Virus genome (UHGV): UHGV-0382128
Strand: one strand, 5' to 3'
Origin: a virus
DNA length: 64,000 bases
Position numbers and translations under genes: made by a program. This document shows positions 1 through 64,000 of the stretch, one piece after another. Every line of letters begins with the position of its first letter. Position 1 is the first letter of the stretch. The notes under the pieces were generated by a model. That model saw only the letters and a program-made list of their open reading frames with translations. It did not search any database and was not told the origin of the DNA.

Positions 1-59
1 CCGCTACACTCAGGGAGAAGAAGAATGCTAAAGCGCAGATGAGACGCATGAGTTACTCC

Positions 60-470
60 TTAAATTTTAAGTTTATCCATAGCTACAACGATAGGTTTTT
101 CCGAAGTGTCTAATATCCCTACCATCGGTACACCATTTTTGATTTCGAAGAACGGTTTGTTATTGCCAGAGCACAAACGTTTGTCGTTGTATTCGAGACG
201 TTGTGCCTTCCACGTTTCGAGGTTGAGTACGGACATAGGGCTGTCGTAGCACCAGGCCCCACCCTGCTCAACGATGAACACGTATCTGCTACCTTTGTAT
301 TTAAACAGGCTCTTCGCCTGACAGTACAGACCGTCAATTTCTGTACAGTAGAAATCGTCGGTACTATTGACGTACTTAATTCCAGCTGGCAATTGTGTTA
401 TTTTTGCTGATACGTTAACAGAGAACAGAATAGCAATTGCAATGAGAAGAGTGTTGATGATAGTTTTCAT
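60..470 (-). CDS. small secreted protein (N-terminal signal peptide), unknown function
   Basis: ORF 136 aa; hydrophobic N-terminus MKTIINTLLIAIAILFSVNVSA; AGGAG RBS upstream of ATG; four Cys. Confidence 0.6.
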   Translation of the reverse strand: MKTIINTLLIAIAILFSVNVSAKITQLPAGIKYVNSTDDFYCTEIDGLYCQAKSLFKYKGSRYVFIVEQGGAWCYDSPMSVLNLETWKAQRLEYNDKRLCSGNNKPFFEIKNGVPMVGILDTSEKPIVVAMDKLKI

Positions 471-480
471 GATAAACTCC

Positions 481-966
481 TTAGTATTTAGATTGTTCTA
501 CGTACTTCTTAACCAGATAACCGAATTCAGCAACGCCGATTTCGCCGAACCAAACCAGATAACCGGGGTCGATGTTGTAGTAATAACCGACGAGTTTCTT
601 GGTGTGTGGGTTGTATAGCGTTACGATATATTCCCAGCCACAAGCGTTAGCTTTACAGCCACCACTTTCAATCCAGATTTTGTTGTTGATATTTACCGGA
701 TACATGTTACCGCCAGGGCCATCCATGTAACCTTTAGAGCCGAACATTCCATCCAGCCCCACCGGATCTAGTGTTTTATCAACAACACCTTTAAATGACT
801 TATCGGTATCGTACAAGTCGTTGATGTTTGGACACGCATTTGGCTGACCTTCCCGAGCGTTCCCATCGCAGGTAAGTAATTCGTCTACGGAGGCCGCATC
901 TACAGTAGGTGTGGCACCGATAAACAAGAAAACCAGAAAGAACATCAGTGTATGTAAACGTTTCAT
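481..966 (-). CDS. small secreted Cys-containing protein, unknown function
   Basis: ORF 161 aa; signal-peptide-like N-terminus MKRLHTLMFFLVFLFIGATPTVDA; AAGGAG RBS 8 nt upstream. Confidence 0.6.
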   Translation of the reverse strand: MKRLHTLMFFLVFLFIGATPTVDAASVDELLTCDGNAREGQPNACPNINDLYDTDKSFKGVVDKTLDPVGLDGMFGSKGYMDGPGGNMYPVNINNKIWIESGGCKANACGWEYIVTLYNPHTKKLVGYYYNIDPGYLVWFGEIGVAEFGYLVKKYVEQSKY

Positions 967-984
967 TGTGACTACTCCTTTAGA

Positions 985-1377
985 TTATTCAGCAGGACGA
1001 TTTAAAGTAACTCGGCCAATTAATTCGGAGTTATGAAAGAAGTCCACAGCGGTATAGTTACCAACTGATAACGGATGTATGCTAACCGACATGACTTTTG
1101 GTTGTTCACAGGCGATATCGGTCAAACGTTGGTAGACTTGTGCACGGGTGTCAGCAATGAGTAATCCTGTACATGTTTCACCACGTACTAAACGATAAAC
1201 TTGCAGTTTACCGAAACTGCGCATTAACGTAGGTGTCTCATCCGGGTTGATAATCGGTGAGTCAGGAGCGGGTTCGTAATGGTTGACATCCGAACCGCCG
1301 AAAGCGTAAGTGCCAGTAATGCCGATTGCACAGAAAACAATGATAGTATAAAGTATAGTTCTAATATTCATTTTCAC
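985..1377 (-). CDS. small secreted protein, unknown function
   Basis: ORF 130 aa; signal-peptide-like N-terminus (ILYTIIVFCAIGITGTYA). Confidence 0.55.
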   Translation of the reverse strand: MKMNIRTILYTIIVFCAIGITGTYAFGGSDVNHYEPAPDSPIINPDETPTLMRSFGKLQVYRLVRGETCTGLLIADTRAQVYQRLTDIACEQPKVMSVSIHPLSVGNYTAVDFFHNSELIGRVTLNRPAE

Positions 1378-1399
1378 GCACTCTAAAAAAGATTAATAC

Positions 1400-1861
1400 T
1401 TATTTGTTAGGACGGGTGTGTCCACAGTTCTGGAAGAAAGTTTCAGATAGACGTTCGCCTTCTACGGTAAAGTTAGCGGCGTCATTACCATTGATACTCA
1501 CGCTGAAATTTTTGGCATTACCGATAGCATTAACGAAAGCAACCCAAGCGAGTTCTGCTTTGTCACTACCATCCACGGTAGGGATGTTATAGGTTTTGCC
1601 GTTTACGACAATATCCATCGTGTTATCTTCAGCGTTAGTTGCACCTACAGGTTCCCCGTAATACCAAACCATGCGACCGTAAAATTTGCGATTCGCGGTT
1701 TCAGTGTCACAGTTGATAGACAGTCCGTTTCCGGTGGTGTCTTCGATTTCGTAAACTGCCTGACCAGGGTTCTGTATTTGTTCCCAGCTGTTGATAGCGG
1801 CGTGTGCAGTATTGAATCCGAAAGTTAAAATGGTTACTAAGAACGCGATAAAAGTTTTCAT
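1400..1861 (-). CDS. small secreted protein, unknown function (start adjusted from track ORF 1400..1954)
   Basis: Internal ATG at 1861 gives MKTFIAFLVTILTFGFNTAHA signal peptide and is preceded by GAAGGAG RBS; upstream extension in the track lacks an RBS. Confidence 0.55.
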   Translation of the reverse strand: MKTFIAFLVTILTFGFNTAHAAINSWEQIQNPGQAVYEIEDTTGNGLSINCDTETANRKFYGRMVWYYGEPVGATNAEDNTMDIVVNGKTYNIPTVDGSDKAELAWVAFVNAIGNAKNFSVSINGNDAANFTVEGERLSETFFQNCGHTRPNK

Positions 1862-1907
1862 TGAAATGCTCCTTCGGGTTATGGGAAAGTTCCCACAAAT
1901 CATGAAA

Positions 1908-2279
1908 TTAAATGAGAAAGTGGGCAACTCTTTTAATCTGTCTATAACTATCATCGATACCTCTTATTATTTCCAGACGTTCTTCTGAAGAAAGGCATTG
2001 GTTAATGTCTTTGTCAAGATTGAACAATGTCATGAGTTTTGCAATCGAAACTGCCAGGTTGTCCGATAGCTCGTTGTTTTTACGCCATTCTTCGTTACGG
2101 AAAATACAGATAAGGTCTTTCACCTGGTTTTCAGCGAGCGGTTTGGCTAACTGTGCGTCGCGCTGTTCGAGAAGGTATGCTTCGTTGGTAAGTAATTGTT
2201 TCAGGTCTTCTGGGTAAAGGGCAGCGCGAGTAACGATCAGTAATACAACAAACGGGTCTTTGAACAATTCGTTTTTCAT
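1908..2279 (-). CDS. hypothetical protein (start adjusted; track ORF 1908..2330 begins at a GTG inside the leader hairpin)
   Basis: ATG at 2279 preceded by TAGGAGAA RBS; the upstream 17 codons overlap the conserved 5' leader hairpin. Confidence 0.55.
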   Translation of the reverse strand: MKNELFKDPFVVLLIVTRAALYPEDLKQLLTNEAYLLEQRDAQLAKPLAENQVKDLICIFRNEEWRKNNELSDNLAVSIAKLMTLFNLDKDINQCLSSEERLEIIRGIDDSYRQIKRVAHFLI

Positions 2280-2308
2280 CTTTAGTTCTCCTAAAATGGT
2301 TTCGTTAA

Positions 2309-2349
2309 GTGAGAGTAACTGAACTCTCACCTAAGTAATATATATCTGA
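2309..2349 (-). promoter_or_regulatory. conserved promoter-like motif CAGATATATATTACTTAGGTGAGAG plus 5' leader hairpin (GTGAGAGT-loop-ACTCTCAC), copy 1
   Basis: One of six copies of the same element, all on the minus strand immediately upstream of minus-strand genes; preceded by a terminator hairpin and T-run. Confidence 0.55.
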
Positions 2350-2367
2350 AATTATTTTTAATGTTGA

Positions 2368-2403
2368 CGAACAAAAAATAAAAGGTGGGGGTAAACCCCC
2401 ACC
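2368..2403 (-). terminator. rho-independent terminator-like hairpin
   Basis: GGTGGGGGTAAACCCCCACC hairpin directly after the stop of gene 2408..2986, followed on the minus strand by TTTTATTTTTTGT. Confidence 0.6.
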
Positions 2404-2407
2404 GACG

Positions 2408-2986
2408 TTATACATCGAACCGATACTGCCGGGAGTTAATGAGGAACTCAGTATTCAGCTCAATCCATTCGAGTAAATCCCCCAACGGTAATCGGTTTGG
2501 GTTTTCTAACTCGATAGATGCAACCGGATAAGAGTTTACTAATTCCGTAATCGCCTCAATGCCCTCTTGCGTTCCATCGTCTTCTAAGGTGATTGTAAAC
2601 GGCATATCGGTACGTTCCGCATTAGGATTGTACAAACTGACTTTCGTTGCTTGCACAAACGCAGTCAGGTCGTCTCGCATAATGCGAATATCTGGCGCTA
2701 GAACTACCCAGAGATGTTGCCCTGGCTGGAGTTTACGTTTTGCGTAGTTTACGAAAGGACTTGCCGTCAAGTTATCTAAACCACAACAGATGTTACGTAA
2801 ACGAATTCCGCGCGGATCTTTGTAATCCACGTCGAAAATCCCCACAGGTTCATTCGCTGCCCGCTTTATCAGAAAGGCTAATACCGTGTCCGCTCTTTCT
2901 GGTAAGGAAAGCTCTATTCCCTCAAGCTCCCCATCGACGAGATTTTCTAACCAAACGTCTTTTCGCATTTCTATTAATCGGTACAC
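2408..2986 (-). CDS. hypothetical protein
   Basis: ORF 192 aa, tightly packed with neighbours. Confidence 0.5.
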   Translation of the reverse strand: MYRLIEMRKDVWLENLVDGELEGIELSLPERADTVLAFLIKRAANEPVGIFDVDYKDPRGIRLRNICCGLDNLTASPFVNYAKRKLQPGQHLWVVLAPDIRIMRDDLTAFVQATKVSLYNPNAERTDMPFTITLEDDGTQEGIEAITELVNSYPVASIELENPNRLPLGDLLEWIELNTEFLINSRQYRFDV

Positions 2987-2998
2987 GGTTCCACCTCA

Positions 2999-3772
2999 CT
3001 AATAATTAAGTTTTACATCGGCAATAAACAGCAACTGTTTACCGTGTTGCTGCACTTCTTTCCAACCTAGTTTCATAGCAGCGTCAACAACATCTATCAT
3101 GCTGTAACGAGACATCAACGCGGTTGATTTTGTTCCTGACATTAAGTAAAGCGGCTCGTTGGGGCAACGGTCGCGTGCATCAGGAAGTTCCCGAGAGACT
3201 GCTGAGCCTTCGGGTACGGTAACAACATGAATCACGGTAAATGGTCTTTTGTGGGTTAAATAAATACGAAACCCAACGTGTTCAGACTCATGAAAGACTT
3301 TCTTTACAACCACATCTTTTAGTGTCGTCTGAACATCAATCCCAGGTAATATCGTGGATTCGCGAGAAACAAAACAACGACTATTTTCAACCATGGAGAA
3401 ATAATTACGTATCGGTAAACTGGCGTTATGATCGCGCAGTTTTTTGCTCAGTAGATCGAAGTTCAGTTCTTTAACTTTCTCTAGCCATTCTTTGGCTTGT
3501 TGTATGTAATAACTACCAACGGTGCGATAAGTCAATACCTTACCTGTGCTTACTTTCCAAAGTTTAACGCTTAGTGAATTCGGCTTATAGCGACGATACT
3601 CACCCCGCGTATAGTTGATGCGCTCGTAACGCTCTACATCGTCAACGGGCGCAGATTCGATCGATTGTAATTGCAACGTACGATCTAATCTATCGGCGAA
3701 TAGTAGTGATGTTAGCGGACCTTCGATCAAATACGGTTCGGTTTTAAAGATATCATCTAGATGGATTTTCAT
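2999..3772 (-). CDS. hypothetical protein, member of a 4-gene paralog family with conserved C-terminal motif (GW..V.K.G.QLLF.AD)
   Basis: C-terminus AMKLGWKEVQQHGKQLLFIADVKLNY aligns with the C-termini of ORFs 3840..4991, 5023..5577 and 5604..6338. Confidence 0.6.
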   Translation of the reverse strand: MKIHLDDIFKTEPYLIEGPLTSLLFADRLDRTLQLQSIESAPVDDVERYERINYTRGEYRRYKPNSLSVKLWKVSTGKVLTYRTVGSYYIQQAKEWLEKVKELNFDLLSKKLRDHNASLPIRNYFSMVENSRCFVSRESTILPGIDVQTTLKDVVVKKVFHESEHVGFRIYLTHKRPFTVIHVVTVPEGSAVSRELPDARDRCPNEPLYLMSGTKSTALMSRYSMIDVVDAAMKLGWKEVQQHGKQLLFIADVKLNY

Positions 3773-3839
3773 TTCTATTTCCTTCTTAACAAAAGCCGCG
3801 ACTAAAGCGCGGCAGTTAGAGAAAGTCTATTTTTACTTA

Positions 3840-4991
3840 TTAGAGGTCAGCAACAAACAACAGCTGGCAGCCGTACTTTTGTACGTCCGCCCAACCGTAG
3901 TCTTTTCCGATTATAGGTAGATGTAAAAAATCCAGCTTCTCGTCTTTCGCTTTTAGTTTCGCCATTAACGTATTGGACTCCTCAGCACTGAGCAGTAATG
4001 CGGGCTCTTTTTCAGTACGTCCTTCTGCGGTTGGGAAGAAATTGTAATAGCTGCGAGTAGGTAAATCGACAGAAAAACTACGATTGCCTATTCTGGCGAT
4101 GAACGCAACTCCTTCACAGTTAGCATCTACACTACACGACCATCCCGCCTCCGTTAAAAGGTCTTTTAACAGACACCACACTTTAAGTTGGTTCTTAGAA
4201 ACTGTACGGTAAATAGCAAGATGTTCAGGAAGTAAATGTACGCCCATAACCACGTTTTCAGATTTCTCGTCAAGCAACTCTGGATGCTGTATCGGGAACA
4301 ATAATTCAGTGATACCCACGTTATCAATTTTGTTAACAAAATCAGTTAATTCATCTTTTAAGGTACACACGGATTTTTCTCCTTTGTCTTCAATAATCAG
4401 GTGGGGTTCGCCGCTAATTAAAATGTGGTAAACGAGATCGTCAGTAGAACGGTAAGTGAGCTTGATTGCTTTATCACTTAATATTTCGTAGCGGAAGAAA
4501 CTTTCGTACCAACTTGAGCCGAAATCGTTTTGTGTGAGTTCCTGCTCAACTTTGATGGTTTTTGCTTCAAAGCCGATTAACTCGCTTAATAACGCGAGTT
4601 CTTGTTTAGTTAAAATAGCTACACCGTGAAAGGGCACTTGTTCAAGCTGAAAACATAACTTAGTGACTTCACCATTTGGGAAGACCTTAAACATAATCTT
4701 CCGGTTGCTACTCTTTTCCCTAACAACGAGTTTACGGTAATTTAGTCCACAATTTGTGTAAGCCGCGAACTGGTAACCTTCAATTTCTTCATCGGAAGTA
4801 CAGACATCGACAGGCGCGATAATCTCATCGTATTCACTAAGTACACAGCAGCCCAATTTATAACCAAACAACGTATGTTGTAAAAAATAGTCGAGGGTTA
4901 AGCTTGGTAGTGGCCAAGCCCGATTATAGCATCTGTCCATCAGTTCTTTTAGGTACTTGGCATGTCTTGGTTTAGAAATAATATTTCGCAT
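3840..4991 (-). CDS. hypothetical protein, same C-terminal-motif paralog family
   Basis: C-terminus KDYGWADVQKYGCQLLFVADL. Confidence 0.6.
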   Translation of the reverse strand: MRNIISKPRHAKYLKELMDRCYNRAWPLPSLTLDYFLQHTLFGYKLGCCVLSEYDEIIAPVDVCTSDEEIEGYQFAAYTNCGLNYRKLVVREKSSNRKIMFKVFPNGEVTKLCFQLEQVPFHGVAILTKQELALLSELIGFEAKTIKVEQELTQNDFGSSWYESFFRYEILSDKAIKLTYRSTDDLVYHILISGEPHLIIEDKGEKSVCTLKDELTDFVNKIDNVGITELLFPIQHPELLDEKSENVVMGVHLLPEHLAIYRTVSKNQLKVWCLLKDLLTEAGWSCSVDANCEGVAFIARIGNRSFSVDLPTRSYYNFFPTAEGRTEKEPALLLSAEESNTLMAKLKAKDEKLDFLHLPIIGKDYGWADVQKYGCQLLFVADL

Positions 4992-5022
4992 TTTTACTCT
5001 CCTTTAGGGGTTTTTTCGTTAC

Positions 5023-5577
5023 TTAAGCAGGGCAAGCTAAGAACAACAACTGCTGACCGATTTTACGTACGGTATACCAACCGTGGGCTTTAGCGACCGC
5101 GATCAACGTTTCCCAGTCATCAACATCACATTGCTCGTTCCGAAGTTTTGTAAAGAGTGCTTCGGCTTCGTCTTGGTTTAATAACTTACCTGGATTATCA
5201 GGGGTGGTGCCAGAAGGGGTTGGAAAGAAATCGTATTGACGCGCTAAGAGAAAATCAACCAGATACTTGGTGTTCTCTTTATAAACCAGCGTGGAAGTCT
5301 TCCCTTCGTGGAAGAAGCTGCCTGTTTTCCAAACGCTATCTTTCAGTAAGCTCTGAAGGTAATCTGTAAAGCCCGTTCTAAATGGGATATGCGTTTTACG
5401 CGTGATGTTGCGACGCAGCGGGGTTTCCTCTACAGCTTGTACACTTACCCCTACTATCATCGCACCTGGCTGGATAATGGTATTGGTCAGTACGGTATAA
5501 GGACGGACAAAGAAATGTTCGCCTACGCCTTTTTCAAGGGTTTGGATAATTTCATTTTTCAGTTCAGTTTGAAACAT
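5023..5577 (-). CDS. hypothetical protein, same C-terminal-motif paralog family
   Basis: C-terminus KAHGWYTVRKIGQQLLFLACPA. Confidence 0.6.
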   Translation of the reverse strand: MFQTELKNEIIQTLEKGVGEHFFVRPYTVLTNTIIQPGAMIVGVSVQAVEETPLRRNITRKTHIPFRTGFTDYLQSLLKDSVWKTGSFFHEGKTSTLVYKENTKYLVDFLLARQYDFFPTPSGTTPDNPGKLLNQDEAEALFTKLRNEQCDVDDWETLIAVAKAHGWYTVRKIGQQLLFLACPA

Positions 5578-5603
5578 GGTATATTCTCCTTTTAGGTTTT
5601 TAC

Positions 5604-6338
5604 TTACGCGGTTTTAATTAGCAGCAGATAGCCCTTCGTAATCTCAGCACAACTCCACCCTTTTACGGCAGCGACACCACGAAGGTAATTTTCTGTGTGA
5701 TACTGTAAAAACGGATCGTCTGGATTAATCTCAACTAGGTGAGTGGCTTTAGAAATCGTTTCCGCCTCTGGGATTTGTTTTGTTAAGCCTGATGCAATCA
5801 GTTCAATAACGCGGTATCCCTCTAACCAAGAAACATAGATACGTAAACCGTATAACTTACCGTTATCTTTTAAGGGATAAAGACTGATGTCCCGGCCGAG
5901 CAACGTTAATTCTACATCAGTGGGAAGGTTTTCTACATGCTTGATTAACCCTACCCCATGTCTAAACAGTGGGAAGTAAGAGTATAGCGTCAGCATACTG
6001 CTTCCTCCAATAAACGTAACATCGGAAACGGTAGGCGTGCTGGCAATGAGGCGAACATGTTCCGCTACGACTTCAAGTTCGGCGTCACTGATCAATTTAT
6101 AGAATAAAATGACGCTGGTTTCGGTATTAAGAACAAAGAAGAACCGGTTGGCGTGACTGCTTATCGTGTATTCGTCAACCATGCTGTCGATAACGTCACT
6201 GTCTGGATAATCTTCGGGTTTAATTGTTTCAGCAGAGACTAACTTAGCAGGTTGGGATTGCCCTATTAGTTCATTAACCACCGTAGAAGAAAGTTCTAAA
6301 CTGGTGTTAGTAAAGATATCGTCTAATAATTCTCTCAT
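5604..6338 (-). CDS. hypothetical protein, divergent member of the C-terminal-motif family
   Basis: C-terminus AVKGWSCAEITKGYLLLIKTA. Confidence 0.5.
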   Translation of the reverse strand: MRELLDDIFTNTSLELSSTVVNELIGQSQPAKLVSAETIKPEDYPDSDVIDSMVDEYTISSHANRFFFVLNTETSVILFYKLISDAELEVVAEHVRLIASTPTVSDVTFIGGSSMLTLYSYFPLFRHGVGLIKHVENLPTDVELTLLGRDISLYPLKDNGKLYGLRIYVSWLEGYRVIELIASGLTKQIPEAETISKATHLVEINPDDPFLQYHTENYLRGVAAVKGWSCAEITKGYLLLIKTA

Positions 6339-6545
6339 GATTTACTCGCTAATCTCAATAAAGGGGAGTCTATTATTATGGATTGTAAAAGAGGTATAAG
6401 GAAGTCACTACGTTCCTCTGGGAAGAGTATGTCGGTATACTACGTATACCTCCGCTATTTATATCCGTATACATAATGCCCCCTACCCCCTACCGGTATC
6501 CCGAGTAGCAGAATAAAGGGGCAGACTGTAAAATTTTAGTACCTG

Positions 6546-6626
6546 TTATCGGAAGGTACTAAATGGAGTGTAGTCTTTAAGCCGTTTGAGCAGCTCATTG
6601 AGACTTTCTTTCTTTTTAGTAGACAT
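6546..6626 (-). CDS. possible small ORF (26 aa, MSTKKKESLNELLKRLKDYTPFSTFR)
   Basis: Hand-translated; GGGGAGA RBS 6 nt upstream of ATG; lies downstream of promoter-motif copy 2 and its leader hairpin; too short to appear in the ORF track. Confidence 0.3.
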   Translation of the reverse strand: MSTKKKESLNELLKRLKDYTPFSTFR

Positions 6627-6680
6627 GATCTGTCTCCCCAAATGGTTTAATCAATCCGTTTCGAATGAAACGTGTCCGTA

Positions 6681-6731
6681 GGGGCTGAACTGGCACTTCA
6701 GCCCCTATTCACTTAAGTAATATATATCTGA
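6681..6731 (-). promoter_or_regulatory. conserved promoter-like motif CAGATATATATTACTTAAGTGA plus leader hairpin (GGGGCTGAA-loop-TTCAGCCCC), copy 2
   Basis: Same AT-rich core as the other copies; perfect 9-bp inverted repeat immediately downstream on the minus strand. Confidence 0.5.
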
Positions 6732-6759
6732 AATCAATTCCGATCTAAGGAACGTCCCG

Positions 6760-7725
6760 ATGGAGAAATCCAGTGTTGATTTTTTCTCAATTGGTATCGT
6801 CGCGGAAGACAAACCCCGTGGTACAGATCGGGTAAAAGTGATACCAATTGAAACCAACTTTGCTAACCCTACCGTGGTGCAATCTGTTTCTTCAGCAACT
6901 GAAAAGACGCATGAAACATCTGGTGCAACAGATAACCTAACCATTAAGACGGGTAACACGATAACAGCAAAGTGGTGGAAGTTTAACTCCAACCGAATTA
7001 ATTCCCCTGACGTTAAACGAGAAGATTACGTTATCTTGTTACGTTTGGGGAAAACCGATATTTATTTTTGGATTGATCTGAACTTCGCTAACGTTAAGCG
7101 ATTAGAGGATGCGGTTTACGCGTGGTCTGCTGACCCTGAAAACCAGATGGCGGATGACCTGTCCAATGCGTATGTGTTGAATATCTCGACGATTGACAAA
7201 CATATCACGCTAAGAACAAGTATGGTGAACGGTGAGAAAGCGGCGTGGTTGTTTCAGTTTGATAATGCAAACGGTACGTGGCAGTGTGTTGACCATAAAG
7301 GAAACAAGTATTACATTAACTCGGTTGAAGATGATCTCGGGTTTGAGAATGCGATGCTTTCAAAAGTGAACATCAACAAAGAAGATGCGTTCATTTATTC
7401 AAAGCGTTCTATTAACCTGGAAACGAAAACAATTAATGAAAAATGCGAAGTTCGCAATACGGAAGCAGCGAAATCCGTTACGTTTAAAACGCAAACCTGG
7501 TTAACGGAAGCAGGGAGTTCGACAACATTTAAAACGCCGAACTTTAAACAAGAAGGGAATGAAGCGATGTTCACCGGTAATCTGGAAATCGCTAAGAACT
7601 TCAAATACGGTGGTACGGGCAAAGGCGTCGGTGTCTTTACGGTTAAAGATGCCGTTATTTCTGGTATTACCTTTAGCGTTCACATTCACCAAGGTAAACA
7701 TGGCCCGACATCACCTCCACAGTAA
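6760..7725 (+). CDS. hypothetical protein (possibly virion-associated)
   Basis: ORF 321 aa; AAGGA upstream; first plus-strand gene after the divergent point at about 6740. Confidence 0.55.
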   Translation: MEKSSVDFFSIGIVAEDKPRGTDRVKVIPIETNFANPTVVQSVSSATEKTHETSGATDNLTIKTGNTITAKWWKFNSNRINSPDVKREDYVILLRLGKTDIYFWIDLNFANVKRLEDAVYAWSADPENQMADDLSNAYVLNISTIDKHITLRTSMVNGEKAAWLFQFDNANGTWQCVDHKGNKYYINSVEDDLGFENAMLSKVNINKEDAFIYSKRSINLETKTINEKCEVRNTEAAKSVTFKTQTWLTEAGSSTTFKTPNFKQEGNEAMFTGNLEIAKNFKYGGTGKGVGVFTVKDAVISGITFSVHIHQGKHGPTSPPQ

Positions 7726-7931
7726 TTCCCCTTTTTCTTACGTTGTTTTTATATATTGTGACCTGACGTTGGTAAAACTTTTTATCAACACTTTTCTTAA
7801 ACCCATCGTTTAGTTAAGCAGGCCACTTTTTTCGCGCACTCTACTCCTCCCTACGGGGAGGAGCTATCTTATGCTTCGGTTGTAACACACGTCGGTCTTA
7901 GACCACTAACCTTTTGAAATGGAGAGCTGTT

Positions 7932-8141
7932 ATGTCTATTAAAGAGTTCTCTTCTGCTGAGCATATTCCAGAAGAGTTTAAGAAAATCGGTAACGTCAGC
8001 GCTTTCGGCGATACCGTTGATCATGTAACTGGTAAACTGGCTGCTGAAGCCGAAAAAATTGGTGGTGACGCATTCAAAGTTATCGGTATTTCCGGCAACA
8101 ACAAACTGCACGGTAACGCGATTGTCTACAAAAAAGACTAA
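7932..8141 (+). CDS. DUF1471 (YhcN/BhsA/YdgH-like) domain protein lacking a signal peptide (start adjusted from 7914)
   Basis: C-terminal KIGGDAFKVIGISGNNKLHGNAIVYKK resembles the YhcN/BhsA family signature; GGAGAG RBS before ATG at 7932; no hydrophobic N-terminus. Confidence 0.5.
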   Translation: MSIKEFSSAEHIPEEFKKIGNVSAFGDTVDHVTGKLAAEAEKIGGDAFKVIGISGNNKLHGNAIVYKKD

Positions 8142-8146
8142 GCGAA

Positions 8147-8200
8147 AAAAAAACGTGCTACTCCTACCCTCTAAGAGGGTAGGAGGTTACTTTATTTTTT
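8147..8200. terminator. bidirectional rho-independent terminator
   Basis: Hairpin CTCCTACCCTC-TAA-GAGGGTAGGAG flanked by an A-run (5') and a T-run (3'), between convergent genes 7932..8141 (+) and 8192..9454 (-). Confidence 0.7.
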
Positions 8201-9454
8201 TCGTGCTCTAAAGCGATGCATTTCTAAATACACTTTTTCCCAGGGACCGAATGGACCAACGATTGCTTGAGCATCGTTAATCTTCTTCTGATTATACCAC
8301 CGGGCTTCACGAAAGACGTAGTTTTGACTGTCGAATTCGGTAGTGTTAAATACCCACTCACCTTCCTCCCACGTAGGCCAATAACCTACCGTCTTTCCAA
8401 ATCGATTATTTAAGTACCCTAATGGTTTTTCAGAATCAGGATCGTTGGGGTCCTTGAGATAACAGCGTCCCCAAACGGCGTTATGCGAAACACCCACAAC
8501 TTCTTCTTCTAAATACGGATTATCTACCGTAAAGATAAAAGAGGATTCGTGGAGTAAAAGTGCTTTTAGTGTTTCAGGGTTACGAATACGTTGAACGTTG
8601 GTAGGCGATGATAAATCCCCTACACCGATGCTATCCCAGTCGTAATAACGGCGGGTTTCCAGAACGGTCCGTGCAAGATCAAAATTCGGTAAAGAAATCA
8701 TGATCGCACGGTCAGAGAAATAACCGTCCGGTGGCAACCAACGTAGCAATCCGCCTATGACGAAACCCACGGTTTTTCCCGTAATAGACTCAGGCAGCGA
8801 TATCATTAACGTGGAGTAATAGTCGCGCGTAGTGTCGAGCTTGTTTAGCGTAAGGTTGGCGATTGGGTAAGTTTTAACATTCCCTAGCTGACCAAAAACC
8901 ATACAGCCAATATCTGGTGTACATGCTCTCCGTACGATTTTACCGGCCCCAGGCAATCGCACACCTACGGTATCCGTCTGGTGTGGTACCCATTGGCCGT
9001 TAATGTTGTACAGTACACTATTACGGTATTTGTCTTTCCACTTGTCCTCACAAACGACGACAACGTCATCAGCATCGTCTAGGCTGAAATCTTGACTGTG
9101 GTGGTACCCTGGTGGACACAGATATGTTTCGACAGGTACATCGGCATTAATTGATTGGTAATGTGCCCAACTGAATTCCAGTTTCGGCAATCCAGCCTTT
9201 AGAGTGGGAATGACGTTTCCGGCCTTTTCGTTTAACCAATCTTGTAAAGTGTCTGTTCGGTTTTGTAGTTCGGCAAGATGGTATTGACTGACTAACGTAT
9301 AGTCTTTACCAAGTGCACTTAAACCGATCTCAAAGGTGTGGTAGTCTGAACACAACGTAGTTAAAGGTTGCGTGACATCGATGGCTCCCCAGGTACGGGA
9401 CTCTCGAGAGAAGCCAAAAGCGCTGTCGGGCCGCACTTGATAAGCAGTAGTCAC
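8192..9454 (-). CDS. hypothetical protein, 420 aa (possibly structural)
   Basis: Long ORF diverging from the fibre operon; no recognisable motif. Confidence 0.55.
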   Translation of the reverse strand: MTTAYQVRPDSAFGFSRESRTWGAIDVTQPLTTLCSDYHTFEIGLSALGKDYTLVSQYHLAELQNRTDTLQDWLNEKAGNVIPTLKAGLPKLEFSWAHYQSINADVPVETYLCPPGYHHSQDFSLDDADDVVVVCEDKWKDKYRNSVLYNINGQWVPHQTDTVGVRLPGAGKIVRRACTPDIGCMVFGQLGNVKTYPIANLTLNKLDTTRDYYSTLMISLPESITGKTVGFVIGGLLRWLPPDGYFSDRAIMISLPNFDLARTVLETRRYYDWDSIGVGDLSSPTNVQRIRNPETLKALLLHESSFIFTVDNPYLEEEVVGVSHNAVWGRCYLKDPNDPDSEKPLGYLNNRFGKTVGYWPTWEEGEWVFNTTEFDSQNYVFREARWYNQKKINDAQAIVGPFGPWEKVYLEMHRFRARKK

Positions 9455-9523
9455 AGCTCTTTTTCCTCTATAGATTCAAGTCATAGTATGAACTTCGACG
9501 CCCACGGACTATAGGAGTAGATA

Positions 9524-12500
9524 ATGGCTGTCGTCTTAGACCCACACTTCAAAAAACCGGGGAATAAAATAACCGGTGAAGCGGTCGCCGTCATTGGTAC
9601 GAAATACCGAATGTTGGTACCTGCCCACGCCCCTTTTTTCACCACATCCCTGGTGGTCAAGAGCGGCGGCAAAATACTGACCTTAGGCGACGATTACGTT
9701 ATTACACACTCGTACGAGACTGGTATGTTGCGCACAGCCTATCTCATTCACGGGATGATTTGGATTGTTAATGACAAATACAAATCGAACTTTACTGTAG
9801 ATTACCATGCTGTTGGTTGTGGTGAAGCAACCCAAGAGCAGATTACCGCAGAGCGCGAGCTTAATAAAGGTAAATACCCCTCCGCGTGTCAGTGGGACAC
9901 CGTTATCGGAGACGTTTACTTTCCACCGGTCGATATCCAGTTCGATTGGGAGAATTGGAAAGGTGAACTGGAGCTAATGCAGGCCATTGCTGGGGTAGGC
10001 GATTCGTTAGGGGAAGTCGTGAGTCGTCTTAACCCAATCGCACGCAATACACTGGATTTGGAATATCGTGCTAATAGCAAGGTTATCACTTCCGAGCAGT
10101 ATGCTGCGTACGATAATAAAGGCGGTTTCACCTACAACACAGCTCGCCACCGTTATAGCCTGAGTTATAAAGCGACAACCTTTAACAACTATTCCCTGTC
10201 GGTGAAACACAGAATTCCTGCTATTCTGCCAGACATGACAAAGTTGAATCCGAACGAACAGATCGATTGGATGCTCTGTTATGCCAACGGCGGTGCAAGT
10301 ATTCTACGGTTACAGCTAAAACAGCGCAAAATCTCACTGGTCTTAACTGTCGCTATTGGCAGTGGTTCAACAAACTACGATTATACTTTAATCAACGGTT
10401 TAACTGACGATGAGTTAAAAAACGATATCGATTTTAGTGTAACCCGACAACCCGGAAACGGCGTTTACGTAATCGTAGTAAAAACAAATAAACAGACCAT
10501 GGATTATACGTTCAACGTAGATACGCCGCCTGATGAGTTCTCGGCAGGGTATTCGAAAACGGATGTAGCCAAATGGTTGAAGTCTAAAACGAACATTAAC
10601 CTGAACTGGTATGCGGCTGAAAACGATTATGTTCAAATTCGTTCTTTACCCGGCGCGCCGGAGCCTGACGTCGATAACGATGTTTACCAGTTAATAGTTA
10701 AGTATCATCAGTTGGTTGAGCAGCTGTATCGTAATGCGCCTGCGCACGAACACATCACACGTAAGGACAACCCACACACAGATACGTGGGGTCCGATCCG
10801 TGCGTTAGAGTTGAACGGTATTGCGTCGGATGCAGCATTAGCTTACGGAAAAACGAAGCCGCAGTTAACGGATTATGTTAATGCTAAGTATCCAACACAA
10901 GCGACGCTGACAGCACAAAAGAAACTATTGCGCACGTCAGCTACGAAAACGGCTAACGGAACTATTGGAACGCTGCCCGGTTTTACTTCGTTCACGACGG
11001 AAGTTGACCCGGTGTCAATGTCGAAATACGTGAGTCCTCGTTTTAGCGAAAGCTACGTTAGTAATGGTCACAGGTATCACGGTGCGCTTCGTTACACAGG
11101 AACGAAGAGTGGATTCGCCACTTCTTTTAATGCGGTACCTGCTAACCTGCAAGATATTGACTTTATTGTTACCGGACGTAAAACAGCGTCTGGTAATGAA
11201 GCTGTCGGTACGGTTAGCCTACGTTTCTATCAGAAACCTGGTACTAACTCTGGAAAATTTATCCAGCTTACAGGTGAAATTTCTGCGGGTAAAGTCGGCG
11301 TTAAGTTGGAACTGAACGGTTTTTCGAATCCCACACCGGAAGTTCAGTATCTTTCCCAAGCTCCTAATCCAGCAATACCGGATGGGGATTTTACGCTGCG
11401 TTTTCAACTGAAACGCACAGGGAACGTGTTTGATGTCGTTATTACCATAAACGGCAAGACATACAGTGCACGTGTTAACTTCACTAACATGGACGCTGCA
11501 CTAGAAGCATTGGAGAATAGCCACCACTTTAAATCATTGATCAGTAATGTTGCTGACAACGTCACTATTAGCTCGGGGAATAAAGGTAACACGGTTACCA
11601 TTAAGAAAGCGCCCGACGTCGTTGACGGGACCCGTTTAGGTGCCCAGTTTGTCGTTGACCCGAAATCCATTAAGTTTATTGGACAAGGTTCAACCGAGGT
11701 TAATGTGGGGAATAACCCGGTAACGTTTCAAGCAGGTATTAACCAGCTTATATTGTATCCTGATGATCGTGGATTACAGTGGCGTGGTAAGAAACTCTTA
11801 GACCCCACTACCGTGGCTCCGTATCTGCCAGGCAATACCGCGGGCGGTACGGGATTATTCTACGGTACATCTACAACCACGGTAGAGCTTACCGGTAGCG
11901 GGATAAAAGCATCGCCGTTCGTAGCGACTTTTATTCTCCCTACCGCGACAGATACAACAGCCCTGGCAGCTTGGCAGTTGACTGATGAGTTTGGTACCGC
12001 TGAAAACCTTGCAGCAACGCCAGCACTGATTGAAAAACTCGATGCGGAGTTCACCGGTAAATTAGTTGCGGTTAAATCGTACATTAACGATATGCAACTT
12101 ACCAGCTCGGTCACTATCGACAAAATTACCTTTGGTTTAGGTAACGTTGCGAATACACCCGATGTCAATTTACCGATTTCTACAGCACAACGTGCGGAGT
12201 TAGATAAATACTCGCCTAAAGTTCACCAACACCCGTTTACCGCTTTTGGTACTGGGAACGCAACCACAGCGAAACGTGGTCTGATTAAATTTGGTCTGGA
12301 TGTGGATGATGCGACTTTAGCACTCGATGGGAGTGTGGTAATGGCGCAGACCTCCCAGATTGAAAAATTGGAAAATGCTGTCGGTGGCGTTGACTCGGGT
12401 GCTCGCGTTGACATTATTCGTTTCGGCAAGTCTGGTGACGACTTAATTAACGTTACGGTTAAAGACAAAATTCTGGCTATGCTCCCCGCTTCAACGTACT

Positions 12501-13846
12501 TTGTTGGTGGTGAGACGTATGACGTACCGTTAATGTCGGTTAACGTCACTGAACGTTTCCCGAATCCGAAAACGTTGATCTACGCAGGAATTTTTGTTGA
12601 TATTGTTGACAACAAAGCGAAGTATGTTATCCACGACAGCTACAATCAGGCTGAAACGGATACCATGACGCGCGTGGGAAGACTCGTTGTCAATGAGCTT
12701 TCCGAAGTGGACGTAGTGGAATTGCGTAACGTGACACGATTAGGCGAATTCCACGAGCTGAAAGACCACATCGCTAATGACAACGCACACATTCAACGTT
12801 CTGCTTCGCGTGCAGTATTGGGGTTAAGTGATTTAACAGTAGGTGCACCTTGCTGGGCTTCTGGACTCCAGGCAGTAGTGCGTGGTGAAGCAGATTGGCG
12901 TTATGTTGTTCGTGGACAGTATAAAGCCTTAGACGGGGTGAAATACGACCAGATCGCATCAAAGTGGATTTTCGATGCGAAAGGGGTAAGTGACAACGTT
13001 CACGGGTTTATTCACAACTTATTCCCGACTTTCAAAAACGCAGGAATGCGGGTAAGTTGGGAAACAGAAAGCAACGCAAAAACCGGAACAGTGTTAGAAA
13101 CTGTTTTAGGTTGTTGGAAGAACAACGACGGCGAGTTTATGCGGTTGTCATTACTTATCACTCGCGGTTATCGTTTAACTGACAGTAACGGTGAATATTG
13201 TTACGCAGGGTTCGGTTTGAACTTCGGTAGCGGGAAATCGGTAGTGGTAGGTTTCACACCAACGAAGCGTGTTACGCCTGCACCGTGGAGTTCATTACGA
13301 CCTGACGTAACGTTTACCCACACCCGTGGTGCAAACAACGCAATAACGTTTAATGCATCGCTGACTTTAGCTGGCACTGTGTATACTATCGTGGTGTTTT
13401 TATCCGCGACAGATAAATACGTAAGCTGTACGGCGGCAGGGGGAACTACGCAGAAAATCCCATTAGCCGACCGTTTAACCGGGTTCAATATCGAACCTAT
13501 CGTTAATGATCCGTATACCCCTATTTACTACGGTTTAGGGGGACTTTATGAGGATGAGGTTCGTGCCAACATCCGCTCTACAGCAGACAGCGCAACTGCG
13601 AACAAAGTCTACGGTACGTTGTTGGACTATGTTAGCAACTATTCCTCATTAAATCGAGTACGCGTCATGGAATTGTCCGGTGTCAGCTCAGACCCCGAAA
13701 CGCTTAATGCGTTAGTGGCAACTGAATTTAATAACAACCTGGCAGATTACGCTGCGTTACCGATACCTCCTTATCTTAACAAGGAGCGCGTAATGTCGTT
13801 TATCGACACCGACAATAAAGTGCAGGCGGTAATCATTCGCGATTAA
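9524..13846 (+). CDS. large virion fibre-like protein (1440 aa)
   Basis: First of four consecutive large proteins sharing an N-terminal P-F-[FY] ... G-x-DY-x-[LI] motif (here PAHAPFFTTSLVV...GDDYVI). Confidence 0.6.
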   Translation: MAVVLDPHFKKPGNKITGEAVAVIGTKYRMLVPAHAPFFTTSLVVKSGGKILTLGDDYVITHSYETGMLRTAYLIHGMIWIVNDKYKSNFTVDYHAVGCGEATQEQITAERELNKGKYPSACQWDTVIGDVYFPPVDIQFDWENWKGELELMQAIAGVGDSLGEVVSRLNPIARNTLDLEYRANSKVITSEQYAAYDNKGGFTYNTARHRYSLSYKATTFNNYSLSVKHRIPAILPDMTKLNPNEQIDWMLCYANGGASILRLQLKQRKISLVLTVAIGSGSTNYDYTLINGLTDDELKNDIDFSVTRQPGNGVYVIVVKTNKQTMDYTFNVDTPPDEFSAGYSKTDVAKWLKSKTNINLNWYAAENDYVQIRSLPGAPEPDVDNDVYQLIVKYHQLVEQLYRNAPAHEHITRKDNPHTDTWGPIRALELNGIASDAALAYGKTKPQLTDYVNAKYPTQATLTAQKKLLRTSATKTANGTIGTLPGFTSFTTEVDPVSMSKYVSPRFSESYVSNGHRYHGALRYTGTKSGFATSFNAVPANLQDIDFIVTGRKTASGNEAVGTVSLRFYQKPGTNSGKFIQLTGEISAGKVGVKLELNGFSNPTPEVQYLSQAPNPAIPDGDFTLRFQLKRTGNVFDVVITINGKTYSARVNFTNMDAALEALENSHHFKSLISNVADNVTISSGNKGNTVTIKKAPDVVDGTRLGAQFVVDPKSIKFIGQGSTEVNVGNNPVTFQAGINQLILYPDDRGLQWRGKKLLDPTTVAPYLPGNTAGGTGLFYGTSTTTVELTGSGIKASPFVATFILPTATDTTALAAWQLTDEFGTAENLAATPALIEKLDAEFTGKLVAVKSYINDMQLTSSVTIDKITFGLGNVANTPDVNLPISTAQRAELDKYSPKVHQHPFTAFGTGNATTAKRGLIKFGLDVDDATLALDGSVVMAQTSQIEKLENAVGGVDSGARVDIIRFGKSGDDLINVTVKDKILAMLPASTYFVGGETYDVPLMSVNVTERFPNPKTLIYAGIFVDIVDNKAKYVIHDSYNQAETDTMTRVGRLVVNELSEVDVVELRNVTRLGEFHELKDHIANDNAHIQRSASRAVLGLSDLTVGAPCWASGLQAVVRGEADWRYVVRGQYKALDGVKYDQIASKWIFDAKGVSDNVHGFIHNLFPTFKNAGMRVSWETESNAKTGTVLETVLGCWKNNDGEFMRLSLLITRGYRLTDSNGEYCYAGFGLNFGSGKSVVVGFTPTKRVTPAPWSSLRPDVTFTHTRGANNAITFNASLTLAGTVYTIVVFLSATDKYVSCTAAGGTTQKIPLADRLTGFNIEPIVNDPYTPIYYGLGGLYEDEVRANIRSTADSATANKVYGTLLDYVSNYSSLNRVRVMELSGVSSDPETLNALVATEFNNNLADYAALPIPPYLNKERVMSFIDTDNKVQAVIIRD

Positions 13847-13856
13847 GGAGAATTTT

Positions 13857-16800
13857 TTGATGAAAGCGTATCCTTACGATCCTCGGGGGACGAAAACCGA
13901 GAATCACTTCTTAGAGGAGCGTATCATCGGGTCAGAAAACAACAACGATCGGGTGGTGATTTTAGACCATCGCCCGTTCTTTGAAGATTTAGTCGTCAGA
14001 CAACCAGGTTCAACCACCCCACTGAGTCGTGGGGTGGACTACGAACTGCAATATCAGCTGACGGAACTGGATGACTCGGTAGCAGCCAACGTGTATTGTG
14101 GGGTACACCTTATCAACCCTTCCATCAAAGGCATCGTAACCTTTGAAGGACAAATGCTCGGCGGTACGTTCTACGACCCGTTTGTTGATATTCTCGATGA
14201 GCTGGTGAAATATTTGAATAACCCAGTCAGCGCTGACTGGCTGTTATTAGACGGTAGACCGTCGTTATATCCAGCGACGCCTGCGGCAACGTCTTGGGCG
14301 GATTTGCTAAACAAAAAATATTTAGCGTCGGCAGTCCACGATGTTGAATTGAAAACCGATGACGCTAACCAGTTAATTAAAGATAAATTAGCCGAAGTTA
14401 AAGCGTTAGTCGCCGCGCTGGGTAAAGAAATCGAGGCATTTAACTACCCGGCACACATCGCGGAAACCAACCCGCACCAAACTACTTCTGCACAGATTAG
14501 CGCACATCCTGTTAACTTGAAAACACCCGACACCTTTATGGCGTACGGGTTAAAGTTGAAAGCACTGACGGATGAACTGAAAGCGTTTCGTTTACCACAG
14601 TCAGTTATCGACACGTATATCTCTCACTGGATTTCTTCGGAAGTACGGGGTGTGTTTAACTGCACGGTGTCAGGAAACCGTGCACAGTTCCGCTCAAAAA
14701 ACGGTGAGTCAGAAATCATTTTTGCGAATGATGGCTTTACGTTAAAATCCAACGGTTCTGTAGTGTTAGCGGTAGGGCATCTGGAAGGAACGGGTGCAGG
14801 ACGTTACATTAACTGGCGTGCTGGTAAAAACACGTTACGCATCGAGTCAACGGGCGATGCTTTAGGGATGAACAAACTTACCCTAAACGGTAACCCGTTA
14901 CTGACCACCACAGCATTGATGGAATACCAACAGGACCCGGATGCTGGCGGGAGCGGTGGCGGTGACCCTGACGACTCAAAGGTGTACATCGAAGGCCGTA
15001 ATGGGATTAGCTTCACCGGTAAAGGCTCTCGGACCGATCCTATCGTGGGTACTATCGAACCGACGAAAGCGACAACCACCGAAAAAGGTGTTGTTAAGCT
15101 TAAAACTGGTAAAGGTACAGAAATCGTTGGGGTTGCAGCAACTCCGGCTTCGTTAGCGCCATATGCGACCGACCTATCGGGGTATGTGGCTAAAACGACC
15201 ATGATTAACGGTAAGCCGATGAATGACGGCTCCAGGACAATCACGAAAGCTGACCTGGGGTTAGGGCAAGCGGATAATACCGCAGATCTTGACAAACCGT
15301 TGTCAACCAAGTTAACTGAGGCGGTTAGCGGTCTAGCAGATGTGGGCCATCATCACGATTGGTCGGAGTTAGGTATTTATAAAGCCTCTCAATCTGTTTA
15401 CGGTATCGGTCGTTATGCAACTAACCAGAACGGTTTGGTTGAAAACCGTGCAGTGGTACCGAACATCCTAAAAGAGCTTTCGGCACGTTTAAGTGTGGTC
15501 GCTGCGGCAATTGCAAATGCGAAAGAAGGAACAGTCACGGATTTCGCTGCTGTAAAAGGCGCAGACTGGCGATTTAATAGCCAGGGTACGGCAATCTCCG
15601 TTCAGGATTTGAAATATTTCTATTTGCTGGACGGCACGAAAGGTGACAGCACCGTTACCGGTGCGATTGACCTGCAAACCACTCCGATGTTTAACTGGTT
15701 CTCACCGAACAACCAACTTGAGCTGACTTGGCCTACGGGTAAGGTGAGTAAAGGTACCGGGATTAGTTGGGATGGAATTGTTGATCCCCCAACAATGGGG
15801 TTTCAGTCAGTTCCGGTAGGTAAAAGCGCCACCCAGATGGGCGTTCAGTCCGTTGTATCGGTACTGGCTAAAACGCGCGTCAAAGCTCGTCAGAAAAGGC
15901 TGTTTGTTTATGCCGCTGGCGGTGGGACAATAACCGTTTATGTAAATGGTGTTGTAGCCGCTACTGGTGCGTCGCCATTGTTAATGAACTATGGAACGTC
16001 TCCAGATGTTGAAAACTACACAATTGCTGTTAAAGCAGAGTGTAGTGACACGGCTAAATCTGCAGCGGTACAGTTCGAAGTTTACGATGGTGACTACCCC
16101 GTTTATTTCAGTGGTCCTGAAACGCGTGTAGATCTTCTCCAGGAGTTTGTCACAACGCATGTAGGTATTCGTCATTATTTGTACGTTAACATGCTCACAG
16201 GCTCTCTGTATTCGCGTGCTGAACCAGTTCAAGGATTTGAGGTCGATCCAGAACGCGGATATATCGGTTATGTTGATATCGTTCCTGGTCAGTCTTACGC
16301 GAATAAAACCGTGGGATTTGAAACCACGTTTGATTTCGGGAAAAGTGCGGAAGTTAGCGAGCATAATAGTATTCGTAAGGCACACGGTCTCAACGCTGCG
16401 GACTGGTCACTGACGGATAACCCACGGTTGCCGTTATTAAACCGTGCTATTGCCGAACCAAGAGCGTGTATCTTTAGGAAACCGTTAGCAACCGCTACAG
16501 GGGATGTTTTCCATCTTGTCAGTCGTGGCCTTTATACCTACGCACACAACCAAAACGTGAAGTCGAGTCTTCAATACGTTGTGATACCTGAAGGTGCTAC
16601 GCCGTATTGTTGGTTTACACCATTTAACCCGAAAGAAAACAACGCACCGACATTCGAAGGCTCGTTTGCGTTCGATGTTGACGATGTTGGTGGAACGCAA
16701 GCCCTTGCTGCTGCGCCGGATTTGGTTCTATGCACGTCAACGCAAGGTAGCAGCGTTAAACGTCGCTATCTACGCATTGACCTAACTACCAAAGCCTGTA

Positions 16801-18041
16801 GGCTGGGGATTGGTTCCCGTTCAGATTCTGCCGTTACAGATATTCCGTTAGTGATGGAGGAGTCTGGGGAAACGGCGGTGGTCGCAACGTTTAAGGATGT
16901 GTTGTTCAACGGCGAGGAAACCAACCCCGCGGCACTCGACTTGATAGGTTGGGGTGCCAGCCGAGATAAAATTTCTGCAAACCATGCACCTCGTGGCATG
17001 ATTCGCTATCGTTACAACGTAAACACTCGGGTATTACGTTTAGCACTGTCGTTCTCACAGTTCGGAACGACAACAGTTAAACATCGACAGCTGGAGATTC
17101 AATTCCCGTTCGATTTAGTGGATTATTTCACTGGCGACGGTGTGGGATTGTCGTTTAAAGAACTGTCTGCGAAATGCCGTGTAACGATTAGTCATGCACT
17201 GATTGATCCGGCTACGAGTAACGTCGACATTGATAAGTACCATTACTTACGTTCGTTGTTCGAATCGTATCTGGATTCGTCCGTTGGGTATTTGGCTGAT
17301 ACCAAAGACGTTGATTTTAGTCAGTCTGTGATTGACCCTGCGACTTACGAGGTTAGTCAAAAATACCGCGTTACAGAAAGCATCGCGCTGCCAACCGGCC
17401 AGGGAAGTGTTGCTGTTTCCCATGACGGCCAGTTGCCTGCGCAGTTCTTTGACCGTAAGCTGTCTCGTGGTGCCTTGATGGCCAAGAAAGGTGAACTCAA
17501 CACTTCCTGGAATAATGAGTGGAGCACGACTAAAGCTGCTGCGAGTCGTTATCGCCATAAACTCATTCTACGCTTTGCACAAGGTGCTGATAAACAGCAG
17601 TATCGCGTTGCAAAAGTGGCCGGGACGGTGAAGTCTAACTGGCCGGGTAAAGTGATTATCGGTGATGCCGGGAAGGACCCGTATGTATCGGCTATTGATA
17701 GCGTATCTTTTGCGCTTTCGACCGCCTCTGATACAGGTAAAGCGATTACTCTTACGCCAAAGGACTTACGTGTAGGTCAGGACATTTATATTGTCTTAGA
17801 ACCACCCGGCAATAATCCAGAAGGTTATGAACTTAACTTCACTTGTTCGTTAGATGTCACTGACGAGAAAAGTGTCCGTCAAGATCAACTCAATGCACAG
17901 AGTTTCGAACTCCGTAGCGGCGAAAGTCAGTTCTTAATGGAGAAACGCAACCCGTACCACATCACGAGTAAAGCGTGGAAGTGGATTCTGGCTGTACTGA
18001 AACGAGAACTTAACGGGAAGCAGTTAGGGGATCGTACTTAG
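13857..18041 (+). CDS. tail fibre protein (1394 aa)
   Basis: Shared N-terminal motif (RPFFEDLVV...GVDYEL); contains a tail-fibre-repeat-like segment TEKGVVKLKTGKGTEIVGVAATPASLAPY. Confidence 0.65.
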   Translation: MMKAYPYDPRGTKTENHFLEERIIGSENNNDRVVILDHRPFFEDLVVRQPGSTTPLSRGVDYELQYQLTELDDSVAANVYCGVHLINPSIKGIVTFEGQMLGGTFYDPFVDILDELVKYLNNPVSADWLLLDGRPSLYPATPAATSWADLLNKKYLASAVHDVELKTDDANQLIKDKLAEVKALVAALGKEIEAFNYPAHIAETNPHQTTSAQISAHPVNLKTPDTFMAYGLKLKALTDELKAFRLPQSVIDTYISHWISSEVRGVFNCTVSGNRAQFRSKNGESEIIFANDGFTLKSNGSVVLAVGHLEGTGAGRYINWRAGKNTLRIESTGDALGMNKLTLNGNPLLTTTALMEYQQDPDAGGSGGGDPDDSKVYIEGRNGISFTGKGSRTDPIVGTIEPTKATTTEKGVVKLKTGKGTEIVGVAATPASLAPYATDLSGYVAKTTMINGKPMNDGSRTITKADLGLGQADNTADLDKPLSTKLTEAVSGLADVGHHHDWSELGIYKASQSVYGIGRYATNQNGLVENRAVVPNILKELSARLSVVAAAIANAKEGTVTDFAAVKGADWRFNSQGTAISVQDLKYFYLLDGTKGDSTVTGAIDLQTTPMFNWFSPNNQLELTWPTGKVSKGTGISWDGIVDPPTMGFQSVPVGKSATQMGVQSVVSVLAKTRVKARQKRLFVYAAGGGTITVYVNGVVAATGASPLLMNYGTSPDVENYTIAVKAECSDTAKSAAVQFEVYDGDYPVYFSGPETRVDLLQEFVTTHVGIRHYLYVNMLTGSLYSRAEPVQGFEVDPERGYIGYVDIVPGQSYANKTVGFETTFDFGKSAEVSEHNSIRKAHGLNAADWSLTDNPRLPLLNRAIAEPRACIFRKPLATATGDVFHLVSRGLYTYAHNQNVKSSLQYVVIPEGATPYCWFTPFNPKENNAPTFEGSFAFDVDDVGGTQALAAAPDLVLCTSTQGSSVKRRYLRIDLTTKACRLGIGSRSDSAVTDIPLVMEESGETAVVATFKDVLFNGEETNPAALDLIGWGASRDKISANHAPRGMIRYRYNVNTRVLRLALSFSQFGTTTVKHRQLEIQFPFDLVDYFTGDGVGLSFKELSAKCRVTISHALIDPATSNVDIDKYHYLRSLFESYLDSSVGYLADTKDVDFSQSVIDPATYEVSQKYRVTESIALPTGQGSVAVSHDGQLPAQFFDRKLSRGALMAKKGELNTSWNNEWSTTKAAASRYRHKLILRFAQGADKQQYRVAKVAGTVKSNWPGKVIIGDAGKDPYVSAIDSVSFALSTASDTGKAITLTPKDLRVGQDIYIVLEPPGNNPEGYELNFTCSLDVTDEKSVRQDQLNAQSFELRSGESQFLMEKRNPYHITSKAWKWILAVLKRELNGKQLGDRT

Positions 18042-18079
18042 GACAGACTGCCTGCGGGCAGTTGTGTGTCCGTAGGTAA

Positions 18080-18118
18080 CCCCTCCCTGTAATGGGGAGG
18101 GGTATCCATTTTATTTAA
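18080..18118 (+). terminator. terminator-like hairpin between fibre genes
   Basis: CCCCTCCC-TGTAAT-GGGGAGGGG followed by TATCCATTTTATTT. Confidence 0.45.
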
Positions 18119-18135
18119 AAGTAGGAGTCTTTACG

Positions 18136-21100
18136 ATGCCGAGAGAAGACGCGGCGCAGTTTAACGGTACGCTAAGCACAACGACGTACCCTAACCGATT
18201 TAACGTGGTCATTCCGCCTGAAGGACCTTTTTATCGTATCGGATTAAAACTCACAGTAGCCGACGATACCGCGCCTAACGGACGTCGTACTCTGATTGAG
18301 GGGTTGGACTACTATTTAGGCTATTACTTTAAAGAACTCGCAGAAGCTGAACAAGATCAGATTTATGGCGGGTTTATGTTGCTTACTGCAACAGAAATCG
18401 AATATGAGATTTTAGGGGTAGCACGTCAATACCGTGTACCGCAATCTGAAATCGGTAAGTTCTTAGTTCGTACTGACCTGAAAGACCCACGTAACGTGGA
18501 CTGGTCGGAGTTAATGGCGTACGCGCCGGTTATTCAACCAATCGACCCCCCTGCTAACTTAGAAGAAGCTATTCTGAGGGACGAGGTCGTTAAAGCGTTG
18601 AACGATATCCGCAAGAAAATCATTCAGCGTTCAACAGAGTTAGATGCGGCCTTCACCGAAGTCACTAACCTGATTTACGAGAACGGTAAAAAGATTTTCG
18701 ATGAAGAACTATACCAACACCACCTTAATCCTAACGCTCACCAGTATACGACCAATGACGTTGGGGCCCTTCCGGTTTTAGGACGTGCTGTTGACGCTAC
18801 AAAAGCGTTTGGGTTGACAATTGACCAACTGGCTACGCTGATGGGTTCGGCGGGCATTGAGCAATCAGACGTTGAACAGCTAATGGGTGAAGCCCTCGGT
18901 ACCGTTTACGGTCGTTGGGGCACCACGAACGGTAACGAACTAACGTTTAAAACACCGGGTGGACACATCATCAGCATCCGTGGTGATAAGTGGTTAATTA
19001 CCTCCCCGCAACCGTTAGTGATTAAAGCAGACCAAGACAACAACGAATCCGGTTTGGCGGTTGAGTTTAGTGCGGGACTGAATACGCTTTGGGTACACTC
19101 TGGGTCAGAACAGGATGTATTAGCACCGGTCTATAACTCTGTGTATCTCGTTACACCAGAAATGGTGAACATGTACCTGACGTCTGTAACGTTACTTGAA
19201 GCGAATGCCTATTTCAAACCGTCAGACACCGTAAAACCGTACGGTACAGCGAAGCAGTCTAACCCACTAACGTTGAACGCGAATATTCCCACAGCAACCG
19301 AGTCGGTTTATGGGGTGTTTTCGATTACGAATATCGCAACCTCTGTAGCGCTAGGCACTGCTATTTCCCAAAAGGCTGTGACCGAGTTAAAAAACCGGTT
19401 GGACTTGTACGTTGACGACGACTACACGGTTAACGGTAAAGGGTTTGTTAAGACAGGCGACAACATGGTGTTAACCTTAACGAAGGCCGATTTCGGTATC
19501 GATAAGATGAATAACACCGCACCCATCGCTAAACCGGTAACAAAAGCATTAGCGAACGTGCTGAAAAATAAAAGTTTGAAGGTTCACACGCACACTACCG
19601 CTGATTTGGATAATGTCCCGATTGGTAGCGCAACAGTGGACGGTATCTTACAGCTGTGGGATGCGATTGATACCACGAATGATAAAGCCGTCACATCACG
19701 CCAAGGGTGGCTGTTCGCAAAAGAGATTAAGAAGGTCTCTGATAAACTGAATACCCTCTTGCCCGCATGGACAACGGCCGGGAGCAAATATACCAACAAT
19801 TCGATATTGCCGATCTTGTCGATGGGTAATTACGAAGGTTATGGTAAAAACATGGATGCGCTCCAGATGGTTATAGGGGTACAACAAGGTAAGCTTTATG
19901 CTTTAATTAGCTCTAAATCCGCCCTTCCGGGAACTGAGGGTATTTATTACGCTGTTGCTGGGTTAAAAAACGACAAAAGTCTCGGTGAAATTTACAAAAC
20001 AACTTTCCGTTATAAGCCGAAAGGGTTAGAGACGAATTATCCGGGGGTGGAACTAAAAGAAATTACCGTTACTGGTACCGAAGCATTTATAGCGAAGGGC
20101 AGCGACGATAATTATTATTTAGTTAAACTGAACGGTTCAATGGATTACACCAAACATACCGATGTCAGGTTGGTAACTTTCTCAGAATTTGTTTCAGAAA
20201 CAACATGGGAATTTGTGCCGAATATGTTCATGGATCGTGTGGTCATAGCCGATAACGGCGTCTATGTTTTGCGTACGATGCTAATGGCCGATCTGAAAAA
20301 CAATACTCTGGTGGACTACATTAAGGATACCCCACAACCCATGTTCCGTGTTGGCTTATTGCGGCTTAATAAAACCGATCGGTTTGAACAGGTTGATTTA
20401 AGGTCTACACGAAAAATCGGTAAGTGTGCCGATTTGGTTGAACCTGGCGCGTTCGATGTAGATAATCCGAATACGAAGCGTCTTGCCTACTTCACTGCGG
20501 AAGGCAAAGCGTTGTGGACAGTGAACTTACAATTAACTAGAGGGTCGTCAAGATGGATAACGCCCGTTGTTAAGGACGGTCACTTGTTAACCGTCGGCGT
20601 GTCTGGTGTTTGTCTTGGTTTTTCTTCAACGAAAGGTACCACATTCGGGCCATGGAATGGTGCTTATCGTCTTGACCTATTAACCGGGGAGGTTGGGTTA
20701 GAGACAACTAACGTCTTCCCAATTAAAATCGATACTACAGGTTGTTACTTAAAAGACGGAACAAAAATAGAGCTGAAATGGAAATGGGCTACTCGAAGTT
20801 CTGGCTATATGGCCGACAATAGAATCTGTGTCGGTGATATGGTTTATTCTTGCTGCTGTTCGACAGAAAAACAACTTGCACCATCTCTCCATTACCAGAA
20901 ACTCCCAGAAGGAGTTAGTTATCTGGACTATGTTAAGTTGAGTGTGGGGTATGAGGGGCAATCTACGTTTGAAAATCGGATAAACCCTGTGGTGGGTTCG
21001 GTGTGGAAACCGTCTATGACCTTCCCATTGTTCTTCCCAGGAACAAACAAAGTATGGCTTAAACATCAAAAATCGGCTTATTTCATTGAAGCCGAATATG

Positions 21101-23322
21101 ATAAAAATACGACCTATGGTTATCCTGGATACGGTGGTTTTGGACCAACATCCCGCCGTGTTGAAAAAACAGCGAACGAATACGGCATATTGACAAATAT
21201 ACCGCTGGTTGTTACGCCAGAAATACCGAACGGCCTACTAGAAGGGGCTTATTTTATCGGTGCCGAAAGTAAACCGTGTACAGTTGTTTACGGTACCACT
21301 ACGGTGGGTAGTGATCGGTTGTCTATCGATGCGGCAGAATGGGCGAAGCTGACTAATATTGTTCAGTCCAGCCAGTTCTCCGGGGCATCTAACGGCAACG
21401 CCTATGAGCGGATTAGCGTAGCTAAGACCAAAAAGAACAACTACAGTTTGTCCTTTTGGGTGCTTGGTCAAACGATGTCTGGTGGTCCGCTTTGTATCGC
21501 GATAGTGAGTCTTATCTATAAAGACACTGACGGGGTAAATAAGTTTGCTTTTTACTTCTTTCAGGTAAAACCGACTATAACCAACGGGGTCATAAGGTTC
21601 GTTAGTTCGGAAGCGAGATTGATGACGTTTAGGGAAAAAGTGGCCAGTAACGCCATTAATCTCTCACCCACAGCTTTTAATGGTGAACTTAAACAACGCT
21701 CCGGTCAAGTTTTCCTTTATTCGCAAGACGGACAAAAGTTCAGATTCTCAATACATAACCTGGTTGGTGGGAATCTTGTAGGATCAGAGATTTCTTTTGC
21801 TTTTGGGATAAACTTGACTAAAAAAGGCGAATGGTTTACCGGCGAAATTCATCGGGCGTGGGGCTATACGTATACGCTGAATAATACATCTGAAGTCTAT
21901 ATACCCGATCTCTCGGGCATCGCGCTATTGACTTGTAACTCGGAAGATTTAAACGAGTTGTATCTCGGTGGCGAACAGTATAGAATCTCTGATTTGTTTA
22001 ACAAAAAATATACTGTTATCGATAAGATTATTATTGGCGGCGTACAAACACAGAGCGGTTGGAATTTCTATCTGACGGAGGAAACCGAGTTAAGTTTTGG
22101 AAATAAAAGATATACCGTTCCAAGATGGTCCGTTGATTTAAGCGATGAATTCCCGACTAATCATGCTAACCAGACGTTCTACGTTTATGCTGAAGTGGTC
22201 GGTTCTACTGCCCAATACCGCATCGGTTTAGAGCAGTTAGCTGATACCTCGTCGAGACTGTTTGTTGGGACTGTAACCACTGATTCGAACCGTATTACGG
22301 ATATCAGTATCGATAAAGTAAAACGGTTAGGTCGCGTAAAAGAGCTGGAAAATCATGCCTCGATTGTTGATCAACACGATGTGGCGCAGGCATTCGACAG
22401 GAAAACTGGCCCACTATTAACGCTGGTTAATAAACCCGTTAAAGTCGTTACAGCATCTGCGAGCAAGGGTGCTGGGTATGTCGATGGTCAGAAATGGAAT
22501 ACGTTGTCCGGGATTACAACACGTTCCAGGTTGCCGGTACAGGAAACCTATTCAGGTTATAAAAGTATCAGCAGGGTGGCGTATGAGAACTGCGCTGACC
22601 AGTTCTGGCAGAAAGCGGTTGCTGCGAACGTTGCAGCGGCTACTGCTTCTGAGAACAAACAAGCAGCAACCGCGAACATGAAGTGGTTGGGCGCGTATAC
22701 GAAACCGACTGTCGGTGCGAATGTGTGTCTGGTATTGAGTCTACGTGTTAAAGTGCCTGGTAATCCCGGCACCGCTAATCGTAAACTAAAAATCAGATTC
22801 GCGGCTCCGACAGGTATAACTGATGTTAGTTACGGGCTAAATCAGTCTGGCGGTTCGATGGCTGAACAGACAGTAACGCTAACTGCTAACAGTTATCTGG
22901 AAAAAGAACATGCCGGATTTAAGCCAGCCGAAGAAGTCCGTCTTCATGCTACGTTTTACATTCCAACAAATGAATACGATAGTTACCGTACGAAGTTCGG
23001 TGCTGTTCAGCTGATTGACGTTGAGACGAACACTGTCATTAAACAGACAGATATCGACACACCGTTTATCGTGTACACCGCCACAGAGCAAGCGGCACAA
23101 TCTGGTTTGGTCTATAAAGCGGTTAAGAGTCAGTTTCGTCAACTCCCGGCTCAACCTGTCGTCATTGTAACTGATGGACAGACAGGGACTACACCACCGG
23201 TGAAAACCGCGTATTCTGACGGCACGTTAACGGTCTATGTGGCAACCACGTACGATGCGGTTAACCCAGCACAAACTCGCGATATCGATAAACTCCAGTT
23301 CAATCTTATGTTTACATCTTAA
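18136..23322 (+). CDS. tail fibre protein (1728 aa)
   Basis: Shared N-terminal motif (PPEGPFYRIGL...GLDYYL); fibre-repeat-like segment TESVYGVFSITNIATSVALGTAISQKAV. Confidence 0.65.
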   Translation: MPREDAAQFNGTLSTTTYPNRFNVVIPPEGPFYRIGLKLTVADDTAPNGRRTLIEGLDYYLGYYFKELAEAEQDQIYGGFMLLTATEIEYEILGVARQYRVPQSEIGKFLVRTDLKDPRNVDWSELMAYAPVIQPIDPPANLEEAILRDEVVKALNDIRKKIIQRSTELDAAFTEVTNLIYENGKKIFDEELYQHHLNPNAHQYTTNDVGALPVLGRAVDATKAFGLTIDQLATLMGSAGIEQSDVEQLMGEALGTVYGRWGTTNGNELTFKTPGGHIISIRGDKWLITSPQPLVIKADQDNNESGLAVEFSAGLNTLWVHSGSEQDVLAPVYNSVYLVTPEMVNMYLTSVTLLEANAYFKPSDTVKPYGTAKQSNPLTLNANIPTATESVYGVFSITNIATSVALGTAISQKAVTELKNRLDLYVDDDYTVNGKGFVKTGDNMVLTLTKADFGIDKMNNTAPIAKPVTKALANVLKNKSLKVHTHTTADLDNVPIGSATVDGILQLWDAIDTTNDKAVTSRQGWLFAKEIKKVSDKLNTLLPAWTTAGSKYTNNSILPILSMGNYEGYGKNMDALQMVIGVQQGKLYALISSKSALPGTEGIYYAVAGLKNDKSLGEIYKTTFRYKPKGLETNYPGVELKEITVTGTEAFIAKGSDDNYYLVKLNGSMDYTKHTDVRLVTFSEFVSETTWEFVPNMFMDRVVIADNGVYVLRTMLMADLKNNTLVDYIKDTPQPMFRVGLLRLNKTDRFEQVDLRSTRKIGKCADLVEPGAFDVDNPNTKRLAYFTAEGKALWTVNLQLTRGSSRWITPVVKDGHLLTVGVSGVCLGFSSTKGTTFGPWNGAYRLDLLTGEVGLETTNVFPIKIDTTGCYLKDGTKIELKWKWATRSSGYMADNRICVGDMVYSCCCSTEKQLAPSLHYQKLPEGVSYLDYVKLSVGYEGQSTFENRINPVVGSVWKPSMTFPLFFPGTNKVWLKHQKSAYFIEAEYDKNTTYGYPGYGGFGPTSRRVEKTANEYGILTNIPLVVTPEIPNGLLEGAYFIGAESKPCTVVYGTTTVGSDRLSIDAAEWAKLTNIVQSSQFSGASNGNAYERISVAKTKKNNYSLSFWVLGQTMSGGPLCIAIVSLIYKDTDGVNKFAFYFFQVKPTITNGVIRFVSSEARLMTFREKVASNAINLSPTAFNGELKQRSGQVFLYSQDGQKFRFSIHNLVGGNLVGSEISFAFGINLTKKGEWFTGEIHRAWGYTYTLNNTSEVYIPDLSGIALLTCNSEDLNELYLGGEQYRISDLFNKKYTVIDKIIIGGVQTQSGWNFYLTEETELSFGNKRYTVPRWSVDLSDEFPTNHANQTFYVYAEVVGSTAQYRIGLEQLADTSSRLFVGTVTTDSNRITDISIDKVKRLGRVKELENHASIVDQHDVAQAFDRKTGPLLTLVNKPVKVVTASASKGAGYVDGQKWNTLSGITTRSRLPVQETYSGYKSISRVAYENCADQFWQKAVAANVAAATASENKQAATANMKWLGAYTKPTVGANVCLVLSLRVKVPGNPGTANRKLKIRFAAPTGITDVSYGLNQSGGSMAEQTVTLTANSYLEKEHAGFKPAEEVRLHATFYIPTNEYDSYRTKFGAVQLIDVETNTVIKQTDIDTPFIVYTATEQAAQSGLVYKAVKSQFRQLPAQPVVIVTDGQTGTTPPVKTAYSDGTLTVYVATTYDAVNPAQTRDIDKLQFNLMFTS

Positions 23323-23362
23323 CGCCACGAGACAAGGACGTCTCGGATTAAGGAGAGTGGCC

Positions 23363-24562
23363 ATGGCCTCCATTGTATACCAATACCCTTTAGATTTAAC
23401 GGGAACCCTAACCTCTAACGCCGTGGAGCGTCAGATTACGTTAGGTACAGGCAAAGTTAACCGTGCGTTTGCTTTCCCTGATGGTCCGTTTTATGCCGAT
23501 ACGTTCCGCTTGCGGGTTGCCAATCGACCTGGAGCGACATATGAGCGTGGAACGGACTATGAACTGATTTTTGCACACCCGGCTTATGAGAAATTGACGA
23601 AGAACCGGGAAGTGGTAATGGCGGTTGTTGTAACGAACACCGCGATTCCGACCGATATCACGGTATCGGCGCAAGTAGTTGGTGGTCCTCAGTCTGCAAA
23701 TGTGACCGCGATTGAGCAAGCGATTGCCGAGTTGAAACTCGATAATCGAACTGTTGGCTTTAAAGACTTGCGAAATGTGCCGGACACGTTTCCTTCAGCA
23801 CCAACGTATAAAGACGTCGGTGATATTTACGGCTTCGAATATATCATTACAGTGCTCGCTGGCATTAAAGATGCGATAACTGCGGGTGATGCTGTACAGC
23901 TTGAGAACATCAAAGCGATTCTCGATAGCCTGAAAAACGATTTCCTGGACGCGCTGAACGCGCACATTAACTCTACTGGTAATGTCCACCATCTGGATAT
24001 TCATCAGGTTAACGGGTTAACGGAAACGGAGATCCGCGCTTTAATTCGCAGTGTTCAGACAGCCATTGATGCAACGATTGCCGATATCAATGCATTGAAG
24101 AAAGCGGACGAAGCGTTAGGAAAACGTATTGATGCTGTTGTCAAATCTCTGGAAGCGTGGAACGACCAACTTAACGTCGTTGCACAAAACTATCAGAAAA
24201 TGGCACTGGCGCTGGCGAACCTAAACTCGTTAGTGTTACAGTTACAGAAAAATATCAACGATCTGAACACCAAACTCAACCAAGCGATTCAGCGCATTGC
24301 TGCGTTAGAACAGCGGGGTAATGAGACCGATCAGAAAATTGATAATCTGCAACAAAACTTGGATGCGCTTAAACAACAGGTTGCGAATAACACGAACGCA
24401 ATCAGTCAGGCGAATCAGAACCTACAAAACCATATTGCGGCAGATAACCCACACACAGGTTATCTCCACAAGAAATACGGTGGTGTGGTTCAGGCTTCAG
24501 TACACGTTAACGCTAACCTGACGTCCCGTGATGACGTTCAGGCAGAAGCAGGTACGAAATAA
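23363..24562 (+). CDS. coiled-coil fibre protein (about 399 aa; start adjusted from track ORF 23237)
   Basis: ATG at 23363 preceded by AAGGAGAG RBS; N-terminal FPDGPFYADTFRL...GTDYELIF motif shared with the three upstream proteins; long heptad-like C-terminal region. Confidence 0.6.
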   Translation: MASIVYQYPLDLTGTLTSNAVERQITLGTGKVNRAFAFPDGPFYADTFRLRVANRPGATYERGTDYELIFAHPAYEKLTKNREVVMAVVVTNTAIPTDITVSAQVVGGPQSANVTAIEQAIAELKLDNRTVGFKDLRNVPDTFPSAPTYKDVGDIYGFEYIITVLAGIKDAITAGDAVQLENIKAILDSLKNDFLDALNAHINSTGNVHHLDIHQVNGLTETEIRALIRSVQTAIDATIADINALKKADEALGKRIDAVVKSLEAWNDQLNVVAQNYQKMALALANLNSLVLQLQKNINDLNTKLNQAIQRIAALEQRGNETDQKIDNLQQNLDALKQQVANNTNAISQANQNLQNHIAADNPHTGYLHKKYGGVVQASVHVNANLTSRDDVQAEAGTK

Positions 24563-24629
24563 TTTAATTACAGGAGGAACTATGTTTATGGACGTAGTCC
24601 TCCATTCTTTTTTATTTTAAGGATACGTG

Positions 24630-25022
24630 ATGGCGATCAGTGTTAAAAATGTGCGTGACCGAATCACCAACGTAGAGAACCAAATGGCAACTGGCCCACG
24701 TGTTGATCCGCAAGTTGCGTCGAAAGCACATAATGCTGCTGATTCATTTTCAGGTTGGACACCCGGTCGATTAGATTGTGGAGGTAGCTGTAGCTGGACG
24801 TGCTCAAACGGTTGTACGCATGGTTGTACGAGTTGTTCAGGTACATGTACATCGGTGTGCGTAGGAAGCTGTTCCTCTGCGTGTGGTAATCAATGCAGTG
24901 GTTGTAGCGGAACGTGTTCTGGTGGTTGTTCAGGATGTAGCGGGACTTGTAGTGGGGGATGTGCTGGACGTTGTTCCTCGGGGTGTAGCGGTTCTTGTGC
25001 AGGTGGTTGTTCTAACCCATAA
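24630..25022 (+). CDS. Cys/Ser/Gly-rich precursor-like protein 1 (leader plus (C-x2-3)n core, about 22 Cys)
   Basis: Cys-free N-terminal about 50 aa then CGGSCSWTCSNGCTHGCTSCSGTC...; leader and junction (HY(D/N)C.G.CSW.CS) shared with two downstream paralogs; next gene is a radical SAM enzyme. Confidence 0.6.
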   Translation: MAISVKNVRDRITNVENQMATGPRVDPQVASKAHNAADSFSGWTPGRLDCGGSCSWTCSNGCTHGCTSCSGTCTSVCVGSCSSACGNQCSGCSGTCSGGCSGCSGTCSGGCAGRCSSGCSGSCAGGCSNP

Positions 25023-25041
25023 AAAATAAGGATCAATTCGA

Positions 25042-25956
25042 ATGGAAGAACTTACTAGACCGACGGTATCCGATAAGCTCTACAGTAATCCGAGAACGTT
25101 AAACGTGATTACAACATCCAAATGTAATCTGGACTGTAGCTTCTGCGGCGGAGCCTATTACATGCATAGAGAGGATACAACCGCAGAAGTACAAAAGGAA
25201 AGTATTATCGAGGCGCTGGAAAATAACCCGACTATCACAAATATCCAATGGTCAGGGGGCGAACCATTACTTGCCACGCGTAAAATTGATACCCTTATAG
25301 AAGAGATAAGGGAGAAGTATCCTCGTTGCGAACATTACCTGTATACCAATGGTTTAAAAATGCGTAAATCGCATCTACCGTTGTTAAAGGGTTTTGATAG
25401 TATCTTTTTTAGCATGGATGGATTCAAAGAATCAGAGCGTCCGTTCATGCGGATTATCGAAGAAAAACAATACGAGGTTTTGGAGACAATTTACGAATTG
25501 AAAAATATTCGTACTTGGGCGGTTTTGACGCGCGAGCGTATTGGGGATAAACGTTGGTACGAAGATATAATTGCGTTACATAACCACATTTACCATTATG
25601 GTTTTTGTGAGATGTCGCTGGTTTTGGACAAAAACATGCCAAAACCGTTATCTCCCGATCACGTTATGAACTTTATTTACGGGTATTTTAGAATTCAGGA
25701 GAATATAGAAAGACTGAATTCGTCCAATCGAAGCGAATGTGCGTTTACGCTAAATGCGTTATTTGATGAACCCTGTAACACATGTAGTCGTTGTTTTCGC
25801 ATTGAGTCTGACGGTGCCCAGAACCAAGTAAAGAACGTTGAAATCGTAACGCAACACGGCTGTAGTGACTTGGCCAGAAAGGTTGGATTAGATGCTTACG
25901 ACTATATACGTCGTGTGGTAGGGGCTAAGAATAGAGTCTCAGAAAAACTACGATAA
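25042..25956 (+). CDS. radical SAM enzyme (Cx3Cx2C; extra C-terminal Cys cluster), paralog 1
   Basis: TSKCNLDCSFCGG motif; GGEPLL glycine-rich motif; C-terminal Cys cluster (C..C.TC.RC...C) suggesting an auxiliary Fe-S domain. Confidence 0.75.
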   Translation: MEELTRPTVSDKLYSNPRTLNVITTSKCNLDCSFCGGAYYMHREDTTAEVQKESIIEALENNPTITNIQWSGGEPLLATRKIDTLIEEIREKYPRCEHYLYTNGLKMRKSHLPLLKGFDSIFFSMDGFKESERPFMRIIEEKQYEVLETIYELKNIRTWAVLTRERIGDKRWYEDIIALHNHIYHYGFCEMSLVLDKNMPKPLSPDHVMNFIYGYFRIQENIERLNSSNRSECAFTLNALFDEPCNTCSRCFRIESDGAQNQVKNVEIVTQHGCSDLARKVGLDAYDYIRRVVGAKNRVSEKLR

Positions 25957-26014
25957 TTTTACAGAAAGTGAATTATAATGTGTCCTAGGGGGCACTAAAC
26001 CAGTAGGTATTAAA

Positions 26015-26413
26015 ATGGCGATTGGTTTATCTTCTTTAAAGGCCCGGCTAGATAACATAGACTCTACTGCATTAAAAAATACAGGTGCGGTGCAGAACTA
26101 TATTCGTGGTAAAGCCACTAATAATAGCGATCTGTTTGGAGGACAGCCGAGAAATCACTATGACTGCGGAGGTAGCTGTAGCTGGACGTGCTCAAGTTGT
26201 TCGGGCGGCTGTACCGGCAACGCCTCCGGCGGCTGCGGTTCTTCCTGTTCAGCGAACTGTGTTTCAGGATGTAGTACAGGTTGCACAGGTTGTAGCAGTA
26301 CCTGCTCAGGAGGGTGCACAGGTAATTGCTCGGGCGGTTGTTCAAGTAGTTGCACCGGAACATGTTCAGGTTCATGTCGAGGCGGATGTCAGCAATCGTG
26401 TACTGGAAGATAA
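26015..26413 (+). CDS. Cys/Ser/Gly-rich precursor-like protein 2
   Basis: Leader MAIGLSSLKARLDNID..., junction HYDCGGSCSWTCSS, core rich in C-x3-C; 28-nt block identical to precursor 1 (24780-24807 = 26168-26195). Confidence 0.6.
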   Translation: MAIGLSSLKARLDNIDSTALKNTGAVQNYIRGKATNNSDLFGGQPRNHYDCGGSCSWTCSSCSGGCTGNASGGCGSSCSANCVSGCSTGCTGCSSTCSGGCTGNCSGGCSSSCTGTCSGSCRGGCQQSCTGR

Positions 26414-26416
26414 GAA

Positions 26417-27083
26417 ATGATAAGTCTTAAAAACATACGCGACAGATTAGTGACGGCGGAGGGATATATCACCACCGCTAATGCAAACAACTATATTGCA
26501 AACCAAGGAACGGTTTCCTCAACCAACAATCTCGCAGGATTACCTTTAAGTCATTATAATTGTAATGGCGGATGTAGTTGGTCGTGCAGCGGTAGCTGTA
26601 GTAAGGGGGCGGGGGGGGGTAAGTAAGCCCTCTAGCGGTGGTTCTACGCCAACCCCTTCAAGACCAACCTACGACAACAAAGCCGTTGTTTATGTTGAGT
26701 CTAAGCTACACGCTAAAGATACTGTTCGTATCAATTTCTCTACTGGGGCTGTCTTTATTCAATGCGTAACGTCAACCGGTAGAGAGAAACCGATAAGGGT
26801 CTTTAAATCGTTACTGTCTGGAAAGTCCTACGCCTACCCTCAAGTTGCAATGGGTAATGGTATCACTGTTAATTTTACAGACGCGGCTAGTTTTAAGATA
26901 GACTCTATCGGTAATGCATCTTCTGCTTCTATCTCATTAGAAGTATTAAGTAATTCCGGCGGAAGCATGGCGATTACGCAGCAACCGAGTAAATCAAACG
27001 GCTTTACTGCAGAATTTGAAGTTACCGGCAGGCAATGGCGTGGCGGGTTCTATACCTTGAACGTCAGATTGACCGTAAAATAA
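26417..27083 (+). CDS. Cys-rich precursor-like module 3 apparently fused to a C-terminal domain; reading frame interrupted at a G-tract (26605-26619)
   Basis: ORF 26417..26626 (leader plus short core ...HYNCNGGCSWSCSGSCSKGAGGGK*) and ORF 26565..27083 join into one frame if the G9 run is 8 or 11 long, continuing into a Pro/Ser/Thr linker (SKPSSGGSTPTPSRPT) and a domain of about 150 aa. Confidence 0.45.
26605..26619 (+). repeat. homopolymeric tract GGGGGCGGGGGGGGG inside coding sequence
   Basis: G5-C-G9 counted directly; coincides with the frame change between ORFs 26417..26626 and 26565..27083. Confidence 0.9.
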
Positions 27084-27095
27084 TTGGAGTAATCA

Positions 27096-27983
27096 ATGAA
27101 AAACGATTTGCATTTAGCCTATAAAACAATTTTCAACCACCCACTTCATATTTCTTCCCCCGATTCAATACGCGCTCATTTGGAAGATAAAGTTCGTTTG
27201 TTAACCCAGTTACCTGGCGAATGGCCCAAAGTGCGTGGTCGTTTTTTTACCGATCGCAATAACTATTCAGTAGAAAACACTTTTAAAATACGCGATCTGA
27301 CAGCAGAAAGCGTAGTGGTGTTTACCGGTGATTCAGATTTACGCGGTAAATTGGTTGACGGTAAATATTTCTTTAGTGACGGTATTCTGAATAATTCTGT
27401 AGATTTGGAATTGTTCTTTACGCCATTTAAAGAGTTGAATGCGAAGCCTGTAGCACGACGTTGGTGGTCTCCAGACTATCTTGGTTCATTCCCGTACTTT
27501 TATGCCCTGGTTCCTGTAGAAACAAAAAACTATGTTGATACTGAACCGTATATTGAAATAGAAGGTTACGAGGAACTTGGCATCAACTGTTTAGCAGATC
27601 TGATGGCGTACAGTTACAAATTTATGTGGGATCGTGAACGTTCAGTATGGGTTGCCCTTACAGATGAACATGAAATCACAAAACGTATTCGTAAACCATG
27701 GATGCAGCATTTAATTCAAACACGTATTGGTGAACATCCGTCATCGGAAGCAGATTTAGCGAAACTTGTTAGTTTCTTAATGACGAAAGTCACGTTAACT
27801 GATGAAGAAAAAGCGGCAGTGTCGGCGGTATTGGAACGTAACGTAACGTTAGCGGATCTAGAACGTTTAAACGTGCGTTATAAAGACCTTAATCGTATTA
27901 TTGAGGCTTACAATTCACCGTTTGTATTAAAACCTGGAGTTAACGCTTACGACGATCCTTTGTTATCCATTGGCTATATTTAA
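27096..27983 (+). CDS. hypothetical protein (295 aa) inside the radical-SAM cluster
   Basis: GGAG RBS; no recognisable motif; position between precursor 3 and rSAM paralog 2. Confidence 0.55.
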   Translation: MKNDLHLAYKTIFNHPLHISSPDSIRAHLEDKVRLLTQLPGEWPKVRGRFFTDRNNYSVENTFKIRDLTAESVVVFTGDSDLRGKLVDGKYFFSDGILNNSVDLELFFTPFKELNAKPVARRWWSPDYLGSFPYFYALVPVETKNYVDTEPYIEIEGYEELGINCLADLMAYSYKFMWDRERSVWVALTDEHEITKRIRKPWMQHLIQTRIGEHPSSEADLAKLVSFLMTKVTLTDEEKAAVSAVLERNVTLADLERLNVRYKDLNRIIEAYNSPFVLKPGVNAYDDPLLSIGYI

Positions 27984-27989
27984 AAATAG

Positions 27990-28928
27990 ATGGACTCACC
28001 TGCAATGACAACCGACGTAGAGCCAAGGTTATCGAATCGTTTATACAATAAACCCACCGTATTGTCCGTAGTTGCTACATCCAAATGTAATCTGGACTGT
28101 AGCTTCTGCGGCGGAGCCTATTACATGCATCGTGAAGATTCTCCGCGAGAGTTTCAACGTGAACGAATTTTGAAAGCGTTGGCGTCTAACCCAACCATTA
28201 CTGAAATTCAGTGGACTGGCGGTGAACCGCTACTGGCAACTCGAAAGATTGAGGCGTTTGTCGACGAATTAAAAACGATCCGTCCTGAACTCAAACACCA
28301 GATGTTCACGAACGGTTTAAAAATGCGTAAATCGCATCTACCGTTGTTAAAACAATTCGATGGTATATATGTTAGCATCGATGGGTTTAATCTTTCTGAA
28401 CGGCCTTTTAAGCGCTTTATTGATGATAATTGTCATGAAGCGTTAGAAGTAATTTACAGCTTGAATAATGTTAACACCTGGGCTGTTGTTACGAGGGAGA
28501 ATTTATCCAATAAAAGATGGCATGAAGATATCATTCAATTACATACTGCTATCTATCATTACGGTTTTCGTTCCATGTCCTTATTACTAGATAAAAACAT
28601 GCCAAAACCGTTATCTCCCGATCACGTTATGAACTTTATTTACGGGTATTTTAGAATTCAGGAGAATATAGAAAGATTAAACGTTCTAAATTCTAGAGAC
28701 TGCGGTTTTATTGTAAACAGATTCTTCGATCATGCTTGTAATGTCTGTAGCGAAAGTCTCAGGATAGACGCGGACGGGGAAGAAAACCAACTTAAAAATG
28801 TACCAATAACTACAAAAGCAGGGTGTAACCAACTAGCCTCCTCAATAGGTGTAGAAGCTTACGAGTACATTCGTCGTGTAGTGATGGCAGAGCGTAATAG
28901 AGGGGCGGAAAATGAGTCAAGAAAATAG
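27990..28928 (+). CDS. radical SAM enzyme, paralog 2
   Basis: TSKCNLDCSFCGG; three blocks of 100 percent nucleotide identity with rSAM paralog 1 (54, 38 and 84 nt). Confidence 0.75.
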   Translation: MDSPAMTTDVEPRLSNRLYNKPTVLSVVATSKCNLDCSFCGGAYYMHREDSPREFQRERILKALASNPTITEIQWTGGEPLLATRKIEAFVDELKTIRPELKHQMFTNGLKMRKSHLPLLKQFDGIYVSIDGFNLSERPFKRFIDDNCHEALEVIYSLNNVNTWAVVTRENLSNKRWHEDIIQLHTAIYHYGFRSMSLLLDKNMPKPLSPDHVMNFIYGYFRIQENIERLNVLNSRDCGFIVNRFFDHACNVCSESLRIDADGEENQLKNVPITTKAGCNQLASSIGVEAYEYIRRVVMAERNRGAENESRK

Positions 28929-30234
28929 TTATCCTAAACAACTGACTTATCAAATTGTTACAAATTTATCGTGTAACTTGGACTGTGAGTATTGTTACGA
29001 ACGTAAGTATCCCCGTAATAACAAAGCGGCGGATATTGTTGATTTTCTACACGCTTGTTTTGAACGAGATAAAGATCTGACAAACATCGAGGTCGTTATC
29101 GATATCATCGGTGGTGAGCCGTTTATGCAGCCTAAACTATTAAAGGCGGCATTTGAAACCGCAGAAGAGTTATGCGAAAAACATAATCGGCCGTTTATGT
29201 TTAGCATCTCTACTAACGGAACGTTGTTAGATAGACCTTTGAATAGAGAAATTATTGAACGTTGGAAAGACAGGCTTTCTATCGGCGTGTCTATTGATGG
29301 ATTGCCCGAATCGCACGATAAGTACCGGATTTTTACAACAACTCGTGAAGGATCTTACGAGGCCGCTGTGCGGGGCTATAACTACTTAAAAGAAGTCGGT
29401 ATTGCAGAACTTGGTGTAAAAGCGACCTTTACGTTGGAAACGTTACCGTTCTATGCTGCTGGAATGAAATCATTAATTGATATTACTGGCGGCGGAACTA
29501 TTTCTGGCAACGTAACCTTCGAAGACATTATGCCACGGAGCATGGCTACTTCAATCGCATTGCAGATGATGGACGTGGTAGATTATTGGGTTGAGAAGGG
29601 CTTACACACCAACCCACGTAACACTTTGTCGCACATCATTCCAGACGGGTTAGATTTTGATACTATCTGGGAACCAAACTGGCGTGATCAGTTATTGTAT
29701 AACGATACTGTACGTTTGAATCCAGAACGTTTACGCCCGTTCTGCGGTACGTTAACACACATGACATGCTTAGGATTTGATCGTAAGATCTTCGGTTGTA
29801 ACCGTTTCATGTCAACCGTAACATCACGTTCTGCCGTATTTGAATTAGTTGGGCGGGAATTTGTTAGCTTAGATGACGGGAAATTGCTGGAAGAGATTCA
29901 GACGCAATACACCAACTATCCTGAAACCTGTTTAGGTTGTCCAATGAAGCACGCTTGTGGTAGTTGTGCGGCTGCATCTTACGAGAATGGAGAAGGGACG
30001 CTAGAAGATCGCAAAGCTTATCACGCTGAACGCCGTCAATGTGGCTGGACAACTGCAAAGTTGATGGTTGCGGAATATTGGAAACAGAAAATGGGCACGA
30101 CGTCAGTGAAAGATTTTCATGACAATAGCATGTGTTATTGCCCTCGTTGCGTACGTGAACGTACCCAGAAAGAAAAACAATTGAGAGAAACCAAAGATGA
30201 AGCCAATTCTGATCCACAATATTACGAAGCGTAA
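28912..30234 (+). CDS. radical SAM enzyme with SPASM-like C-terminal Cys-rich domain (anSME-like architecture)
   Basis: N-terminal SCNLDCEYC (Cx3Cx2C); C-terminal CLGCPMKHACGSCAAASYENGEG and further Cys; start overlaps the stop of rSAM 2 by 17 nt. Confidence 0.75.
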   Translation: MSQENSYPKQLTYQIVTNLSCNLDCEYCYERKYPRNNKAADIVDFLHACFERDKDLTNIEVVIDIIGGEPFMQPKLLKAAFETAEELCEKHNRPFMFSISTNGTLLDRPLNREIIERWKDRLSIGVSIDGLPESHDKYRIFTTTREGSYEAAVRGYNYLKEVGIAELGVKATFTLETLPFYAAGMKSLIDITGGGTISGNVTFEDIMPRSMATSIALQMMDVVDYWVEKGLHTNPRNTLSHIIPDGLDFDTIWEPNWRDQLLYNDTVRLNPERLRPFCGTLTHMTCLGFDRKIFGCNRFMSTVTSRSAVFELVGREFVSLDDGKLLEEIQTQYTNYPETCLGCPMKHACGSCAAASYENGEGTLEDRKAYHAERRQCGWTTAKLMVAEYWKQKMGTTSVKDFHDNSMCYCPRCVRERTQKEKQLRETKDEANSDPQYYEA

Positions 30235-30769
30235 ATTCCGTTTTCTGGAAAAATTTTTAGAAACTACAAAATTGTTTGGTTGTTATGTGCAAATTAATGG
30301 TGAAGACTTCACTGACGATGTTAAACGATTATTAATTCGTCACGGAGTAACTGTAGTTATCCCAATGTATTGCACAGAACTCACCGATCTTTCAGTTACA
30401 GAAATTGAGAAACGGAATCCTGGGTTTGAACAACGTGTACTAGATTTTCCACGACATAAAATCGTGCTATTACGCAGGGCCTTGCAAGAACCAAGCGTCG
30501 AATCTATAACAGCATTAGGATTATCCTTTCCGGGCATCACGATTTACGCAATGCGGAATCCAGATTCTACTATCGATGGATTTTACGAGGAACGTGAAGC
30601 GTTCCATGATTTAATTTATCCTGAACTTACCGATGAAGAACGACAAGGATTACACATCGATTGGGATTCTGGTTTTGATAACAAATTTCGCCAAATCGAT
30701 TTTGAATTGTTAATTGAACTGGGTTTAGTTAAAGGGGAAGATGAATGTCTGTTATTGACGAAGGCTTAA
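30197..30769 (+). CDS. hypothetical protein (190 aa), translationally coupled to the rSAM genes
   Basis: Overlaps the previous gene by 38 nt. Confidence 0.5.
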   Translation: MKPILIHNITKRKFRFLEKFLETTKLFGCYVQINGEDFTDDVKRLLIRHGVTVVIPMYCTELTDLSVTEIEKRNPGFEQRVLDFPRHKIVLLRRALQEPSVESITALGLSFPGITIYAMRNPDSTIDGFYEEREAFHDLIYPELTDEERQGLHIDWDSGFDNKFRQIDFELLIELGLVKGEDECLLLTKA

Positions 30770-31419
30770 CGAAAGAGGAAATACGTCAACGTTATTTCTC
30801 ACGAGGGCTTCCAATCGATCGCCACGGTAATTACATGGAACGAATTGGCAACGAGGATCGTGGTCGTGCGGGTTTTTGTGCGCTTCTACACTACAAATTA
30901 ATCGATGGGTTGGAAGATAAGGCCGCAATCGAACAGATGCGTAGTTACGATATGTCGGAGATTGAGGCTAATTTCACTCTACAGAAAGCGAAAGAATTTA
31001 TCGCTGATGTTCTTGAGATTGATTTAGAAGAAATACGAAACAACGTTCGATCAACTGCACGTTATATCTATCAAGATGTTCAGAAAATCATGATAGAGAT
31101 GGAACGTCTTTATGAGGAACAGCGTTATGCACCCATTAAGTTAAATGGGTGTTATTTCCAAACAGACGACGCATCGCGACAGATGTTAAGTCAGTATATT
31201 CAGTCTGAAACCGCCCCGGAATATTGGTTGGATACGTCGAATGCACGAATAGAACCGTTCACGTTGGAACAATGCAAAGAACTGATGGCAGCGATTGTGA
31301 AACGTGATCAGAAATTGCATGGGCAGAAAACCGAGCAGAAAAAAGAGCTTCGGCTTTTAGCCGAGCGGCGTGATTATGATACCATCCGAGCGTACGCTTT
31401 GGAAATGGGGATAAAATAA
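30745..31419 (+). CDS. hypothetical protein (224 aa), last gene of the plus-strand cluster
   Basis: Overlaps the previous gene; followed by a strong terminator. Confidence 0.5.
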   Translation: MSVIDEGLTKEEIRQRYFSRGLPIDRHGNYMERIGNEDRGRAGFCALLHYKLIDGLEDKAAIEQMRSYDMSEIEANFTLQKAKEFIADVLEIDLEEIRNNVRSTARYIYQDVQKIMIEMERLYEEQRYAPIKLNGCYFQTDDASRQMLSQYIQSETAPEYWLDTSNARIEPFTLEQCKELMAAIVKRDQKLHGQKTEQKKELRLLAERRDYDTIRAYALEMGIK

Positions 31420-31468
31420 AAAAGTACCTACCTCCTTTACGGAGGTAGGTAAACTTATTATTTTTTTT
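31415..31468. terminator. bidirectional rho-independent terminator
   Basis: TACCTACCTCC-TTTAC-GGAGGTAGGTA hairpin flanked by A-run and T8 run, between convergent genes. Confidence 0.75.
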
Positions 31469-31490
31469 GTTATAGTAGTTGACTTAGCGA

Positions 31491-32021
31491 TTAAGCAGTA
31501 AAGCCGTCAAGTTCACCGTCGGTGGTGGCCAGGTCAATACGATTATCAACAACTTTCGGCGTAATTACGAAAGTTGCCATTACACCCGGTTTATAACGGA
31601 GGTTCTTTTCAGTAACGGTACACGTTACCGTACGCAGAGTGACGCTATCGTGTTCGTCTTTCTGGTCTTCGGTGGTGTACTCAACGTCACCAGGTGCGAT
31701 AGAGTCGTCAGGTTTTACTTTATTGATGTAAAACTGTAATCGGTCGCGTAGTTCGTTTTCTCCAGTCCAGAGAGCCAAATCGTCCGTTACCTCAATGCGT
31801 CCGACAACGCCAGGTTCCAGACGATCGTAATGCAGTTCGATTGCGCCTTTAAAATTTTCAGACTCTGTACGTGCGGTCATGGTAACTTTGGTATTTTTAT
31901 CGCCCTTTTCAAGAGCGACAGGTTGACCAAAAGTTACCTCTTTATCAGTGACCTGATGCGGTAGCTCTGTGTTAGCAGCATTATAAAGCGCAACTAACAT
32001 CATCTGGTTAGTAGCTGCCAT
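31491..32021 (-). CDS. small beta-rich protein, member of a 6-copy paralog family (putatively virion or fibre associated)
   Basis: Shares N-terminal pattern and C-terminal GELDGFTA with 32090..32620; weaker similarity to 35297, 35775, 46811 and 53418. Confidence 0.55.
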   Translation of the reverse strand: MAATNQMMLVALYNAANTELPHQVTDKEVTFGQPVALEKGDKNTKVTMTARTESENFKGAIELHYDRLEPGVVGRIEVTDDLALWTGENELRDRLQFYINKVKPDDSIAPGDVEYTTEDQKDEHDSVTLRTVTCTVTEKNLRYKPGVMATFVITPKVVDNRIDLATTDGELDGFTA

Positions 32022-32072
32022 TATCTTAAATCCTTAAAATGAAAGTTAAAGAAATATCGGGGGAGGTTACCA

Positions 32073-32082
32073 CCCCCCCCCC
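32073..32082 (+). repeat. C10 homopolymer (G10 on the coding minus strand), intergenic
   Basis: Counted directly; lies between the stop of 32090..32620 and the RBS of 31491..32021. Confidence 0.9.
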
Positions 32083-32089
32083 GAATCAA

Positions 32090-32620
32090 TTACTCTTTAG
32101 GCGCTGGTGCGGTGAAGCCATCCAGTTCACCTTCCAAACCGTTCAGTGCTACTTTCTCAATAGCCGGAGGAGTAACTTTATACGTTGCAACAGTACCTGG
32201 CAGGAACTTCAGGTGTCCAGCCACAACAGTTACTACGTAAATGGTTTTGCCTTCTTCTTCACGAGAAATAGTTTGCAGGTCGTTTTCACCGAATTCGTCA
32301 TCGGTGTACCCCTTCTCAACCATGGCTGCGTTAACTTTTGCCAGGATTTTCGTTGGTGAATCGAAATCGGTAGTAGGTGCAGTTACTTCAACTTCACCAA
32401 CGATGTCGCAGGAAAGACGAGTATAGTGGAATTCTTTCTCGCCTTTGAAGTTCTGGCTTTCTGCCTTGGCGGTCAGAGTAATTTTAGTGTTGCGGCCAGC
32501 TTCTCCGGTGAAGTCAGCGACAGCACTAAAGTCAACATCAGCTACGGTGAGAGCGGAGTTCAGAGAGCTGTTTTTAGTGTTAATAAGTTCGATAAGCTGC
32601 TGTTGAAAAGTTTTAGCCAT
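32090..32620 (-). CDS. small beta-rich protein, same paralog family
   Basis: 176 aa; C-terminal GELDGFTAPAPKE; pattern LIELINT...TKITLTAKAESQNFKG...HYTRL. Confidence 0.55.
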   Translation of the reverse strand: MAKTFQQQLIELINTKNSSLNSALTVADVDFSAVADFTGEAGRNTKITLTAKAESQNFKGEKEFHYTRLSCDIVGEVEVTAPTTDFDSPTKILAKVNAAMVEKGYTDDEFGENDLQTISREEEGKTIYVVTVVAGHLKFLPGTVATYKVTPPAIEKVALNGLEGELDGFTAPAPKE

Positions 32621-32752
32621 TGTTTTTTACCTCGTAAGTAGTATGGGTGGTTTGCATAGTATTGTTCGGATTATAGAAGCGGTGTTAATAGTTATGACAG
32701 GCGGCAGAAGGGTTGCTTGTAAAATTAATTAACTTTAACTTTTTTATAAAAG

Positions 32753-33244
32753 GTGAAAAGTATGATAAAACGTTTTCTTATTGTTATGGTTGGTGTTTTT
32801 TCATTGGCAGGATGTGCCTTACAACCGAATGGTGACGGCCAATTCTCGACTGTGCCGGTGGAGCCACATGATATGGTTATTTACACCTGTATGGGTGCAG
32901 AGCAAGATTTTGCAAATTACAAACCTGTCGTCAGCTCGACTAATATAATGTTAGGGTCAGTAACTGTACTCGATACTGGTGCTAACTGGGTAGCCACTTG
33001 GCCAAATGGTAAGATTGAGTCGCCGCAACTTTATAAAGATTTATTAGGTAAAGTTAATGGGAATATTGATCCTATCACAGGACAACGTTACTATCGTGTA
33101 AATGGTTTACTTTCAAAAACGCCAACGTTTGCGTATTCTACTTTAGAATATAAAACGGGTGATGGTAAAGGCATTACTTTCTTCCACTGTAAAGAAGGTG
33201 TAGCGTCTGACACTGGAACAATGCTCCATCCTGCGGAACAATAA
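32753..33244 (+). CDS. lipoprotein (163 aa)
   Basis: Signal peptide with lipobox LAGC (MKSMIKRFLIVMVGVFSLAGCALQ); isolated plus-strand gene with its own terminator. Confidence 0.6.
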   Translation: MKSMIKRFLIVMVGVFSLAGCALQPNGDGQFSTVPVEPHDMVIYTCMGAEQDFANYKPVVSSTNIMLGSVTVLDTGANWVATWPNGKIESPQLYKDLLGKVNGNIDPITGQRYYRVNGLLSKTPTFAYSTLEYKTGDGKGITFFHCKEGVASDTGTMLHPAEQ

Positions 33245-33250
33245 AAACTA

Positions 33251-33286
33251 CCCTACTCCTTATCGGGAGTAGGGTATATTCATTTT
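33251..33286 (+). terminator. rho-independent terminator
   Basis: CCCTACTCC-TTATCG-GGAGTAGGG hairpin followed by TATATTCATTTT. Confidence 0.6.
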
Positions 33287-33359
33287 AACCGCCAAATCGT
33301 GCGTAAAACGCATTCTGAGCGTCTTTATACAAAATAAGGTATAAACACCTTAGAAATAG

Positions 33360-33875
33360 TTAAATCTCGACTAAGGCGCTCCAATCGATTGGTTTTTGCT
33401 TAACAACTTTCACAGTACCGCGATTTGGTGACCAGAAAGTAATGTTAGGCTGGTTACGAACGTCAATGTGCAACCAACTGATGTCACATTCAATAAAGTG
33501 AATGAACGGAAACTCGTCAGGGTTAGCAGCGATATAGTCGTGAACCTGTTTTACGGTGCTATCCAACAACGTTGCATCAATGGCGTTACCGAATTTGTGT
33601 TGACTTCCTGAATCGGCGTAAAGCTGCAACGCACGTTGTTTATAACTACCACCCTTAGGCTTTTCTTGATTAATAAAGAAATCTAAGGTTCTTAGTCCAC
33701 GTTGTTGTGCGGCAGTTGAGTTAATCACCATTCTACCGAAACGGTTACGAATCTGTTGTAGGGAAATCATTAGCAACGGATTCATAAACCGAATTGCGGA
33801 ATCGCCGTATTTGGCAATATAGGACTGTGGTACTAACTCTCTGAGTTTAAAGTTACTCGGATTTGGATGAAACAT
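33360..33875 (-). CDS. peptidase M15-family-like cell-wall hydrolase (putative lysin)
   Basis: SQHKFGNAIDA (S.H..G.A.D) and WLHIDVR (H.D) motifs typical of the M15 zinc peptidase fold. Confidence 0.5.
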   Translation of the reverse strand: MFHPNPSNFKLRELVPQSYIAKYGDSAIRFMNPLLMISLQQIRNRFGRMVINSTAAQQRGLRTLDFFINQEKPKGGSYKQRALQLYADSGSQHKFGNAIDATLLDSTVKQVHDYIAANPDEFPFIHFIECDISWLHIDVRNQPNITFWSPNRGTVKVVKQKPIDWSALVEI

Positions 33876-34527
33876 CTTCCCTCCCAGACAGAAAAGCCCG
33901 TTTGATGTTCAGGTATTTGACATTAACGGGACAATCTGTGGTGATATCAATACGTTCGTGGTCAGGGATTGCAGGTTCCTTAAACTCGCGAACGAATAAA
34001 TAGTTTCGATTGTAATCTAACGTACGAAACGCGTTAGTGTTGTAGGATGGCTTTGCATTAGGATCTACGTAGGCATCCCAGCCGAAATCAACAACGGCCT
34101 TATAAAATGTTTGGCAGATATAAGGCGAGATTTCCAACGACTGCATAATACGCAGGAAAGTTAAGTCAGAAAACTCTTTATCGATAAAACGCGAAACGTT
34201 ACCACCCGGTGTCATGGGATAGCTACGCTCCGTGTTGCATTTTTGATAGAGTAAGTCGTGAATACAGGCCGCAGGTGCCCACGGTCCGTCAGGATGGAAA
34301 ATTCCCTGGAGGTGATCAGGAATTGACGCTAAATCGGTAACGAACCCTTTCGGTGCTGTTAACCACAGTTGTGTGTCAGGCAATACACCCGTTAAATAAA
34401 CCGCACGGTCTAAGTGTACGTGGTCGTGATAAATCTCGCGTAACGTAAACGGATAATGGTAATCCTCCGTTAATACAAACCACTTATTGTCTAAACGTTT
34501 ATATTGAAGCTTCTCCATTACCCACAC
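33853..34527 (-). CDS. DUF1353-like protein
   Basis: GFVTDLASIP ... AACIHDLLYQ resembles the F.TD..SIP / HD..Y signature recalled for DUF1353. Confidence 0.4.
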   Translation of the reverse strand: MWVMEKLQYKRLDNKWFVLTEDYHYPFTLREIYHDHVHLDRAVYLTGVLPDTQLWLTAPKGFVTDLASIPDHLQGIFHPDGPWAPAACIHDLLYQKCNTERSYPMTPGGNVSRFIDKEFSDLTFLRIMQSLEISPYICQTFYKAVVDFGWDAYVDPNAKPSYNTNAFRTLDYNRNYLFVREFKEPAIPDHERIDITTDCPVNVKYLNIKRAFLSGREDVSSKSE

Positions 34528-34533
34528 CTTCCC

Positions 34534-34638
34534 TTATAGAAACCAGAAAAATTCGTACCCACGCTTTTCGTCTTTACGTTTCCGTCCAGACGTTAACGCT
34601 TTCCACAATAGTGCTAAGAGTTTAGCAAACCAATTCAT
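34534..34638 (-). CDS. possible small ORF (34 aa, MNWFAKLLALLWKALTSGRKRKDEKRGYEFFWFL)
   Basis: Hand-translated; ATG overlaps the GH108 stop (AAATGA); hydrophobic then basic segment; not in the ORF track. Confidence 0.25.
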   Translation of the reverse strand: MNWFAKLLALLWKALTSGRKRKDEKRGYEFFWFL

Positions 34639-35225
34639 TTTACTAACCCCGCCTTCACTACATAATCCGGCATTTCCCTGTACACGCGTCCGTACCAGCC
34701 GTAAGCGAATTTTTCATTCTTCTTACGCTTTTCGGAGATTTCTGTGTAGTAGGTTACCTGGTGTGAGATTAACGCAAAGATTAAGATGCCTAATCCCTCG
34801 CCTTTACGGTAATTCAGATAAGCATTCAGAGCACCTAGTGTTTTAGGTCCCATACCACCGTCGGTGTCAATATCTGCGTAAAGTTTCCCTTCGTTATTTA
34901 AAACGTTGAGAATACGTTGTAATGATTTCACACAGTTAACACGACCAGAGTTAATACCAAAATCAAACATCCTGTCGGCGAGTATCGGCGAGATAGCGAA
35001 AATCTCATCGAGTTTAAGTTTCTTCCACCAACCACGATCGTAAATATCAAACGCTTGCGCACGGGTCAGATCTTTCATTCTTCCTTTGTACCCGTATTCG
35101 CGTGCAGTTGTCAGTGTTACCCCGTGACAGGTTTCCCCACCTTTATCGTCAGGGTCATTGACGTACCCACCCTCTAAATCTGTTTTCGAAGCAATAATGC
35201 CTTCTTTAGTCCAACGTTCGGCCAT
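34635..35225 (-). CDS. GH108-like muramidase with peptidoglycan-binding domain (putative endolysin)
   Basis: EGGYVNDPDDKGGETCHGVT matches the GH108 N-terminal signature; C-terminal GWYGR typical of the associated PG-binding domain; AGGAG RBS. Confidence 0.65.
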   Translation of the reverse strand: MAERWTKEGIIASKTDLEGGYVNDPDDKGGETCHGVTLTTAREYGYKGRMKDLTRAQAFDIYDRGWWKKLKLDEIFAISPILADRMFDFGINSGRVNCVKSLQRILNVLNNEGKLYADIDTDGGMGPKTLGALNAYLNYRKGEGLGILIFALISHQVTYYTEISEKRKKNEKFAYGWYGRVYREMPDYVVKAGLVK

Positions 35226-35246
35226 TTTGTTTAACTCCTCTTTTAC

Positions 35247-35282
35247 ACAAAAAAAGAAAAGAGGGTGGGATTACCCCACCCT
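35247..35282 (-). terminator. rho-independent terminator
   Basis: GGGTGGGATTACCCCACCC hairpin followed on the minus strand by a T-rich run. Confidence 0.65.
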
Positions 35283-35296
35283 GTAGTTATTTCTTC

Positions 35297-35761
35297 TTAG
35301 CGAGATGGCTTGGCTGGCGCTGCGGCGACAGACGGTTTACGCGCAACACGCACTGTAAAACCACCGACCCAGGTTAGACACTCGGGGCGGAAGAAAATAC
35401 CGTGCTCGATTGCACTGCCGTCTAGCGGTAACGCACCAACCTGCTCTACCCATACATCGTCTTCTGTAAGGGTTAAGCCATACTGCTCGTTAATTACAGG
35501 CAGCAAGTCCGCAGTCGTGGTTGCTGCCTCAACTAACAGTTTCGGCAATACGTTGTGGAAATACAAACCTGCATCAATGCGGTTATACTGGAACGTTTGC
35601 TTATTAACATAACCGAGATTCTTAACCGGCACAACCGTAATTTCGGTGTTGTACGTACCGGTACTTACGACGGGCTCACCCAATGTGACTTTGGCGGTGT
35701 CGAGCTCGGCGTCTGGGTTAGCCTTTTTAATAAGGTCGAAGATAGTTTCTTGACTGGTCAT
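35297..35761 (-). CDS. small beta-rich protein, paralog family member
   Basis: 154 aa; pattern IFDLIKKANP...VTLGEPV...TEITVVP..F.YNRI. Confidence 0.5.
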   Translation of the reverse strand: MTSQETIFDLIKKANPDAELDTAKVTLGEPVVSTGTYNTEITVVPVKNLGYVNKQTFQYNRIDAGLYFHNVLPKLLVEAATTTADLLPVINEQYGLTLTEDDVWVEQVGALPLDGSAIEHGIFFRPECLTWVGGFTVRVARKPSVAAAPAKPSR

Positions 35762-35774
35762 TACTGTAATCCTC

Positions 35775-36623
35775 TTAATCTAAGAATCCAGGTAAGACCG
35801 AATTAGTCTTGGCTAATTCAATCTTCGACTTCGGACGATCGGTTCCGTTAAAGTGAATTAACAGTTTACCGGTCAGGTTAGAACACATACCGCTTAGGGC
35901 GAGTACCAGCACACGCGTGTACTTCGCATTTGCGCCTTCGAAACCTGCGGTAGGGCCATCGTAGATAACCTTAGCACCGAACAAGTTATTAGCAGCGTTC
36001 TTAGGTACGCTTACCCATTTCTCATCAACAACGTTAGTCAGTTTAGTAGCTAACTCTACTAAGTCTACGGTGCCGTTGATGGTAATTGGATCAAGGTAAT
36101 CTTTTTCTGCGGTGAAGTCAATTGGGTAAGAATAAACCGCAGCGTTACCTTTCTTAGTGGACGGATACTCTACCAGGTTTTCTAATTGAGTAACAGGCAG
36201 CAATTTAGCCAGATCAATAGGATCGCGTAGCGTAAGCGTCACTTCGCCACACCACTCGTAAGATTTCTCGTTAGCGGTAAGTTGGTGGGTTTTACCTTCA
36301 ACTTTCGCATCAACGATATCCGATGGCAGAATATTTAAATCGTATTTTGCGTTGATTGCGTTAAGCAAATCTGAGGCGGTTACAACACCGTCGTTACCGA
36401 ATACCAACTCACCTGTTAGGTATTCGGGCAAATTACGACGATGGTAAGTCACCGTTAAAGTAGTAGACTCATCGCCTTTGAGTTTAGAAGTCAGAACCAC
36501 CTGGGTATCAACCCCAGTACCAGTAGGTTCGCCGATATCAACATCACTGAAGGTCAATGGCGGAACAATATTGTTTTCAGTGTTGATGAGTTTTAGCAGT
36601 TTCTGTTTTGACGTAAGAGACAT
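35775..36623 (-). CDS. paralog family member with C-terminal extension (282 aa)
   Basis: N-terminal LLKLINTENN...FSDVDIGEP...LTVTYHRR pattern. Confidence 0.5.
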   Translation of the reverse strand: MSLTSKQKLLKLINTENNIVPPLTFSDVDIGEPTGTGVDTQVVLTSKLKGDESTTLTVTYHRRNLPEYLTGELVFGNDGVVTASDLLNAINAKYDLNILPSDIVDAKVEGKTHQLTANEKSYEWCGEVTLTLRDPIDLAKLLPVTQLENLVEYPSTKKGNAAVYSYPIDFTAEKDYLDPITINGTVDLVELATKLTNVVDEKWVSVPKNAANNLFGAKVIYDGPTAGFEGANAKYTRVLVLALSGMCSNLTGKLLIHFNGTDRPKSKIELAKTNSVLPGFLD

Positions 36624-36724
36624 CGCGTTAACTCACAATAAGTAAAAAGGTTTAAGAGGTCGTTTTACATCCCTCAGCCAGCATAGGAATAGTCGAGTAG
36701 AAGGTAAGTAAAGTAGCGTCAAAA

Positions 36725-36782
36725 TAACAAAAAAGAAAAGGGAAAGAAAATTAATTCCGCTATAGACCGAAGTCTATAGCGG
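36725..36782 (-). terminator. rho-independent terminator (UUCG-loop hairpin)
   Basis: CCGCTATAGAC-TTCG-GTCTATAGCGG perfect 11-bp stem followed on the minus strand by a T-rich tract. Confidence 0.7.
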
Positions 36783-36789
36783 AGAGAGC

Positions 36790-37221
36790 TTAACGAACGT
36801 TGTGTGCTAAGTACATGAGCTGTCGTGTGTCTACTGCTCGAGCAGTTGGTGACAGTTGTTGCAGTATCGTACGTGTAGCATGATCGTTGTTAATACGAGT
36901 AATCCATTCATCAACCATATCTGGCACGCTGTCAGTGGTTAGTGGGTAATTAAGACTTTCTAAAACATACTCGGTAAATTCAAAAGCTAAATTTTGGTCA
37001 CGATGCATAGTGTCGCCTAGGTCACCGACCGGATATTCGTCTCGTGGTCTCTTACCTTGACAAACTATGAAACCGCAATGAGCTTCCACAACGGCTTTAA
37101 ACTGTGCTAGTTCGATTTTATCAAACTCAGCTATTGGTGTACAGAAAGTAACTAAAACGGCCAGAGCAACTGGATTATTGCGAACATAATCACGAAATTC
37201 ATCATTTAATACGAAAAACAT
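36790..37221 (-). CDS. hypothetical protein, paralog of 38468..38896
   Basis: Shared L..DLRDYIR..P...VL ... YP.GD.G..M motif. Confidence 0.55.
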   Translation of the reverse strand: MFFVLNDEFRDYVRNNPVALAVLVTFCTPIAEFDKIELAQFKAVVEAHCGFIVCQGKRPRDEYPVGDLGDTMHRDQNLAFEFTEYVLESLNYPLTTDSVPDMVDEWITRINNDHATRTILQQLSPTARAVDTRQLMYLAHNVR

Positions 37222-37239
37222 TTTAATACTCCTTTAGGT

Positions 37240-37272
37240 AAATACAATAATAGAGGGGTGGTAAACCACCCC
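37240..37272 (-). terminator. terminator-like hairpin (weak T-run)
   Basis: AGGGGTGGTTTACCACCCCT hairpin after the stop of 37291..38445. Confidence 0.4.
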
Positions 37273-37290
37273 TTGTACGAATTTAGTTAA

Positions 37291-38445
37291 TTAACGATGT
37301 TTCTGACAAGCAGGGCAAACGCAGACTACGCCAGAAGATATTTCTCTAAAGAGCGCGTCGATCGTGTGCTCATTATCCTTAAGAAAACGAACTGACCGCA
37401 AGTCACTCAGATGAGTTTTTAACTTTCCAATAATACCGGGTTCATAGTTGAGCATAATGGTAAGTGTATTGTTTGTGTAAGTCCACTGACGGACTTTCTC
37501 AGGAAACCAACGAGTGATATCACGCATAAACGTATCGGCATCTTCTTTTCCAATAGCAATGATTGTCAGAAGACGTAGCCGATCGTTAACAATATCGTCA
37601 ATGAGATCACGAATTTCATCTCCCAGAGAAAGGTCGTCTAACGGGAGTTTAATGGTGAGCTGTTCGCCCTCGAGTTTAGTTTCTACCCTGCTGGAGTAGA
37701 ATGCTGCCAAGGTATCATTAATATCTTTGGCTTCTGGGCCAGTATAATTAATGGCATCCTGTCTTTCGCCGCATTTACGGGAATTTTTCTTTATTAACTC
37801 ATCCATACGGGTGCGTAGCTGATTAATAACAACAGGGTCTTTATCAACAAGTACAGTTAGAGTGTCGCGAACATAATTAGACTGGTGAATTTTCTCCTTG
37901 TGTTCGTGAACAGCCCCACGCATGAATTCGTCCGCTTCACTTTTTCCGATACCTTGAAACGAAATAAGTAGAACGGCGCCGTTATCGATCAGCTCAGCGA
38001 TAGAACGTACTTCTTCCATGAAGTTACGATCGTCTTTCTTCAATCGAACGACGAGTTTGCTGTTATCCCAGTAAATACCTAAATCGCCGGGATAGAAGGT
38101 CTCTAACACCTTTTTAATTTGTTCAATATTTTCGCCTTCGTACCAGAGGACGTGAGGTTCGTCTTTCTGCTGTTCTTTGACTTTCGGTTGCTCTGTCTCG
38201 GCCGCTTTTGCCTTGGCGTTTGCGGCTACCGGGTTGAGCAACTCACCGATTTCCACCGCAATAGTGTCAGAAACGTACTCACTGCTGTCAGTCCAGTAGA
38301 ATACGATGCTTTCATCGTTGACCTGCTCTACACGGAAATGTACACCTTTATCCAGGAATATGCGATAAAGTTGATCAAGTAACTGTGCTTCAGGAACCGG
38401 ACGGATTTCAGTTTTAACGAGCGGAGTAATTTCGATATTAAACAT
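37291..38445 (-). CDS. hypothetical protein with internal duplicated domain (384 aa)
   Basis: Two similar segments (about aa 150-215 and 290-350); domain recurs in 42416..43258. Confidence 0.55.
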   Translation of the reverse strand: MFNIEITPLVKTEIRPVPEAQLLDQLYRIFLDKGVHFRVEQVNDESIVFYWTDSSEYVSDTIAVEIGELLNPVAANAKAKAAETEQPKVKEQQKDEPHVLWYEGENIEQIKKVLETFYPGDLGIYWDNSKLVVRLKKDDRNFMEEVRSIAELIDNGAVLLISFQGIGKSEADEFMRGAVHEHKEKIHQSNYVRDTLTVLVDKDPVVINQLRTRMDELIKKNSRKCGERQDAINYTGPEAKDINDTLAAFYSSRVETKLEGEQLTIKLPLDDLSLGDEIRDLIDDIVNDRLRLLTIIAIGKEDADTFMRDITRWFPEKVRQWTYTNNTLTIMLNYEPGIIGKLKTHLSDLRSVRFLKDNEHTIDALFREISSGVVCVCPACQKHR

Positions 38446-38467
38446 GTCATTTTTTCCTTTTGGTAAA

Positions 38468-38896
38468 TTAGCTGTAATTGTGCTTAAAGAACTCTAAAGC
38501 ACGCTGGTCGTTTGTAATCGCCGTTGTGGACATTCGTTTTAACGCCTGTCGGCAGTAAGCGTCGCTCAGAATACGTTGCTGCCAAGCGTTGACTATTTCC
38601 GTCACTGTTTCCCCTTCTACAGCAGTGTTAAGTTTATCGAGGCAGTGTCGCCCTAACAGAAATGCAACCGCATAATCTGTAAACATCTCGGTGCCGAAAT
38701 CCCCGTCGGGATAATCGCAACGTTTACGTACTGACGTTGCGGTAATGGAGTTATAAGCGGTTTTTATTATCTCGTGGAACTGTTCCACCGTTAAGATGTT
38801 AACGTCAGTACCTGAAAGCGTAAGCGAAGCCAGTACAGGAATACTGGCTGGGTACTGACGGATGTAATCACGCAAATCTGAATTGAGCGTTTTCAT
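38468..38896 (-). CDS. hypothetical protein, paralog of 36790..37221
   Basis: See 36790..37221. Confidence 0.55.
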   Translation of the reverse strand: MKTLNSDLRDYIRQYPASIPVLASLTLSGTDVNILTVEQFHEIIKTAYNSITATSVRKRCDYPDGDFGTEMFTDYAVAFLLGRHCLDKLNTAVEGETVTEIVNAWQQRILSDAYCRQALKRMSTTAITNDQRALEFFKHNYS

Positions 38897-39644
38897 TCAT
38901 GAACCCTTTTGTTTTTATCCAATATAAGCAATTTGCACCAACCTGAACTGGCTCGATCCTATCAAGTTCTTCCATCAGAGCCAGATAAGTTTGCCAAACG
39001 GTTTGACGTTCGAAGAAAAATGATGTTGTGCCATTAGACCTAAGACATGCACGTACTAAGTGCTCGGTTTGTGAAAACTGAATATTAACGTTGTTCAGGA
39101 CACGTTGAATAGTATCAGAATCGTAATGCGCGAAACGATCTTTGTGTACCAGAACCATCTCTATAGGCGTGGAATCGTCATTGACTGAAAAAGGTTCGTC
39201 AATGCGAATAAGGTTATTCCGGTGAGGTACTCCATCGTAACCGAGCGTATAGACATCCATACCTTCCCCCGGGTTACAGTCGAAATACTCCAGAATTTTA
39301 TCAGCGTTTTTCTCCGCCGAACGTTTAAAGTAAACAATATAAACGGTATGACTAATCTTCTCAACTTCGTATACTTTTTCGGAGAACGATCTGAAAATTG
39401 CCATGACGTTTAATCTTCCTTTGTCTTTAGCAACGTAACATGCAACTAAACACGTTGCTTCACCACGAAGAACATCGTCAATGAACTCTTTTGCTCGTTT
39501 TAATTCATCCTCGTTAAAACCACCGATAGTGAGCTCATTCCCATAAATCTGATAAGCAAGATGTGGAGTAACGTTTTTCAGGAAACTCGTAATGATGTGC
39601 GTGTATGCCCAAAGACTACTATTCTTAAACTCGATAGTTTTCAT
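38868..39644 (-). CDS. hypothetical protein (258 aa)
   Basis: ORF with overlapping stop/start arrangement. Confidence 0.5.
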   Translation of the reverse strand: MKTIEFKNSSLWAYTHIITSFLKNVTPHLAYQIYGNELTIGGFNEDELKRAKEFIDDVLRGEATCLVACYVAKDKGRLNVMAIFRSFSEKVYEVEKISHTVYIVYFKRSAEKNADKILEYFDCNPGEGMDVYTLGYDGVPHRNNLIRIDEPFSVNDDSTPIEMVLVHKDRFAHYDSDTIQRVLNNVNIQFSQTEHLVRACLRSNGTTSFFFERQTVWQTYLALMEELDRIEPVQVGANCLYWIKTKGFMNENAQFRFA

Positions 39645-39688
39645 TTTATTTTCCTTTTGGTTTTACAAGCTGAAGCGTTAATTTACGC

Positions 39689-40183
39689 TTAGAGGTGTTT
39701 TCCGATAACTTCCGAAACTAATTCGTAAAGGTCATCGTCACTGCACACGTCTACGCTAATTCCGATATCGATACTACGACTGCGGAACCCTACTTTGAGC
39801 GTTTTACCGAATTCGGTTTGTAGGGCTTTATAGAGTCTATTCTTATCTTCTTTAAAGAGAGGAACAGGTAGTCTAACAGTGAACTTGTAATGTTCTTTCG
39901 AAACAAGTTCGTTAGAATAATTAAAACGTTTAGCCACACGAGTTCCGATAATCTGTGTTATCAGCTTAAACATTTCTTCGTCGCTATACGGTGTTGCACC
40001 ATAACCGATATCAATAGAATTTCTACGGAATCCTGCGCAGAATAATGCACCGAATTGCTCACGGAATTCTTTGTGTAGAATATCTTTTTCTACGTCCCAC
40101 AGCCCGTAACCCAAGTCAATCGTGAATTTGTATTTTTCTTTGTCGACTAATTCGTTAGTGTAATCAAGTCTAGTGAAGTTCAT
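39689..40183 (-). CDS. hypothetical protein built from two tandem repeats of about 80 aa (start adjusted from 40234)
   Basis: Repeats NELVDKEKYKFTIDLGYGLW...SIDIGYGATPYSDEEMFKLITQIIG and NELVSKEHYKFTVRLPVPLF...SIDIGISVDVCSDDDLYELVSEVIG; ATG at 40183 preceded by TAGGAGAA. Confidence 0.55.
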   Translation of the reverse strand: MNFTRLDYTNELVDKEKYKFTIDLGYGLWDVEKDILHKEFREQFGALFCAGFRRNSIDIGYGATPYSDEEMFKLITQIIGTRVAKRFNYSNELVSKEHYKFTVRLPVPLFKEDKNRLYKALQTEFGKTLKVGFRSRSIDIGISVDVCSDDDLYELVSEVIGKHL

Positions 40184-40212
40184 GGTATATTCTCCTAAAA
40201 TGGTTTCGTTAA

Positions 40213-40253
40213 GTGAGAGTAACTGAACTCTCACCTAGGTAATATATATCTGA
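40213..40253 (-). promoter_or_regulatory. conserved promoter-like motif plus leader hairpin, copy 3 (leader nearly identical to copy 1)
   Basis: CAGATATATATTACCTAGGTGAGAGTTCAGTTACTCTCACTTAACGAAACCATTTTAGGAGAA. Confidence 0.55.
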
Positions 40254-40264
40254 AAATATTTTTA

Positions 40265-40546
40265 TTAAAAACCCGCAATAAAACTGCCTAGCGAGACACG
40301 CTGTAGGTATTTGGGCTTACGGGCCAGGTAACAGTTCTTAGGATTACCTATTGCCATCTGCGCAACTGCACGTTCTAAACGCGGTGCTTCTAAGATGGCA
40401 CGATAGTTCCCTTCGTAATGCATTAACCACGCACACTCTTCAACGAAACGTTTTGCTTCGCGATAATCTAACGTACGAATTAACTTCTTGCCCCGGTATT
40501 GTTTTACATCACCGTTTTGACAAAATACAATAGTTTCACGATTCAT
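40265..40546 (-). CDS. hypothetical small protein (start adjusted to ATG at 40546)
   Basis: GGGAGA RBS 6 nt upstream of the internal ATG; the track start at 40567 is GTG. Confidence 0.4.
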   Translation of the reverse strand: MNRETIVFCQNGDVKQYRGKKLIRTLDYREAKRFVEECAWLMHYEGNYRAILEAPRLERAVAQMAIGNPKNCYLARKPKYLQRVSLGSFIAGF

Positions 40547-40877
40547 TGATAATCTCCCAGAATTCACGTACTAAATTACTTTTATAGCCTTCAACCTCGG
40601 CACGACAACCTTTTGAGATTTTCTCAAGCAGTGCCAGGCCACCCTCTTTAGATAGCTTACCTTCGCAGATCAATTCAGATATTGCACAGAGCTTGTAATA
40701 AAGTTCCCATTGTTCGGAGATTGATTTCGACTGTACCTTGATCAGTTCATCTTGCGTAGCAATAAGTTTTTCACTGATCTCGCAGACATCGCATTTCTTA
40801 CGTTTAAAGAATTCTATTAGTTTAAAAACCACTGTCACCTCCTCTGGCAATCCAGGTCGCCACACGCACATGGGCAT
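40536..40877 (-). CDS. hypothetical small protein
   Basis: ORF 113 aa; overlaps the upstream ORF by 56 nt, so the start is uncertain. Confidence 0.4.
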   Translation of the reverse strand: MPMCVWRPGLPEEVTVVFKLIEFFKRKKCDVCEISEKLIATQDELIKVQSKSISEQWELYYKLCAISELICEGKLSKEGGLALLEKISKGCRAEVEGYKSNLVREFWEIINES

Positions 40878-41133
40878 CTTGAAAAGATGAGATTAATAAG
40901 ATCACACCACCTAACGTACGAGGTACGCGTAAGGCTTCGAAACGTCGGCAGTAAGAGCGTACACAATACTCGGAACCTAAGATAACGATTTCGCAGTATT
41001 CTGAACGAATAGGCAGTAGTTGAGAAACGAGTTTATCGCACGTTTCTTTGTTGTCTTCTAATAACCCGCCTCTGAGAATATAATTGACAATGTTCTCAGG
41101 TACCGATGTGTTCGCGATTTTATTTTCCATCAT
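40822..41133 (-). CDS. hypothetical small Cys-containing protein
   Basis: ORF 103 aa. Confidence 0.4.
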   Translation of the reverse strand: MMENKIANTSVPENIVNYILRGGLLEDNKETCDKLVSQLLPIRSEYCEIVILGSEYCVRSYCRRFEALRVPRTLGGVILLISSFQDAHVRVATWIARGGDSGF

Positions 41134-41531
41134 TAAACTCCTATTGTGATCTCCGTAATGTGCATTCTTCGCATCTCACGGGTCATTCTGTCCATTGCTC
41201 GTTGACACTCGAATAAATTGTCGTAGTATTTCTGGGCGGTAACATTGAATAAAACTCGACCATCTTTCAATTGTTTAGCAGCGACTCTTATAGTTTCCGA
41301 TTCAAACAACCGACCGCCACCCCTACCAACCTTAACCATAACGTCACGAATAGTAACGTTTATAAGTTCACCGTTAGGGGAAGTCACAACCTCCGTATAC
41401 CAGTCGCCTTCTTTAACGACATATTGTACCCTTTTACCGCACAGCCAGTTTTTAACTTTCTCGTTAACAAACAGTTGGACTTTTAATGACAAACGCCTTT
41501 TTAAGTAAACTAAACGTATCATGTAAATCAC
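41133..41531 (-). CDS. hypothetical protein
   Basis: ORF 132 aa. Confidence 0.45.
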   Translation of the reverse strand: MIYMIRLVYLKRRLSLKVQLFVNEKVKNWLCGKRVQYVVKEGDWYTEVVTSPNGELINVTIRDVMVKVGRGGGRLFESETIRVAAKQLKDGRVLFNVTAQKYYDNLFECQRAMDRMTREMRRMHITEITIGV

Positions 41532-41565
41532 CTTATCTCCCTCGGTGTTCCCGAGGGAGAGCTAA

Positions 41566-41847
41566 TCACAGTTTCTCTTCTATTGTATCTAATCGAACTA
41601 ACGCATCGTGACTGACTTTCCGTGCGTGTCCGATTGTCCCACCGAGGGCTTTTGTTGTTGGGTCTAAGGTATTCAGACGGTGATACTGATAATCGATATC
41701 ACGTATACAACGCGCCTGTTGTTTTACCATCCGAATTAATTGTCGTTTGGTTTGACGATTGTTACTAAGCTCCTGCCGTAATCGCGTGTTTTCTTTATAA
41801 AGCTCCTGTTGACGTGAGTTAATTAAACCCAACAACCAATCTAACAT
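41566..41847 (-). CDS. hypothetical coiled-coil protein
   Basis: ORF 93 aa, heptad-like polar/basic composition. Confidence 0.45.
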   Translation of the reverse strand: MLDWLLGLINSRQQELYKENTRLRQELSNNRQTKRQLIRMVKQQARCIRDIDYQYHRLNTLDPTTKALGGTIGHARKVSHDALVRLDTIEEKL

Positions 41848-41849
41848 TT

Positions 41850-42365
41850 TTACCCCCGGTGCAAGAAAATACGGTTAGTGTTTTCGAATTTCGGTTCTGT
41901 CCACTCCAGTTCCCAGTAAGCCTGGTTAATATCGCGAGACGTGAGTTTCAAATTCGAAACGCCGGGGATTTCGATCTGCTGCAGTAAATTAATAATCGTC
42001 ACCAGCTCTTTACGAGGACGGTTCCAGATAACTTCAAGATACTCTTTCAGACGCTCTGGGTAAGCAACGGGGCGAATATAAACTAGCCCAGTGGGATACT
42101 CAATTGCTGAGGGTGTTCTTGGCACTAACCAAACCCAGTCTTTTAATAGCGGCCCTGAGTGGTAGTTAGAGAGTTGAGTAAGCGCATTTGCGACCGAACA
42201 ACAACGGAAGTAGGTGATATCCCAATCGTGTTCATGGCAATTTCGCGCAACGATAACTTTTAAACGGTCAATAGGTTTACCGTCGATGGTCGTAACACCA
42301 GGTTGATTCGCCAGAATCTGACGTTCACGTTTAGTATAAAGATTCATGTTAATATTTACTGACAT
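41850..42365 (-). CDS. hypothetical protein
   Basis: ORF 171 aa. Confidence 0.5.
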   Translation of the reverse strand: MSVNINMNLYTKRERQILANQPGVTTIDGKPIDRLKVIVARNCHEHDWDITYFRCCSVANALTQLSNYHSGPLLKDWVWLVPRTPSAIEYPTGLVYIRPVAYPERLKEYLEVIWNRPRKELVTIINLLQQIEIPGVSNLKLTSRDINQAYWELEWTEPKFENTNRIFLHRG

Positions 42366-42391
42366 TTAATGCTCCTTTAGGTAAATGGTGT

Positions 42392-42401
42392 GGGGGGGGG
42401 G
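42392..42401 (+). repeat. G10 homopolymer (C10 on the coding minus strand), intergenic
   Basis: Counted directly; between the stop of 42416..43258 and the RBS of 41850..42365. Confidence 0.9.
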
Positions 42402-42415
42402 TAGTTAATGCTTCG

Positions 42416-43258
42416 TTATTTAAGATTCTGAATTTCTCTCATCTCGTTACAAAACTTATCAAACAACTGGGCGTATTTGTCAATGTGATTTTCGAACTCC
42501 CCAAAAAGGTGGCGTGAAAGGCGTTCGCTGACTTCCTTTTCGTATTTCTCGAGAAGTTGTTTAAAATATTCACTGTCTCTCTTAATTTTCTTCACATGGG
42601 ATTCCAAAACTTTAAGAATCCATGATTCGTTTCTGATCAAGAGATTCAAATTACCTTCAAGATATTTGCTTTGATAAATCATAAATTCGCGGCCTTCGAG
42701 TTCATCTTTCACGCGTCGGATAAACTCGCCAGCATTGGCTTCGCTAATATCTTCAACTGTAAATACCAGAACATTTTCTCCCTCTATGTCTTCCAATAGT
42801 TGATTTAAAAGAACACGATAGCTAGTATATTCATAGTTCACCCTAAGTACGTTGTTTTCAACCAGATAAGTGAATTTGTCGCTGTAAAAAAGGTATAATA
42901 TCGATCCAATTTTACCTGCTTGTTTGGGGGTAAGCGGAATCTCGTCTGTGAAGTAAGCGACGTCTTTTGCGGTGGGCTTGTCTTTTAGCCTACAAGTCAT
43001 TTGATCGGGTATTTCTTGCCCTTTAGGCATCTCAACAGGCCGTACCAAAATATCCATAACTGCACTAATGAGCTTGTTAGAGAAATCGACCTCGCCTTCT
43101 ACCCAGAAAATATTAAATGTTTCCGATTTAACTTTATAGTAAAAGGTGTACGTTTTTTGTAACTCAGCGATTTCCTTAATTTGTTCTTCAGTGGGGATAG
43201 GGGAGATCTTAAACCTGCTGATGACTTTTTCTTCTTCGGTGAGTTCGAACTGTAACAT
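42416..43258 (-). CDS. hypothetical protein sharing a repeated domain with 37291..38445
   Basis: Segment VFTVEDISEANAGEFIRRVKDELEGREFMIYQSKYLEGNLNLLIRNESW resembles the repeat in 37291..38445. Confidence 0.5.
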   Translation of the reverse strand: MLQFELTEEEKVISRFKISPIPTEEQIKEIAELQKTYTFYYKVKSETFNIFWVEGEVDFSNKLISAVMDILVRPVEMPKGQEIPDQMTCRLKDKPTAKDVAYFTDEIPLTPKQAGKIGSILYLFYSDKFTYLVENNVLRVNYEYTSYRVLLNQLLEDIEGENVLVFTVEDISEANAGEFIRRVKDELEGREFMIYQSKYLEGNLNLLIRNESWILKVLESHVKKIKRDSEYFKQLLEKYEKEVSERLSRHLFGEFENHIDKYAQLFDKFCNEMREIQNLK

Positions 43259-43269
43259 GTTATAGTTCC

Positions 43270-43713
43270 TTAAATCATACCTGGGAATTCGAAATCGATT
43301 TTATCTAAAAGTTTGTAGTCGTCTTTTAGTTGAAGCATTAGTGTATTCTTAAACAGTTCAAGTGAACCGATAAAGTAAGCCGTATAGCAGCTACCACGAA
43401 CAGAAGAGGAAAGACCCAAGTCTCTTAAACACTGTTTCAAGATTTCATGTTCTTCAGCGGTACCGAAAAGTTGGAAATTGATAACGGTAATATGTTTATT
43501 AATGATTGCCGATAACCATTCTTTAATTCTTCTCGTGGTTATACGTTCTTTGAAATCACTAGCTTCTGGCAACCAGGTAATGTGAACAAACGGTGCATCG
43601 TAATCCACGAGAACTTTCTGCTGCCAACGTACTTGCATCAAACCACGAATACGGTTTGCTAACGTTTCAGAATCACAAAGCAACATAATGCCATTAGTAG
43701 TATTTGGTTTCAT
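43270..43713 (-). CDS. hypothetical protein
   Basis: ORF 147 aa. Confidence 0.45.
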   Translation of the reverse strand: MKPNTTNGIMLLCDSETLANRIRGLMQVRWQQKVLVDYDAPFVHITWLPEASDFKERITTRRIKEWLSAIINKHITVINFQLFGTAEEHEILKQCLRDLGLSSSVRGSCYTAYFIGSLELFKNTLMLQLKDDYKLLDKIDFEFPGMI

Positions 43714-44561
43714 AATTGCCCTTCCTTCTTAATGTAATCTTCAACCAACTTATCAAACACGATTTTTATCTTCTCGCGTTCTTCTTCACCCAATTCACCA
43801 GAACAGGTCAGCCCATTTATCTTCCCGTACCGTAATTCCAACACATATTTCAACCGATGACGTAAGGCTTGTTCAAAATGTGTCGGGATATAGATCGGTT
43901 CGAAGTTGTGCAATAAAATAAAATCGTCTTCGGTGTGTTTAGGGGGTTCGAATTTTACTCTATCTAAGATAGTAAGCCAGCGTTGTCTGTCGACTAGCCG
44001 ATCGTCCCAATAAACAGGTTTTGTTTTAGAGGGGGTAAGTGTATTGTAGTTACTGGAATCGGAGATACGGAAATTTGCTGTGACGTAAGTCTTCGTGAGT
44101 AACGAGAGAAGACAGATCGTTCCTTCTTCAGAGTAGCTTAAACCCTCCTCGAGTACGTCTTTAGCTTTCTTGAAGTAGTCTTCAATATAGTCTTCAGCAA
44201 TTGGTTGAATCTCTACTTCTATAGCGCTAATTTGAGGTCCGTCTATCCGTAAAGGAAATTTTAGCTCAGCAATATACTGCCTATCCGATGTATAGGCGCG
44301 TGTAACAATAGGGTAAGTAACAGGCTTAGCCAAATGACGATATTCATCATCTCTAATGACTGAGTAACGTCCAAACCCACCTTTATTCGATTTTGAAAAA
44401 GCGTAAAGGTCTTTTAGATACTCTAGATACTGGCCATCTGTCATTTCATCGGTATTAAATTCACGAATATAAAGTCGTTCAACAAATCCCTTTGTTTGTT
44501 CGTAGTAATAACTGGGATCCCTATTTGCTAGAATGCGCGGGAGATAATACGGGTGTGACAT
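43710..44561 (-). CDS. hypothetical protein
   Basis: ORF 283 aa. Confidence 0.5.
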   Translation of the reverse strand: MSHPYYLPRILANRDPSYYYEQTKGFVERLYIREFNTDEMTDGQYLEYLKDLYAFSKSNKGGFGRYSVIRDDEYRHLAKPVTYPIVTRAYTSDRQYIAELKFPLRIDGPQISAIEVEIQPIAEDYIEDYFKKAKDVLEEGLSYSEEGTICLLSLLTKTYVTANFRISDSSNYNTLTPSKTKPVYWDDRLVDRQRWLTILDRVKFEPPKHTEDDFILLHNFEPIYIPTHFEQALRHRLKYVLELRYGKINGLTCSGELGEEEREKIKIVFDKLVEDYIKKEGQL

Positions 44562-44589
44562 CTAATCCTCCTTTTCGGCTATAACTAAT

Positions 44590-44636
44590 GGAGTGAACGT
44601 AAATTTCACTCTCTCTCCTAGGTAATATATATCTGA
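44590..44636 (-). promoter_or_regulatory. conserved promoter-like motif plus leader stem-loop, copy 4
   Basis: TTCTCAGATATATATTACCTAGGAGAGAGAGTGAA...; preceded by terminator hairpin 44649-44683. Confidence 0.5.
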
Positions 44637-44683
44637 GAAAAAATATAAAAACCGTAGGATGGACTTAGTCCATCCTACGGTTT
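44637..44683 (-). terminator. rho-independent terminator
   Basis: AAACCGTAGGATGGAC-TAAG-TCCATCCTACGGTTT hairpin then TTATATTTTTT on the minus strand, after the tailspike gene. Confidence 0.7.
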
Positions 44684-44686
44684 AAA

Positions 44687-46807
44687 TTAAATAACTACCC
44701 AGCTTTTACCATCGGAACCAATCTGCATTAGCGTAATACTTTCATTGGTATCAATGGGTTTGGCAAGACCTTCTGTCCCACTCTTTGGAGTGATGAGAAC
44801 GTTTGAATTTTCCGGTTTAACGGTGATCTTACCAGCCTTATTTGCCACGATCTGAATATTTCTGCCCACGCTATATTCTAGATCAGGAATAGTAAGTTGG
44901 CCGCCACGGTTGGTGGGTGGGAAATACACATAAGACGACACATCTTCCTCAGATAACACTATGCTACCAGAATCACGATTGACCGAGATCTCAAACTTAG
45001 AAATATCGATATCATAGGCAGTAACTTTCGTAATATCCGTCAGAACCAATTCGTTCAAATCGGTCTTAGCTGGACTGTTCGCCAGATCAAATGGAGTACC
45101 ATTCGTACCGTCCAGCACAGGTGTGACTGTGGTTTTATTGGCACCAGGATAAATGATTTCAAGCGTATGCCAGTTATTATCGTACGCACCAAAAGTTCCT
45201 AATTTCGCATTCTGCTTTTTATGATGCATCAGATTAAGATTCTTAGCGTCGGTCTGTAAGAAAAAAGACATTAGGTACGGGTTTGTATCAGCCACACTAG
45301 CGTCAGCAAGTGTAGTACCAGAAGGTAGGTCGGACGCGGAGATACGCCAATAAAGCCCTAAGCCGAAACGATTTTCTGCTAAATCACCTTTTAGTCTAAA
45401 AGTAACGGTCAGTCGTCCACCGTAACGTATCATGTCCGCAGCAGATGTCATTGACTTAGTTACATTCCAAGGTTTCATCGTTACAGCCTTTCTTAATTCG
45501 ACGAAATGCCCGTTTCCATCCTCAGAATCTTGCACGGTTACGTTACAATCAACGATATTGTTCCAACCCTGCCCTTTCAGGGAACCATCTCCACGACGTC
45601 CGTTATAACCCACAGACTCTACTAATGGGGTATAGCTTCTTACCACATTCATATTGTCTTTGAGCTCTTTAGTGTCGTTCTTCGTCAGGAGCATTGCACC
45701 ATTCGCTGTTCTTGATAATATCTCAGCAGCTATTCTCTCTGAGATAATACCGCGTCGTGCCCAAGAACTGAAATGGCTATTCCTTGTTTCAGACGTCCAG
45801 TTTTTATTACTACGGGTGGCAGCACCGTAGTAGGCAGCACCAGCGATATCAGGATCGTCAGTGGGATCATTAGTCGGTACACGTTGGCCATTATCGTCGT
45901 ACATGAATGGAACAAAAAAGATATTTTTTTGTTCATTGTTACGATAATTACCGTATATGGTTTCATATTGAACAGGATATTTTTCCTTCCAATAGTAGGT
46001 AGTGTCCCCGCAGATCCATGGTACTTCGGCGGTGTCGTACTCGGGCATCTGAGAGAGATGGTCAGAGAGATCAGTTCGGAAACGCTCTACCATTGCCATA
46101 AATAACGCTGGTTGTTGTGCGTAACCTACTTTAGTCAGATCATACTCCCCCTGCATCCACACTACAGCCAAGAGTTTATTTTTAGGATTAACGTCCAGAG
46201 CTTTTTTGGTCCGGCTAACTAAATCTTTATAAAGAGGTTTTTCCACCCCCCATACCGATGACGTCGCAGAGGCTCCTGTGGCTTCATCGAAGGTACCTTC
46301 TGCACCACCCGTGAAAGCAGAACCGCCGCGTGCGCAGGGTACTAGTAAGATACCAGCGTTGCTAGGAATATACGGGAGAAGACGCTTCGCGATGTGTAGA
46401 CCTTGACCCACACATCCGTATTCACCTTTGTCCAAATTGGCTTTGGGGTGCGAGAATACGGACATATCTTGCACGTCGTGCAGACAGTGATCCGCTGGAA
46501 TGACGTCGTTATACTTACAATCAGCCCCGTTAGGCGTTACCTTCGCACGGCGCGCCATCTGTTTAATTCGCGGATCGGGAGCGTCCAACGTCGCCGGTAG
46601 AGGCAACCCTTCACCATAACTCATCGCATTAGATTGCCCGGCTATAGGAATCACGAAGTAATACTCCGGCTCCGTCGTGCCCTGAAGTTTTGCAATATCA
46701 ATTTTATATTCTTTTTCTTCCTTAGAAAGAAGAACTAACGCACCTTTGAGATCGCCAGAGAAATTGTCGAGTTCATGGATACGTTTCTTTCCAATTGGCT
46801 GACTCAT
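44687..46807 (-). CDS. tailspike/fibre protein with SGNH (GDSL-type) esterase-like domain
   Basis: GQSNA motif at about residue 56; N-terminal KKRIHELDNFSGDLKGALVLLSKEEKEYK shared with the 1479-aa fibre (KKIRLHDLHPYTGDIGEGVLLFSKDEKDYK), suggesting a common attachment domain. Confidence 0.6.
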   Translation of the reverse strand: MSQPIGKKRIHELDNFSGDLKGALVLLSKEEKEYKIDIAKLQGTTEPEYYFVIPIAGQSNAMSYGEGLPLPATLDAPDPRIKQMARRAKVTPNGADCKYNDVIPADHCLHDVQDMSVFSHPKANLDKGEYGCVGQGLHIAKRLLPYIPSNAGILLVPCARGGSAFTGGAEGTFDEATGASATSSVWGVEKPLYKDLVSRTKKALDVNPKNKLLAVVWMQGEYDLTKVGYAQQPALFMAMVERFRTDLSDHLSQMPEYDTAEVPWICGDTTYYWKEKYPVQYETIYGNYRNNEQKNIFFVPFMYDDNGQRVPTNDPTDDPDIAGAAYYGAATRSNKNWTSETRNSHFSSWARRGIISERIAAEILSRTANGAMLLTKNDTKELKDNMNVVRSYTPLVESVGYNGRRGDGSLKGQGWNNIVDCNVTVQDSEDGNGHFVELRKAVTMKPWNVTKSMTSAADMIRYGGRLTVTFRLKGDLAENRFGLGLYWRISASDLPSGTTLADASVADTNPYLMSFFLQTDAKNLNLMHHKKQNAKLGTFGAYDNNWHTLEIIYPGANKTTVTPVLDGTNGTPFDLANSPAKTDLNELVLTDITKVTAYDIDISKFEISVNRDSGSIVLSEEDVSSYVYFPPTNRGGQLTIPDLEYSVGRNIQIVANKAGKITVKPENSNVLITPKSGTEGLAKPIDTNESITLMQIGSDGKSWVVI

Positions 46808-46810
46808 CTA

Positions 46811-47323
46811 CTACTCTCCAAAAGTTAAGATTTTATTGTCAAACGTCAACACGACAGAATCATCACCGATGCCACACGGTGTTTCATCTGGGCCGAAAAC
46901 CACCACGGAGAACTGTCCTTTATAAGCGATGGAATTCGGAGCGATGCTAAGCGTTACCGCGTCTTTACCTACCGTGAACGACTGGTCGGTTAAATCGTCG
47001 GTTTGTAAGTTAGCACCACAAACGGCATTGACGGATTCGATAAGATCGTGTGCATTAAACCCTTCACCTCTTACTTTTACCAGAATAGGTTGTTGGTTTA
47101 ACCACCGCTCTGCGGTTAAACGGTTGTAGTAGATTTGCAACGTTCTGTTTCCAGGACGTTTAATCTTTACAATGGCAGTGGAGTCACGATCCATTTCATC
47201 ACTGGTTTTTACGTCACTGACTTCAACCTCGTTCTCTTGCAAGTCAAGTTGGAGGTCATGGTTAACCAGTGAAATAACCATGTTAAGTGAAGTTAGTGAT
47301 AAATCTGGTGTGAATTTTTCCAC
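46811..47323 (-). CDS. small beta-rich protein, paralog family member (GTG start)
   Basis: Pattern LSLTSLNMVISLVNHD ... IYYNRL; paralog 53418..53978 sits in the equivalent position upstream of the other fibre. Confidence 0.5.
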   Translation of the reverse strand: MEKFTPDLSLTSLNMVISLVNHDLQLDLQENEVEVSDVKTSDEMDRDSTAIVKIKRPGNRTLQIYYNRLTAERWLNQQPILVKVRGEGFNAHDLIESVNAVCGANLQTDDLTDQSFTVGKDAVTLSIAPNSIAYKGQFSVVVFGPDETPCGIGDDSVVLTFDNKILTFGE

Positions 47324-47377
47324 GTATGTTTACCTCCTACGGTTGGGGGTCATAAAATATTGACTAAAAAACATTCA

Positions 47378-47387
47378 CCCCCCCCCC
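47378..47387 (+). repeat. C10 homopolymer (G10 on the coding minus strand), intergenic
   Basis: Counted directly; follows a 12-bp AT-rich stem-loop (47389-47420) after the stop of 47422..47865. Confidence 0.9.
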
Positions 47388-47421
47388 ACGATTATTTTCA
47401 ACCGCTTTCAGTTGAAAATAA

Positions 47422-47865
47422 TTAGCTAATTCTCAAATCACGCAGTGCGCCTGTCGATTTCATCACGTTTTGGAACGCGCCACTGATGTTATTAGTCCAG
47501 TAATAATGCTGTCCGTTAATAACCTGCTGATAGGCCAGCGCGCAGGTGTTACCACCTAAATTTACGGTAATGTTAGAGGCTCTGCCTCCTTGTAAGTAAA
47601 CCGCTAAAGTAGGCTTTGCGTTGGCAACTATCGTCGTTAACTGTAACTCAATACCTACTAAAGTTCCCACCCCGCAGTTACCCGCGTTTTGAATGGTTCC
47701 CTGATTTTTCTGGTTTAACGGCCAGCTTGGTCCTACCGCGCCCCATTTCTTACCTAAAGAATCGCTATATGCAGCGGTTGCAATTTTACAGCCCATAGAT
47801 CGTCCCACCATTTGACTCATCATAAAAGGTCTACCCAATCCTAATTTACTACCAGCAGCGCTCAT
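47422..47865 (-). CDS. receptor-binding-like protein, paralog of 48184..48729; true start probably upstream at 47930 but frame broken by a G10 tract
   Basis: Track ORF starts at an internal ATG; an upstream ATG (47930) with AGGAG RBS is followed by 10 G then TAA. With 8 or 11 G the frame reads MGGGVTGSWVGSSAKNETGEQW-MSAAGSKL..., matching the paralog N-terminus MGVASGWVGSSAKAVTGQEW-MSVAGNKL. Confidence 0.55.
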   Translation of the reverse strand: MSAAGSKLGLGRPFMMSQMVGRSMGCKIATAAYSDSLGKKWGAVGPSWPLNQKNQGTIQNAGNCGVGTLVGIELQLTTIVANAKPTLAVYLQGGRASNITVNLGGNTCALAYQQVINGQHYYWTNNISGAFQNVMKSTGALRDLRIS

Positions 47866-47918
47866 CCATTGTTCGCCCGTTTCGTTCTTGGCCGAAGAAC
47901 CGACCCACGAACCGGTTA

Positions 47919-47928
47919 CCCCCCCCCC
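47919..47928 (+). repeat. C10 homopolymer (G10 on the coding strand) directly after the start codon of the receptor-binding-like paralog
   Basis: Counted directly; length determines whether the N-terminal 22 codons are in frame. Confidence 0.9.
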
Positions 47929-47942
47929 ATCGCGATCTCCTG

Positions 47943-48173
47943 TTAAGATTTTCTACATGTTATTGAATCGAAAGCACCACGCCCAACCCAACGCCAATTA
48001 TAATGATGATCAGCTTTATAAAGTGTGTATCTGCCCTGCTTTTTTACGTCGAAAATATTGATCGTAGTCTCTTCATTACCCAGCTTAGCTGTGCCGTAAC
48101 ATACAGGTTCGGGTAGTTGTTGACATCCACTTACTGTAAGCAATGCGAAACCCAGTAAAACTTTTCTTAACAT
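47943..48173 (-). CDS. small lipoprotein (76 aa)
   Basis: MLRKVLLGFALLTVSGC lipobox-type signal; located between the two receptor-binding-like paralogs. Confidence 0.5.
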   Translation of the reverse strand: MLRKVLLGFALLTVSGCQQLPEPVCYGTAKLGNEETTINIFDVKKQGRYTLYKADHHYNWRWVGRGAFDSITCRKS

Positions 48174-48183
48174 CTTTCTGTCC

Positions 48184-48729
48184 TTAGACTACACTTATTG
48201 AAATTGTTGCGCCGTTCTGATTAAATAACCAGTTGGTTGCCGTCTTAGCCTCATAGCGCCGGACGCCGTTACTGTAAGAGTACGGTAGAAAAGTAATCTT
48301 CGTTCCGTTAAACGAAAGCGTAATATTCTGATTTGGTCCATTGGTTAGGGCCATGTAGATAATACCAGTATTTTGTACTTGGCTAAGATGTGTGACGCTA
48401 CAACCCAAGATCGAACCTGACACCGAACCGGCCGCATTTTGTGTTTGCACACGATTCGATACTGTAGAACCAGCACCCGTTGTTGTAGAGTTGTTCGAAT
48501 ACCCCCCATACGTATTTGTAATAGGAACCCACTGCGTGTTCGTAGCCTGCACCAAAACAACATAGGTTGATCGGCCTACAACGAGTTTAAGATCCTCTAC
48601 GCTACGCCCGACCATCTGCGACATGTTAAATGGCGTGCTCAGTTTAAGCTTATTACCTGCCACACTCATCCACTCCTGACCGGTTACTGCCTTTGCTGAG
48701 CTTCCAACCCAGCCGGATGCTACCCCCAT
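48184..48729 (-). CDS. receptor-binding-like protein (181 aa), intact paralog
   Basis: N-terminal MGVASGWVGSSAKAVTGQEWMSVAGNKLKLSTPFNMSQMVGRS conserved with 47422..47865; GGAGG RBS; immediately downstream of the 1479-aa fibre gene. Confidence 0.55.
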   Translation of the reverse strand: MGVASGWVGSSAKAVTGQEWMSVAGNKLKLSTPFNMSQMVGRSVEDLKLVVGRSTYVVLVQATNTQWVPITNTYGGYSNNSTTTGAGSTVSNRVQTQNAAGSVSGSILGCSVTHLSQVQNTGIIYMALTNGPNQNITLSFNGTKITFLPYSYSNGVRRYEAKTATNWLFNQNGATISISVV

Positions 48730-48743
48730 AAATCCTCCAAACT

Positions 48744-48771
48744 AAGATAGGGGGATTACTCCCCCTATCTT
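48744..48771 (-). promoter_or_regulatory. intercistronic stem-loop (perfect 12-bp stem) between fibre gene and downstream receptor-binding-like gene
   Basis: AAGATAGGGGGA-GTAA-TCCCCCTATCTT overlapping the fibre stop codon and just upstream of the RBS of 48184..48729. Confidence 0.45.
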
Positions 48772-51700
48772 TAATTCCCCTTGAGTTCTTTAAGCTCTCG
48801 GCGAAGAGACTTCATACCCTCTACTAACAGCGCAATAACGCCATTGTAATTTAGACGTAAACGTTTTTCGCCTGAAATGGCATCGTCGTCCTCGGACACA
48901 AGTTCAGGTAACGCTTCTAAAGCGTCCTGAGCAATTAGACCTACAGAAGTCTGCCAGCCGTCGTCAGGATGCTGAATTTCGTACAAATACCCTGTTAGTA
49001 ACTCTAACCGATCCAAAGCTTTATCCAGCTTCACCAGATTACGTTTGTTACGACGGTCAGAACGAATCTGTACGTCGTTAAACGAACCGTTACCGTTGCC
49101 AGTAACGTTATGTCCAAAGTTTACTTGACCGTTGGAATTATTAAAAGACAACGGACGTAATCCGTTCCAGGAACCCGCTGCGGCTTGTCCGGCATCGGTT
49201 ACTAAGAAATAGGTATTGGCACCATCGTTACGTAAAATAAAACCGTAGGTACCGTAAGCGATTCGAAAATCAGGGTATTTAGTGGCCAATTTACCGTTAA
49301 CGGTTAAATCGCCGCCTATAGTACCGCCCCCCGAAGGTAGTGCACCCACTTCCGCAGCAGTTGGCTTGTTTCTCGTATTGTAAGCACGACGCCAGCCTGG
49401 TGAGTATCCATCGCCGTTAAATACGTAGATAAACTCCGCATTAGTGAGTGCTCCGCCGACGCTCGTCGTTGTGGCGGTCGTTATACGGATCGTGTAGTTG
49501 TTTGTGCTGTTGCCGTTACTAATGACTTCTATAACGGCCCCAGCTAACGGAATGACACCACAACCCGTCTCGCTGTGAGGTATGGACGCACTGGCGGCAT
49601 AAGCCCACGCACAGCGAGCAACCCACGATCTTGTGGTAAATGCGCCGTTATTTTTCAATAACGTCACTAGCTGTGCTGTAGTTATTGCACCGCCATCAGC
49701 GCCAGTTTCTAACCAACCACTAGGTGATGCCGGACAACCTATTTCGGCTGGCCCTAACGATATATTTCTAGTGCCATCAAACGCAATACCATTGATGGTT
49801 CTTGCGGTTTGCAACTTTGTTGCCGTGGCTGCGTTTCCGGTGGTCGACTGATTCCCTGTTTGGTTTACTCCAGGTAAACTGATGTCTTTAGTACCATCAA
49901 AAGCCACGCCACCTATATTTCGCGCAGTCTGGAGCTTAGTCGCTGTCGCCGCATTCCCCGTAGTCGATTGGTTACCGGTTTGGTTTACGCCAGGAAGATT
50001 AACGTCTTTTGTCCCATCGAACACCACACCGCCGATCTTACGTGCGGTTTGTAACTTAGTAGCGGTCGCTGCATTACCTGTCGTATTCTGGTTGCCTTGC
50101 TGGTTAACGCCCGGTAAATTGATGTCACCTGTACCGTCAAAGCTAACGCCTCCGATCCTGCGAGCGGTTTTCAGTTTCGTCGCGGTAGCGGCGTTGCCGG
50201 TAGTATCCTGATTACCTGTGGCATTTACACCAGGAATGCTATCACGGGCAGTATAAACTTGTGCCCAATCTGACCACGGCGCATCAGCAGTATCACGTCG
50301 ACTACGAATATAAACGGGTGCGTGCGCACCGCTCGTCCCCGACCATCCGATTAACAGTTCTCCTTCGCCTAGCGCAGCAGAACCGCCCAAATGCAGTAAG
50401 TTACCATAAGCGGTTGGATAACCGTTATTGTAAACTTCGTACATCTGAATACCGGGTGTACCTTTGTTTGATCCAGTCAGTGCAGTAACACGTCCACGTC
50501 CTACCAACGTGTTGATATTGATGTCTCTAGACCCATCAAATTTCACACCGTTGATGTTTCGAGCCGTTTGTAATTTGGTTGCGGTTCCCGCGTTCCCAGA
50601 GGTGTTTTGATTACCCTGTTGGTTTACACCAGGGAGGCTAATGTCTCCGCTACCGTCGAAACTTACACCGCCGATTAAACGGGCTGTTTTCAGTTTCGTT
50701 GCCGTAGCAGCATTGCCTGTTAACTCACCTGATAACCCTTTTGCAAAGGTCTGTTTTTCTGCCCACGTATGCGCTGCATTCAATACGGGCATCTGGCGGC
50801 TAGTAATAGTACGTTTACCCTTTTCACCAGCGACGCGAACAGCAAAGAAGCGATAGTTAGCAGTAGACACTGTACCACGCCAGACCAACATACTCCGGCC
50901 AGTACCGGTGTCCTCCGACGCCCCTACAAGAATAGTGACCAAGTTACCGTCGATAACACCCCAATCCATTCCCGCAGGAATGTTTTTCATGGTATTCAAT
51001 GGTGTACTTATCATCTGGCCAGGAACGAAGTCGAAGGTTTGCCAGTCTAACGGATCGACCTTAGCAGCAACCCCACCGATCCCTAAAGTCAACGGGAGTG
51101 AATAGGATGTGAAAATTTCTCGCCATTCGCTCCAGGCGTTTCCTGTACGAATTCGTTGGAACTTGCGACCTTTCGAAGTTGCGCCTGTACCGTATGTGGT
51201 ATAATTTTGTTCAACACCTGAACCGTCTAAGCGTAAGGTAACTTCGCAAACACCTAGCAAGGTTGCGCCAGCAGAGTCTGTTAACGGACTGTCTGTAGCC
51301 TCACCGGTAACACTAAAGCGACCCGGTTTAGTTAAGTCGTTAAAGCTACCCTTATAGTAGGCACCGTCTACCTGATACCCAACCTGAATCCAATCTTCCC
51401 ACTGCGGATTAGACGAATCCCAAGTCGCAGTCAAACCACGGACATACATCGTACCACGTCGTGTGGTGTATCGTTGCAACCGTCCGTAAAGACCACCTTC
51501 CATGACTTCTAATACGCCTTGCGCATTACCGCCCTCTTCAGGATAATGTCTGTCGAACACCGCTAACGAACTGGACGAGTTACGCCAGTTACCCATGTGC
51601 TCAGCGCCGCCTAAGGAGTTCAGATCGATCGATGTAGATAACGGACGTACACCGGTAGTTACCATTCTCCACGGTGACCACGGGCCATTAGTTCCGTTCC

Positions 51701-53210
51701 ACGCACCTGACAACATACGGTTGTACACGTTACCATTACGACAGGTAAAACGTTGCGCACCGCTATAGTTACCCGCTTTATACACTTCTAGATAACCTAC
51801 CGCACCGTCTTCCGGGAAGTGTTTTGCTATTGATGCGTTTGTTGATGTCGACTTGGACCATGTTCCTGTGTAATTGGCATCTGGAGCAAATGTGTTAATA
51901 TCAGCATCTGCGGGCATTTCACCACGGAAACGCAGATAGGTATCAGGAGATAGACCAATATTGCGAGCAAAGGTTTCTTTATTGGGGATATCAGCACCGT
52001 TAGAGTTTTTCTGTAACGCAGCGTTCGCTTTATCTACAGTGGCTTTTAATCCCAAGAAATTGATGATATCCGCAGTTGTCCCTTTTGCTAACAAGGTTCT
52101 GGCGGTTTCTGTAAAGTCAGTTAACCCGACTTTATTAGTGCCAGTGAAATAAGGGAGCTTGTTTGCTGCGGTTGTGACTGCGGCAATAGCAGTAAGTAGT
52201 GGACTGATAGGTTGCTTCTGTGCAAGTTTCTCAGTAATCGTTGTTGCGAAGTTAGGGTCATTACCTAACGCCGTAGCTAATTCCGCTAAGGTATCTAACG
52301 TCTCAGGTGAAGAACCAACCAATTCCGCGATAGCAGCACGCACCCAGGCCGTTGTGGAGATGCTCGTGTCATTCGAGTCCTTTGGGGGCGTTGGTGATGT
52401 CGGGTTACCCGTAAAATTCGGCGAATGTTTATCGGCTTTTAACTGTAATTCGTCGTTCAGCTGTTTAACCGTGGACGGTGTGGCAGCCTCCGTCACGGAT
52501 TCGCTAGTCAGGGTATTGTTAAGTTTAACGATACCTTTACCGGTCGTACTAGCGTCAACTAAACCCTGTGCAGCGATTTTCTCCGCACGCAGAGCGGCTG
52601 ACTCCGAGCGTGTAGCTGCGCCTTCTGAGCTTTCTTTATCTTTCGTAACCTGCGCAGCAACCTTCTCCACCGCGCCCTTACTGGCCTCAATTGAAGCCGC
52701 AGTATTTGCGATACTGGTAGCGGTCTGTTGAACCTGTCCGGCCCGTTGCGTAACCGTTTCTGCTTTCTTAGTTACATCAGCCGCTACAGCTGTCACAGAT
52801 TGTTCGCTTGCGGCGACAGCTTGAGCCTTCTCATTTACTGATTGTGAAACAGTATCTACGGCAGTTTTTGCTGCTAAAACTTCAGCGTGTTTTTTGTTAA
52901 CCTCCGCAGTTTTAGTGGCGACGGTTCCCGCTTGCTCATTAACTGTGGAAGCTAAAGTGGTGGTCTGTTGCTTCGCTGTTTCTGCTAAATCTTTAGCTTT
53001 CGTAGCTTCTGTTGCGGACTGTTGTGATTTGGCCGCAGCCGTTTGTGCATCAGCAACCGCACTTCTGACGGTGTCAATGTCCGCAACGATCTCGCGGACG
53101 GGTAACTTATAATCTTTTTCGTCTTTCGAAAAAAGTAAAACGCCTTCACCGATATCCCCGGTGTACGGATGTAAGTCGTGTAAACGTATTTTCTTTACCG
53201 CTTTAGCCAT
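48771..53210 (-). CDS. long tail fibre protein (1479 aa) with tandem about 39-aa repeats and C-terminal intramolecular chaperone (peptidase S74-like) domain
   Basis: C-terminus SDRRNKRNLVKLDKALDRLELLTGYLYEIQHPDDGWQTSVGLIAQDALEALPELVS fits the S74 auto-cleaving chaperone signature; six repeats of GNQ.TTGNAATATKLQTAR.IGGV.FDGT.DI.LPGVNQ; fibre-repeat-like TTGKGIVKLNNTLTSESVTEAATPSTV. Confidence 0.8.
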   Translation of the reverse strand: MAKAVKKIRLHDLHPYTGDIGEGVLLFSKDEKDYKLPVREIVADIDTVRSAVADAQTAAAKSQQSATEATKAKDLAETAKQQTTTLASTVNEQAGTVATKTAEVNKKHAEVLAAKTAVDTVSQSVNEKAQAVAASEQSVTAVAADVTKKAETVTQRAGQVQQTATSIANTAASIEASKGAVEKVAAQVTKDKESSEGAATRSESAALRAEKIAAQGLVDASTTGKGIVKLNNTLTSESVTEAATPSTVKQLNDELQLKADKHSPNFTGNPTSPTPPKDSNDTSISTTAWVRAAIAELVGSSPETLDTLAELATALGNDPNFATTITEKLAQKQPISPLLTAIAAVTTAANKLPYFTGTNKVGLTDFTETARTLLAKGTTADIINFLGLKATVDKANAALQKNSNGADIPNKETFARNIGLSPDTYLRFRGEMPADADINTFAPDANYTGTWSKSTSTNASIAKHFPEDGAVGYLEVYKAGNYSGAQRFTCRNGNVYNRMLSGAWNGTNGPWSPWRMVTTGVRPLSTSIDLNSLGGAEHMGNWRNSSSSLAVFDRHYPEEGGNAQGVLEVMEGGLYGRLQRYTTRRGTMYVRGLTATWDSSNPQWEDWIQVGYQVDGAYYKGSFNDLTKPGRFSVTGEATDSPLTDSAGATLLGVCEVTLRLDGSGVEQNYTTYGTGATSKGRKFQRIRTGNAWSEWREIFTSYSLPLTLGIGGVAAKVDPLDWQTFDFVPGQMISTPLNTMKNIPAGMDWGVIDGNLVTILVGASEDTGTGRSMLVWRGTVSTANYRFFAVRVAGEKGKRTITSRQMPVLNAAHTWAEKQTFAKGLSGELTGNAATATKLKTARLIGGVSFDGSGDISLPGVNQQGNQNTSGNAGTATKLQTARNINGVKFDGSRDININTLVGRGRVTALTGSNKGTPGIQMYEVYNNGYPTAYGNLLHLGGSAALGEGELLIGWSGTSGAHAPVYIRSRRDTADAPWSDWAQVYTARDSIPGVNATGNQDTTGNAATATKLKTARRIGGVSFDGTGDINLPGVNQQGNQNTTGNAATATKLQTARKIGGVVFDGTKDVNLPGVNQTGNQSTTGNAATATKLQTARNIGGVAFDGTKDISLPGVNQTGNQSTTGNAATATKLQTARTINGIAFDGTRNISLGPAEIGCPASPSGWLETGADGGAITTAQLVTLLKNNGAFTTRSWVARCAWAYAASASIPHSETGCGVIPLAGAVIEVISNGNSTNNYTIRITTATTTSVGGALTNAEFIYVFNGDGYSPGWRRAYNTRNKPTAAEVGALPSGGGTIGGDLTVNGKLATKYPDFRIAYGTYGFILRNDGANTYFLVTDAGQAAAGSWNGLRPLSFNNSNGQVNFGHNVTGNGNGSFNDVQIRSDRRNKRNLVKLDKALDRLELLTGYLYEIQHPDDGWQTSVGLIAQDALEALPELVSEDDDAISGEKRLRLNYNGVIALLVEGMKSLRRELKELKGN
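49770..50720 (-). repeat. tandem coding repeats (about 117 nt units) inside the 1479-aa fibre gene
   Basis: Repeating nucleotide units readable on the plus strand (e.g. ...gccgtggctgcgtttccggtggtcgactgattccctgtttggtttac...) corresponding to the protein repeats; two runs separated by a non-repeat segment at about 50230-50500. Confidence 0.7.
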
Positions 53211-53417
53211 GATATTTAATTCTCTATCGGGAGCTAAAAGATCTGGGGAGGTACTTTACCCCCCGCCCAATATTTTTATAAGCGGATTATTATACTGGTT
53301 TTAATCCATCATCTTCTAACGTGAAAGTGATGCCCAACTCCGCGTTCTCATGATCTGGGTTTACTAAGTCTTGATAAACGTTTGCTTTGGCCTCCATTAC
53401 CAGAAAAACCGTCAAGT

Positions 53418-53978
53418 TCATGTAGCCGGGTTTTCTTCAGCGGAGTCTCCATCTGGAACCTCAAATGTAAGAACAGCATCGTCACCAATACAGAAGATTG
53501 CATCTTCTTCGTTTGCTAATGCCCGTTCAGTTGTATCAAATAACGTCACCATAAACGCATTCATCCACGCAGGAGAATCGTCAGCAACGTTGACAGCAAT
53601 AGGATCGTTACCTAAAGTGATATCTGAAGCACGTAAATCCTCGGGTTGTAAGTTCGTTCCGCAGAATTCATTTACAACACCTAAAATGTCGCGTACGTTG
53701 TCTTCGGTACCATCTAACGAAATCAAAATAGGTTCGGACGCTAACACTTTGTCCGCATCCAAACGGTCGTAATAAACAACTACAGAAGCACCATCAGGTT
53801 TCCTGATTTTTGTAATCTCTGTCAGTGTGTTACGACGCGAAGTGGTCGGGGATGGGTTTGCCGTAGTGTTGCTAATACGGATTTCGCTTAGAGACAACCG
53901 TGAACCGTTATCGTGGTTGATTAAAGCGACCACTAGTTCGGCTGAGGACAAACTTAAATCAGGTACGTAAGCAGTCAC
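53418..53978 (-). CDS. small beta-rich protein, paralog family member (GTG start at 53978 with GGGAGG RBS)
   Basis: MTAYVPDLSLSSAELVVALINHDNG parallels MEKFTPDLSLTSLNMVISLVNHDLQ of 46811..47323. Confidence 0.5.
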   Translation of the reverse strand: MTAYVPDLSLSSAELVVALINHDNGSRLSLSEIRISNTTANPSPTTSRRNTLTEITKIRKPDGASVVVYYDRLDADKVLASEPILISLDGTEDNVRDILGVVNEFCGTNLQPEDLRASDITLGNDPIAVNVADDSPAWMNAFMVTLFDTTERALANEEDAIFCIGDDAVLTFEVPDGDSAEENPAT

Positions 53979-53992
53979 TAAAACCTCCCAGA

Positions 53993-54040
53993 TCAAAAAA
54001 AATAAAAACACCTACCGCCCCATAGAATCGGGCGGTAGGC
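53993..54040 (-). terminator. rho-independent terminator
   Basis: CCTACCGCCC-loop-GGGCGGTAGG 10-bp stem followed by T-rich run on the minus strand. Confidence 0.65.
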
Positions 54041-54065
54041 GGTCATTTTACAGCTAAATATCAAA

Positions 54066-54476
54066 TCAGACCGTTAGTTCTCCACATAACTCAACGTCGA
54101 TACCGAACGTCATTCCCACTTCTTGAAGTTTGTTCGCCAGTAGGTGACGATGACAAAACTTACCTGCGGGACAATAGCACATCAAAACCAAATCTTCGTG
54201 TCTAAGCAACGAGACCAACGTTTCGGCATCGGCATCTAACAGTCGTTCGAGTTTGTACAAATACTTTATCGTGTATTCACGCTCAGCGGCAGCGTCTTGG
54301 GCAGAATTTTTATACGCCATTAGGAAATCCCAGTCGGGGGCGAGTTCCTTTCGCCCTGACTTCACAGTGATATCCACTGCGTGAAATCCTTTCTGCTTAG
54401 CTAATCGCCACTTAGCGAGTTGTAGCGTCCAGATTCGCATTAGGAACGAGTCTGCGATTCGGCCATCAGTGCACAA
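54066..54476 (-). CDS. hypothetical protein with C-terminal Cys/His motif (DUF4326-like)
   Basis: LVLMCYCPAGKFCHRHLLANKL resembles the C.C....CH signature recalled for DUF4326; start uncertain. Confidence 0.35.
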   Translation of the reverse strand: MCTDGRIADSFLMRIWTLQLAKWRLAKQKGFHAVDITVKSGRKELAPDWDFLMAYKNSAQDAAAEREYTIKYLYKLERLLDADAETLVSLLRHEDLVLMCYCPAGKFCHRHLLANKLQEVGMTFGIDVELCGELTV

Positions 54477-54637
54477 CTTTTTACAGCCTGTGCATGAAGC
54501 TCTGTACCTGGTGTGTAATCCTTTATACAGTCCTGATACAGTTCGCGCTTTGTTTCTAAAACACGATTATCGTACTCAGCACTTGCTAGTGCTCCTGCGA
54601 TAAGGATAAAAACTAGAATCGGTAACCAAATTTTCAT
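54440..54637 (-). CDS. small membrane or secreted protein
   Basis: MKIWLPILVFILIAGALASA hydrophobic N-terminus; paralogous to 54634..54846 (ELY.DC ... C motif). Confidence 0.45.
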   Translation of the reverse strand: MKIWLPILVFILIAGALASAEYDNRVLETKRELYQDCIKDYTPGTELHAQAVKSCALMAESQTRS

Positions 54638-54846
54638 CCTCCACCTCTCATTCGTTTAGCGTAATCCGTACACGCCATTACCAATTCAGCGTAGCGTGGA
54701 TTATCTACCGTAGTACCTGCCATACATTCACGATAAAGAGATTCTTTACGTGATTCGTCGGAAGTCTTAACGTAGAACATCAACATTGTTACAATCAGCG
54801 CAGTTGAAACAATTGCCGAGATGATATATCCGTCATTTATTTTCAT
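54634..54846 (-). CDS. small membrane protein, paralog of 54440..54637
   Basis: Transmembrane-like IISAIVSTALIVTMLMFYV; ATGA overlap with downstream gene. Confidence 0.45.
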   Translation of the reverse strand: MKINDGYIISAIVSTALIVTMLMFYVKTSDESRKESLYRECMAGTTVDNPRYAELVMACTDYAKRMRGGG

Positions 54847-55363
54847 CTATAAAACACCATGGTTCTGGATAAAACTCTGTAAGTAAATCAACGTAAAAAC
54901 TATGTAAATTTGTTAGCCTTATAACACGCCCTAACAAATCATTCTCAGTACGGTGATAAATCACTACAGAAGTTTCTGATACCCGTTTAACATGTATATG
55001 GCCCACGTCTTTAATGCATCGATAGAATCGTCCGAAATCAACTGTACCGACCGCATCAGATGAATCCGCAACCGAGAACTGTATGCGTGGGGTTTCATTG
55101 CCCGCCATCGATAAAAATTTCTCTGCGGTTATTGCATAAACCTGCCCTGAAAAAGATAGGTGGGGAATTACCTGTTTACGTAAAGCACTACTTGAAATCT
55201 TAGCAAAGACCTGAGTTTCCTTTAGGCGCATTATTTCGCCCAATCTCTTCAAGTCTTTGTTATAGTTCAGAAAAGCAACCACCTTTTCATCGTGCGTAAT
55301 AGGCGGCCATTCGACCGCCTTTGCCCGACGTTGCTTAAACCAACTCGCAAGTCGCGCTATCAC
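54833..55363 (-). CDS. hypothetical protein
   Basis: ORF 176 aa. Confidence 0.45.
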   Translation of the reverse strand: MIARLASWFKQRRAKAVEWPPITHDEKVVAFLNYNKDLKRLGEIMRLKETQVFAKISSSALRKQVIPHLSFSGQVYAITAEKFLSMAGNETPRIQFSVADSSDAVGTVDFGRFYRCIKDVGHIHVKRVSETSVVIYHRTENDLLGRVIRLTNLHSFYVDLLTEFYPEPWCFIDENK

Positions 55364-55365
55364 GT

Positions 55366-56058
55366 TTAGTAATCCTCTTCCTGATTGACTACCGATTGGA
55401 TACGCGTTGCGACTTCGCTAGTGTCCAGGTCAGTTTCGTCGACCTTATCCACAAGTTTCTGTACTTTACGTACATGGGATTCGGTAACATCAAAACGACC
55501 ACGATCGGCTAACAGCAACGTTACCATATCCTTACGTGTAACCATCAGTTCTTCTTCAGGTAAGTGTAGGGATTTGTCTAACAGCCCAGAATGCATGAAG
55601 TTTTCCAGTAAGCGTTCTTCTCCCTGGTCAAAATCATAACGTTCATTAGGTGCAGCAACAAAAGCATAACCGAAGTAGTTTTCTTCTGTCTCACGTAGCG
55701 ATTTAATGATTTTGTCACCGTGTTGGCAGAAATCACTTAACGTGTAGTCGTCAAGTGTTGCCACGATGGTTTCTGCCTGTACACCATTATCCGTTTCGTA
55801 GAGATGCGCAACCCAAAGTTTCCAGTTACGCGGTTCGTCAAACAAACCACCGATTAACATATCAGTCGCCGCCATGCGCATACGCGGTGACGTTGTAAAC
55901 TGGAAACCACGGCCCGCGTACGGACCGATAGGACGAATAGAGCTACCGACGAAGGTAATGCGGTTTAACGCATTTTCAGCAATGGTATGCGCGGTACGGT
56001 TAGCAGCCGCTTTCGGGTTATACTTTTTGTTACGAGGTTTCTTTTGTTTAGTAGCCAT
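55366..56058 (-). CDS. hypothetical protein with basic N-terminus
   Basis: ORF 230 aa; MATKQKKPRNKKYNPKAAANR. Confidence 0.45.
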   Translation of the reverse strand: MATKQKKPRNKKYNPKAAANRTAHTIAENALNRITFVGSSIRPIGPYAGRGFQFTTSPRMRMAATDMLIGGLFDEPRNWKLWVAHLYETDNGVQAETIVATLDDYTLSDFCQHGDKIIKSLRETEENYFGYAFVAAPNERYDFDQGEERLLENFMHSGLLDKSLHLPEEELMVTRKDMVTLLLADRGRFDVTESHVRKVQKLVDKVDETDLDTSEVATRIQSVVNQEEDY

Positions 56059-56540
56059 TATTTATTCTCAACTAATACTGTGCGAAATGCTTTATAAAGA
56101 GCCTGTCGTGCCTCAATTAATACTGGACGATTAATCAAGCACATGTATCCGATTTTCCAAGACCAGTAAGACGTGTCGTCGGTGTTTAGCCCGTAATCAG
56201 GTTCAAGATATACCAAATCCGTGTATGCATCTGGTATATAAAGACGACACAAACTAAGATTCCAAAAATTAGGTAAATCCGACTTTGCAAGTTCGGACAT
56301 AACCTGCATTGGAAGCTGGCTTCCGATACCATCTGTTGCAAAAACAATATGCAAGTTTCCTGGCGATTTAGAATACATACCGTGCCCTTCACAACTCCAC
56401 ATTGTCGCCAGATGCGGATGGTCGTTGACTAGTTTACAGGTTTCACGAACACCTTTTTCAATATAGCCGTTTTTAACTGCAAACTGAGCACGGTCTTTAA
56501 ATGACGCCAATCTTTCTGCGTCAACAGAAAATTGAATCAT
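56058..56540 (-). CDS. hypothetical protein
   Basis: ORF 160 aa. Confidence 0.45.
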   Translation of the reverse strand: MIQFSVDAERLASFKDRAQFAVKNGYIEKGVRETCKLVNDHPHLATMWSCEGHGMYSKSPGNLHIVFATDGIGSQLPMQVMSELAKSDLPNFWNLSLCRLYIPDAYTDLVYLEPDYGLNTDDTSYWSWKIGYMCLINRPVLIEARQALYKAFRTVLVENK

Positions 56541-57001
56541 ATCGGATTCTTCCCTAAAATTATCTCGCGCATTTCCAGGTAGGTGTCAAACGGCACCACA
56601 GTGTCTTTATAACGTAGCGTTACGTAGGTTACGAAGTGTTGTGGTGCCAGGAAAGCACGTTTTGGCGACCCGTCGTGGTTGTAATACTGTTTCGGACGAT
56701 AGTTGTTGAAAATGTCTTCCCGTGGGAATAATGATTTCTGAATAACCACTTCCCAACGGTGTGGCGTTTCCAAGAGTCCAATACGGATCAGCATAGCATC
56801 TACCCACCGGCTCATGTTTTCGGTTAATACGAAACTGACGTGGTGGTGCTGTACCTCTGCTAACGCGACTTCGGGTTCTTTATCCAGTCGCATTAATACC
56901 GCAAACAGAGGACGATAGTCAGAATCGTACAGGTCACGGAAAGCGGTTTTCTCACGCTGCTTAAACAACTCAACAATTTCTTTAGATTCAAAACATTTCA
57001 T
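56537..57001 (-). CDS. hypothetical protein
   Basis: ORF 154 aa. Confidence 0.45.
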   Translation of the reverse strand: MKCFESKEIVELFKQREKTAFRDLYDSDYRPLFAVLMRLDKEPEVALAEVQHHHVSFVLTENMSRWVDAMLIRIGLLETPHRWEVVIQKSLFPREDIFNNYRPKQYYNHDGSPKRAFLAPQHFVTYVTLRYKDTVVPFDTYLEMREIILGKNPI

Positions 57002-57046
57002 TTTCTTTTCTCCTAATCATTAGAATAGCCGCAGTTGTAAAAAAGA

Positions 57047-57568
57047 CTAAGGATTAAAAGGTAGCGGCTTGCAACCCCGCTTTTTCAACTCCTCTACTAG
57101 CTCAGGTAATGTACACCAACGTTTAAATTTGTTGTTGGCTTTAAAGTGACTAAGAATTTCCTCTACACGTTCAATCGACCACTTCCCTTTACCCACGTTA
57201 TCTAAATCTTTACGTAGCGAGAGCGTCTCAATGGTAAACGCTAATTCAGAACTGTCCGAGTGCTCGTACAGCAGTCTTACCGGTGTGGCTTGATGTAGCG
57301 TAACGCGCCAACCTGACTCCTTAGTCCAGTAGACATCTTTAATTCGGCCACTGGCGTCAATTACGGAACTGATATAAGTCCAATCGGTATCCAATTTGTT
57401 CTTTTCGGCGGTTAATGCATCTTCTAATCGTAAAGAGTTAGGGGACGGAATCCACCAACCGTACTTACCGTAATAATCGTCTATTACAGTAATACCTTCG
57501 TAATACAAATATTGTGTTTTTGTGTTAACAAATAATTCATCGCCAATTAAAACCGCATTTATCTTCAT
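57047..57568 (-). CDS. hypothetical protein
   Basis: ORF 173 aa. Confidence 0.45.
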   Translation of the reverse strand: MKINAVLIGDELFVNTKTQYLYYEGITVIDDYYGKYGWWIPSPNSLRLEDALTAEKNKLDTDWTYISSVIDASGRIKDVYWTKESGWRVTLHQATPVRLLYEHSDSSELAFTIETLSLRKDLDNVGKGKWSIERVEEILSHFKANNKFKRWCTLPELVEELKKRGCKPLPFNP

Positions 57569-58056
57569 CGTAAACCCTTCCTGTAAAACAAGTCGTAAGT
57601 GGTCGAGCTAGACGGATCAATAGAACCTACCAATGGCATAATTTTCTTTTCTGATATTCCAGTTGCCCAAGCAGCCCGCGCAAATCCCCCACCAGAACCC
57701 GTTGCCCAAACCGCATTTTTATTTATTACAAACGTTTTAAACTTATCTGCCGCCAATGTCAGCCAATGTGTTTCTCTAGCCGTAAAAATGACGATTTGAT
57801 CGAATATTCGCTCTTTTTCGAAAAGATCTGCAAGCAAGGGCTCAACTTTCTGACGTTTATCCTCGTCTAAATATTCTTCTATAGCAGCGGTAATCGATAT
57901 TTTCCAAAATTCGGTGTCCAGTACACGTTCTCCCGTGTAGAAAACAAACTTGTTTTTGTGTTTGTGCAGTTTGGGCAATTCTTTAACCGTGCCGCCATAA
58001 TCCACAAGTCGGTCAGCTAAAATGTAATCCTTTGTTACTAATACCGTTGTCATCAC
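57565..58056 (-). CDS. hypothetical protein
   Basis: ORF 163 aa; contains ATGSGGGFARAAW glycine-rich segment. Confidence 0.45.
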   Translation of the reverse strand: MMTTVLVTKDYILADRLVDYGGTVKELPKLHKHKNKFVFYTGERVLDTEFWKISITAAIEEYLDEDKRQKVEPLLADLFEKERIFDQIVIFTARETHWLTLAADKFKTFVINKNAVWATGSGGGFARAAWATGISEKKIMPLVGSIDPSSSTTYDLFYRKGLR

Positions 58057-58063
58057 ACACCTC

Positions 58064-58104
58064 GAAGAAAAATAAAAAGTACCCTCTCTCCGTTAGGAGA
58101 GAGG
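58064..58104 (-). terminator. rho-independent terminator
   Basis: CCCTCTCTCC-GTTA-GGAGAGAGGG hairpin followed by T-rich run on the minus strand. Confidence 0.65.
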
Positions 58105-58112
58105 GGCACTGC

Positions 58113-58382
58113 TTAAATCTTACGACTGCTACCGTAGCATCCACGACCAGCTGTCGTCTTCGCAGCACTGACGGGTGCTAACGCAACCATCGTACCATCG
58201 GCCTTAACAATGTGTAAGTTACCTGCACGAGTCAGACCTTTAAAGGTAATCTTCACACCCTTGCGTAAACTCTTCACATCGAAACCGTCGAGTTTGAGTG
58301 TTTTGATTTTCTCAGGTTTACCTTCTTCGTAATAAGAAAGTACATTACCTGCACGTTTTTCAACAATATAGATCTTAGCCAT
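58113..58382 (-). CDS. hypothetical small basic protein
   Basis: ORF 89 aa; preceded by divergent promoter-motif copy 6 and leader hairpin. Confidence 0.45.
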   Translation of the reverse strand: MAKIYIVEKRAGNVLSYYEEGKPEKIKTLKLDGFDVKSLRKGVKITFKGLTRAGNLHIVKADGTMVALAPVSAAKTTAGRGCYGSSRKI

Positions 58383-58405
58383 TTTAGATTACTCCATTTA
58401 GTTAA

Positions 58406-58440
58406 GTGAGAATTCTCACATAGATGAAATATATCTTAAA
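58406..58440 (-). promoter_or_regulatory. divergent copy of the promoter-like motif plus leader hairpin (GTGAGAATTCTCAC), copy 6
   Basis: AAGATATATTTCATCTATGTGAGAATTCTCAC; weaker match to the consensus. Confidence 0.35.
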
Positions 58441-58455
58441 TTTTTTAGACAGCCA

Positions 58456-58764
58456 TTAACATAGCGCAATATTAACAGACTTACCAGGCAGCGGGAAATG
58501 CTGAAGTTCTATCGATAGAAGTTTCCTGTCAATAGTCAGTATTTCATCAACGTTGGGTGTAAGGCGGAACACAGTGCGCGGTAACGTGAAAGGCACGTTC
58601 GTTGAGCAGTTTTTTAACAGTAACTGATCATGAGGATAGTCAATTTCTACCACCCTCCCAATTACCCAACGTTCGTGAACCTCACCACCTAGCGGTGCAG
58701 TTAGTGTCCGTTGCAAGCGCTGTAAATTCGTTTCGTCGGTATTAGTGTGGTTTTGGTTCGACAT
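58456..58764 (-). CDS. hypothetical protein (start adjusted to internal ATG)
   Basis: Track ORF 58456..58875 overlaps 58742..59059 extensively; internal start reduces the overlap to 23 nt. Confidence 0.35.
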   Translation of the reverse strand: MSNQNHTNTDETNLQRLQRTLTAPLGGEVHERWVIGRVVEIDYPHDQLLLKNCSTNVPFTLPRTVFRLTPNVDEILTIDRKLLSIELQHFPLPGKSVNIALC

Positions 58765-59059
58765 AGATTTCCCCAAACACGTATGCGGTTCCGGCTTCAT
58801 TTGTCGGTTTAGCAACACACCATTTCCATTCTTTAGTTTCAGGGATTTGCCAGGATAACAAAAGAGAACCCTCACAGATTTCAGAGGTATCGACCTCAGG
58901 GTGGAACAACATGAATTCGTTTTCGTTGTCGTCTACTACGACGAATTGACCTTCTTCTACCCTTTCGAACTTAGCAACACCTACTACAGTTGCTGGTTCC
59001 CCAACGGTAAATACCATTTCTTGTTTTGGTAAATCACGGTGAATCGCACTTAACCACAT
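58742..59059 (-). CDS. hypothetical protein
   Basis: ORF 105 aa. Confidence 0.4.
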   Translation of the reverse strand: MWLSAIHRDLPKQEMVFTVGEPATVVGVAKFERVEEGQFVVVDDNENEFMLFHPEVDTSEICEGSLLLSWQIPETKEWKWCVAKPTNEAGTAYVFGEIYVEPKPH

Positions 59060-59156
59060 TTAAGCTGTTCCTCAATTAATTTGTTTACGTGTGCATAATT
59101 AGACGCGGAAGCGTAAAAATAAATTCTCCCTCCCTCCAAACGGAGAGAGGGGAAGT

Positions 59157-59663
59157 TTACAGTACGTTTTCTTCGCGATCGTCTACTAACACAGAAGTAA
59201 TCACATAACGCGCTAAGCGATTACGTGCTTCTTCCGTTTCTTCTTCAGAAGGTAGCTGTTCGCCCGCAGGCGCACACAACGTTAGCCCAGACTCACGAAG
59301 CTGTTCGGCATAGTCTTCTACGGCTGTGTCGAACGTACCACGAATACCTGCTACCGCATCCATAATTTCGTCGTTCGGAATAATGGATTCTTTTAGCACA
59401 GCGTGGGCATCTGTAGGCTCCACCATTTGCAGGTTCTGTTCTACCAGCAATGCCTGTTTCGCTAAGCTGTCTGTGATAAAGCAAGACAGAATCTTTTCGA
59501 AATCGTCTAACGAGAATTCTGTGTCTTCAGATGCCCCGGTAATCAATTGCCCGTAGCGATTAAAGAATTCTTTACAACGTGTTTCGTAGTCAGCTTCTAA
59601 GTCGCGAACACCGAGATCAAAATCGTGCTGCTCCAGCTGATTAAAATCCAGAGTCTCTTTCAT
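59157..59663 (-). CDS. hypothetical acidic protein
   Basis: ORF 168 aa, Glu/Asp-rich. Confidence 0.45.
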   Translation of the reverse strand: MKETLDFNQLEQHDFDLGVRDLEADYETRCKEFFNRYGQLITGASEDTEFSLDDFEKILSCFITDSLAKQALLVEQNLQMVEPTDAHAVLKESIIPNDEIMDAVAGIRGTFDTAVEDYAEQLRESGLTLCAPAGEQLPSEEETEEARNRLARYVITSVLVDDREENVL

Positions 59664-59701
59664 CTCTAAGTCTCCAGTTAAGAGGTCATATTACCTGCTG
59701 G

Positions 59702-59929
59702 CTAGAGTACCAACGTTAACCCGGTATGGGTTTGTGCTGAACCAACACCATCACGCGCTTTTGCTTTGGCGATAAGTTTGTCAATCACACGTTGATGACT
59801 GCGAGTAATATCTTTACCTGGATAACCGATAATCAGCACGTTCTCAGCATTAATAACCGCCGAGAACTCGTTATCACCTGCAACATAAGCAATCTTTTTG
59901 TCTTTGGTTACAATACGTTTGATTTCCAT
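59702..59929 (-). CDS. hypothetical small protein
   Basis: ORF 75 aa. Confidence 0.4.
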   Translation of the reverse strand: MEIKRIVTKDKKIAYVAGDNEFSAVINAENVLIIGYPGKDITRSHQRVIDKLIAKAKARDGVGSAQTHTGLTLVL

Positions 59930-59938
59930 TCAATGTCC

Positions 59939-60712
59939 TTAAAAGATAAAATGACCAGTTAATGCTTCTGCTTCAACACCAGGCATCGATGGAGGTGCTG
60001 AATATGGAAAAGTAAGACGCACGGTTGCGTCCTTTAAATACGCAATACGGTAGTACGTGGTCAAGAGCGCATTCCCGTAAGTACAATCGTTATAGAAGAA
60101 ACCTTCGGTGGCAAACGTCTTTTCGTTGATTTTCGAATAGACTAAGATACCTTCAACTTTACCATCTTTACGGCAGCACAAACCTTCTGCTGCACCAATC
60201 GCTAACAATTCCAGGCAGCGCGTATCCAAGCTGACATTAACCACCTTAGTGATCGTAAACGTTTCTTCTAACGTTAGAGATTCAATATCATCTACATCAG
60301 GCAAATCGGTGCGAACTTCAGGTTTTTCAGTAAACGTCAGCTCATAATCGATGAACGACGGCTGCATACGCAAGAACGCCATTAACTGATCGCGACGTTT
60401 TAGGTCATTGGCAGGGTATGTGACATCAAACACCTCTACATTTAACAAACGTTTGAGTTGTGCGAAATTAATTTTCTTCTTCGCAAACACAACGATTGCC
60501 GACATGTAGAAAATCTTACCATCGGCGCGACCGGAGAAGACACATTGCAGCTGATTCGTGTTCGAAAGAATGATAAAGGTCGGATCTTCAGATTCGCGAA
60601 TGATGTCTTTTTCTATCAACCCTTTTCGTAGACGGGTTAGCGAAACTATTCTACCACCCACACCAATTGCTAAATGGTCATTACGATAATCGTCAATATC
60701 CACTATACGCAT
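59939..60712 (-). CDS. hypothetical protein
   Basis: ORF 257 aa; start overlaps the Dam stop (TAATG). Confidence 0.5.
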   Translation of the reverse strand: MRIVDIDDYRNDHLAIGVGGRIVSLTRLRKGLIEKDIIRESEDPTFIILSNTNQLQCVFSGRADGKIFYMSAIVVFAKKKINFAQLKRLLNVEVFDVTYPANDLKRRDQLMAFLRMQPSFIDYELTFTEKPEVRTDLPDVDDIESLTLEETFTITKVVNVSLDTRCLELLAIGAAEGLCCRKDGKVEGILVYSKINEKTFATEGFFYNDCTYGNALLTTYYRIAYLKDATVRLTFPYSAPPSMPGVEAEALTGHFIF

Positions 60713-61527
60713 TAGAGCACTCCCAGTAATTCAGTCACCGTTTTCCGAGTAGCGCCAGACGCACCCATATAGCGACCAACCTCAATACTGCGCCACTCAA
60801 AACCGTAATAAATTTCTCGGGTGAGTAGGGTGTCTGCATTTGACAACACGACACTGTTGCCACGTTCCACCTGTTGCTGTAGTAACTTGGCCAATTCACG
60901 ATGATCCGTTTGTGAGAATTCTTTACGGTGGTATTGCGCATGTTTCGCAGTATCCGATAACGGAATATACGGAGGATCAGCATAAATCACAGCATCCTCA
61001 GGTGTCCGTGCTAATACAGAACGAAAGTCCTCACAAACAATTTCCAGATAATCAACTTCCGCACAACGTTTAGCCCAGTCACGAATTTCTTCTAATGGAT
61101 AATAAACCCCATTCGGGTAACGTCCAAACGGAACATTGAACCCACCGCTACTGTTATAGCGACACATACCGTTATAACCGTGACGCATTAAGTATAAAAA
61201 CATCGCAGCACGCTCAACTTCTGACATCGATTTACCGCTATTAAACAGCTCACGACGCTCCATATACTTTACAGTAGTATTACCGTCTAAGAACAACGGC
61301 TGCGACGCAGCGATCAGTTCTTCAGGCTGTTCACGCGCAACACAAAGTAAGCGTATCAAATCAGGGTTAGAATCCGATAAAATATACCGGCTGTAATTCG
61401 TATTTAGGAAAACAGACCCTGCACCCACAAACGGTTCTACAAAGGTTGTACGTTTAGGCAAGACCTTTTGTAATTCCCCTAAAACACGTGTTTTCCCACC
61501 CATCCACTTAATAATTGGTTTCCGCAT
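60712..61527 (-). CDS. dam: DNA adenine methyltransferase (Dam family, GATC-type N6-adenine MTase)
   Basis: KWMGGK, VEPFVGAGSVFLNTNYSRYILSDSNPDLI and DPPY motifs closely match E. coli Dam as recalled. Confidence 0.85.
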   Translation of the reverse strand: MRKPIIKWMGGKTRVLGELQKVLPKRTTFVEPFVGAGSVFLNTNYSRYILSDSNPDLIRLLCVAREQPEELIAASQPLFLDGNTTVKYMERRELFNSGKSMSEVERAAMFLYLMRHGYNGMCRYNSSGGFNVPFGRYPNGVYYPLEEIRDWAKRCAEVDYLEIVCEDFRSVLARTPEDAVIYADPPYIPLSDTAKHAQYHRKEFSQTDHRELAKLLQQQVERGNSVVLSNADTLLTREIYYGFEWRSIEVGRYMGASGATRKTVTELLGVL

Positions 61528-62506
61528 TATATCCGCCTTGTAACGATGATACTTCGTCGCCTAACACCAGCTCGACACGATTTTTCCGACGCTCCCAACT
61601 GACGACGTCATCGTCGCGCACTAAAACAAATTCGTACTCGTAGGACCGAAATTTAAATAATTCGACGACCAGGTGTCTAAATGCAGGGTTGTTATTGAAA
61701 CACCCTATCTCCAATGGTGCCGCTGTTGTCGATGCAATCTGCAGAGCACGGTATAACAAAGTCCGTCCGATACCACGCCCCCGATGTGTTTCACTTACCG
61801 CAATGGCTTTTAATTCACACTCGTTAAGATTACGCAATTTAACTTGCACCACGCCCACAACATCGTTGCCGTCCATCCAAACGTAGGTGTGGTGGTTGAC
61901 GTGACGTACTAACTCCACCAACGTTTCGACTTGTGGCATGATTTGTCGTGAGCGGCCCACAGGGTCAGCGTTGATGTTTTCAACTACGCTCGCGCCTAAA
62001 AGCAACATAAGCTGTTCTCGTTGTGCAGCGGTTAACTCTTTATAAAAATCACCAGAGATGTTCTTCACGTTCGTTGGTAGAGCGATATCCAATAACGAGC
62101 GTGTACCTAAACGGTATGTGGTGTGGGTGTGTCTAAATCCTAAGTCATTAAGCTCAGAGATTTCTTCTACACCACTGGCGATTCGATTAAGATACGTAAA
62201 ACCGGTGTAGTCGAGTACCAGTAGTAGGTTCAGTTTGTTCAAACAACCTGGTACAATTTCATGCATATACAAGCAGTGTAACGTTGGATCGCCGTAAATG
62301 TGTTTTGTGATGATAAACCCTTGAATTGTTTTTCCTTTTTGTAAAGAGAACGTATTCAGTTCACTATTGCACAACGCCTCACGAATCACCGCACCGTTAG
62401 GGCCCGATAAACAAGCCTGAAGTTGAGGGTTGCGAATATCTCTACGTGCTAACCGACCTACTGTTAAATCCGTGGCGGTACGTTCTATAGTCTTCCTAAA
62501 AGCCAT
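61508..62506 (-). CDS. two-domain protein with C-terminal GNAT-type acetyltransferase motif
   Basis: ELKAIAVSETHRGRGIGRTLL matches the GNAT acetyl-CoA-binding motif; N-terminal about 200 aa unknown; overlaps Dam by 20 nt. Confidence 0.55.
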   Translation of the reverse strand: MAFRKTIERTATDLTVGRLARRDIRNPQLQACLSGPNGAVIREALCNSELNTFSLQKGKTIQGFIITKHIYGDPTLHCLYMHEIVPGCLNKLNLLLVLDYTGFTYLNRIASGVEEISELNDLGFRHTHTTYRLGTRSLLDIALPTNVKNISGDFYKELTAAQREQLMLLLGASVVENINADPVGRSRQIMPQVETLVELVRHVNHHTYVWMDGNDVVGVVQVKLRNLNECELKAIAVSETHRGRGIGRTLLYRALQIASTTAAPLEIGCFNNNPAFRHLVVELFKFRSYEYEFVLVRDDDVVSWERRKNRVELVLGDEVSSLQGGYNAETNY

Positions 62507-62600
62507 GTTAATTACTCCTTAAAAGGTCGTCTCAAAACAATACGCTAAAGCTGTAAAAACAAAAAAGAAAGGGGAACCGAAGTTCCCCAATTATTGAACA

Positions 62601-63257
62601 TCATGCAAAAGGGGCGGAGCTTGTGAAAGCAAGATTGGGTGTCATGCCAGCTTTCCCTAATTTTTCATACAGGTAATTGAAAAATCTGAGATGGACCTCG
62701 TAGTGGCCAGTCGCTACTCGCTGGCCGTAAACTTCTACCAAGTCAGGCGAAAACTTAATATGGCAGTTTTGTCTAGAGAACAAAGGTTGTTGCACCCCAC
62801 CCTTAATTAAGATGCGATACTTTTTACCATCGTCTGTTACGGCGTGAAGAATATTTGTATTGAAATGGAAATAGATAGAAGGGTTAAAACTCAACCAGTC
62901 GGCAGCATTGACTAGTAGGTCAGCTAACTTAACACCGATTTTGTCAAGTTCAGGCCCTTCAAACTTATGCATTAACCGCAGGAGAATTTCAGTAATAACC
63001 GTACCTGTAAGTAACTTGTCTCTATTAAGGCCAGGCGCAACCGCCAAAATGTCGCCATTATAAGTGCAGACAAGTGTGAATAAGTTGAAAGGCTGGTCTT
63101 GATAAAAATCGAAAACCAGGTCAGTATACGGATTAAAAGTTAAGAATTTCACCCCAATTATTTCATTAACGCAGGGTAAAAGTTCAACCTTCGCAGCCGG
63201 TTGAACTTCGTTGGCTTTAGTCTCGTTCTTTACAGTTTCTTTAGTTTTCGGTGCCAT
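62601..63257 (-). CDS. hypothetical protein
   Basis: ORF 218 aa. Confidence 0.5.
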   Translation of the reverse strand: MAPKTKETVKNETKANEVQPAAKVELLPCVNEIIGVKFLTFNPYTDLVFDFYQDQPFNLFTLVCTYNGDILAVAPGLNRDKLLTGTVITEILLRLMHKFEGPELDKIGVKLADLLVNAADWLSFNPSIYFHFNTNILHAVTDDGKKYRILIKGGVQQPLFSRQNCHIKFSPDLVEVYGQRVATGHYEVHLRFFNYLYEKLGKAGMTPNLAFTSSAPFA

Positions 63258-63278
63258 GATATTACTCCTTCAGGTTGA

Positions 63279-63638
63279 TTAGTGTGTTACAGTGTTAGTG
63301 ATAAAACGCACATTCTTCTTGGTACGTTTAATGGACGTGTTTGCAACGTAGTCCAATGCGGACTCTACGTGAACGGTTACTGAGCAACGACCCTTAACGG
63401 AATTAAAACTAATCTGATATTTCAGACGAATCGCATCAGCAACTTTCATCATAATCGGCAAGCTTAAACGTTCTACGCGTTCGTTCTTAATAGATGAGAT
63501 AACGGGTTGTGAAACTTTCGCAAGCTGGGCAAGCTCACGCTGGGTAATGTCTTTCGTGGTCAAATGACAAACTACGTAAGACAAATGAAGCCCAAATTTA
63601 CGTTTTGCCAGAACGATGGAATTGTGATTGTAAGCCAC
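63279..63638 (-). CDS. helix-turn-helix DNA-binding protein (putative transcriptional regulator), GTG start
   Basis: ITQRELAQLAKVSQPVISSIKN resembles an XRE-type HTH; AAGGAG RBS; follows promoter-motif copy 5. Confidence 0.5.
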   Translation of the reverse strand: MAYNHNSIVLAKRKFGLHLSYVVCHLTTKDITQRELAQLAKVSQPVISSIKNERVERLSLPIMMKVADAIRLKYQISFNSVKGRCSVTVHVESALDYVANTSIKRTKKNVRFITNTVTH

Positions 63639-63674
63639 GGTAATACTCCTTTAGGTTAACAAGTCGGTGTAAAG

Positions 63675-63712
63675 AGTTAATTGTAACTCTCACCTAAGTA
63701 ATATATATCTGA
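63675..63712 (-). promoter_or_regulatory. conserved promoter-like motif plus leader, copy 5
   Basis: TTCTCAGATATATATTACTTAGGTGAGAGTTACAATTAACTC; preceded by terminator 63727-63752 and T-run. Confidence 0.55.
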
Positions 63713-63752
63713 GAAAAAATAAAATATAGGTACCACCGTTGGGTGGTACCTA
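63711..63752 (-). terminator. rho-independent terminator
   Basis: TAGGTACCACC-loop-GGTGGTACCTA hairpin followed by TATATTTTATTTTTT on the minus strand. Confidence 0.65.
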
Positions 63753-63757
63753 AGCGG

Positions 63758-64000
63758 TTAGTTTGCTAAAATGTGCGTAACAATCTCTGCGGCTTTCAAA
63801 CGGTAATCGTCATTCTGCGTTACCGGTAATAACGTGTGAAGACAACCGCCTTCTGTTAAGATGTGGTGCGCGAATCGATAATGGTCGCGTAAGCCATCCC
63901 AACATTGGTTGTCTTTTAGATACTTAACTGTAAGTACCTCATCATCCCAATTCTTACCTTGTTCTTCTACACGTTTCTTAAATCGCGCTAACGCTGTTGG
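63758..64000 (-). CDS. 3' end of a minus-strand gene extending beyond the window (partial CDS)
   Basis: Hand-translated open frame ...KYLKDNQCWDGLRDHYRFAHHILTEGGCLHTLLPVTQNDDYRLKAAEIVTHILAN* ending at TAA 63758-63760, followed by a terminator. Confidence 0.45.
   Translation of the reverse strand, partial: PTALARFKKRVEEQGKNWDDEVLTVKYLKDNQCWDGLRDHYRFAHHILTEGGCLHTLLPVTQNDDYRLKAAEIVTHILAN

What the first reader, a model, noticed from the sequence alone, without database searches (positions are those of the whole stretch)
44687..53210. SGNH-esterase tailspike and 1479-aa fibre share an N-terminal anchor-like region; the fibre ends in an S74 chaperone domain
44687..46807 has the GQSNA block typical of SGNH/GDSL esterases (consistent with a polysaccharide deacetylating tailspike) and an N-terminus (KKRIHELDNF...LLSKEEKEYK) similar to that of 48771..53210 (KKIRLHDLHP...LFSKDEKDYK). 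The latter has six tandem about 39-aa repeats and a C-terminal auto-cleaving chaperone signature. Together with the plus-strand fibres this phage would present at least six distinct fibre or spike proteins.
Basis: partly seen in the sequence, partly recalled or inferred. Interest (0 to 1): 0.5.

Follow-up and report, generated by a model that had tools for sequence, protein, structure and literature searches.

The report
Jumbo-phage tail anchor carrying esterase and fibre
A giant enterobacterial phage uses one short N-terminal docking peptide on two very different proteins, a long mosaic tail fibre and a sialic-acid O-acetyl esterase otherwise known from Shiga-toxin prophages, which probably puts both on its tail.

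Summary
The window comes from an SPN3US-like (Seoulvirus-related) jumbo phage. Coordinates 53978-44649 (minus strand) are its variable receptor-binding cassette, bounded by two terminators.

- **Esterase (44687-46807).** It is a NanS/NanS-p-type sialate O-acetylesterase: E 1e-120 to NanS 3PT5, with all four SASA blocks present. A jelly-roll lectin domain (6YP6-like) follows the catalytic domain. The capsid-binding DUF1737 of NanS-p is replaced by a 41-aa anchor.
- **Fibre (48771-53210).** It carries the same kind of anchor, then six 40-aa repeats arranged 2+4, then an S74 chaperone domain (Ser1384/Lys1389). It is followed by gp38-type adhesins, as in phages S16 and T2.
- **Anchor.** It is the N-terminus of SPN3US gp123, a virion protein not assigned to the head. 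In 1.84 billion proteins it occurs only at residues 1-43, on at least six different cargos. It lies downstream of a DUF7941 gene in each of the eight loci I inspected.

NanS enzymes naturally lack the Asp of the triad. "Six fibres" is not established.

Tail attachment and the substrate are inferred, not shown. I rate this a new variant of a known kind, of moderate interest.

The parts
54011..54039 (-). Hairpin (CCTACCGCCC / GGGCGGTAGG, 9-nt loop) followed by a T-run. It is the likely terminator of the upstream DUF488 gene and marks the 5' border of the cassette.
   Evidence: Read directly from the sequence. An SD GGGAGG and a GTG start follow.
53418..53978 (-). DUF7941 leader gene #1, orthologue of SPN3US gp122. 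The probable start is GTG 53978; the ORF list gives 54011.
   Evidence: Pfam PF25613 E 9.9e-19. 46% identity to the SPN3US protein. Start inferred from homologue alignment and the SD.
53351..53452 (-). Fossil anchor: a 34-codon stump (METPLKKTRLHELDGFSGN...) of a deleted gp123-like gene. It overlaps the 3' end of DUF7941 #1.
   Evidence: BLAST E 1e-4 to the esterase anchor. Sequence. Alignment. The relative L009 still has the intact gp123/gp124 pair at this position.
48771..53210 (-). Mosaic long tail fibre, 1479 aa.
   Evidence: PHROG tail-fibre families E down to 3e-287 and Pfam Phage_fiber_2, Gp34_trimer and Peptidase_S74. PDB matches to Mu S, T4 gp34 and S16 gp37.
53088..53210 (-). Fibre anchor, residues 1-41 (MAKAVKKIRLHDLHPYTGDIGEGVLLFSKDEKDYKLPVREI).
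50478..50717 (-). Fibre repeat block 1: two 40-aa GNAxTATKL units, residues 832-911.
49719..50198 (-). Fibre repeat block 2: four 40-aa units, residues 1005-1164.
48774..49061 (-). C-terminal S74 intramolecular chaperone, residues 1384-1479 (10.9 kDa). The predicted cleavage is before Ser1384, with Lys1389 as the dyad partner.
   Evidence: Pfam PF13884 E 5.1e-10. Motif. Alignment with S16 gp37. Masses.
48184..48729 (-). gp38-type tail-fibre adhesin #1, 181 aa.
   Evidence: Pfam Gp38_N E 2.4e-20 and phrog_1121 E 6.9e-53. S16 gp38 chain 6F45_D residues 1-49, E 9e-6. 69% identity to adhesins of Stx2 phage 86 and POCJ13.
47943..48173 (-). Cor-like superinfection-exclusion lipoprotein, 76 aa, with lipobox LTVSGC.
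   Evidence: phrog_1119 E 1.3e-25. Sequence. Absent from relative L003.
47422..47930 (-). gp38-type adhesin #2. It is interrupted at codon 5 by a 10-G tract (47919-47928). As sequenced, only a 147-aa ORF from 47865 is open.
   Evidence: With 8 or 11 G a 168/169-aa protein with an intact Gp38_N domain is restored. The gene is intact in relatives.
46811..47323 (-). DUF7941 leader gene #2, 170 aa. Its stop, a second TAG and the esterase ATG are contiguous and in frame.
   Evidence: Pfam PF25613 E 1.3e-13. 34% identity to copy #1. Junction.
44687..46807 (-). Anchor-tethered NanS-p-type sialate O-acetylesterase, 706 aa, 77.9 kDa.
46685..46807 (-). Esterase anchor, residues 1-41 (MSQPIGKKRIHELDNFSGDLKGALVLLSKEEKEYKIDIAKL).
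   Evidence: pLDDT is below 50 as a monomer.
45716..46675 (-). SASA catalytic domain, residues 45-364. Blocks: GQSNA 57-61 (Ser59), RGGSAF 160-165, MQGEYD 218-223, R342-x-SHFS (His345).
   Evidence: 3PT5 E 1.2e-120. Block positions, compared with PMC10792757. These residues are invariant in 42 homologues. Foldseek TM 0.86.
44978..45610 (-). Lectin-like jelly-roll domain (DUF6645), residues 400-610.
   Evidence: 6YP6 E 2.5e-39. Foldseek TM 0.90, rmsd 1.8.
44690..44941 (-). Extra beta-rich C-terminal domain, residues 623-706. It is shared with Salmonella prophage versions and absent from Stx-phage NanS-p. Function unknown.
   Evidence: Coverage pattern. Sequences. Model. No family match.
44649..44683 (-). 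Strong intrinsic terminator (16-bp stem plus T-run) that closes the cassette.

Best explanation
The region is the variable host-recognition cassette of an SPN3US-like jumbo myophage.

A clade-specific N-terminal peptide of about 41 residues (consensus MAxPVKKKRLHELDxFxGD....VxLxSKDEKEYKxP) acts as a portable docking module. This is inferred. It fastens different cargo proteins to the tail or baseplate. Its genes lie downstream of a small acidic DUF7941 gene, which is either the docking partner or an assembly factor.

Two cargos use the anchor here.

1. A 156-kDa mosaic long fibre. Its C-terminal S74 chaperone domain should drive trimer folding and then cut itself off before Ser1384. That leaves a tip to which a gp38-type adhesin binds through its N-terminal domain, as in phages S16 and T2.

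2. A NanS-p-type enzyme made of a Ser59/His345 SASA esterase plus a jelly-roll lectin. It most likely removes O-acetyl groups from sialic acids, either on sialylated bacterial surface glycans or on gut mucus. It would act as an accessory receptor-modifying or receptor-destroying activity carried on the virion.

Shown here: domain identities, catalytic motifs, anchor homology and its N-terminal position, gene order and its variation among relatives.

Inferred: physical attachment to the tail, S74 cleavage, adhesin capping, esterase substrate.
For: Phage identity and synteny.
- The giant virion protein is 53% identical to SPN3US.
- Window 62-36 kb is collinear with SPN3US 96.8-115 kb.

Anchor.
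- Pairwise E 1e-6.
- 44-57% identity to the N-terminus of the SPN3US and Asesino 156-aa proteins.
- Found in 24 phage records. In the four I inspected (SPN3US, Asesino, SPAsTU, Lh1B) it lies directly after the DUF7941 gene.
- The profile search finds it almost only at residues 1-43, on proteins of 133-1494 aa with unrelated C-termini.
- In the metagenomic contig L010, DUF7941 precedes two anchor proteins.
- SPN3US gp123 (16.5 kDa, the anchor protein) and gp124 (113.7 kDa) are in purified virions and are not assigned to the head (PMC5694885 Supplementary Table 1; masses).
- An unused anchor decays, as the fossil at 53452-53351 shows, whereas both used anchors keep the consensus.

Esterase.
- 3PT5 E 1e-120 and 6YP6 E 2.5e-39.
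- All four SASA blocks are present and invariant in 42 homologues.
- Fold match TM 0.86 and 0.90.
- The lectin domain also resembles the V. cholerae sialidase sialic-acid-binding domain, TM 0.76.

Precedent for virion display of this module.
- phi24B gp84 (a NanS-p) is a capsid decoration protein held by DUF1737 (bioRxiv 10.64898/2026.04.10.717836).
- P0006 carries the same module behind a lambdoid tail-fibre N-terminus, PF08400 E 8e-50.

Fibre.
- S74 domain and SDRRNK motif.
- Both partners of the S16 gp37-gp38 complex are matched: 6F45_A and 6F45_D.

Conservation. The same cassette is present in related metagenomic phages.
Against: - No experiment or structure places the anchor on the tail in this phage. 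The inference rests on SPN3US gp123 proteomics and gene context.
- DUF7941 (SPN3US gp122, 18.8 kDa) is not in the SPN3US virion list. It may therefore be a chaperone rather than a structural socket.
- DUF7941 and anchor genes are not in a 1:1 ratio in relatives L009 and L010.
- The anchor is predicted disordered as a monomer. The DUF7941 model was unusable, with pLDDT 46.6.
- The classical view of NanS-p is a soluble enzyme that benefits the lysogen.
- The substrate is unknown. Most Salmonella and E. coli surfaces lack sialic acid.
- The esterase is a presence/absence gene among close relatives, so it is not essential.
Confidence: 0.7

Rival explanations
1. The esterase is not a virion part. 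It is a soluble enzyme released at lysis, as in the classical NanS-p role of freeing acetyl and sialic acid from mucus. Its N-terminal 41 residues are only the 5' scar of the recombination that dropped the module into a gp123-like gene.
For: - NanS-p enzymes are described as growth-promoting esterases of EHEC (PMC8319020; PMC10462455).
- The esterase is dispensable among relatives.
- The anchor is disordered in the monomer model.
- A 5' stump of gp123 does persist elsewhere in the locus.
Against: - The stump that is demonstrably unused has decayed after about 19 codons and is diverging. The esterase anchor instead keeps the full 41-aa consensus through KEYKI.
- A near-identical anchor subtype (QPIGKKRIHEL) carries a completely different 710-aa cargo in another phage.
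- NanS-p has now been found in virions in phi24B.
- A virulent jumbo phage gains nothing from feeding a lysogen.
Confidence: 0.15
2. The enzyme is virion-borne, but its substrate is an O-acetylated bacterial polysaccharide that contains no sialic acid (O-antigen, capsule or ECA). It would then work like the deacetylating tail proteins of phage G7C or of Acinetobacter phages.
For: - SASA-type esterase domains occur in predicted tail fibres and tailspikes of Acinetobacter phages (PMC11058221; PMC11126041).
- Some SASA enzymes act on acetylxylan rather than sialic acid (PMC9487903).
- The C-terminal 84-aa domain and the lectin domain are divergent: 36% identity to 6YP6.
Against: - The catalytic domain is 57% identical to NanS itself.
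- NanS was most active on 9-O-acetyl Neu5Ac.
- The lectin fold resembles a sialic-acid-binding module.
Confidence: 0.25
3. The shared N-terminus is not a baseplate anchor. It is a recognition tag for a DUF7941 assembly chaperone or export/assembly factor, and attachment is made elsewhere in the proteins.
For: - DUF7941 (gp122) is missing from the SPN3US virion proteome while gp123 is present.
- DUF7941 is acidic (pI 4.0-4.5) and the anchor starts with a basic KKxR patch.
- The genes are tightly coupled.
Against: - The esterase has no other candidate attachment region. The catalytic domain begins at residue 45.
- The gp123-type proteins are only about 155 aa.
- PHROG families containing DUF7941 are annotated as virion structural proteins.
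Confidence: 0.2

Closest known systems
NanS-p sialate O-acetylesterases of Stx and other lambdoid prophages (933W NanS-p; phi24B gp84 = vb_24B_21; PDB 6YP6)
   Same: - NanS-like SASA catalytic domain followed by a jelly-roll lectin domain, 50-52% identity over 80% of the protein.
- The module is carried on a virion through a small N-terminal docking domain (phi24B preprint).
   Different: - The N-terminal DUF1737 capsid-binding domain is absent and is replaced by the Seoulvirus gp123-type anchor.
- An extra 84-aa C-terminal domain is present, as in Salmonella prophage versions.
- The host genome is a virulent-type jumbo phage, not a temperate lambdoid phage.
E. coli NanS (YjhS), PDB 3PT5
   Same: 57% identity and the same fold. 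It has the same Ser-His catalytic arrangement, with Gln in the oxyanion hole and the (H)QGE block.
   Different: NanS is a single-domain cellular enzyme with no lectin, no anchor and no C-terminal domain.
SPN3US gp122-gp123-gp124 module (DUF7941, 156-aa anchor protein, 1005-aa tail protein)
   Same: - Same genomic position between the same flanking genes.
- Same DUF7941 leader gene and same anchor peptide.
   Different: - Here gp123 is reduced to a 19-codon stump and gp124 is gone.
- The anchor is instead fused directly to a long fibre and to an esterase, and DUF7941 is duplicated.
S16/T2-type distal long tail fibre (gp37 with C-terminal chaperone, capped by gp38; PDB 6F45)
   Same: - The fibre C-terminus aligns with S16 gp37, including the SDRRxK cleavage motif.
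- The downstream gene has the Gp38_N attachment domain.
   Different: - The fibre is a single 1479-aa chain attached by the jumbo-phage anchor, not the T4-type gp34-gp37 chain.
- The adhesins are short (181 aa) and match gp38 only in residues 1-48.
- Two adhesin genes lie in tandem, with a Cor gene between them.
Esterase tail proteins of other phages (SASA/SGNH tail fibres and tailspikes of Acinetobacter phages; G7C gp63.1, the latter recalled from memory)
   Same: A carbohydrate O-acetyl esterase of the SGNH superfamily placed behind an N-terminal virion-attachment module.
   Different: It belongs to a different SASA subfamily (NanS-type with a lectin), uses a different anchor, and shows no sign of a trimeric spike body.
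Haemagglutinin-esterases of influenza C virus and coronaviruses (analogy only)
   Same: A virion-displayed SGNH-fold sialate O-acetylesterase combined with a lectin domain (PMC9487903).
   Different: No sequence relationship was tested or claimed. The host range and virion architecture are unrelated.

Membership tests
SASA / SGNH-superfamily carbohydrate esterase (PF03629) | Block I GQSN with the nucleophilic Ser and the adjacent oxyanion-hole Gln | tested here: met
   GQSNA at 57-61. It aligns with NanS 17-GQSNA-21. G57, Q58, S59 and N60 are invariant in 42 homologues.
SASA / SGNH-superfamily carbohydrate esterase (PF03629) | Block II Gly and the SASA-specific Block III (H)QGE motif | tested here: met
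   RGGSAF 160-165 and MQGEYD 218-223, compared with NanS 120-RGGSAF-125 and 178-MQGEFD-183. Q219 and G220 are invariant.
SASA / SGNH-superfamily carbohydrate esterase (PF03629) | Block V catalytic His | tested here: met
   R342-N-S-H345-F-S aligns with NanS R-x-SHFS (His301). R342 and H345 are invariant.
SASA / SGNH-superfamily carbohydrate esterase (PF03629) | Block V Asp of the classical Ser-His-Asp triad (DxxH) | tested here: not met
   There is no DxxH; Arg342 occupies the position. NanS also lacks this Asp and uses a main-chain carbonyl (PMC9487903; PMC10792757). This places the protein in the NanS subtype rather than excluding it.
SASA / SGNH-superfamily carbohydrate esterase (PF03629) | Measured esterase activity and substrate | not testable with these tools
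   Needs purified protein.
NanS-p (prophage sialate O-acetylesterase) | NanS-like catalytic domain plus C-terminal lectin-like jelly roll (DUF6645 / 6YP6) | tested here: met
NanS-p (prophage sialate O-acetylesterase) | N-terminal DUF1737 (capsid-binding) domain | tested here: not met
   No PF08410 hit. Residues 1-41 are the gp123-type anchor. Control: P0004's N-terminus does hit DUF1737, E 3.9e-8.
Peptidase S74 intramolecular chaperone (PF13884) | Profile match above the curated threshold at the extreme C-terminus of a fibre | tested here: met
   39.9 bits against a cut-off of 22, residues 1384-1438 of 1479.
Peptidase S74 intramolecular chaperone (PF13884) | Cleavage-site Ser with Lys five residues downstream. 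The Ser-Lys dyad is known from endosialidase chaperone domains; I recall this from established literature. | tested here: met
   S1384-DRRN-K1389. The same motif aligns in S16 gp37.
Peptidase S74 intramolecular chaperone (PF13884) | Autoproteolytic release of the domain | not testable with these tools
   Prediction: a 145.1-kDa mature fibre and a 10.9-kDa fragment.
gp38-type adhesin-capped fibre (S16/T2 type) | gp37-like fibre tip and a downstream protein with the Gp38_N attachment domain | tested here: met
   6F45_A E 7.6e-13. PF21721 E 2.4e-20. 6F45_D residues 1-49 E 9.3e-6.
gp38-type adhesin-capped fibre (S16/T2 type) | S16/T2-like receptor-binding body of gp38 | tested here: not met
   The PDB match stops at residue 48. 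The rest belongs to phrog_1121, a family of short adhesins.
Seoulvirus gp123-type anchor proteins | 41-aa N-terminal motif at residue 1 | tested here: met
Seoulvirus gp123-type anchor proteins | Gene lies downstream of a DUF7941 gene | tested here: met
   The esterase lies 3 nt after DUF7941 #2. The fibre lies 207 nt after DUF7941 #1, with the gp123 stump between them. The same rule holds in SPN3US, Asesino, SPAsTU, Lh1B, L003, L009 and L010.
Seoulvirus gp123-type anchor proteins | Located in the tail of the virion | not testable with these tools
   Known only for SPN3US gp123, from proteomics.
Canonical tailspike (trimeric beta-helix depolymerase) | Parallel beta-helix body | tested here: not met
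   The model is an alpha/beta domain, a jelly roll and a small beta domain. The top fold hits are NanS and the NanS-p lectin.

The most novel reading that the evidence does not exclude
The NanS-p esterase-lectin module may primarily be a virion-display cargo that phages move between docking sites. Three docking modules are seen: DUF1737 on capsid hexons in phi24B, a lambdoid tail-fibre N-terminus in P0006, and the jumbo-phage anchor here.

On this virulent jumbo phage it would act like the haemagglutinin-esterase of influenza C virus and coronaviruses. It would bind O-acetylated sialoglycans and strip their acetyl groups, on gut mucus or on sialylated capsules such as O-acetylated K1. The phage could then move through mucus or capsule, or avoid being trapped there, on its way to the receptor used by the gp38-capped fibre.
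Probability: 0.3. Interest if true: 0.7.

Novelty: new variant of a known kind. Interest (0 to 1): 0.5.

Why it matters
- It defines a short, searchable docking peptide, and its DUF7941 companion gene, for the poorly understood tail periphery of SPN3US-like jumbo phages. This gives a handle for swapping receptor-binding proteins in these phages.
- It adds a third independent way of mounting the NanS-p esterase on a phage particle. This supports the recent proposal that this "virulence-associated" prophage enzyme is really a virion component.
- If the enzyme acts on host sialoglycans, it would be a phage counterpart of viral receptor-destroying esterases. That bears on how phages move in mucus.
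- The cassette also shows, within one lineage, stepwise gain and loss of receptor-binding genes: a stump of gp123, a presence/absence esterase, a swapped fibre tip, and a homopolymer-interrupted second adhesin.

Tried and rejected
- **Nucleotide search of phages.** Megablast of the locus against 50,697 phage records found no close relative, only a 135-nt patch. Identification therefore had to go through proteins.
- **One oversized query** failed, and two calls failed on wrong ORF coordinates.
- **DUF7941.** There is no PDB sequence relative and only 10 homologues. The AlphaFold model has pLDDT 46.6 and was not used for a fold search.
- **Esterase C-terminal domain (623-706).** It shows no similarity to the gp123 C-terminal domain and no PHROG family.
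- **The idea that each DUF7941 copy pairs 1:1 with one anchor protein.** I dropped it after L009 (2 DUF7941 copies; anchors on gp123 and on the fibre; nothing after copy #2) and L010 (1 DUF7941, 2 anchor proteins).
- **Read-through of the in-frame TAG TAG between DUF7941 #2 and the esterase.** No suppressor tRNA, or any tRNA, is found in the window, and SPN3US uses a different junction. I treat the in-frame arrangement as coincidence.
- **Sigma-70 promoter scan.** The count is no better than in shuffled sequence (17 found, 19.2 expected), so no promoters are claimed.
- **ORFs downstream of the esterase (283, 147 and 280 aa).** They have no Pfam, PHROG or significant PDB matches.
- **Rangarajan 2011 (NanS structure paper)** is not held. 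Catalytic residues were taken from two reviews instead.

Full report
**What the window is.** The 1440-aa protein at 9524-13846 is 52-53% identical to a virion protein of Salmonella phage SPN3US and its relatives, all about 240-kb jumbo myophages of the genus Seoulvirus. Window 62-36 kb on the minus strand is gene-for-gene collinear with SPN3US 96.8-115 kb. No phage in the 50,697-record collection is close at the nucleotide level. Nearly identical proteins do occur in metagenomic and contaminated isolate assemblies. These include a 226-kb contig, L003, contigs labelled Salmonella Enteritidis, E. coli and Shigella, and a 221.9-kb circular "plasmid" of a urinary E. coli isolate that is plainly a related jumbo phage, L009. 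The host is therefore an enterobacterium, probably E. coli or Salmonella.

**Checking the observation.** Both ORFs are real.

- The 706-aa protein has GQSNA at residues 57-61 and hits Pfam SASA and DUF6645.
- The two N-termini align over 41 residues without gaps, 14 identical and 30 similar, E 1e-6.
- The fibre has six GNAxTATKL repeats. The period is 40 aa, and the repeats form two blocks of 2 and 4 split by a 93-aa insert.
- Pfam Peptidase_S74 matches residues 1384-1438 above threshold. The motif is S1384-DRRN-K1389.

**The anchor.** The shared N-terminus is more than a local resemblance.

- Each copy is closer (44-57% identity) to the N-terminus of the 156-aa "tail fiber protein" of SPN3US and of Erwinia phage Asesino than the two copies are to each other.
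- A tblastn search with the 45-aa peptide finds it in 24 jumbo-phage records. In the four I inspected (SPN3US, Asesino, SPAsTU, Lh1B) it sits directly after the DUF7941 gene.
- A profile of the two window anchors, run against 1.84 billion representative proteins, returns 19 hits. For 16 of them the match starts at residue 1. These proteins range from 133 to 1494 aa and have unrelated C-termini:
  - the gp123 type (154-156 aa),
  - the long fibre,
  - the esterase,
  - a 710-aa protein with Ig-like repeats,
  - proteins of 188, 205 and 273 aa.
- In the metagenomic contig L010, one DUF7941 gene is followed by two different anchor proteins.
- By exact mass, the SPN3US anchor protein is gp123 (16.5 kDa) and the next gene is gp124 (113.7 kDa). 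Both are in purified SPN3US virions and are not among the proteins assigned to the head (PMC5694885 Supplementary Table 1; the head/tail split comes from the tailless mutant in PMC5105663).

This is the basis for calling the peptide a tail anchor. For the proteins in this window it remains an inference.

DUF7941 (gp122, 18.8 kDa) is not in that virion list. It may be the socket, or it may be an assembly factor. Its AlphaFold model was too poor to help.

**History of the locus.** Directly after DUF7941 #1, in another frame, lies a 34-codon ORF beginning METPLKKTRLHELDGFSGN. The E. coli 98232 phage (L009) still has an intact gp123-like gene (MATALKKTRLHELESYAGT...) and a gp124-like gene at this position, followed by the long fibre. 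The window's stump is therefore what a deletion of gp123 and gp124 left behind. It is drifting further in L003.

L009, in turn, has DUF7941 #2 but no esterase. A short junk ORF and a terminator follow directly, and the next gene (283 aa in the window) is reduced to its two ends. Between the window and L003 the fibre is 80% identical overall, but residues about 1150-1370 are replaced by unrelated sequence while the S74 domain is identical. The first adhesin differs, and only the window has the Cor gene.

The cassette is bounded by a hairpin plus T-run at 54039-54011 and by a 16-bp-stem terminator at 44683-44649.

**The esterase.**

- Residues 45-364 match E. coli NanS (3PT5) with E 1.2e-120.
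- Residues 400-610 match the lectin-like C-terminal domain of phi24B NanS-p (6YP6) with E 2.5e-39.
- The four sequence blocks tabulated for NanS are all present: GQSNA, RGGSAF, MQGEFD and R-x-SHFS (PMC10792757). Their key residues are invariant in 42 homologues.
- NanS lacks the Block V aspartate (PMC9487903).
- The AlphaFold model (mean pLDDT 76.7) superposes on 3PT5 with TM 0.86 and on 6YP6 with TM 0.90. It has no beta-helix. The first 44 residues are disordered in the monomer model.

Homologues fall into three groups:

- three near-identical 706-aa proteins from related jumbo phages;
- many Salmonella prophage proteins that cover residues about 45-706 but have other N-termini;
- Stx-phage NanS-p proteins with DUF1737 that lack the last 84 residues.

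One of these, P0006, has a canonical lambdoid tail-fibre N-terminus (PF08400, E 8e-50) and a coiled coil in front of the same module. A 2026 preprint shows that phi24B NanS-p (gp84) is a capsid decoration protein held by DUF1737. The esterase-lectin module thus rides on interchangeable virion-docking modules, and the window adds the jumbo-phage anchor to that list.

The substrate is not known. NanS-type enzymes act on 7/8/9-O-acetylated sialic acids (PMC8319020). SASA-type tail esterases aimed at bacterial capsules are predicted in Acinetobacter phages.

**The fibre.** It is a mosaic, in this order:

- anchor;
- Ala-rich coiled coil;
- Phage_fiber_2 repeat;
- segments shared with P1 S, Cyrano and T6/PST gp34-37;
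- the 40-aa repeats;
- a Mu S-like segment and a Gp34_trimer segment;
- a C-terminus that aligns with S16 gp37, including the cleavage motif.

The next gene has the Gp38_N attachment domain (E 2.4e-20) and matches S16 gp38 residues 1-49. Its closest relatives (69% identity) are the tail-fibre adhesins of Stx2 phage 86 and Shigella phage POCJ13.

The expected sequence of events is inferred from the S16/T2 and endosialidase systems. The S74 domain would fold the trimer and cut itself off, giving 145.1 + 10.9 kDa. The adhesin would then cap the tip.

**Other points in the cassette.**

- Between the two adhesin genes lies a 76-aa lipoprotein of the Cor superinfection-exclusion family.
- The second adhesin gene starts ATG + G10. 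As sequenced it stops after four codons, while 8 or 11 G restore a full-length protein. Relatives have it intact.
- G/C runs of 9-10 nt occur five times in the window. As overlapping 8-mers they give 14 matches against 0.5 expected.

**Verdict.** The finding is real and mostly well read. It is the accessory receptor-binding cassette of a new SPN3US-like phage. Its most interesting feature is a NanS-p-type esterase transplanted onto the clade's tail anchor. Similar arrangements are known: enzymatic tail proteins, modular N-terminal anchors, S74 chaperones and gp38 caps. I therefore rate it a new variant of a known kind, of moderate interest (0.5). The open experimental question is where the esterase sits on the particle and what it deacetylates.

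Noticed in passing
window 47919-47930 (minus strand): The second gp38-type adhesin gene begins ATG followed by a 10-G run and stops after 4 codons. With 8 or 11 G it encodes a full-length 168/169-aa adhesin. A good SD (AGGAG) precedes the ATG. This is either a homopolymer sequencing error or a phase-variable switch of an alternative adhesin.
   Followed up: partly
window 26611-26619, 32073-32082, 42392-42401, 47378-47387, 47919-47928: Five G/C homopolymer runs of 9-10 nt. As overlapping 8-mers they give 14 matches against 0.5 expected by chance. They are mostly intergenic, and some form hairpins with a C-run.
   Followed up: partly
window 47943-48173 (minus strand): A 76-aa lipoprotein of the Cor superinfection-exclusion family (phrog_1119, E 1.3e-25) lies between the two adhesin genes. 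It is absent from relative L003. It hints that adhesin #1 may target FhuA or another outer-membrane receptor.
   Followed up: partly
window 53351-53452 (minus strand): A fossil 5' stump of a deleted gp123-like gene overlaps the end of DUF7941 #1. The intact gp123/gp124 pair survives in E. coli 98232 plasmid-like phage NZ_CP173450.1.
   Followed up: yes
L009 = NZ_CP173450.1 (E. coli strain 98232, 221,873 bp, circular, annotated as a plasmid): This "plasmid" of a urinary E. coli isolate carries the Seoulvirus-type tail cassette. It appears to be a complete related jumbo phage genome, suggesting a carrier state or contamination.
   Followed up: partly
window 46805-46816: The DUF7941 #2 stop, a second TAG and the esterase ATG are contiguous and in frame (GAG TAG TAG ATG). 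No tRNA gene is present in the window, so read-through is unsupported.
   Followed up: partly
window 48771-49760 compared with L003 7200-8279: The fibre tip (residues about 1150-1370) is replaced by unrelated sequence in a relative that is otherwise 80% identical, while the S74 domain is 100% conserved. This is a recombination hot spot just upstream of the chaperone.
   Followed up: partly
window 47773-47907: A 135-nt stretch at the 5' end of adhesin #2 is 96% identical to 109-kb phage or phage-plasmid records: phage CMS-2020a and plasmids of E. coli O104:H4. This points to recent exchange with E. coli elements.
   Followed up: no
window 43710-44561 (minus strand): A 283-aa ORF with no family match is present whenever the esterase is present (window, L003, L004). 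In the esterase-less relative L009 it is reduced to its first and last codons.
   Followed up: partly
window 25042-30234 (plus strand): Three proteins of 304, 312 and 440 aa with CxxxCxxC-type motifs typical of radical-SAM enzymes form a cluster. I judged this from the sequences alone.
   Followed up: no
window 9524-24562 (plus strand): Four large proteins share a paralogous N-terminal region. They correspond to SPN3US paralogue family C (gp168-170), which are baseplate/fibre candidates. None has a Pfam fibre domain.
   Followed up: partly
window 53978-54011: The mechanical ORF call for DUF7941 #1 starts 11 codons too early. Homologues, an SD (GGGAGG) and an upstream terminator point to GTG 53978 as the start.
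   Followed up: yes

What the first reader, a model, noticed from the sequence alone, without database searches (positions are those of the whole stretch)
47865..47930. G10 tract directly after the start codon of a receptor-binding-like paralog switches off its N-terminus
On the minus strand AGGAG-6 nt-ATG is followed by G10 then TAA. With 8 or 11 G the frame reads MGGGVTGSWVGSSAKNETGEQWMSAAGSKL..., which matches the N-terminus of the intact paralog 48184..48729 (MGVASGWVGSSAKAVTGQEWMSVAGNKL...). As sequenced, only a truncated product from the internal ATG (47865) is possible. Poly-G phase variation of structural genes is documented in Campylobacter phages; here it would affect one of two adjacent receptor-binding-like paralogs and could be a host-range switch.
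Basis: partly seen in the sequence, partly recalled or inferred. Interest (0 to 1): 0.65.

Follow-up and report, generated by a model that had tools for sequence, protein, structure and literature searches.

The report
Poly-G on/off switch in phage adhesin
A run of about ten G's right after the start codon of a second receptor-binding (gp38-like) tail-fibre adhesin gene of a ~225 kb gut enterobacterial jumbo phage differs in length (8, 9, 10 or 11) between otherwise identical natural genomes. It therefore turns this adhesin on or off, in the way poly-G tracts do in Campylobacter phages.

Summary
On the minus strand, AGGAG, 6 nt and ATG lead into a G10 run (47919-47928) followed by TAA, so the window encodes only MGGG-stop. 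With 8 or 11 G the frame opens into a 168/169-aa protein with a full Gp38_N domain.

The gene is one of two gp38-like tail-fibre adhesins that flank a Cor superinfection-exclusion lipoprotein gene, downstream of a 1479-aa tail fibre.

In 14 independent metagenome assemblies of the same ~225 kb phage the tract is 8 (1), 9 (5), 10 (6) or 11 (2). All four lengths occur on one identical coding haplotype. The rest of the gene carries six synonymous changes and one nonsynonymous change, and no other lesion. This is therefore a real hypermutable tract that toggles an intact gene, not an assembly error or a decayed pseudogene.

Relatives that have only this adhesin start it with ATGGGGGTA (G5). The tract arose where an adhesin-A + cor cassette was inserted.

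The window holds five G/C runs of 9-10 (0.05-0.09 expected) and none of 7-8. All five vary in length, and two are stems of conserved intergenic hairpins.

Whether switching is adaptive (host range) is inferred, not shown: in-frame lengths are not enriched.

This is a new member of a known kind (Campylobacter Fletchervirus poly-G receptor-binding proteins).

The parts
47919..47928 (-). Poly-G tract (G10 on the coding strand, C10 on the + strand). Its first G is the third base of the start codon and its last G is the first base of codon GTA (Val) of the adhesin frame. Lengths 8 and 11 are ON; 9 and 10 are OFF.
   Evidence: Lengths of 8, 9, 10 and 11 in 14 other assemblies.
47937..47941 (-). Shine-Dalgarno sequence AGGAG, 6 nt upstream of the ATG.
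   Evidence: The sequence GGAGATCGCGAT is invariant in all 15 genomes.
47916..47930 (-). Mini-ORF as sequenced: ATG GGG GGG GGG TAA (MGGG-stop). This is the OFF state of the window.
47422..47919 (-). Body of adhesin B, a gp38-like tail-fibre adhesin. It is open from codon GTA at the end of the tract to the stop at 47422-47424 and intact in every genome examined.
   Evidence: phrog_1121 E = 6.5e-44. Pfam Gp38_N 68 bits for the repaired protein. Same 168 codons in all 15 genomes; 7 variable sites, 6 of them synonymous third positions.
47863..47865 (-). Internal ATG, the first in-frame start after the tract. It would give a 147-aa product that lacks the first 22 residues, which is half of the Gp38_N docking domain.
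   Evidence: Pfam matches only profile positions 21-40, 26 bits.
47943..48173 (-). Cor-type superinfection-exclusion lipoprotein, 76 aa, with lipobox LTVSGC.
   Evidence: phrog_1119 E = 1.3e-25. 61.5% identical to Cor of Stx2 phage 86 and POCJ13, 54% to SSU5, 44% to N15.
48184..48729 (-). Adhesin A, the intact gp38-like paralog of 181 aa, starting ATGGGGGTA (G5).
   Evidence: phrog_1121 E = 6.9e-53. Gp38_N 72.7 bits. 69% identical to the adhesin that sits next to cor in Stx2 phage 86 and POCJ13.
48771..53210 (-). Long tail fibre (1479 aa) with Gp34_trimer, Phage_fiber_2 repeats and a C-terminal Peptidase_S74 chaperone. It is the presumed carrier of adhesins A and B.
   Evidence: Its distal tip is about 90% identical to the fibre tip of relatives whose only adhesin is B.
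47378..47387 (-). Second poly-G tract (G10), intergenic, about 55 nt upstream of the DUF7941 gene. It forms the 5' arm of a hairpin closed by CCCCC.
   Evidence: Lengths 9, 10 and 11 across assemblies. Conserved in distant relatives. Fold z = -3.3.
46811..47323 (-). DUF7941 virion structural protein (170 aa), the next gene downstream.
44687..46807 (-). Second fibre/spike (706 aa) with a SASA esterase domain plus DUF6645. It contains a G6 run (46246-46251) that is G7, and frameshifted, in one assembly.
26611..26619 (+). Poly-G tract (G9) inside a coding region. A length of 11 fuses a 68-aa Cys-rich ORF to a downstream domain, giving 222 aa.
32073..32082 (-). Poly-G tract (G10), intergenic between two DUF7941 genes. 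It is the stem of a G10...CCCCC hairpin.
   Evidence: (lengths 9-12).
42392..42401 (+). G10 on the + strand, so C10 on the coding strand. It is intergenic, present in only some strains, with lengths of 8 or 10.

Best explanation
**The locus.** The G8-11 run at 47919-47928 is a hypermutable homopolymer (a contingency locus) placed directly after the start codon of adhesin B. B is the second of two gp38-like tail-fibre adhesins of an uncultivated ~225 kb enterobacterial jumbo phage.

**Shown from sequence.**
- Gain or loss of single G's changes the run length.
- Lengths 8 and 11 translate a full 168/169-aa adhesin with a complete N-terminal Gp38_N domain.
- Length 10 gives MGGG-stop and length 9 gives a 26-aa nonsense peptide.
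- In the OFF lengths only an N-terminally truncated, probably non-docking product is conceivable.

**Inferred history.** B is the ancestral adhesin of this phage group. In relatives it directly follows the fibre gene and starts ATGGGGGTA. In the window's lineage an 'adhesin A + cor' cassette, of the kind carried by Stx phages and SSU5, was inserted between the fibre and B. The new 5' junction of B carries the tract.

**Inferred mechanism.** Length changes arise by slipped-strand mispairing during phage DNA replication.

**Inferred function.** A and B share the docking domain, and the fibre tip is conserved. ON phages would therefore carry B in addition to, or in competition with, A on the same fibre. 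OFF phages would carry A only. Each burst would then contain a minority of virions with a different receptor specificity.
For: **Length varies between natural genomes.** Tract lengths of 8, 9, 10 and 11 occur with invariant flanks in 14 independent assemblies plus the window. ON and OFF products are both called by the gene finders, and both are on record on many ~225 kb contigs.

**The tract changes much faster than the surrounding sequence.** Eleven genomes share an identical B coding haplotype yet carry all four lengths.

**B is otherwise intact.** The CDS has the same 168 codons in all 15 genomes, with 7 variable sites of which 6 are synonymous. My own binomial estimate of this under neutrality is about 0.001.

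**The N-terminus matters.** The repaired protein matches Gp38_N fully, whereas the truncated ORF keeps only half of the domain. Residues 1-13 are nearly invariant in the family. The AF2 model shows a disordered docking segment (1-43) followed by a confident beta-sandwich head.

**History of the locus.** B-only relatives have fibre followed directly by B, starting ATGGGGGTA. Their fibre tip is about 90% identical to that of the window. Adhesin A and cor are adjacent in Stx2 phage 86, POCJ13 and SSU5.

**Enrichment.** Five G/C runs of 9-10 against 0.05-0.09 expected.

**Precedent.** Fletchervirus poly-G tracts of 7-11 G in receptor-binding proteins, as summarised in 10.1101/2025.10.21.683753.
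Against: - No read-level data, so heterogeneity within a single population is not shown.
- The consensus state is OFF in 12 of 15 genomes read.
- The length distribution (8:1, 9:5, 10:7, 11:2) is indistinguishable from that of the non-coding tract 4 (9:5, 10:8, 11:2). Nothing therefore indicates selection on the frame.
- The tract sits at a recombination junction and could be a by-product of that event.
- Other long G runs in this phage are mostly intergenic, and a G6 run slipped to G7 in the tailspike gene of one assembly. This suggests a general mutational tendency rather than a purpose-built switch.
- Binding of A and B to the same fibre, and their receptors, are untested.
- Some of the synonymous polymorphism may have been imported by recombination from tract-less alleles.
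Confidence: 0.7

Rival explanations
1. Neutral by-product. After the A + cor cassette was acquired, adhesin B became redundant. G runs in this phage expand to about 10 because of a replication slippage bias. The tract merely drifts between frames in a dispensable gene that is on its way to becoming a pseudogene. Expression still flips on and off, but without adaptive value.
For: - ON lengths are not enriched relative to the non-coding tracts.
- 12 of 15 genomes are OFF.
- All five tracts centre on 9-11 G whether or not they are coding.
- There are no runs of 7-8.
- A G6 run slipped to G7 in the tailspike gene of L030.
- The tract lies at a recombination junction.
Against: - No second inactivating lesion occurs in 15 genomes.
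- The ratio is 6 synonymous to 1 nonsynonymous change.
- The tract is uninterrupted in all genomes.
- The Shine-Dalgarno sequence and ATG are perfectly conserved.
- ON alleles are on record on at least 21 contigs.
Confidence: 0.22
2. Assembly or sequencing artefact. The true tract is always in frame, and the homopolymer length is mis-called.
For: - Homopolymers are error-prone.
- A T8-10 run near 53995 also differs between assemblies.
Against: - Four lengths spanning 3 nt occur across assemblies from at least four projects and two assemblers.
- The rest of the 20 kb has very few single-base indels, and none of those in the window fall in coding sequence.
- The same kind of variation is seen at four other G tracts.
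Confidence: 0.03
3. Expression-level bypass. RNA polymerase stuttering or ribosomal frameshifting on the G run yields some full-length B from every DNA length. The tract would then set a dose rather than an on/off state.
For: - None from these data.
- Transcriptional slippage on long homopolymers is an established phenomenon (my own background knowledge).
- Relatives of this phage appear to be jumbo phages, which often bring their own RNA polymerases.
Against: - The stop codon comes immediately after the tract in the G10 frame.
- No stimulatory RNA structure is predicted (z = 0.07).
- Slippage of this kind is best documented for A/T runs.
Confidence: 0.1

Closest known systems
Poly-G phase variation of receptor-binding proteins in Campylobacter Fletchervirus phages (Sorensen et al. 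2021, Cell Rep 35:109214; known to me through citations in PMC10877375, PMC12823448 and 10.1101/2025.10.21.683753)
   Same: - A 7-11 G tract lies inside a phage receptor-binding gene.
- Length changes flip the reading frame.
- The phage genome carries several such tracts.
- The proposed result is a mixed progeny with different receptor use.
   Different: - The host is Enterobacteriaceae, not Campylobacter.
- The phage is a ~225 kb jumbo phage.
- The protein is a small gp38-type tip adhesin, not a Fletchervirus receptor-binding protein.
- The tract is fused to the start codon.
- The switched gene is one of two paralogs that flank a cor gene.
- No experimental evidence exists here.
Phage contingency loci in T2/T4 and other coliphages (Gomez, Barrick and Waters, bioRxiv 10.1101/2025.10.21.683753)
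   Same: Homopolymer slippage in a coliphage-type genome gives reversible frameshifts and population heterogeneity.
   Different: - Those loci are mostly poly-A runs of 6-9 in genes such as agt and rIIA.
- That study found homopolymers under-represented in tail-fibre genes (0.77x).
- Here the run is a long poly-G in an adhesin gene.
gp38 tail-fibre adhesins of T2/T6/S16-type phages (Pfam PF21721 Gp38_N)
   Same: - The N-terminal docking domain is shared.
- The gene lies downstream of the distal fibre gene.
- The fibre has a C-terminal chaperone that is removed.
   Different: - The C-terminal head has no glycine-rich motifs.
- Its predicted beta-sandwich has no significant match among solved structures.
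Alternative tail-fibre tips switched by DNA inversion (Mu G segment, P1 C segment) and diversity-generating retroelements (DGRs) such as that of BPP-1
   Same: The phage population hedges between receptor specificities by a heritable, reversible DNA change at the fibre tip.
   Different: The mechanism here is homopolymer slippage. No invertase, inverted repeats or reverse transcriptase was seen at this locus.

Membership tests
Homopolymer (SSR) contingency locus / phase-variable gene | A long mononucleotide tract lies inside the reading frame or at its start. | tested here: met
   G10 begins in the start codon.
Homopolymer (SSR) contingency locus / phase-variable gene | Tract length is polymorphic among very closely related genomes, while flanks and gene body are conserved. 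| tested here: met
   Lengths of 8, 9, 10 and 11 in 15 genomes. All four occur on one identical coding haplotype.
Homopolymer (SSR) contingency locus / phase-variable gene | Length changes switch between a full-length product and a truncated or absent one. | tested here: met
   168/169 aa against MGGG-stop or a 26-aa peptide.
Homopolymer (SSR) contingency locus / phase-variable gene | Heterogeneity within one population, and a measured high and reversible switching rate. | not testable with these tools
   No reads or cultures were available. Only between-sample consensus lengths could be compared.
Homopolymer (SSR) contingency locus / phase-variable gene | The ON and OFF states differ in phenotype. 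| not testable with these tools
   This needs adsorption and host-range assays.
gp38-like tail-fibre adhesin (PF21721 / phrog_1121) | N-terminal Gp38_N docking domain. | tested here: met
   Repaired B scores 68 bits and A scores 72.7 bits against a cut-off of 25. phrog_1121 E = 6.5e-44 for B and 6.9e-53 for A.
gp38-like tail-fibre adhesin (PF21721 / phrog_1121) | Encoded directly downstream of the distal fibre gene. | tested here: met
   A lies 41 nt after the fibre gene. B directly follows the fibre gene in relatives L032-L035 and CMS-2020a. In the window, A and cor lie between the fibre and B.
gp38-like tail-fibre adhesin (PF21721 / phrog_1121) | T2/S16-type C-terminal head with glycine-rich motifs. 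| tested here: not met
   There are no glycine-rich motifs in A or B. phmmer against PDB chains finds nothing. Foldseek of the AF2 model finds no hit at E <= 0.001. The E. coli relative p98232 does carry a T2-type gp38 next to a B-type gene.
Cor superinfection-exclusion lipoprotein | Sequence family, lipoprotein signal peptide, and position next to the adhesin or host-specificity gene. | tested here: met
   phrog_1119 E = 1.3e-25. Lipobox LTVSGC. Adjacent to an A-type adhesin in Stx2 phage 86, POCJ13 and SSU5.
Cor superinfection-exclusion lipoprotein | Blocks the outer-membrane receptor (FhuA for phi80/N15/T1). | not testable with these tools
   This is a functional assay. FhuA as the target here is only an analogy.

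The most novel reading that the evidence does not exclude
This gut enterobacterial jumbo phage carries a genome-wide set of maintained G9-12 tracts. Together they would stochastically toggle an alternative receptor adhesin, a Cys-rich protein fusion encoded next to three radical-SAM genes, and hairpins upstream of fibre-adaptor (DUF7941) genes. This would be a multi-locus set of phase-variable loci, of the kind known from Campylobacter and its phages, operating in a phage of mismatch-repair-proficient Enterobacteriaceae. It would be made possible by slippage-prone replication by the phage's own polymerase. A shared G(n)-T-R-R design would place a stop codon directly after each tract.
Probability: 0.3. 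Interest if true: 0.75.

Novelty: new member of a known kind. Interest (0 to 1): 0.55.

Why it matters
**What the case adds.** Poly-G phase variation of receptor-binding proteins has been demonstrated experimentally only in Campylobacter phages. In coliphages homopolymers were reported to be depleted from tail-fibre genes.

Here a common, uncultivated ~225 kb jumbo phage shows natural-population evidence for the same trick. The phage is seen in many gut metagenomes and in Shigella, Salmonella and E. coli isolate assemblies. The gene affected is a gp38-type adhesin that sits beside a second adhesin and a Cor exclusion gene.

**What it makes testable.** The case gives a concrete system for bet-hedging in host range among enterobacterial phages. 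Locked-ON and locked-OFF tracts could be built and adsorption measured on receptor mutants.

**Practical point.** Annotation pipelines will mis-call such genes as truncated (124-aa and 147-aa calls against the 168/169-aa product).

Tried and rejected
**Searches that found nothing**
- Exact-flank pattern scans of IMG/VR viral contigs and of JGI metagenome contigs: no match.
- Megablast against INPHARED phages: only a 135-bp hit to phage-plasmid CMS-2020a and weak jumbo-phage hits. The phage is not in that collection.
- phmmer of adhesin B against PDB chains and Foldseek of the AF2 model against PDB: no significant match, so no fold assignment for the head domain.
- Pfam on the 222-aa tract-1 fusion protein: no family.

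**Calls that failed**
I could not see whether any genome combines A + cor with a tract-less B.
- A Markov-chain simulation for run enrichment timed out. It was replaced by analytic first-order and log-linear estimates.
- The Sorensen 2021 paper is not held in the library and is cited only through papers that describe it.

**Ideas considered and dropped**
- An alternative upstream start codon that bypasses the tract: there is no ATG, GTG or TTG in the adhesin frame between the preceding stop codon and the tract.
- An RNA structure at tract 5: z = 0.07.
- A quantitative ON:OFF census from the protein cluster listing: only 40 of 328 members were read, and OFF products are called inconsistently.

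Full report
**1. The observation**

On the minus strand the sequence reads ...AACAGGAGATCGCG ATG GGG GGG GGG TAA CCG GTT CG....
- AGGAG lies at 47941-47937, six nucleotides upstream of ATG 47930-47928.
- The G of the ATG opens a run of ten G, which is C10 on the + strand at 47919-47928.
- TAA follows directly, so the window encodes MGGG-stop.
- A run of 11 reads MGGGVTGSWVGSSAKNETGEQWMSAAGSKL... and a run of 8 reads MGGVTGSW...
- A run of 9 gives a 26-aa out-of-frame peptide.
- The only in-frame start after the tract is ATG 47865, heading the 147-aa ORF 47422..47865.
- The restored N-terminus is 67% identical over 43 residues to the neighbouring ORF 48184..48729 (E = 1e-16), which starts ATGGGGGTA.

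**2. What the genes are**

Both paralogs match PHROG 1121 'tail fiber adhesin' (E = 6.5e-44 and 6.9e-53) and Pfam Gp38_N, PF21721 (68 and 72.7 bits against a cut-off of 25). The ORF from the internal ATG retains only profile positions 21-40 of the 40-position domain (26 bits).

In an alignment of family members, residues 1-13 (MGV.SGWVGSSAK) are nearly invariant.

An AlphaFold2 model of a 94%-identical allele has an unstructured segment at 1-43 (pLDDT below 50). That is expected for a peptide that folds only on the fibre. Residues 44-167 form a confident beta-sandwich (pLDDT about 90). The model has no significant match among solved structures.

The neighbouring genes are:
- **Between the paralogs:** a 76-aa lipoprotein (lipobox LTVSGC) that is a Cor superinfection-exclusion protein (phrog_1119, E = 1.3e-25).
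- **Upstream:** a 1479-aa tail fibre with Gp34_trimer, Phage_fiber_2 repeats and a Peptidase_S74 C-terminal chaperone.
- **Downstream:** a DUF7941 virion protein and a 706-aa SASA-esterase fibre/spike.

**3. Which phage**

The window belongs to a ~225 kb phage that was assembled as a single contig in dozens of ENA metagenomes. Its adhesin-B protein cluster includes members from isolate assemblies labelled Shigella flexneri, Salmonella enterica and E. coli, some on contigs of about 225 kb.

More distant relatives (~85% nucleotide identity) are deposited as circular 'plasmids' of 221,873 bp in E. coli 98232 and 222,441 bp in Enterobacter ludwigii. Only weak nucleotide similarity to named jumbo phages (Salmonella JN03 and SPAsTU, Erwinia Huxley and Machina) was found.

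**4. The tract varies in nature**

In 14 independent assemblies the flanks GGAGATCGCGAT and TAACCGG are invariant. The run is 8 (1 genome), 9 (5), 10 (6) or 11 (2); the window has 10.

Gene callers predict 168 aa (run of 8) and 169 aa (run of 11) products with Gp38_N. For runs of 9 and 10 they predict a 124-aa remnant. In the protein collection the 168-aa form is on record on 12 + 3 contigs and the 169-aa form on 6. Truncated forms are on 7 + 3 + 3 contigs. This is a partial listing of 40 of 328 cluster members, so it is not a census.

Eleven genomes share an identical adhesin-B coding haplotype yet carry all four lengths. The tract therefore changes much faster than point substitutions accumulate.

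Apart from the tract, the gene has the same 168 codons in all 15 genomes. It has seven variable sites, six of them synonymous third positions and one nonsynonymous. Under neutrality, with roughly three quarters of sites nonsynonymous, one or fewer nonsynonymous changes out of seven has a probability of about 0.001 (my calculation). The caveat is that some of these changes may have arrived by recombination.

This is not the pattern of an assembly error or of a decayed pseudogene.

**5. Origin of the tract**

Relatives whose adhesin is 84-94% identical (L032-L035) have the fibre gene followed four nucleotides later by B. There B starts ATGGGGGTAGCATCT (G5), with no adhesin A and no cor. The same holds for phage-plasmid CMS-2020a.

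Their fibre's distal tip, the last ~100 residues before the S74 cleavage site, is about 90% identical to that of the window.

Adhesin A and Cor occur as an adjacent pair in Stx2 phage 86, phi296-type phages and Shigella phage POCJ13 (69% and 61.5% identity), and in SSU5 (47% and 54%).

The simplest history is that B is the ancestral adhesin and an A + cor cassette was inserted between the fibre and B. B's new 5' junction then consists of the Shine-Dalgarno sequence, the ATG, the G run and codons VTGS in place of VASG. Homology to the tract-less alleles resumes at TGGGTCGGTTCTTCGGCC.

**6. Other G tracts**

The window has five G/C runs of 9-10 and none of 7-8. Expected runs of 9 or more are 0.05-0.09 (P about 2e-9). 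All five vary in length between assemblies.

| Tract | Window coordinates | Lengths seen | Context |
|---|---|---|---|
| 1 | 26611-26619 | 9-11 | Coding. G11 fuses a 68-aa Cys-rich ORF (..CNGGCSWSCSGSCSKG) to a downstream domain, giving 222 aa, among three radical-SAM genes. |
| 2 | 42392-42401 | 8 or 10, or absent | Intergenic. |
| 3 | 32073-32082 | 9-12 | Intergenic; 5' arm of a hairpin closed by CCCCC; upstream of a DUF7941 gene. |
| 4 | 47378-47387 | 9-11 | Intergenic; 5' arm of a hairpin closed by CCCCC; upstream of a DUF7941 gene. |
| 5 | 47919-47928 | 8-11 | Start of adhesin B. |

The hairpins at tracts 3 and 4 have fold z-scores of -2.4 and -3.3.

Tracts 3 and 4 are the only long G runs in the whole 222 kb E. 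coli relative, so they are old. Tracts 1, 2 and 5 are specific to the window's lineage.

Tract 5 shows no RNA-structure signal (z = 0.07).

In one assembly a G6 run in the 706-aa spike gene has become G7 and splits the gene.

Every tract is followed by T-R-R, usually a stop codon. I cannot explain this.

**7. Interpretation**

*Shown:* a length-polymorphic G run toggles the reading frame of an otherwise conserved adhesin gene.

*Inferred:*
- The mechanism is replication slippage.
- A and B dock on the same fibre tip. The grounds are their 67%-identical docking domains and a tip shared with B-only relatives.
- ON virions gain a second receptor specificity.
- Cor masks the receptor of the adhesin it travels with. 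This rests on analogy with N15, phi80 and T1, where that receptor is FhuA (my own background knowledge).

*Against an adaptive switch:* the consensus is OFF in 12 of 15 genomes. The length distribution matches that of the non-coding tracts, so the frame shows no sign of selection at the level of consensus sequences. The neutral by-product reading therefore keeps substantial weight.

**8. Comparison with known systems**

The closest precedent is the set of 7-11 G tracts in the receptor-binding genes of Campylobacter Fletchervirus phages (Sorensen 2021, as described and cited).

A 2025 preprint generalises phage contingency loci to T-even and other coliphages. It mainly concerns poly-A runs and reports homopolymers depleted from tail-fibre genes.

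My literature searches found no report of a phase-variable gp38-type adhesin or of poly-G tracts in an enterobacterial jumbo phage.

**Verdict.** This is a new member of a known kind. Adaptive significance is untested.

Noticed in passing
window 26420-27083 (+); L019:7504-8172: The poly-G tract at 26611-26619 lies inside a coding region. With G11 a 68-aa Cys-rich ORF (..HYNCNGGCSWSCSGSCSKGAGGG) is fused through a Pro/Ser linker to a ~150-aa beta-rich domain, giving 222 aa. With G9 or G10 the Cys-rich peptide ends at TAA just after the tract. The gene sits among three radical-SAM genes (25042-25956, 27990-28928, 28912-30234). No Pfam family matches it.
   Followed up: partly
window 32073-32082 and 47378-47387; L036:8703-8712; NZ_CP173450.1 32552-32560 and 44653-44662: Two intergenic G9-12 tracts form the 5' arm of hairpins closed by a C5 run, each upstream of a DUF7941 gene. 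They are conserved, with the same architecture, in relatives only ~85% identical. They are the only long G runs in the whole 222 kb E. coli relative. Their function (terminator, 5'-UTR element or module boundary) is unknown.
   Followed up: partly
all five tracts in the window; L032:4815; NZ_CP173450.1: Every long G run is followed by T then two purines (TAA, TAG, TGG-TAA, TGA, TAA, and so on), usually a stop codon. GGTAACC follows both tract 3 and tract 5. I have no explanation for this.
   Followed up: no
window 46246-46251 (C6 on +; G6 in the 706-aa SASA spike gene); L030:4037-4098: In one assembly this G6 run is G7. That splits the 706-aa fibre/spike gene into 193 + 533 aa. It suggests that G runs as short as 6 already slip in this phage.
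   Followed up: partly
whole window; NZ_CP173450.1 (E. coli 98232) and NZ_CP134650.1 (Enterobacter ludwigii): Relatives of this ~225 kb phage are deposited as circular, non-mobilizable 'plasmids' in complete bacterial genomes. Members of its adhesin-B protein cluster occur in Shigella, Salmonella and E. coli isolate assemblies, some on ~225 kb contigs. This hints at a carrier, pseudolysogenic or phage-plasmid lifestyle.
   Followed up: partly
window 48771-53210: The tail fibre is 1479 aa in most genomes and 1439 aa in some. The difference is exactly one 40-aa unit of the GNxxTATKLQTAR... repeat.
   Followed up: partly
window 53995-54002 (A8 on +; T run upstream of the DUF7941 gene 53418-54011): This intergenic T run is 8, 9 or 10 in different assemblies. 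Long A/T homopolymers are therefore also length-polymorphic in this phage.
   Followed up: no
window 53259-53268 region (minus strand GGGCGGGGGG upstream of the fibre gene); L032:4815-4823: Upstream of the fibre gene the window has an interrupted G run (G3-C-G6). A relative has an uninterrupted G9 followed by a C6 hairpin arm at the same place. This may be a decayed or nascent tract.
   Followed up: no
L036:9339-10055 (E. coli p98232 relative): This relative carries a T2-type gp38 with glycine-rich motifs directly after its fibre gene, followed by a B-type adhesin (G5 start). Pairs of different adhesins behind one fibre gene therefore recur in this phage group.
   Followed up: no
window 9524-23322 (+): Three consecutive very large ORFs (1440, 1394 and 1728 aa) have no annotation in the RefSeq relative. 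I did not examine them.
   Followed up: no

What the first reader, a model, noticed from the sequence alone, without database searches (positions are those of the whole stretch)
47943..48173. Small lipoprotein embedded between receptor-binding-like genes
A 76-aa lipoprotein (lipobox VSGC) lies between the two receptor-binding-like paralogs. In phage T5 the lipoprotein Llp, encoded next to the receptor-binding protein gene, blocks the receptor to prevent superinfection and progeny inactivation. This gene could be a positional analog.
Basis: partly seen in the sequence, partly recalled or inferred. Interest (0 to 1): 0.5.

Follow-up and report, generated by a model that had tools for sequence, protein, structure and literature searches.

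The report
Cor-type receptor-blocking phage lipoprotein
The small gene encodes a member of the known Cor/Llp family of phage lipoproteins, which switch off the bacterial surface receptor the phage uses; what is unusual is that it sits in a giant phage, next to a tail-fibre adhesin it appears to have travelled with.

Summary
ORF 47943-48173 (-) encodes a 76-aa prolipoprotein (lipobox VSGC, Cys17, Gln at +2) between two Gp38_N-type tail-fibre adhesin genes.

The protein is a homologue of T5 Llp, not just a positional analogue.
- It passes NCBIfam's curated model for 'phage exclusion lipoprotein Cor' (69 bits, cut-off 31) and matches PHROG 1119 (E 1e-25).
- It is 61% identical to Cor of Stx2 phage 86, 54% to SSU5 and 40% to HK022/phi80.
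- All three Cys of Llp are conserved.

Most likely it is an outer-membrane lipoprotein facing the periplasm that jams the phage's outer-membrane receptor.

The host is a ~225-kb SPN3US/Asesino-like jumbo phage. No listed Cor-bearing phage exceeds 103 kb. This Cor subclade is always linked to the upstream adhesin type, and 'adhesin + cor' replaced a different adhesin found in the closest relative. The receptor is unknown; FhuA is only a precedent.

The downstream adhesin gene is thrown out of frame by a variable poly-G tract.

Verdict: new member of a known kind, low to moderate interest.

The parts
47943..48173 (-). cor: 76-aa prolipoprotein of the Cor/Llp superinfection-exclusion family (stop codon included)
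48126..48173 (-). signal peptide (residues 1-16), ending in lipobox V-S-G before Cys17 (codon 48123-48125)
   Evidence: Sequence read directly; PS51257-type pattern check; lipobox Cys invariant in family alignments A2 and A6
47946..48125 (-). mature 60-aa lipoprotein: Cys1 (acylated), Cys9 and Cys57 (predicted disulphide), conserved loop DHHYNWRW (residues 55-62 of the precursor)
   Evidence: Alignment with T5 Llp and the Cor family; Cys positions; AF2 model with pLDDT about 95 over residues 21-70
48181..48185 (-). SD-like AAGGA, 7 nt before the cor ATG, overlapping the TAA stop of adhesin 1
   Evidence: Sequence read directly
48184..48729 (-). adhesin 1: 181-aa gp38-type tail-fibre adhesin, the co-inherited partner of this Cor subclade
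   Evidence: Pfam Gp38_N E=2.4e-20; PHROG 1121 E=6.9e-53; 69% identical to Stx2-86 gp22 and 51% to SSU5_022; always upstream of subclade Cor genes
47422..47930 (-). adhesin 2: second gp38-type adhesin gene (p09EL50/P13374 type), out of frame after its ATG in this sequence
   Evidence: PHROG 1121 E=2.7e-31 and Gp38_N positions 21-40; start region compared with p09EL50 and the E. ludwigii relative
47919..47928 (-). G10 homopolymer, starting with the G of the adhesin-2 ATG. The reading frame needs a run of 5, 8 or 11; the window has 10 (MGGG-stop) and the near-identical contig L004 has 9
48771..53210 (-). 1479-aa long tail fibre with a C-terminal Peptidase_S74 chaperone domain; head of the operon that contains cor
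   Evidence: Pfam Phage_fiber_2, Gp34_trimer, Peptidase_S74; 77% identical to the fibre of the E. ludwigii relative
48749..48765 (-). G+C hairpin (GGGGGAGTAATCCCCCT) between the fibre stop and the adhesin-1 start
   Evidence: a similar hairpin lies upstream of adhesin genes in p09EL50 and L002

Best explanation
The gene encodes a Cor/Llp-family superinfection-exclusion lipoprotein. [quoted passage not shown] The 60-residue disulphide-stapled beta-domain then faces the periplasm. By analogy with the solved FhuA-Llp complex, it binds the periplasmic face (plug) of an outer-membrane receptor and locks it in a state whose surface loops no longer accept the phage adhesin. The receptor is most probably a TonB-dependent transporter, with FhuA as the only proven precedent. 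The target is most likely the receptor recognised by the adhesin encoded immediately upstream, with which this Cor subclade is always inherited. The pay-off for a lytic jumbo phage would be that infected cells are not superinfected and progeny are not wasted on receptor-bearing debris. Shown here: family membership, lipoprotein signal, fold, and genetic linkage. Inferred: localisation, exclusion activity, and the identity of the receptor.
Against: There are no functional data for this protein or for any member of its subclade. The receptor of adhesin 1 is unknown, and no phage carrying its C-terminal domain has a receptor assigned among the hits. From memory, SSU5 is reported to need LPS core, so the linked adhesin may not bind a protein receptor at all. 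Linkage could reflect a shared mobile cassette rather than a functional pairing. Foldseek against the PDB found nothing significant, and the sequence-profile match to Llp is marginal (E=0.098, mostly signal peptide). The gene sits inside what looks like a late structural operon, with no sigma-70-like promoter of its own. Expression may therefore come too late for classical early exclusion.
Confidence: 0.7

Rival explanations
1. Cross-exclusion moron. The protein does block a receptor (FhuA, as for phi80, N15, HK022 and T1 Cor), but not the one this phage uses. It protects the infected or carrier cell from unrelated competitors such as T1-, T5- and phi80-like phages, and its position next to the adhesin is a historical accident.
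For: All experimentally studied Cor proteins exclude FhuA-dependent phages (papers cited). The NWRW half of the conserved loop is retained. Cor is annotated as a moron in HK022. A relative of this phage is deposited as a 222-kb circular 'plasmid', which hints at a carrier state in which such a gene would pay.
Against: This Cor subclade co-occurs perfectly with one adhesin type across podovirus, siphovirus and jumbo-myovirus backbones, down to about 50% identity, and is absent next to other adhesin types. The first half of the predicted receptor-contact loop differs from classical Cor: DHHY against GYPF.
Confidence: 0.2
2. Passenger gene. Cor arrived with adhesin 1 in one recombination event and has no role, or is not expressed usefully, in this jumbo phage.
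For: The cassette from about 47908 to 48775 replaces a 261-aa GRM-type gp38 of the closest relative. Its boundaries lie in conserved Gp38_N-coding sequence and the fibre 3' end. cor is absent from that relative.
Against: The ORF is intact with all family-invariant residues, a good SD and tight packing. A second strain that is about 98% identical overall keeps it with one amino-acid change.
Confidence: 0.07
3. A different kind of phage lipoprotein, such as an o-spanin (Rz1-like) or a fibre-assembly factor.
For: Small outer-membrane lipoproteins in phage genomes are often spanins.
Against: The homology to Cor is strong and specific and the fold matches Llp. There is no embedded or adjacent i-spanin and no holin or endolysin neighbours; the neighbours are fibre, adhesins and virion proteins. 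The mature domain is a folded beta-barrel, not a proline-rich coil.
Confidence: 0.02

Closest known systems
Cor superinfection-exclusion lipoprotein of Stx2-converting phage 86, Shigella phage POCJ13 and Salmonella phage-plasmid SSU5 (annotated, not experimentally studied)
   Same: Closest sequence relatives, at 61% and 54% identity. Same size, lipobox and Cys pattern. Same gene order, fibre - 181-aa Gp38_N adhesin - cor; the adhesin is 69% and 51% identical.
   Different: Those hosts are temperate 60-kb podoviruses or a 103-kb siphovirus phage-plasmid, whereas this one is a ~225-kb jumbo myovirus. In SSU5 two extra ORFs separate the adhesin from cor. Here a second adhesin gene follows cor directly.
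Cor of phi80, N15, HK022, mEp167 and T1 (FhuA-inactivating exclusion lipoproteins)
   Same: Same family by curated HMM (NF047972, PHROG 1119). 25-44% identity, same lipobox, same Cys pair, shared NWRW motif, and a position near the host-specificity gene.
   Different: In those phages cor follows a lambda-J-type central fibre and no Gp38_N adhesin lies within 4 kb. The loop reads GYPF rather than DHHY. Their target, FhuA, is known; the target here is not.
T5 Llp (lytic conversion lipoprotein; PDB 8A60 with FhuA, 7QJF)
   Different: Sequence similarity alone is marginal (profile E=0.098). T5 llp is divergently transcribed from its own promoter beside pb5, whereas this gene is co-oriented inside the fibre operon. 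The partner receptor-binding protein is a gp38-type fibre-tip adhesin, not a pb5-type central-fibre protein.

Membership tests
Cor phage exclusion lipoprotein (NCBIfam NF047972 / PHROG 1119) | Scores above the curated family threshold | tested here: met
   NF047972 at 69 bits against a cut-off of 31, E=2.6e-19, covering residues 6-75; PHROG 1119 E=1.3e-25
Cor phage exclusion lipoprotein (NCBIfam NF047972 / PHROG 1119) | Type II (lipoprotein) signal peptide with a lipobox Cys; precursor of about 75-80 aa | tested here: met
   MLRKVLLGFALLTVSG|C, Cys17, 76 aa; the pattern check passes for this protein and 11 family members
Cor phage exclusion lipoprotein (NCBIfam NF047972 / PHROG 1119) | Two further conserved Cys in the mature part, near its N- and C-termini (intramolecular disulphide) | tested here: met
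   Cys25 and Cys73 are invariant or nearly invariant in A2 and A6. Formation of the disulphide itself was not tested.
Cor phage exclusion lipoprotein (NCBIfam NF047972 / PHROG 1119) | Encoded beside the phage's host-recognition genes | tested here: met
   10 nt downstream of adhesin 1 and 12 nt upstream of adhesin 2. Same placement in Stx2-86, SSU5 and HK022.
Cor phage exclusion lipoprotein (NCBIfam NF047972 / PHROG 1119) | Inactivates FhuA and excludes FhuA-dependent phages | not testable with these tools
   Needs expression in a host followed by plating, adsorption and ferrichrome/albomycin assays
T5 Llp-type lytic conversion lipoprotein | Llp fold | tested here: met
T5 Llp-type lytic conversion lipoprotein | Significant direct sequence similarity to Llp | tested here: inconclusive
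   Profile against PDB sequences: Llp is the best hit, but at E=0.098 and mostly through the signal peptide. MAFFT gives 22% identity with the Cys residues aligned.
T5 Llp-type lytic conversion lipoprotein | Own early promoter, divergent from the receptor-binding protein gene | tested here: not met
   The gene is co-oriented within the fibre-adhesin operon, and no sigma-70-like site lies on the minus strand upstream of cor. The T5 arrangement is shown. The promoters of this phage type are not covered by the scan.
Rz1-type o-spanin | Lipoprotein gene embedded in or next to an i-spanin gene within a lysis cassette | tested here: not met
   The neighbours are fibre, adhesins and DUF7941 virion proteins. 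No spanin, holin or endolysin family hits.

The most novel reading that the evidence does not exclude
The Cor subclade found here (window, Stx2-86 type, SSU5 type) is specific for a receptor other than FhuA, namely whatever the 181-aa gp38-type adhesin binds. On this reading 'adhesin + matching receptor blocker' is a self-contained mobile host-range cassette that has moved between podoviruses, siphovirus phage-plasmids and a virulent jumbo myovirus. In this phage it would be combined with a second adhesin, not covered by the blocker, whose expression is switched by a hypermutable poly-G tract at its start codon. That combination would give a bet-hedging host range.
Probability: 0.2. Interest if true: 0.55.

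Novelty: new member of a known kind. Interest (0 to 1): 0.27.

Why it matters
The gene can be named with confidence: phage exclusion lipoprotein Cor. This removes a 'hypothetical lipoprotein' from a jumbo-phage genome.

The modest added value lies in the context. It extends Cor/Llp-type receptor jamming to an SPN3US/Asesino-like jumbo phage. It also shows that one Cor subclade travels with a gp38-type fibre-tip adhesin rather than a siphovirus central fibre.

If the pairing is functional, the cassette offers a shortcut to receptor identification: find what Cor silences. It would also matter for phage-therapy design, because cells or debris carrying Cor would become refractory to every phage that uses that receptor.

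Tried and rejected
1. The word-indexed homologue search returned only one near-identical protein. The exhaustive representative search was needed and gave 14 clusters.
2. Pfam has no model that matches the protein.
4. The search for related loci failed with the 15-sequence alignment and with the single protein. It worked with a 5-sequence alignment.
5. Looking for a known receptor through relatives of adhesin 1 led nowhere. Only the first ~45-50 residues (Gp38_N) are widely shared, and phages with the full-length domain have no receptor assigned in the records. Literature searches gave nothing for this adhesin type.
6. Metagenome and genome scans for further jumbo-phage copies found only Stx-phage-like and SSU5-like (Kluyvera) loci.
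7. The spanin, assembly-factor and chance-ORF readings were considered and rejected on homology and context.
8. The sigma-70 promoter scan found nothing upstream of cor on the coding strand. This says little, because this phage lineage probably uses its own RNA polymerases (from memory).

Full report
**Observation.** An SD-like AAGGA lies 7 nt upstream of the ATG and overlaps the stop codon of the preceding gene. The N-terminus, MLRKVLLGFALLTVSG|C, meets the PROSITE-type lipobox rule. It has two basic residues in the first seven, an uncharged hydrophobic core, and V-S-G-C with the Cys at position 17. The residue after the Cys is Gln, not Asp, which in enterobacteria means Lol-dependent sorting to the outer membrane (the sorting rule is established knowledge).

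Both neighbours are adhesin paralogues.
- ORF 48184..48729 (181 aa) matches Pfam Gp38_N at E=2.4e-20 and PHROG 1121 'tail fiber adhesin' at E=6.9e-53.
- ORF 47422..47865 matches the second half of Gp38_N and PHROG 1121 at E=2.7e-31.

Upstream lies a 1479-aa tail fibre with a Peptidase_S74 C-terminal chaperone domain. The intergenic gaps are 41, 10 and 12 nt, so the four genes look like one operon.

**What it is.** The protein is a Cor-family exclusion lipoprotein.
- It matches PHROG 1119 'Cor superinfection exclusion protein' at E=1.3e-25.
- It passes NCBIfam's equivalog model NF047972 'phage exclusion lipoprotein Cor' at 69 bits against a curated cut-off of 31.
- tblastn against 50,697 phage records finds 106 records at E<=0.01, nearly all annotated Cor. 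Identities are 61% for Stx2-converting phage 86 and POCJ13, 54% for SSU5, 44% for N15, 40% for HK022 and phi80, and about 25% for T1-like phages.

An exhaustive phmmer search of 1.84 billion cluster representatives finds only 14 clusters, so the family is small and compact. The alignment shows the lipobox Cys, a second Cys about eight residues later and a third near the C-terminus as the most conserved positions. The window protein has all three.

**Relation to T5 Llp.** An AlphaFold2 model built on the family alignment is confident: mean pLDDT 84, and about 95 for residues 21-70. It is a small beta-barrel. Foldseek against the PDB gave nothing significant.

MAFFT aligns T5 Llp with the Cor family over its whole length, at 22% identity to the window protein. 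The mature-protein Cys positions are 1/9/57 here and 1/11/58 in Llp. Cys11-Cys58 is the disulphide seen in the crystal structure (PMC9586334). Llp residues Ile39-Trp46, which occupy the place of the FhuA switch helix in the complex, align with residues 55-62 here (DHHYNWRW). That is the most conserved motif of the family; classical Cor reads GYPFNWRW.

The literature already treats Cor and Llp as one structural family (PMC9586334; bioRxiv 10.64898/2026.03.26.714494).

**Genomic setting.** The 1728-aa ORF at 18136..23322 is 40-43% identical to proteins of Erwinia phage Asesino and Salmonella phage SPN3US, which are 240-kb jumbo myoviruses. The nearest DNA relative is a 222-kb circular 'plasmid' of Enterobacter ludwigii at about 81% identity. 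A metagenome scaffold of 225,387 bp is about 98% identical and carries the same fibre - adhesin - cor - adhesin arrangement. None of the Cor-bearing phage records listed is larger than 103 kb. Metagenome and genome scans found no further jumbo-phage copy.

**Linkage to the adhesin.** In Stx2 phage 86 the order is fibre - 181-aa adhesin (69% identical to adhesin 1) - cor. In SSU5 it is fibre - adhesin (51% identical) - two small ORFs - cor.

Among 80 Cor loci from IMG/VR, every locus with Cor at >=54% identity and enough upstream sequence (11 of 11) has the adhesin-1 type upstream. None of the 68 loci with Cor at <=47% identity has any Gp38_N adhesin within 4 kb. Four more subclade loci from metagenomes and Kluyvera genomes behave the same way. 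The adhesin-2 type, in p09EL50 and Stx phage P13374, has no cor beside it.

In the E. ludwigii relative the fibre is followed by a classical 261-aa glycine-rich gp38, then an adhesin-2-type gene, with no cor. Nucleotide similarity to the window stops at the fibre stop codon and resumes inside the Gp38_N-coding part of adhesin 2, where 47773-47907 is 92% identical. So 'adhesin 1 + cor' is a cassette of about 870 bp that replaced another adhesin. The conserved adhesin N-terminus and the fibre end probably served as recombination sites.

**Most likely mechanism.** Shown: family membership, lipoprotein signal, Llp-like fold, and genetic pairing with one adhesin type. Inferred from the solved FhuA-Llp complex and the genetics of Cor: the mature lipoprotein sits in the inner leaflet of the outer membrane. 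It binds the periplasmic face of the receptor barrel and plug and forces surface loops into a conformation that no longer accepts the phage.

The receptor is not identified. FhuA is the only proven Cor/Llp target. However, the Llp family is known to have variants for other TonB-dependent transporters (PMC9586334), and the first half of the contact loop differs in this subclade. For a lytic phage the expected benefit is protection of progeny from adsorbing to debris, as stated for T1 Cor and T5 Llp (PMC11990801).

Unlike T5 llp, which has its own promoter and diverges from the pb5 gene, this gene has no sigma-70-like promoter of its own and is packed inside the fibre operon. That fits late expression and the 'protect the progeny' role better than early exclusion. 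This point is an inference.

**Rivals.**
1. Cor blocks FhuA regardless of the phage's own receptor and serves against competitors. This is plausible, but it does not explain the strict adhesin linkage.
2. Cor is a passenger of a recent cassette swap. Against this, the gene is intact and is conserved in a second strain.
3. Spanin or another lipoprotein. This is excluded by homology, fold and neighbours.

**Side finding.** The second adhesin gene starts at ATG 47930-47928 behind a good SD (AGGAG, 6-nt spacer). The G of the ATG begins a run of 10 G. The frame needs a run of 5, 8 or 11. Homologues have 5 (p09EL50, ATGGGGGTA) or no run at all (E. ludwigii relative). With 10 G the product is MGGG-stop. 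The near-identical scaffold has 9 G, which is also out of frame.

The window holds five G/C runs of 9-10 against about 0.03 expected. The three covered by the related scaffold all differ by one base. One is followed by a scaffold gap, and a Logan contig ends exactly at the adhesin-2 tract. This could be phase variation of the second adhesin or homopolymer miscalling. It cannot be settled without reads.

**Verdict.** This is a new member of the known Cor/Llp family, in an unusual host genome and with an informative adhesin linkage. Interest is low to moderate.

Noticed in passing
window 47919-47930 (minus strand); L004 6246-6254: The downstream adhesin gene has ATG followed by a G run: 10 G in total in the window and 9 in a contig that is about 98% identical. 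The frame needs 5, 8 or 11, so the gene is 'off' in both. Homologues have ATGGGGGTA or ATGGCTGTA. This is either phase variation or a homopolymer miscall.
   Followed up: partly
window 26611-26619, 32073-32082, 42392-42401, 47378-47387, 47919-47928: Five G/C homopolymers of 9-10 nt in 64 kb of 44% GC DNA, against about 0.03 expected. Three are intergenic and two lie at 5' ends of ORFs. Two sit 52-55 nt upstream of paralogous DUF7941-type virion protein genes. All three that can be compared differ by 1 nt in the related contig, where assemblies also break. The 81%-identical relative lacks them.
   Followed up: partly
window 47908-48775 versus L002 7352-8222: The cassette 'adhesin 1 + cor' replaces a 261-aa glycine-rich gp38-type adhesin of the E. 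ludwigii relative. Similarity resumes in the conserved Gp38_N-coding segment (47773-47907, 92% identity against about 80% in the flanks) and at the fibre stop codon, which suggests these act as recombination linkers.
   Followed up: yes
window 43806-46893: A 706-aa protein with a sialate-O-acetylesterase (SASA) domain plus DUF6645, together with part of a 283-aa ORF, is absent from the E. ludwigii relative. Its first ~45 residues resemble the N-terminus of the 1479-aa fibre (KKxRxHxL...SKxEKxYK). It is probably a second, enzymatic receptor-binding protein sharing the same attachment site.
   Followed up: partly
L002 (NZ_CP134650.1, 222,441 bp circular 'plasmid' of Enterobacter ludwigii): The closest deposited relative of this jumbo phage is annotated as a plasmid with almost all genes hypothetical. 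It looks like a jumbo-phage genome carried or co-assembled with its host.
   Followed up: no
window 31491-32620, 46811-47323, 53418-54011: At least four paralogous ~170-197-aa DUF7941 / PHROG 1037-2935 'virion structural protein' genes are scattered around the fibre region.
   Followed up: no
window 49600-50900 (minus strand): The fibre contains several tandem copies of a ~35-40-aa repeat (…GNQxTTGNAATATKLQTAR.IGGV.FDGT.D…), seen as internal self-similarity in blastn against the relative and directly in the translation.
   Followed up: no
window 48749-48765; L003 about 5170-5195; L002 about 7395-7415: A short G5/C5 hairpin sits just upstream of gp38-type adhesin genes in three unrelated backbones. 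It may be a conserved attenuator or processing element of the adhesin cassette.
   Followed up: no
L095 3501-3629 (Thermoplasmatota MAG contig JAGXLH010000043.1): A 52-residue stretch 48% identical to Cor on a contig binned as an archaeon. This is probably a mis-binned enterobacterial phage fragment or a chance match.
   Followed up: no
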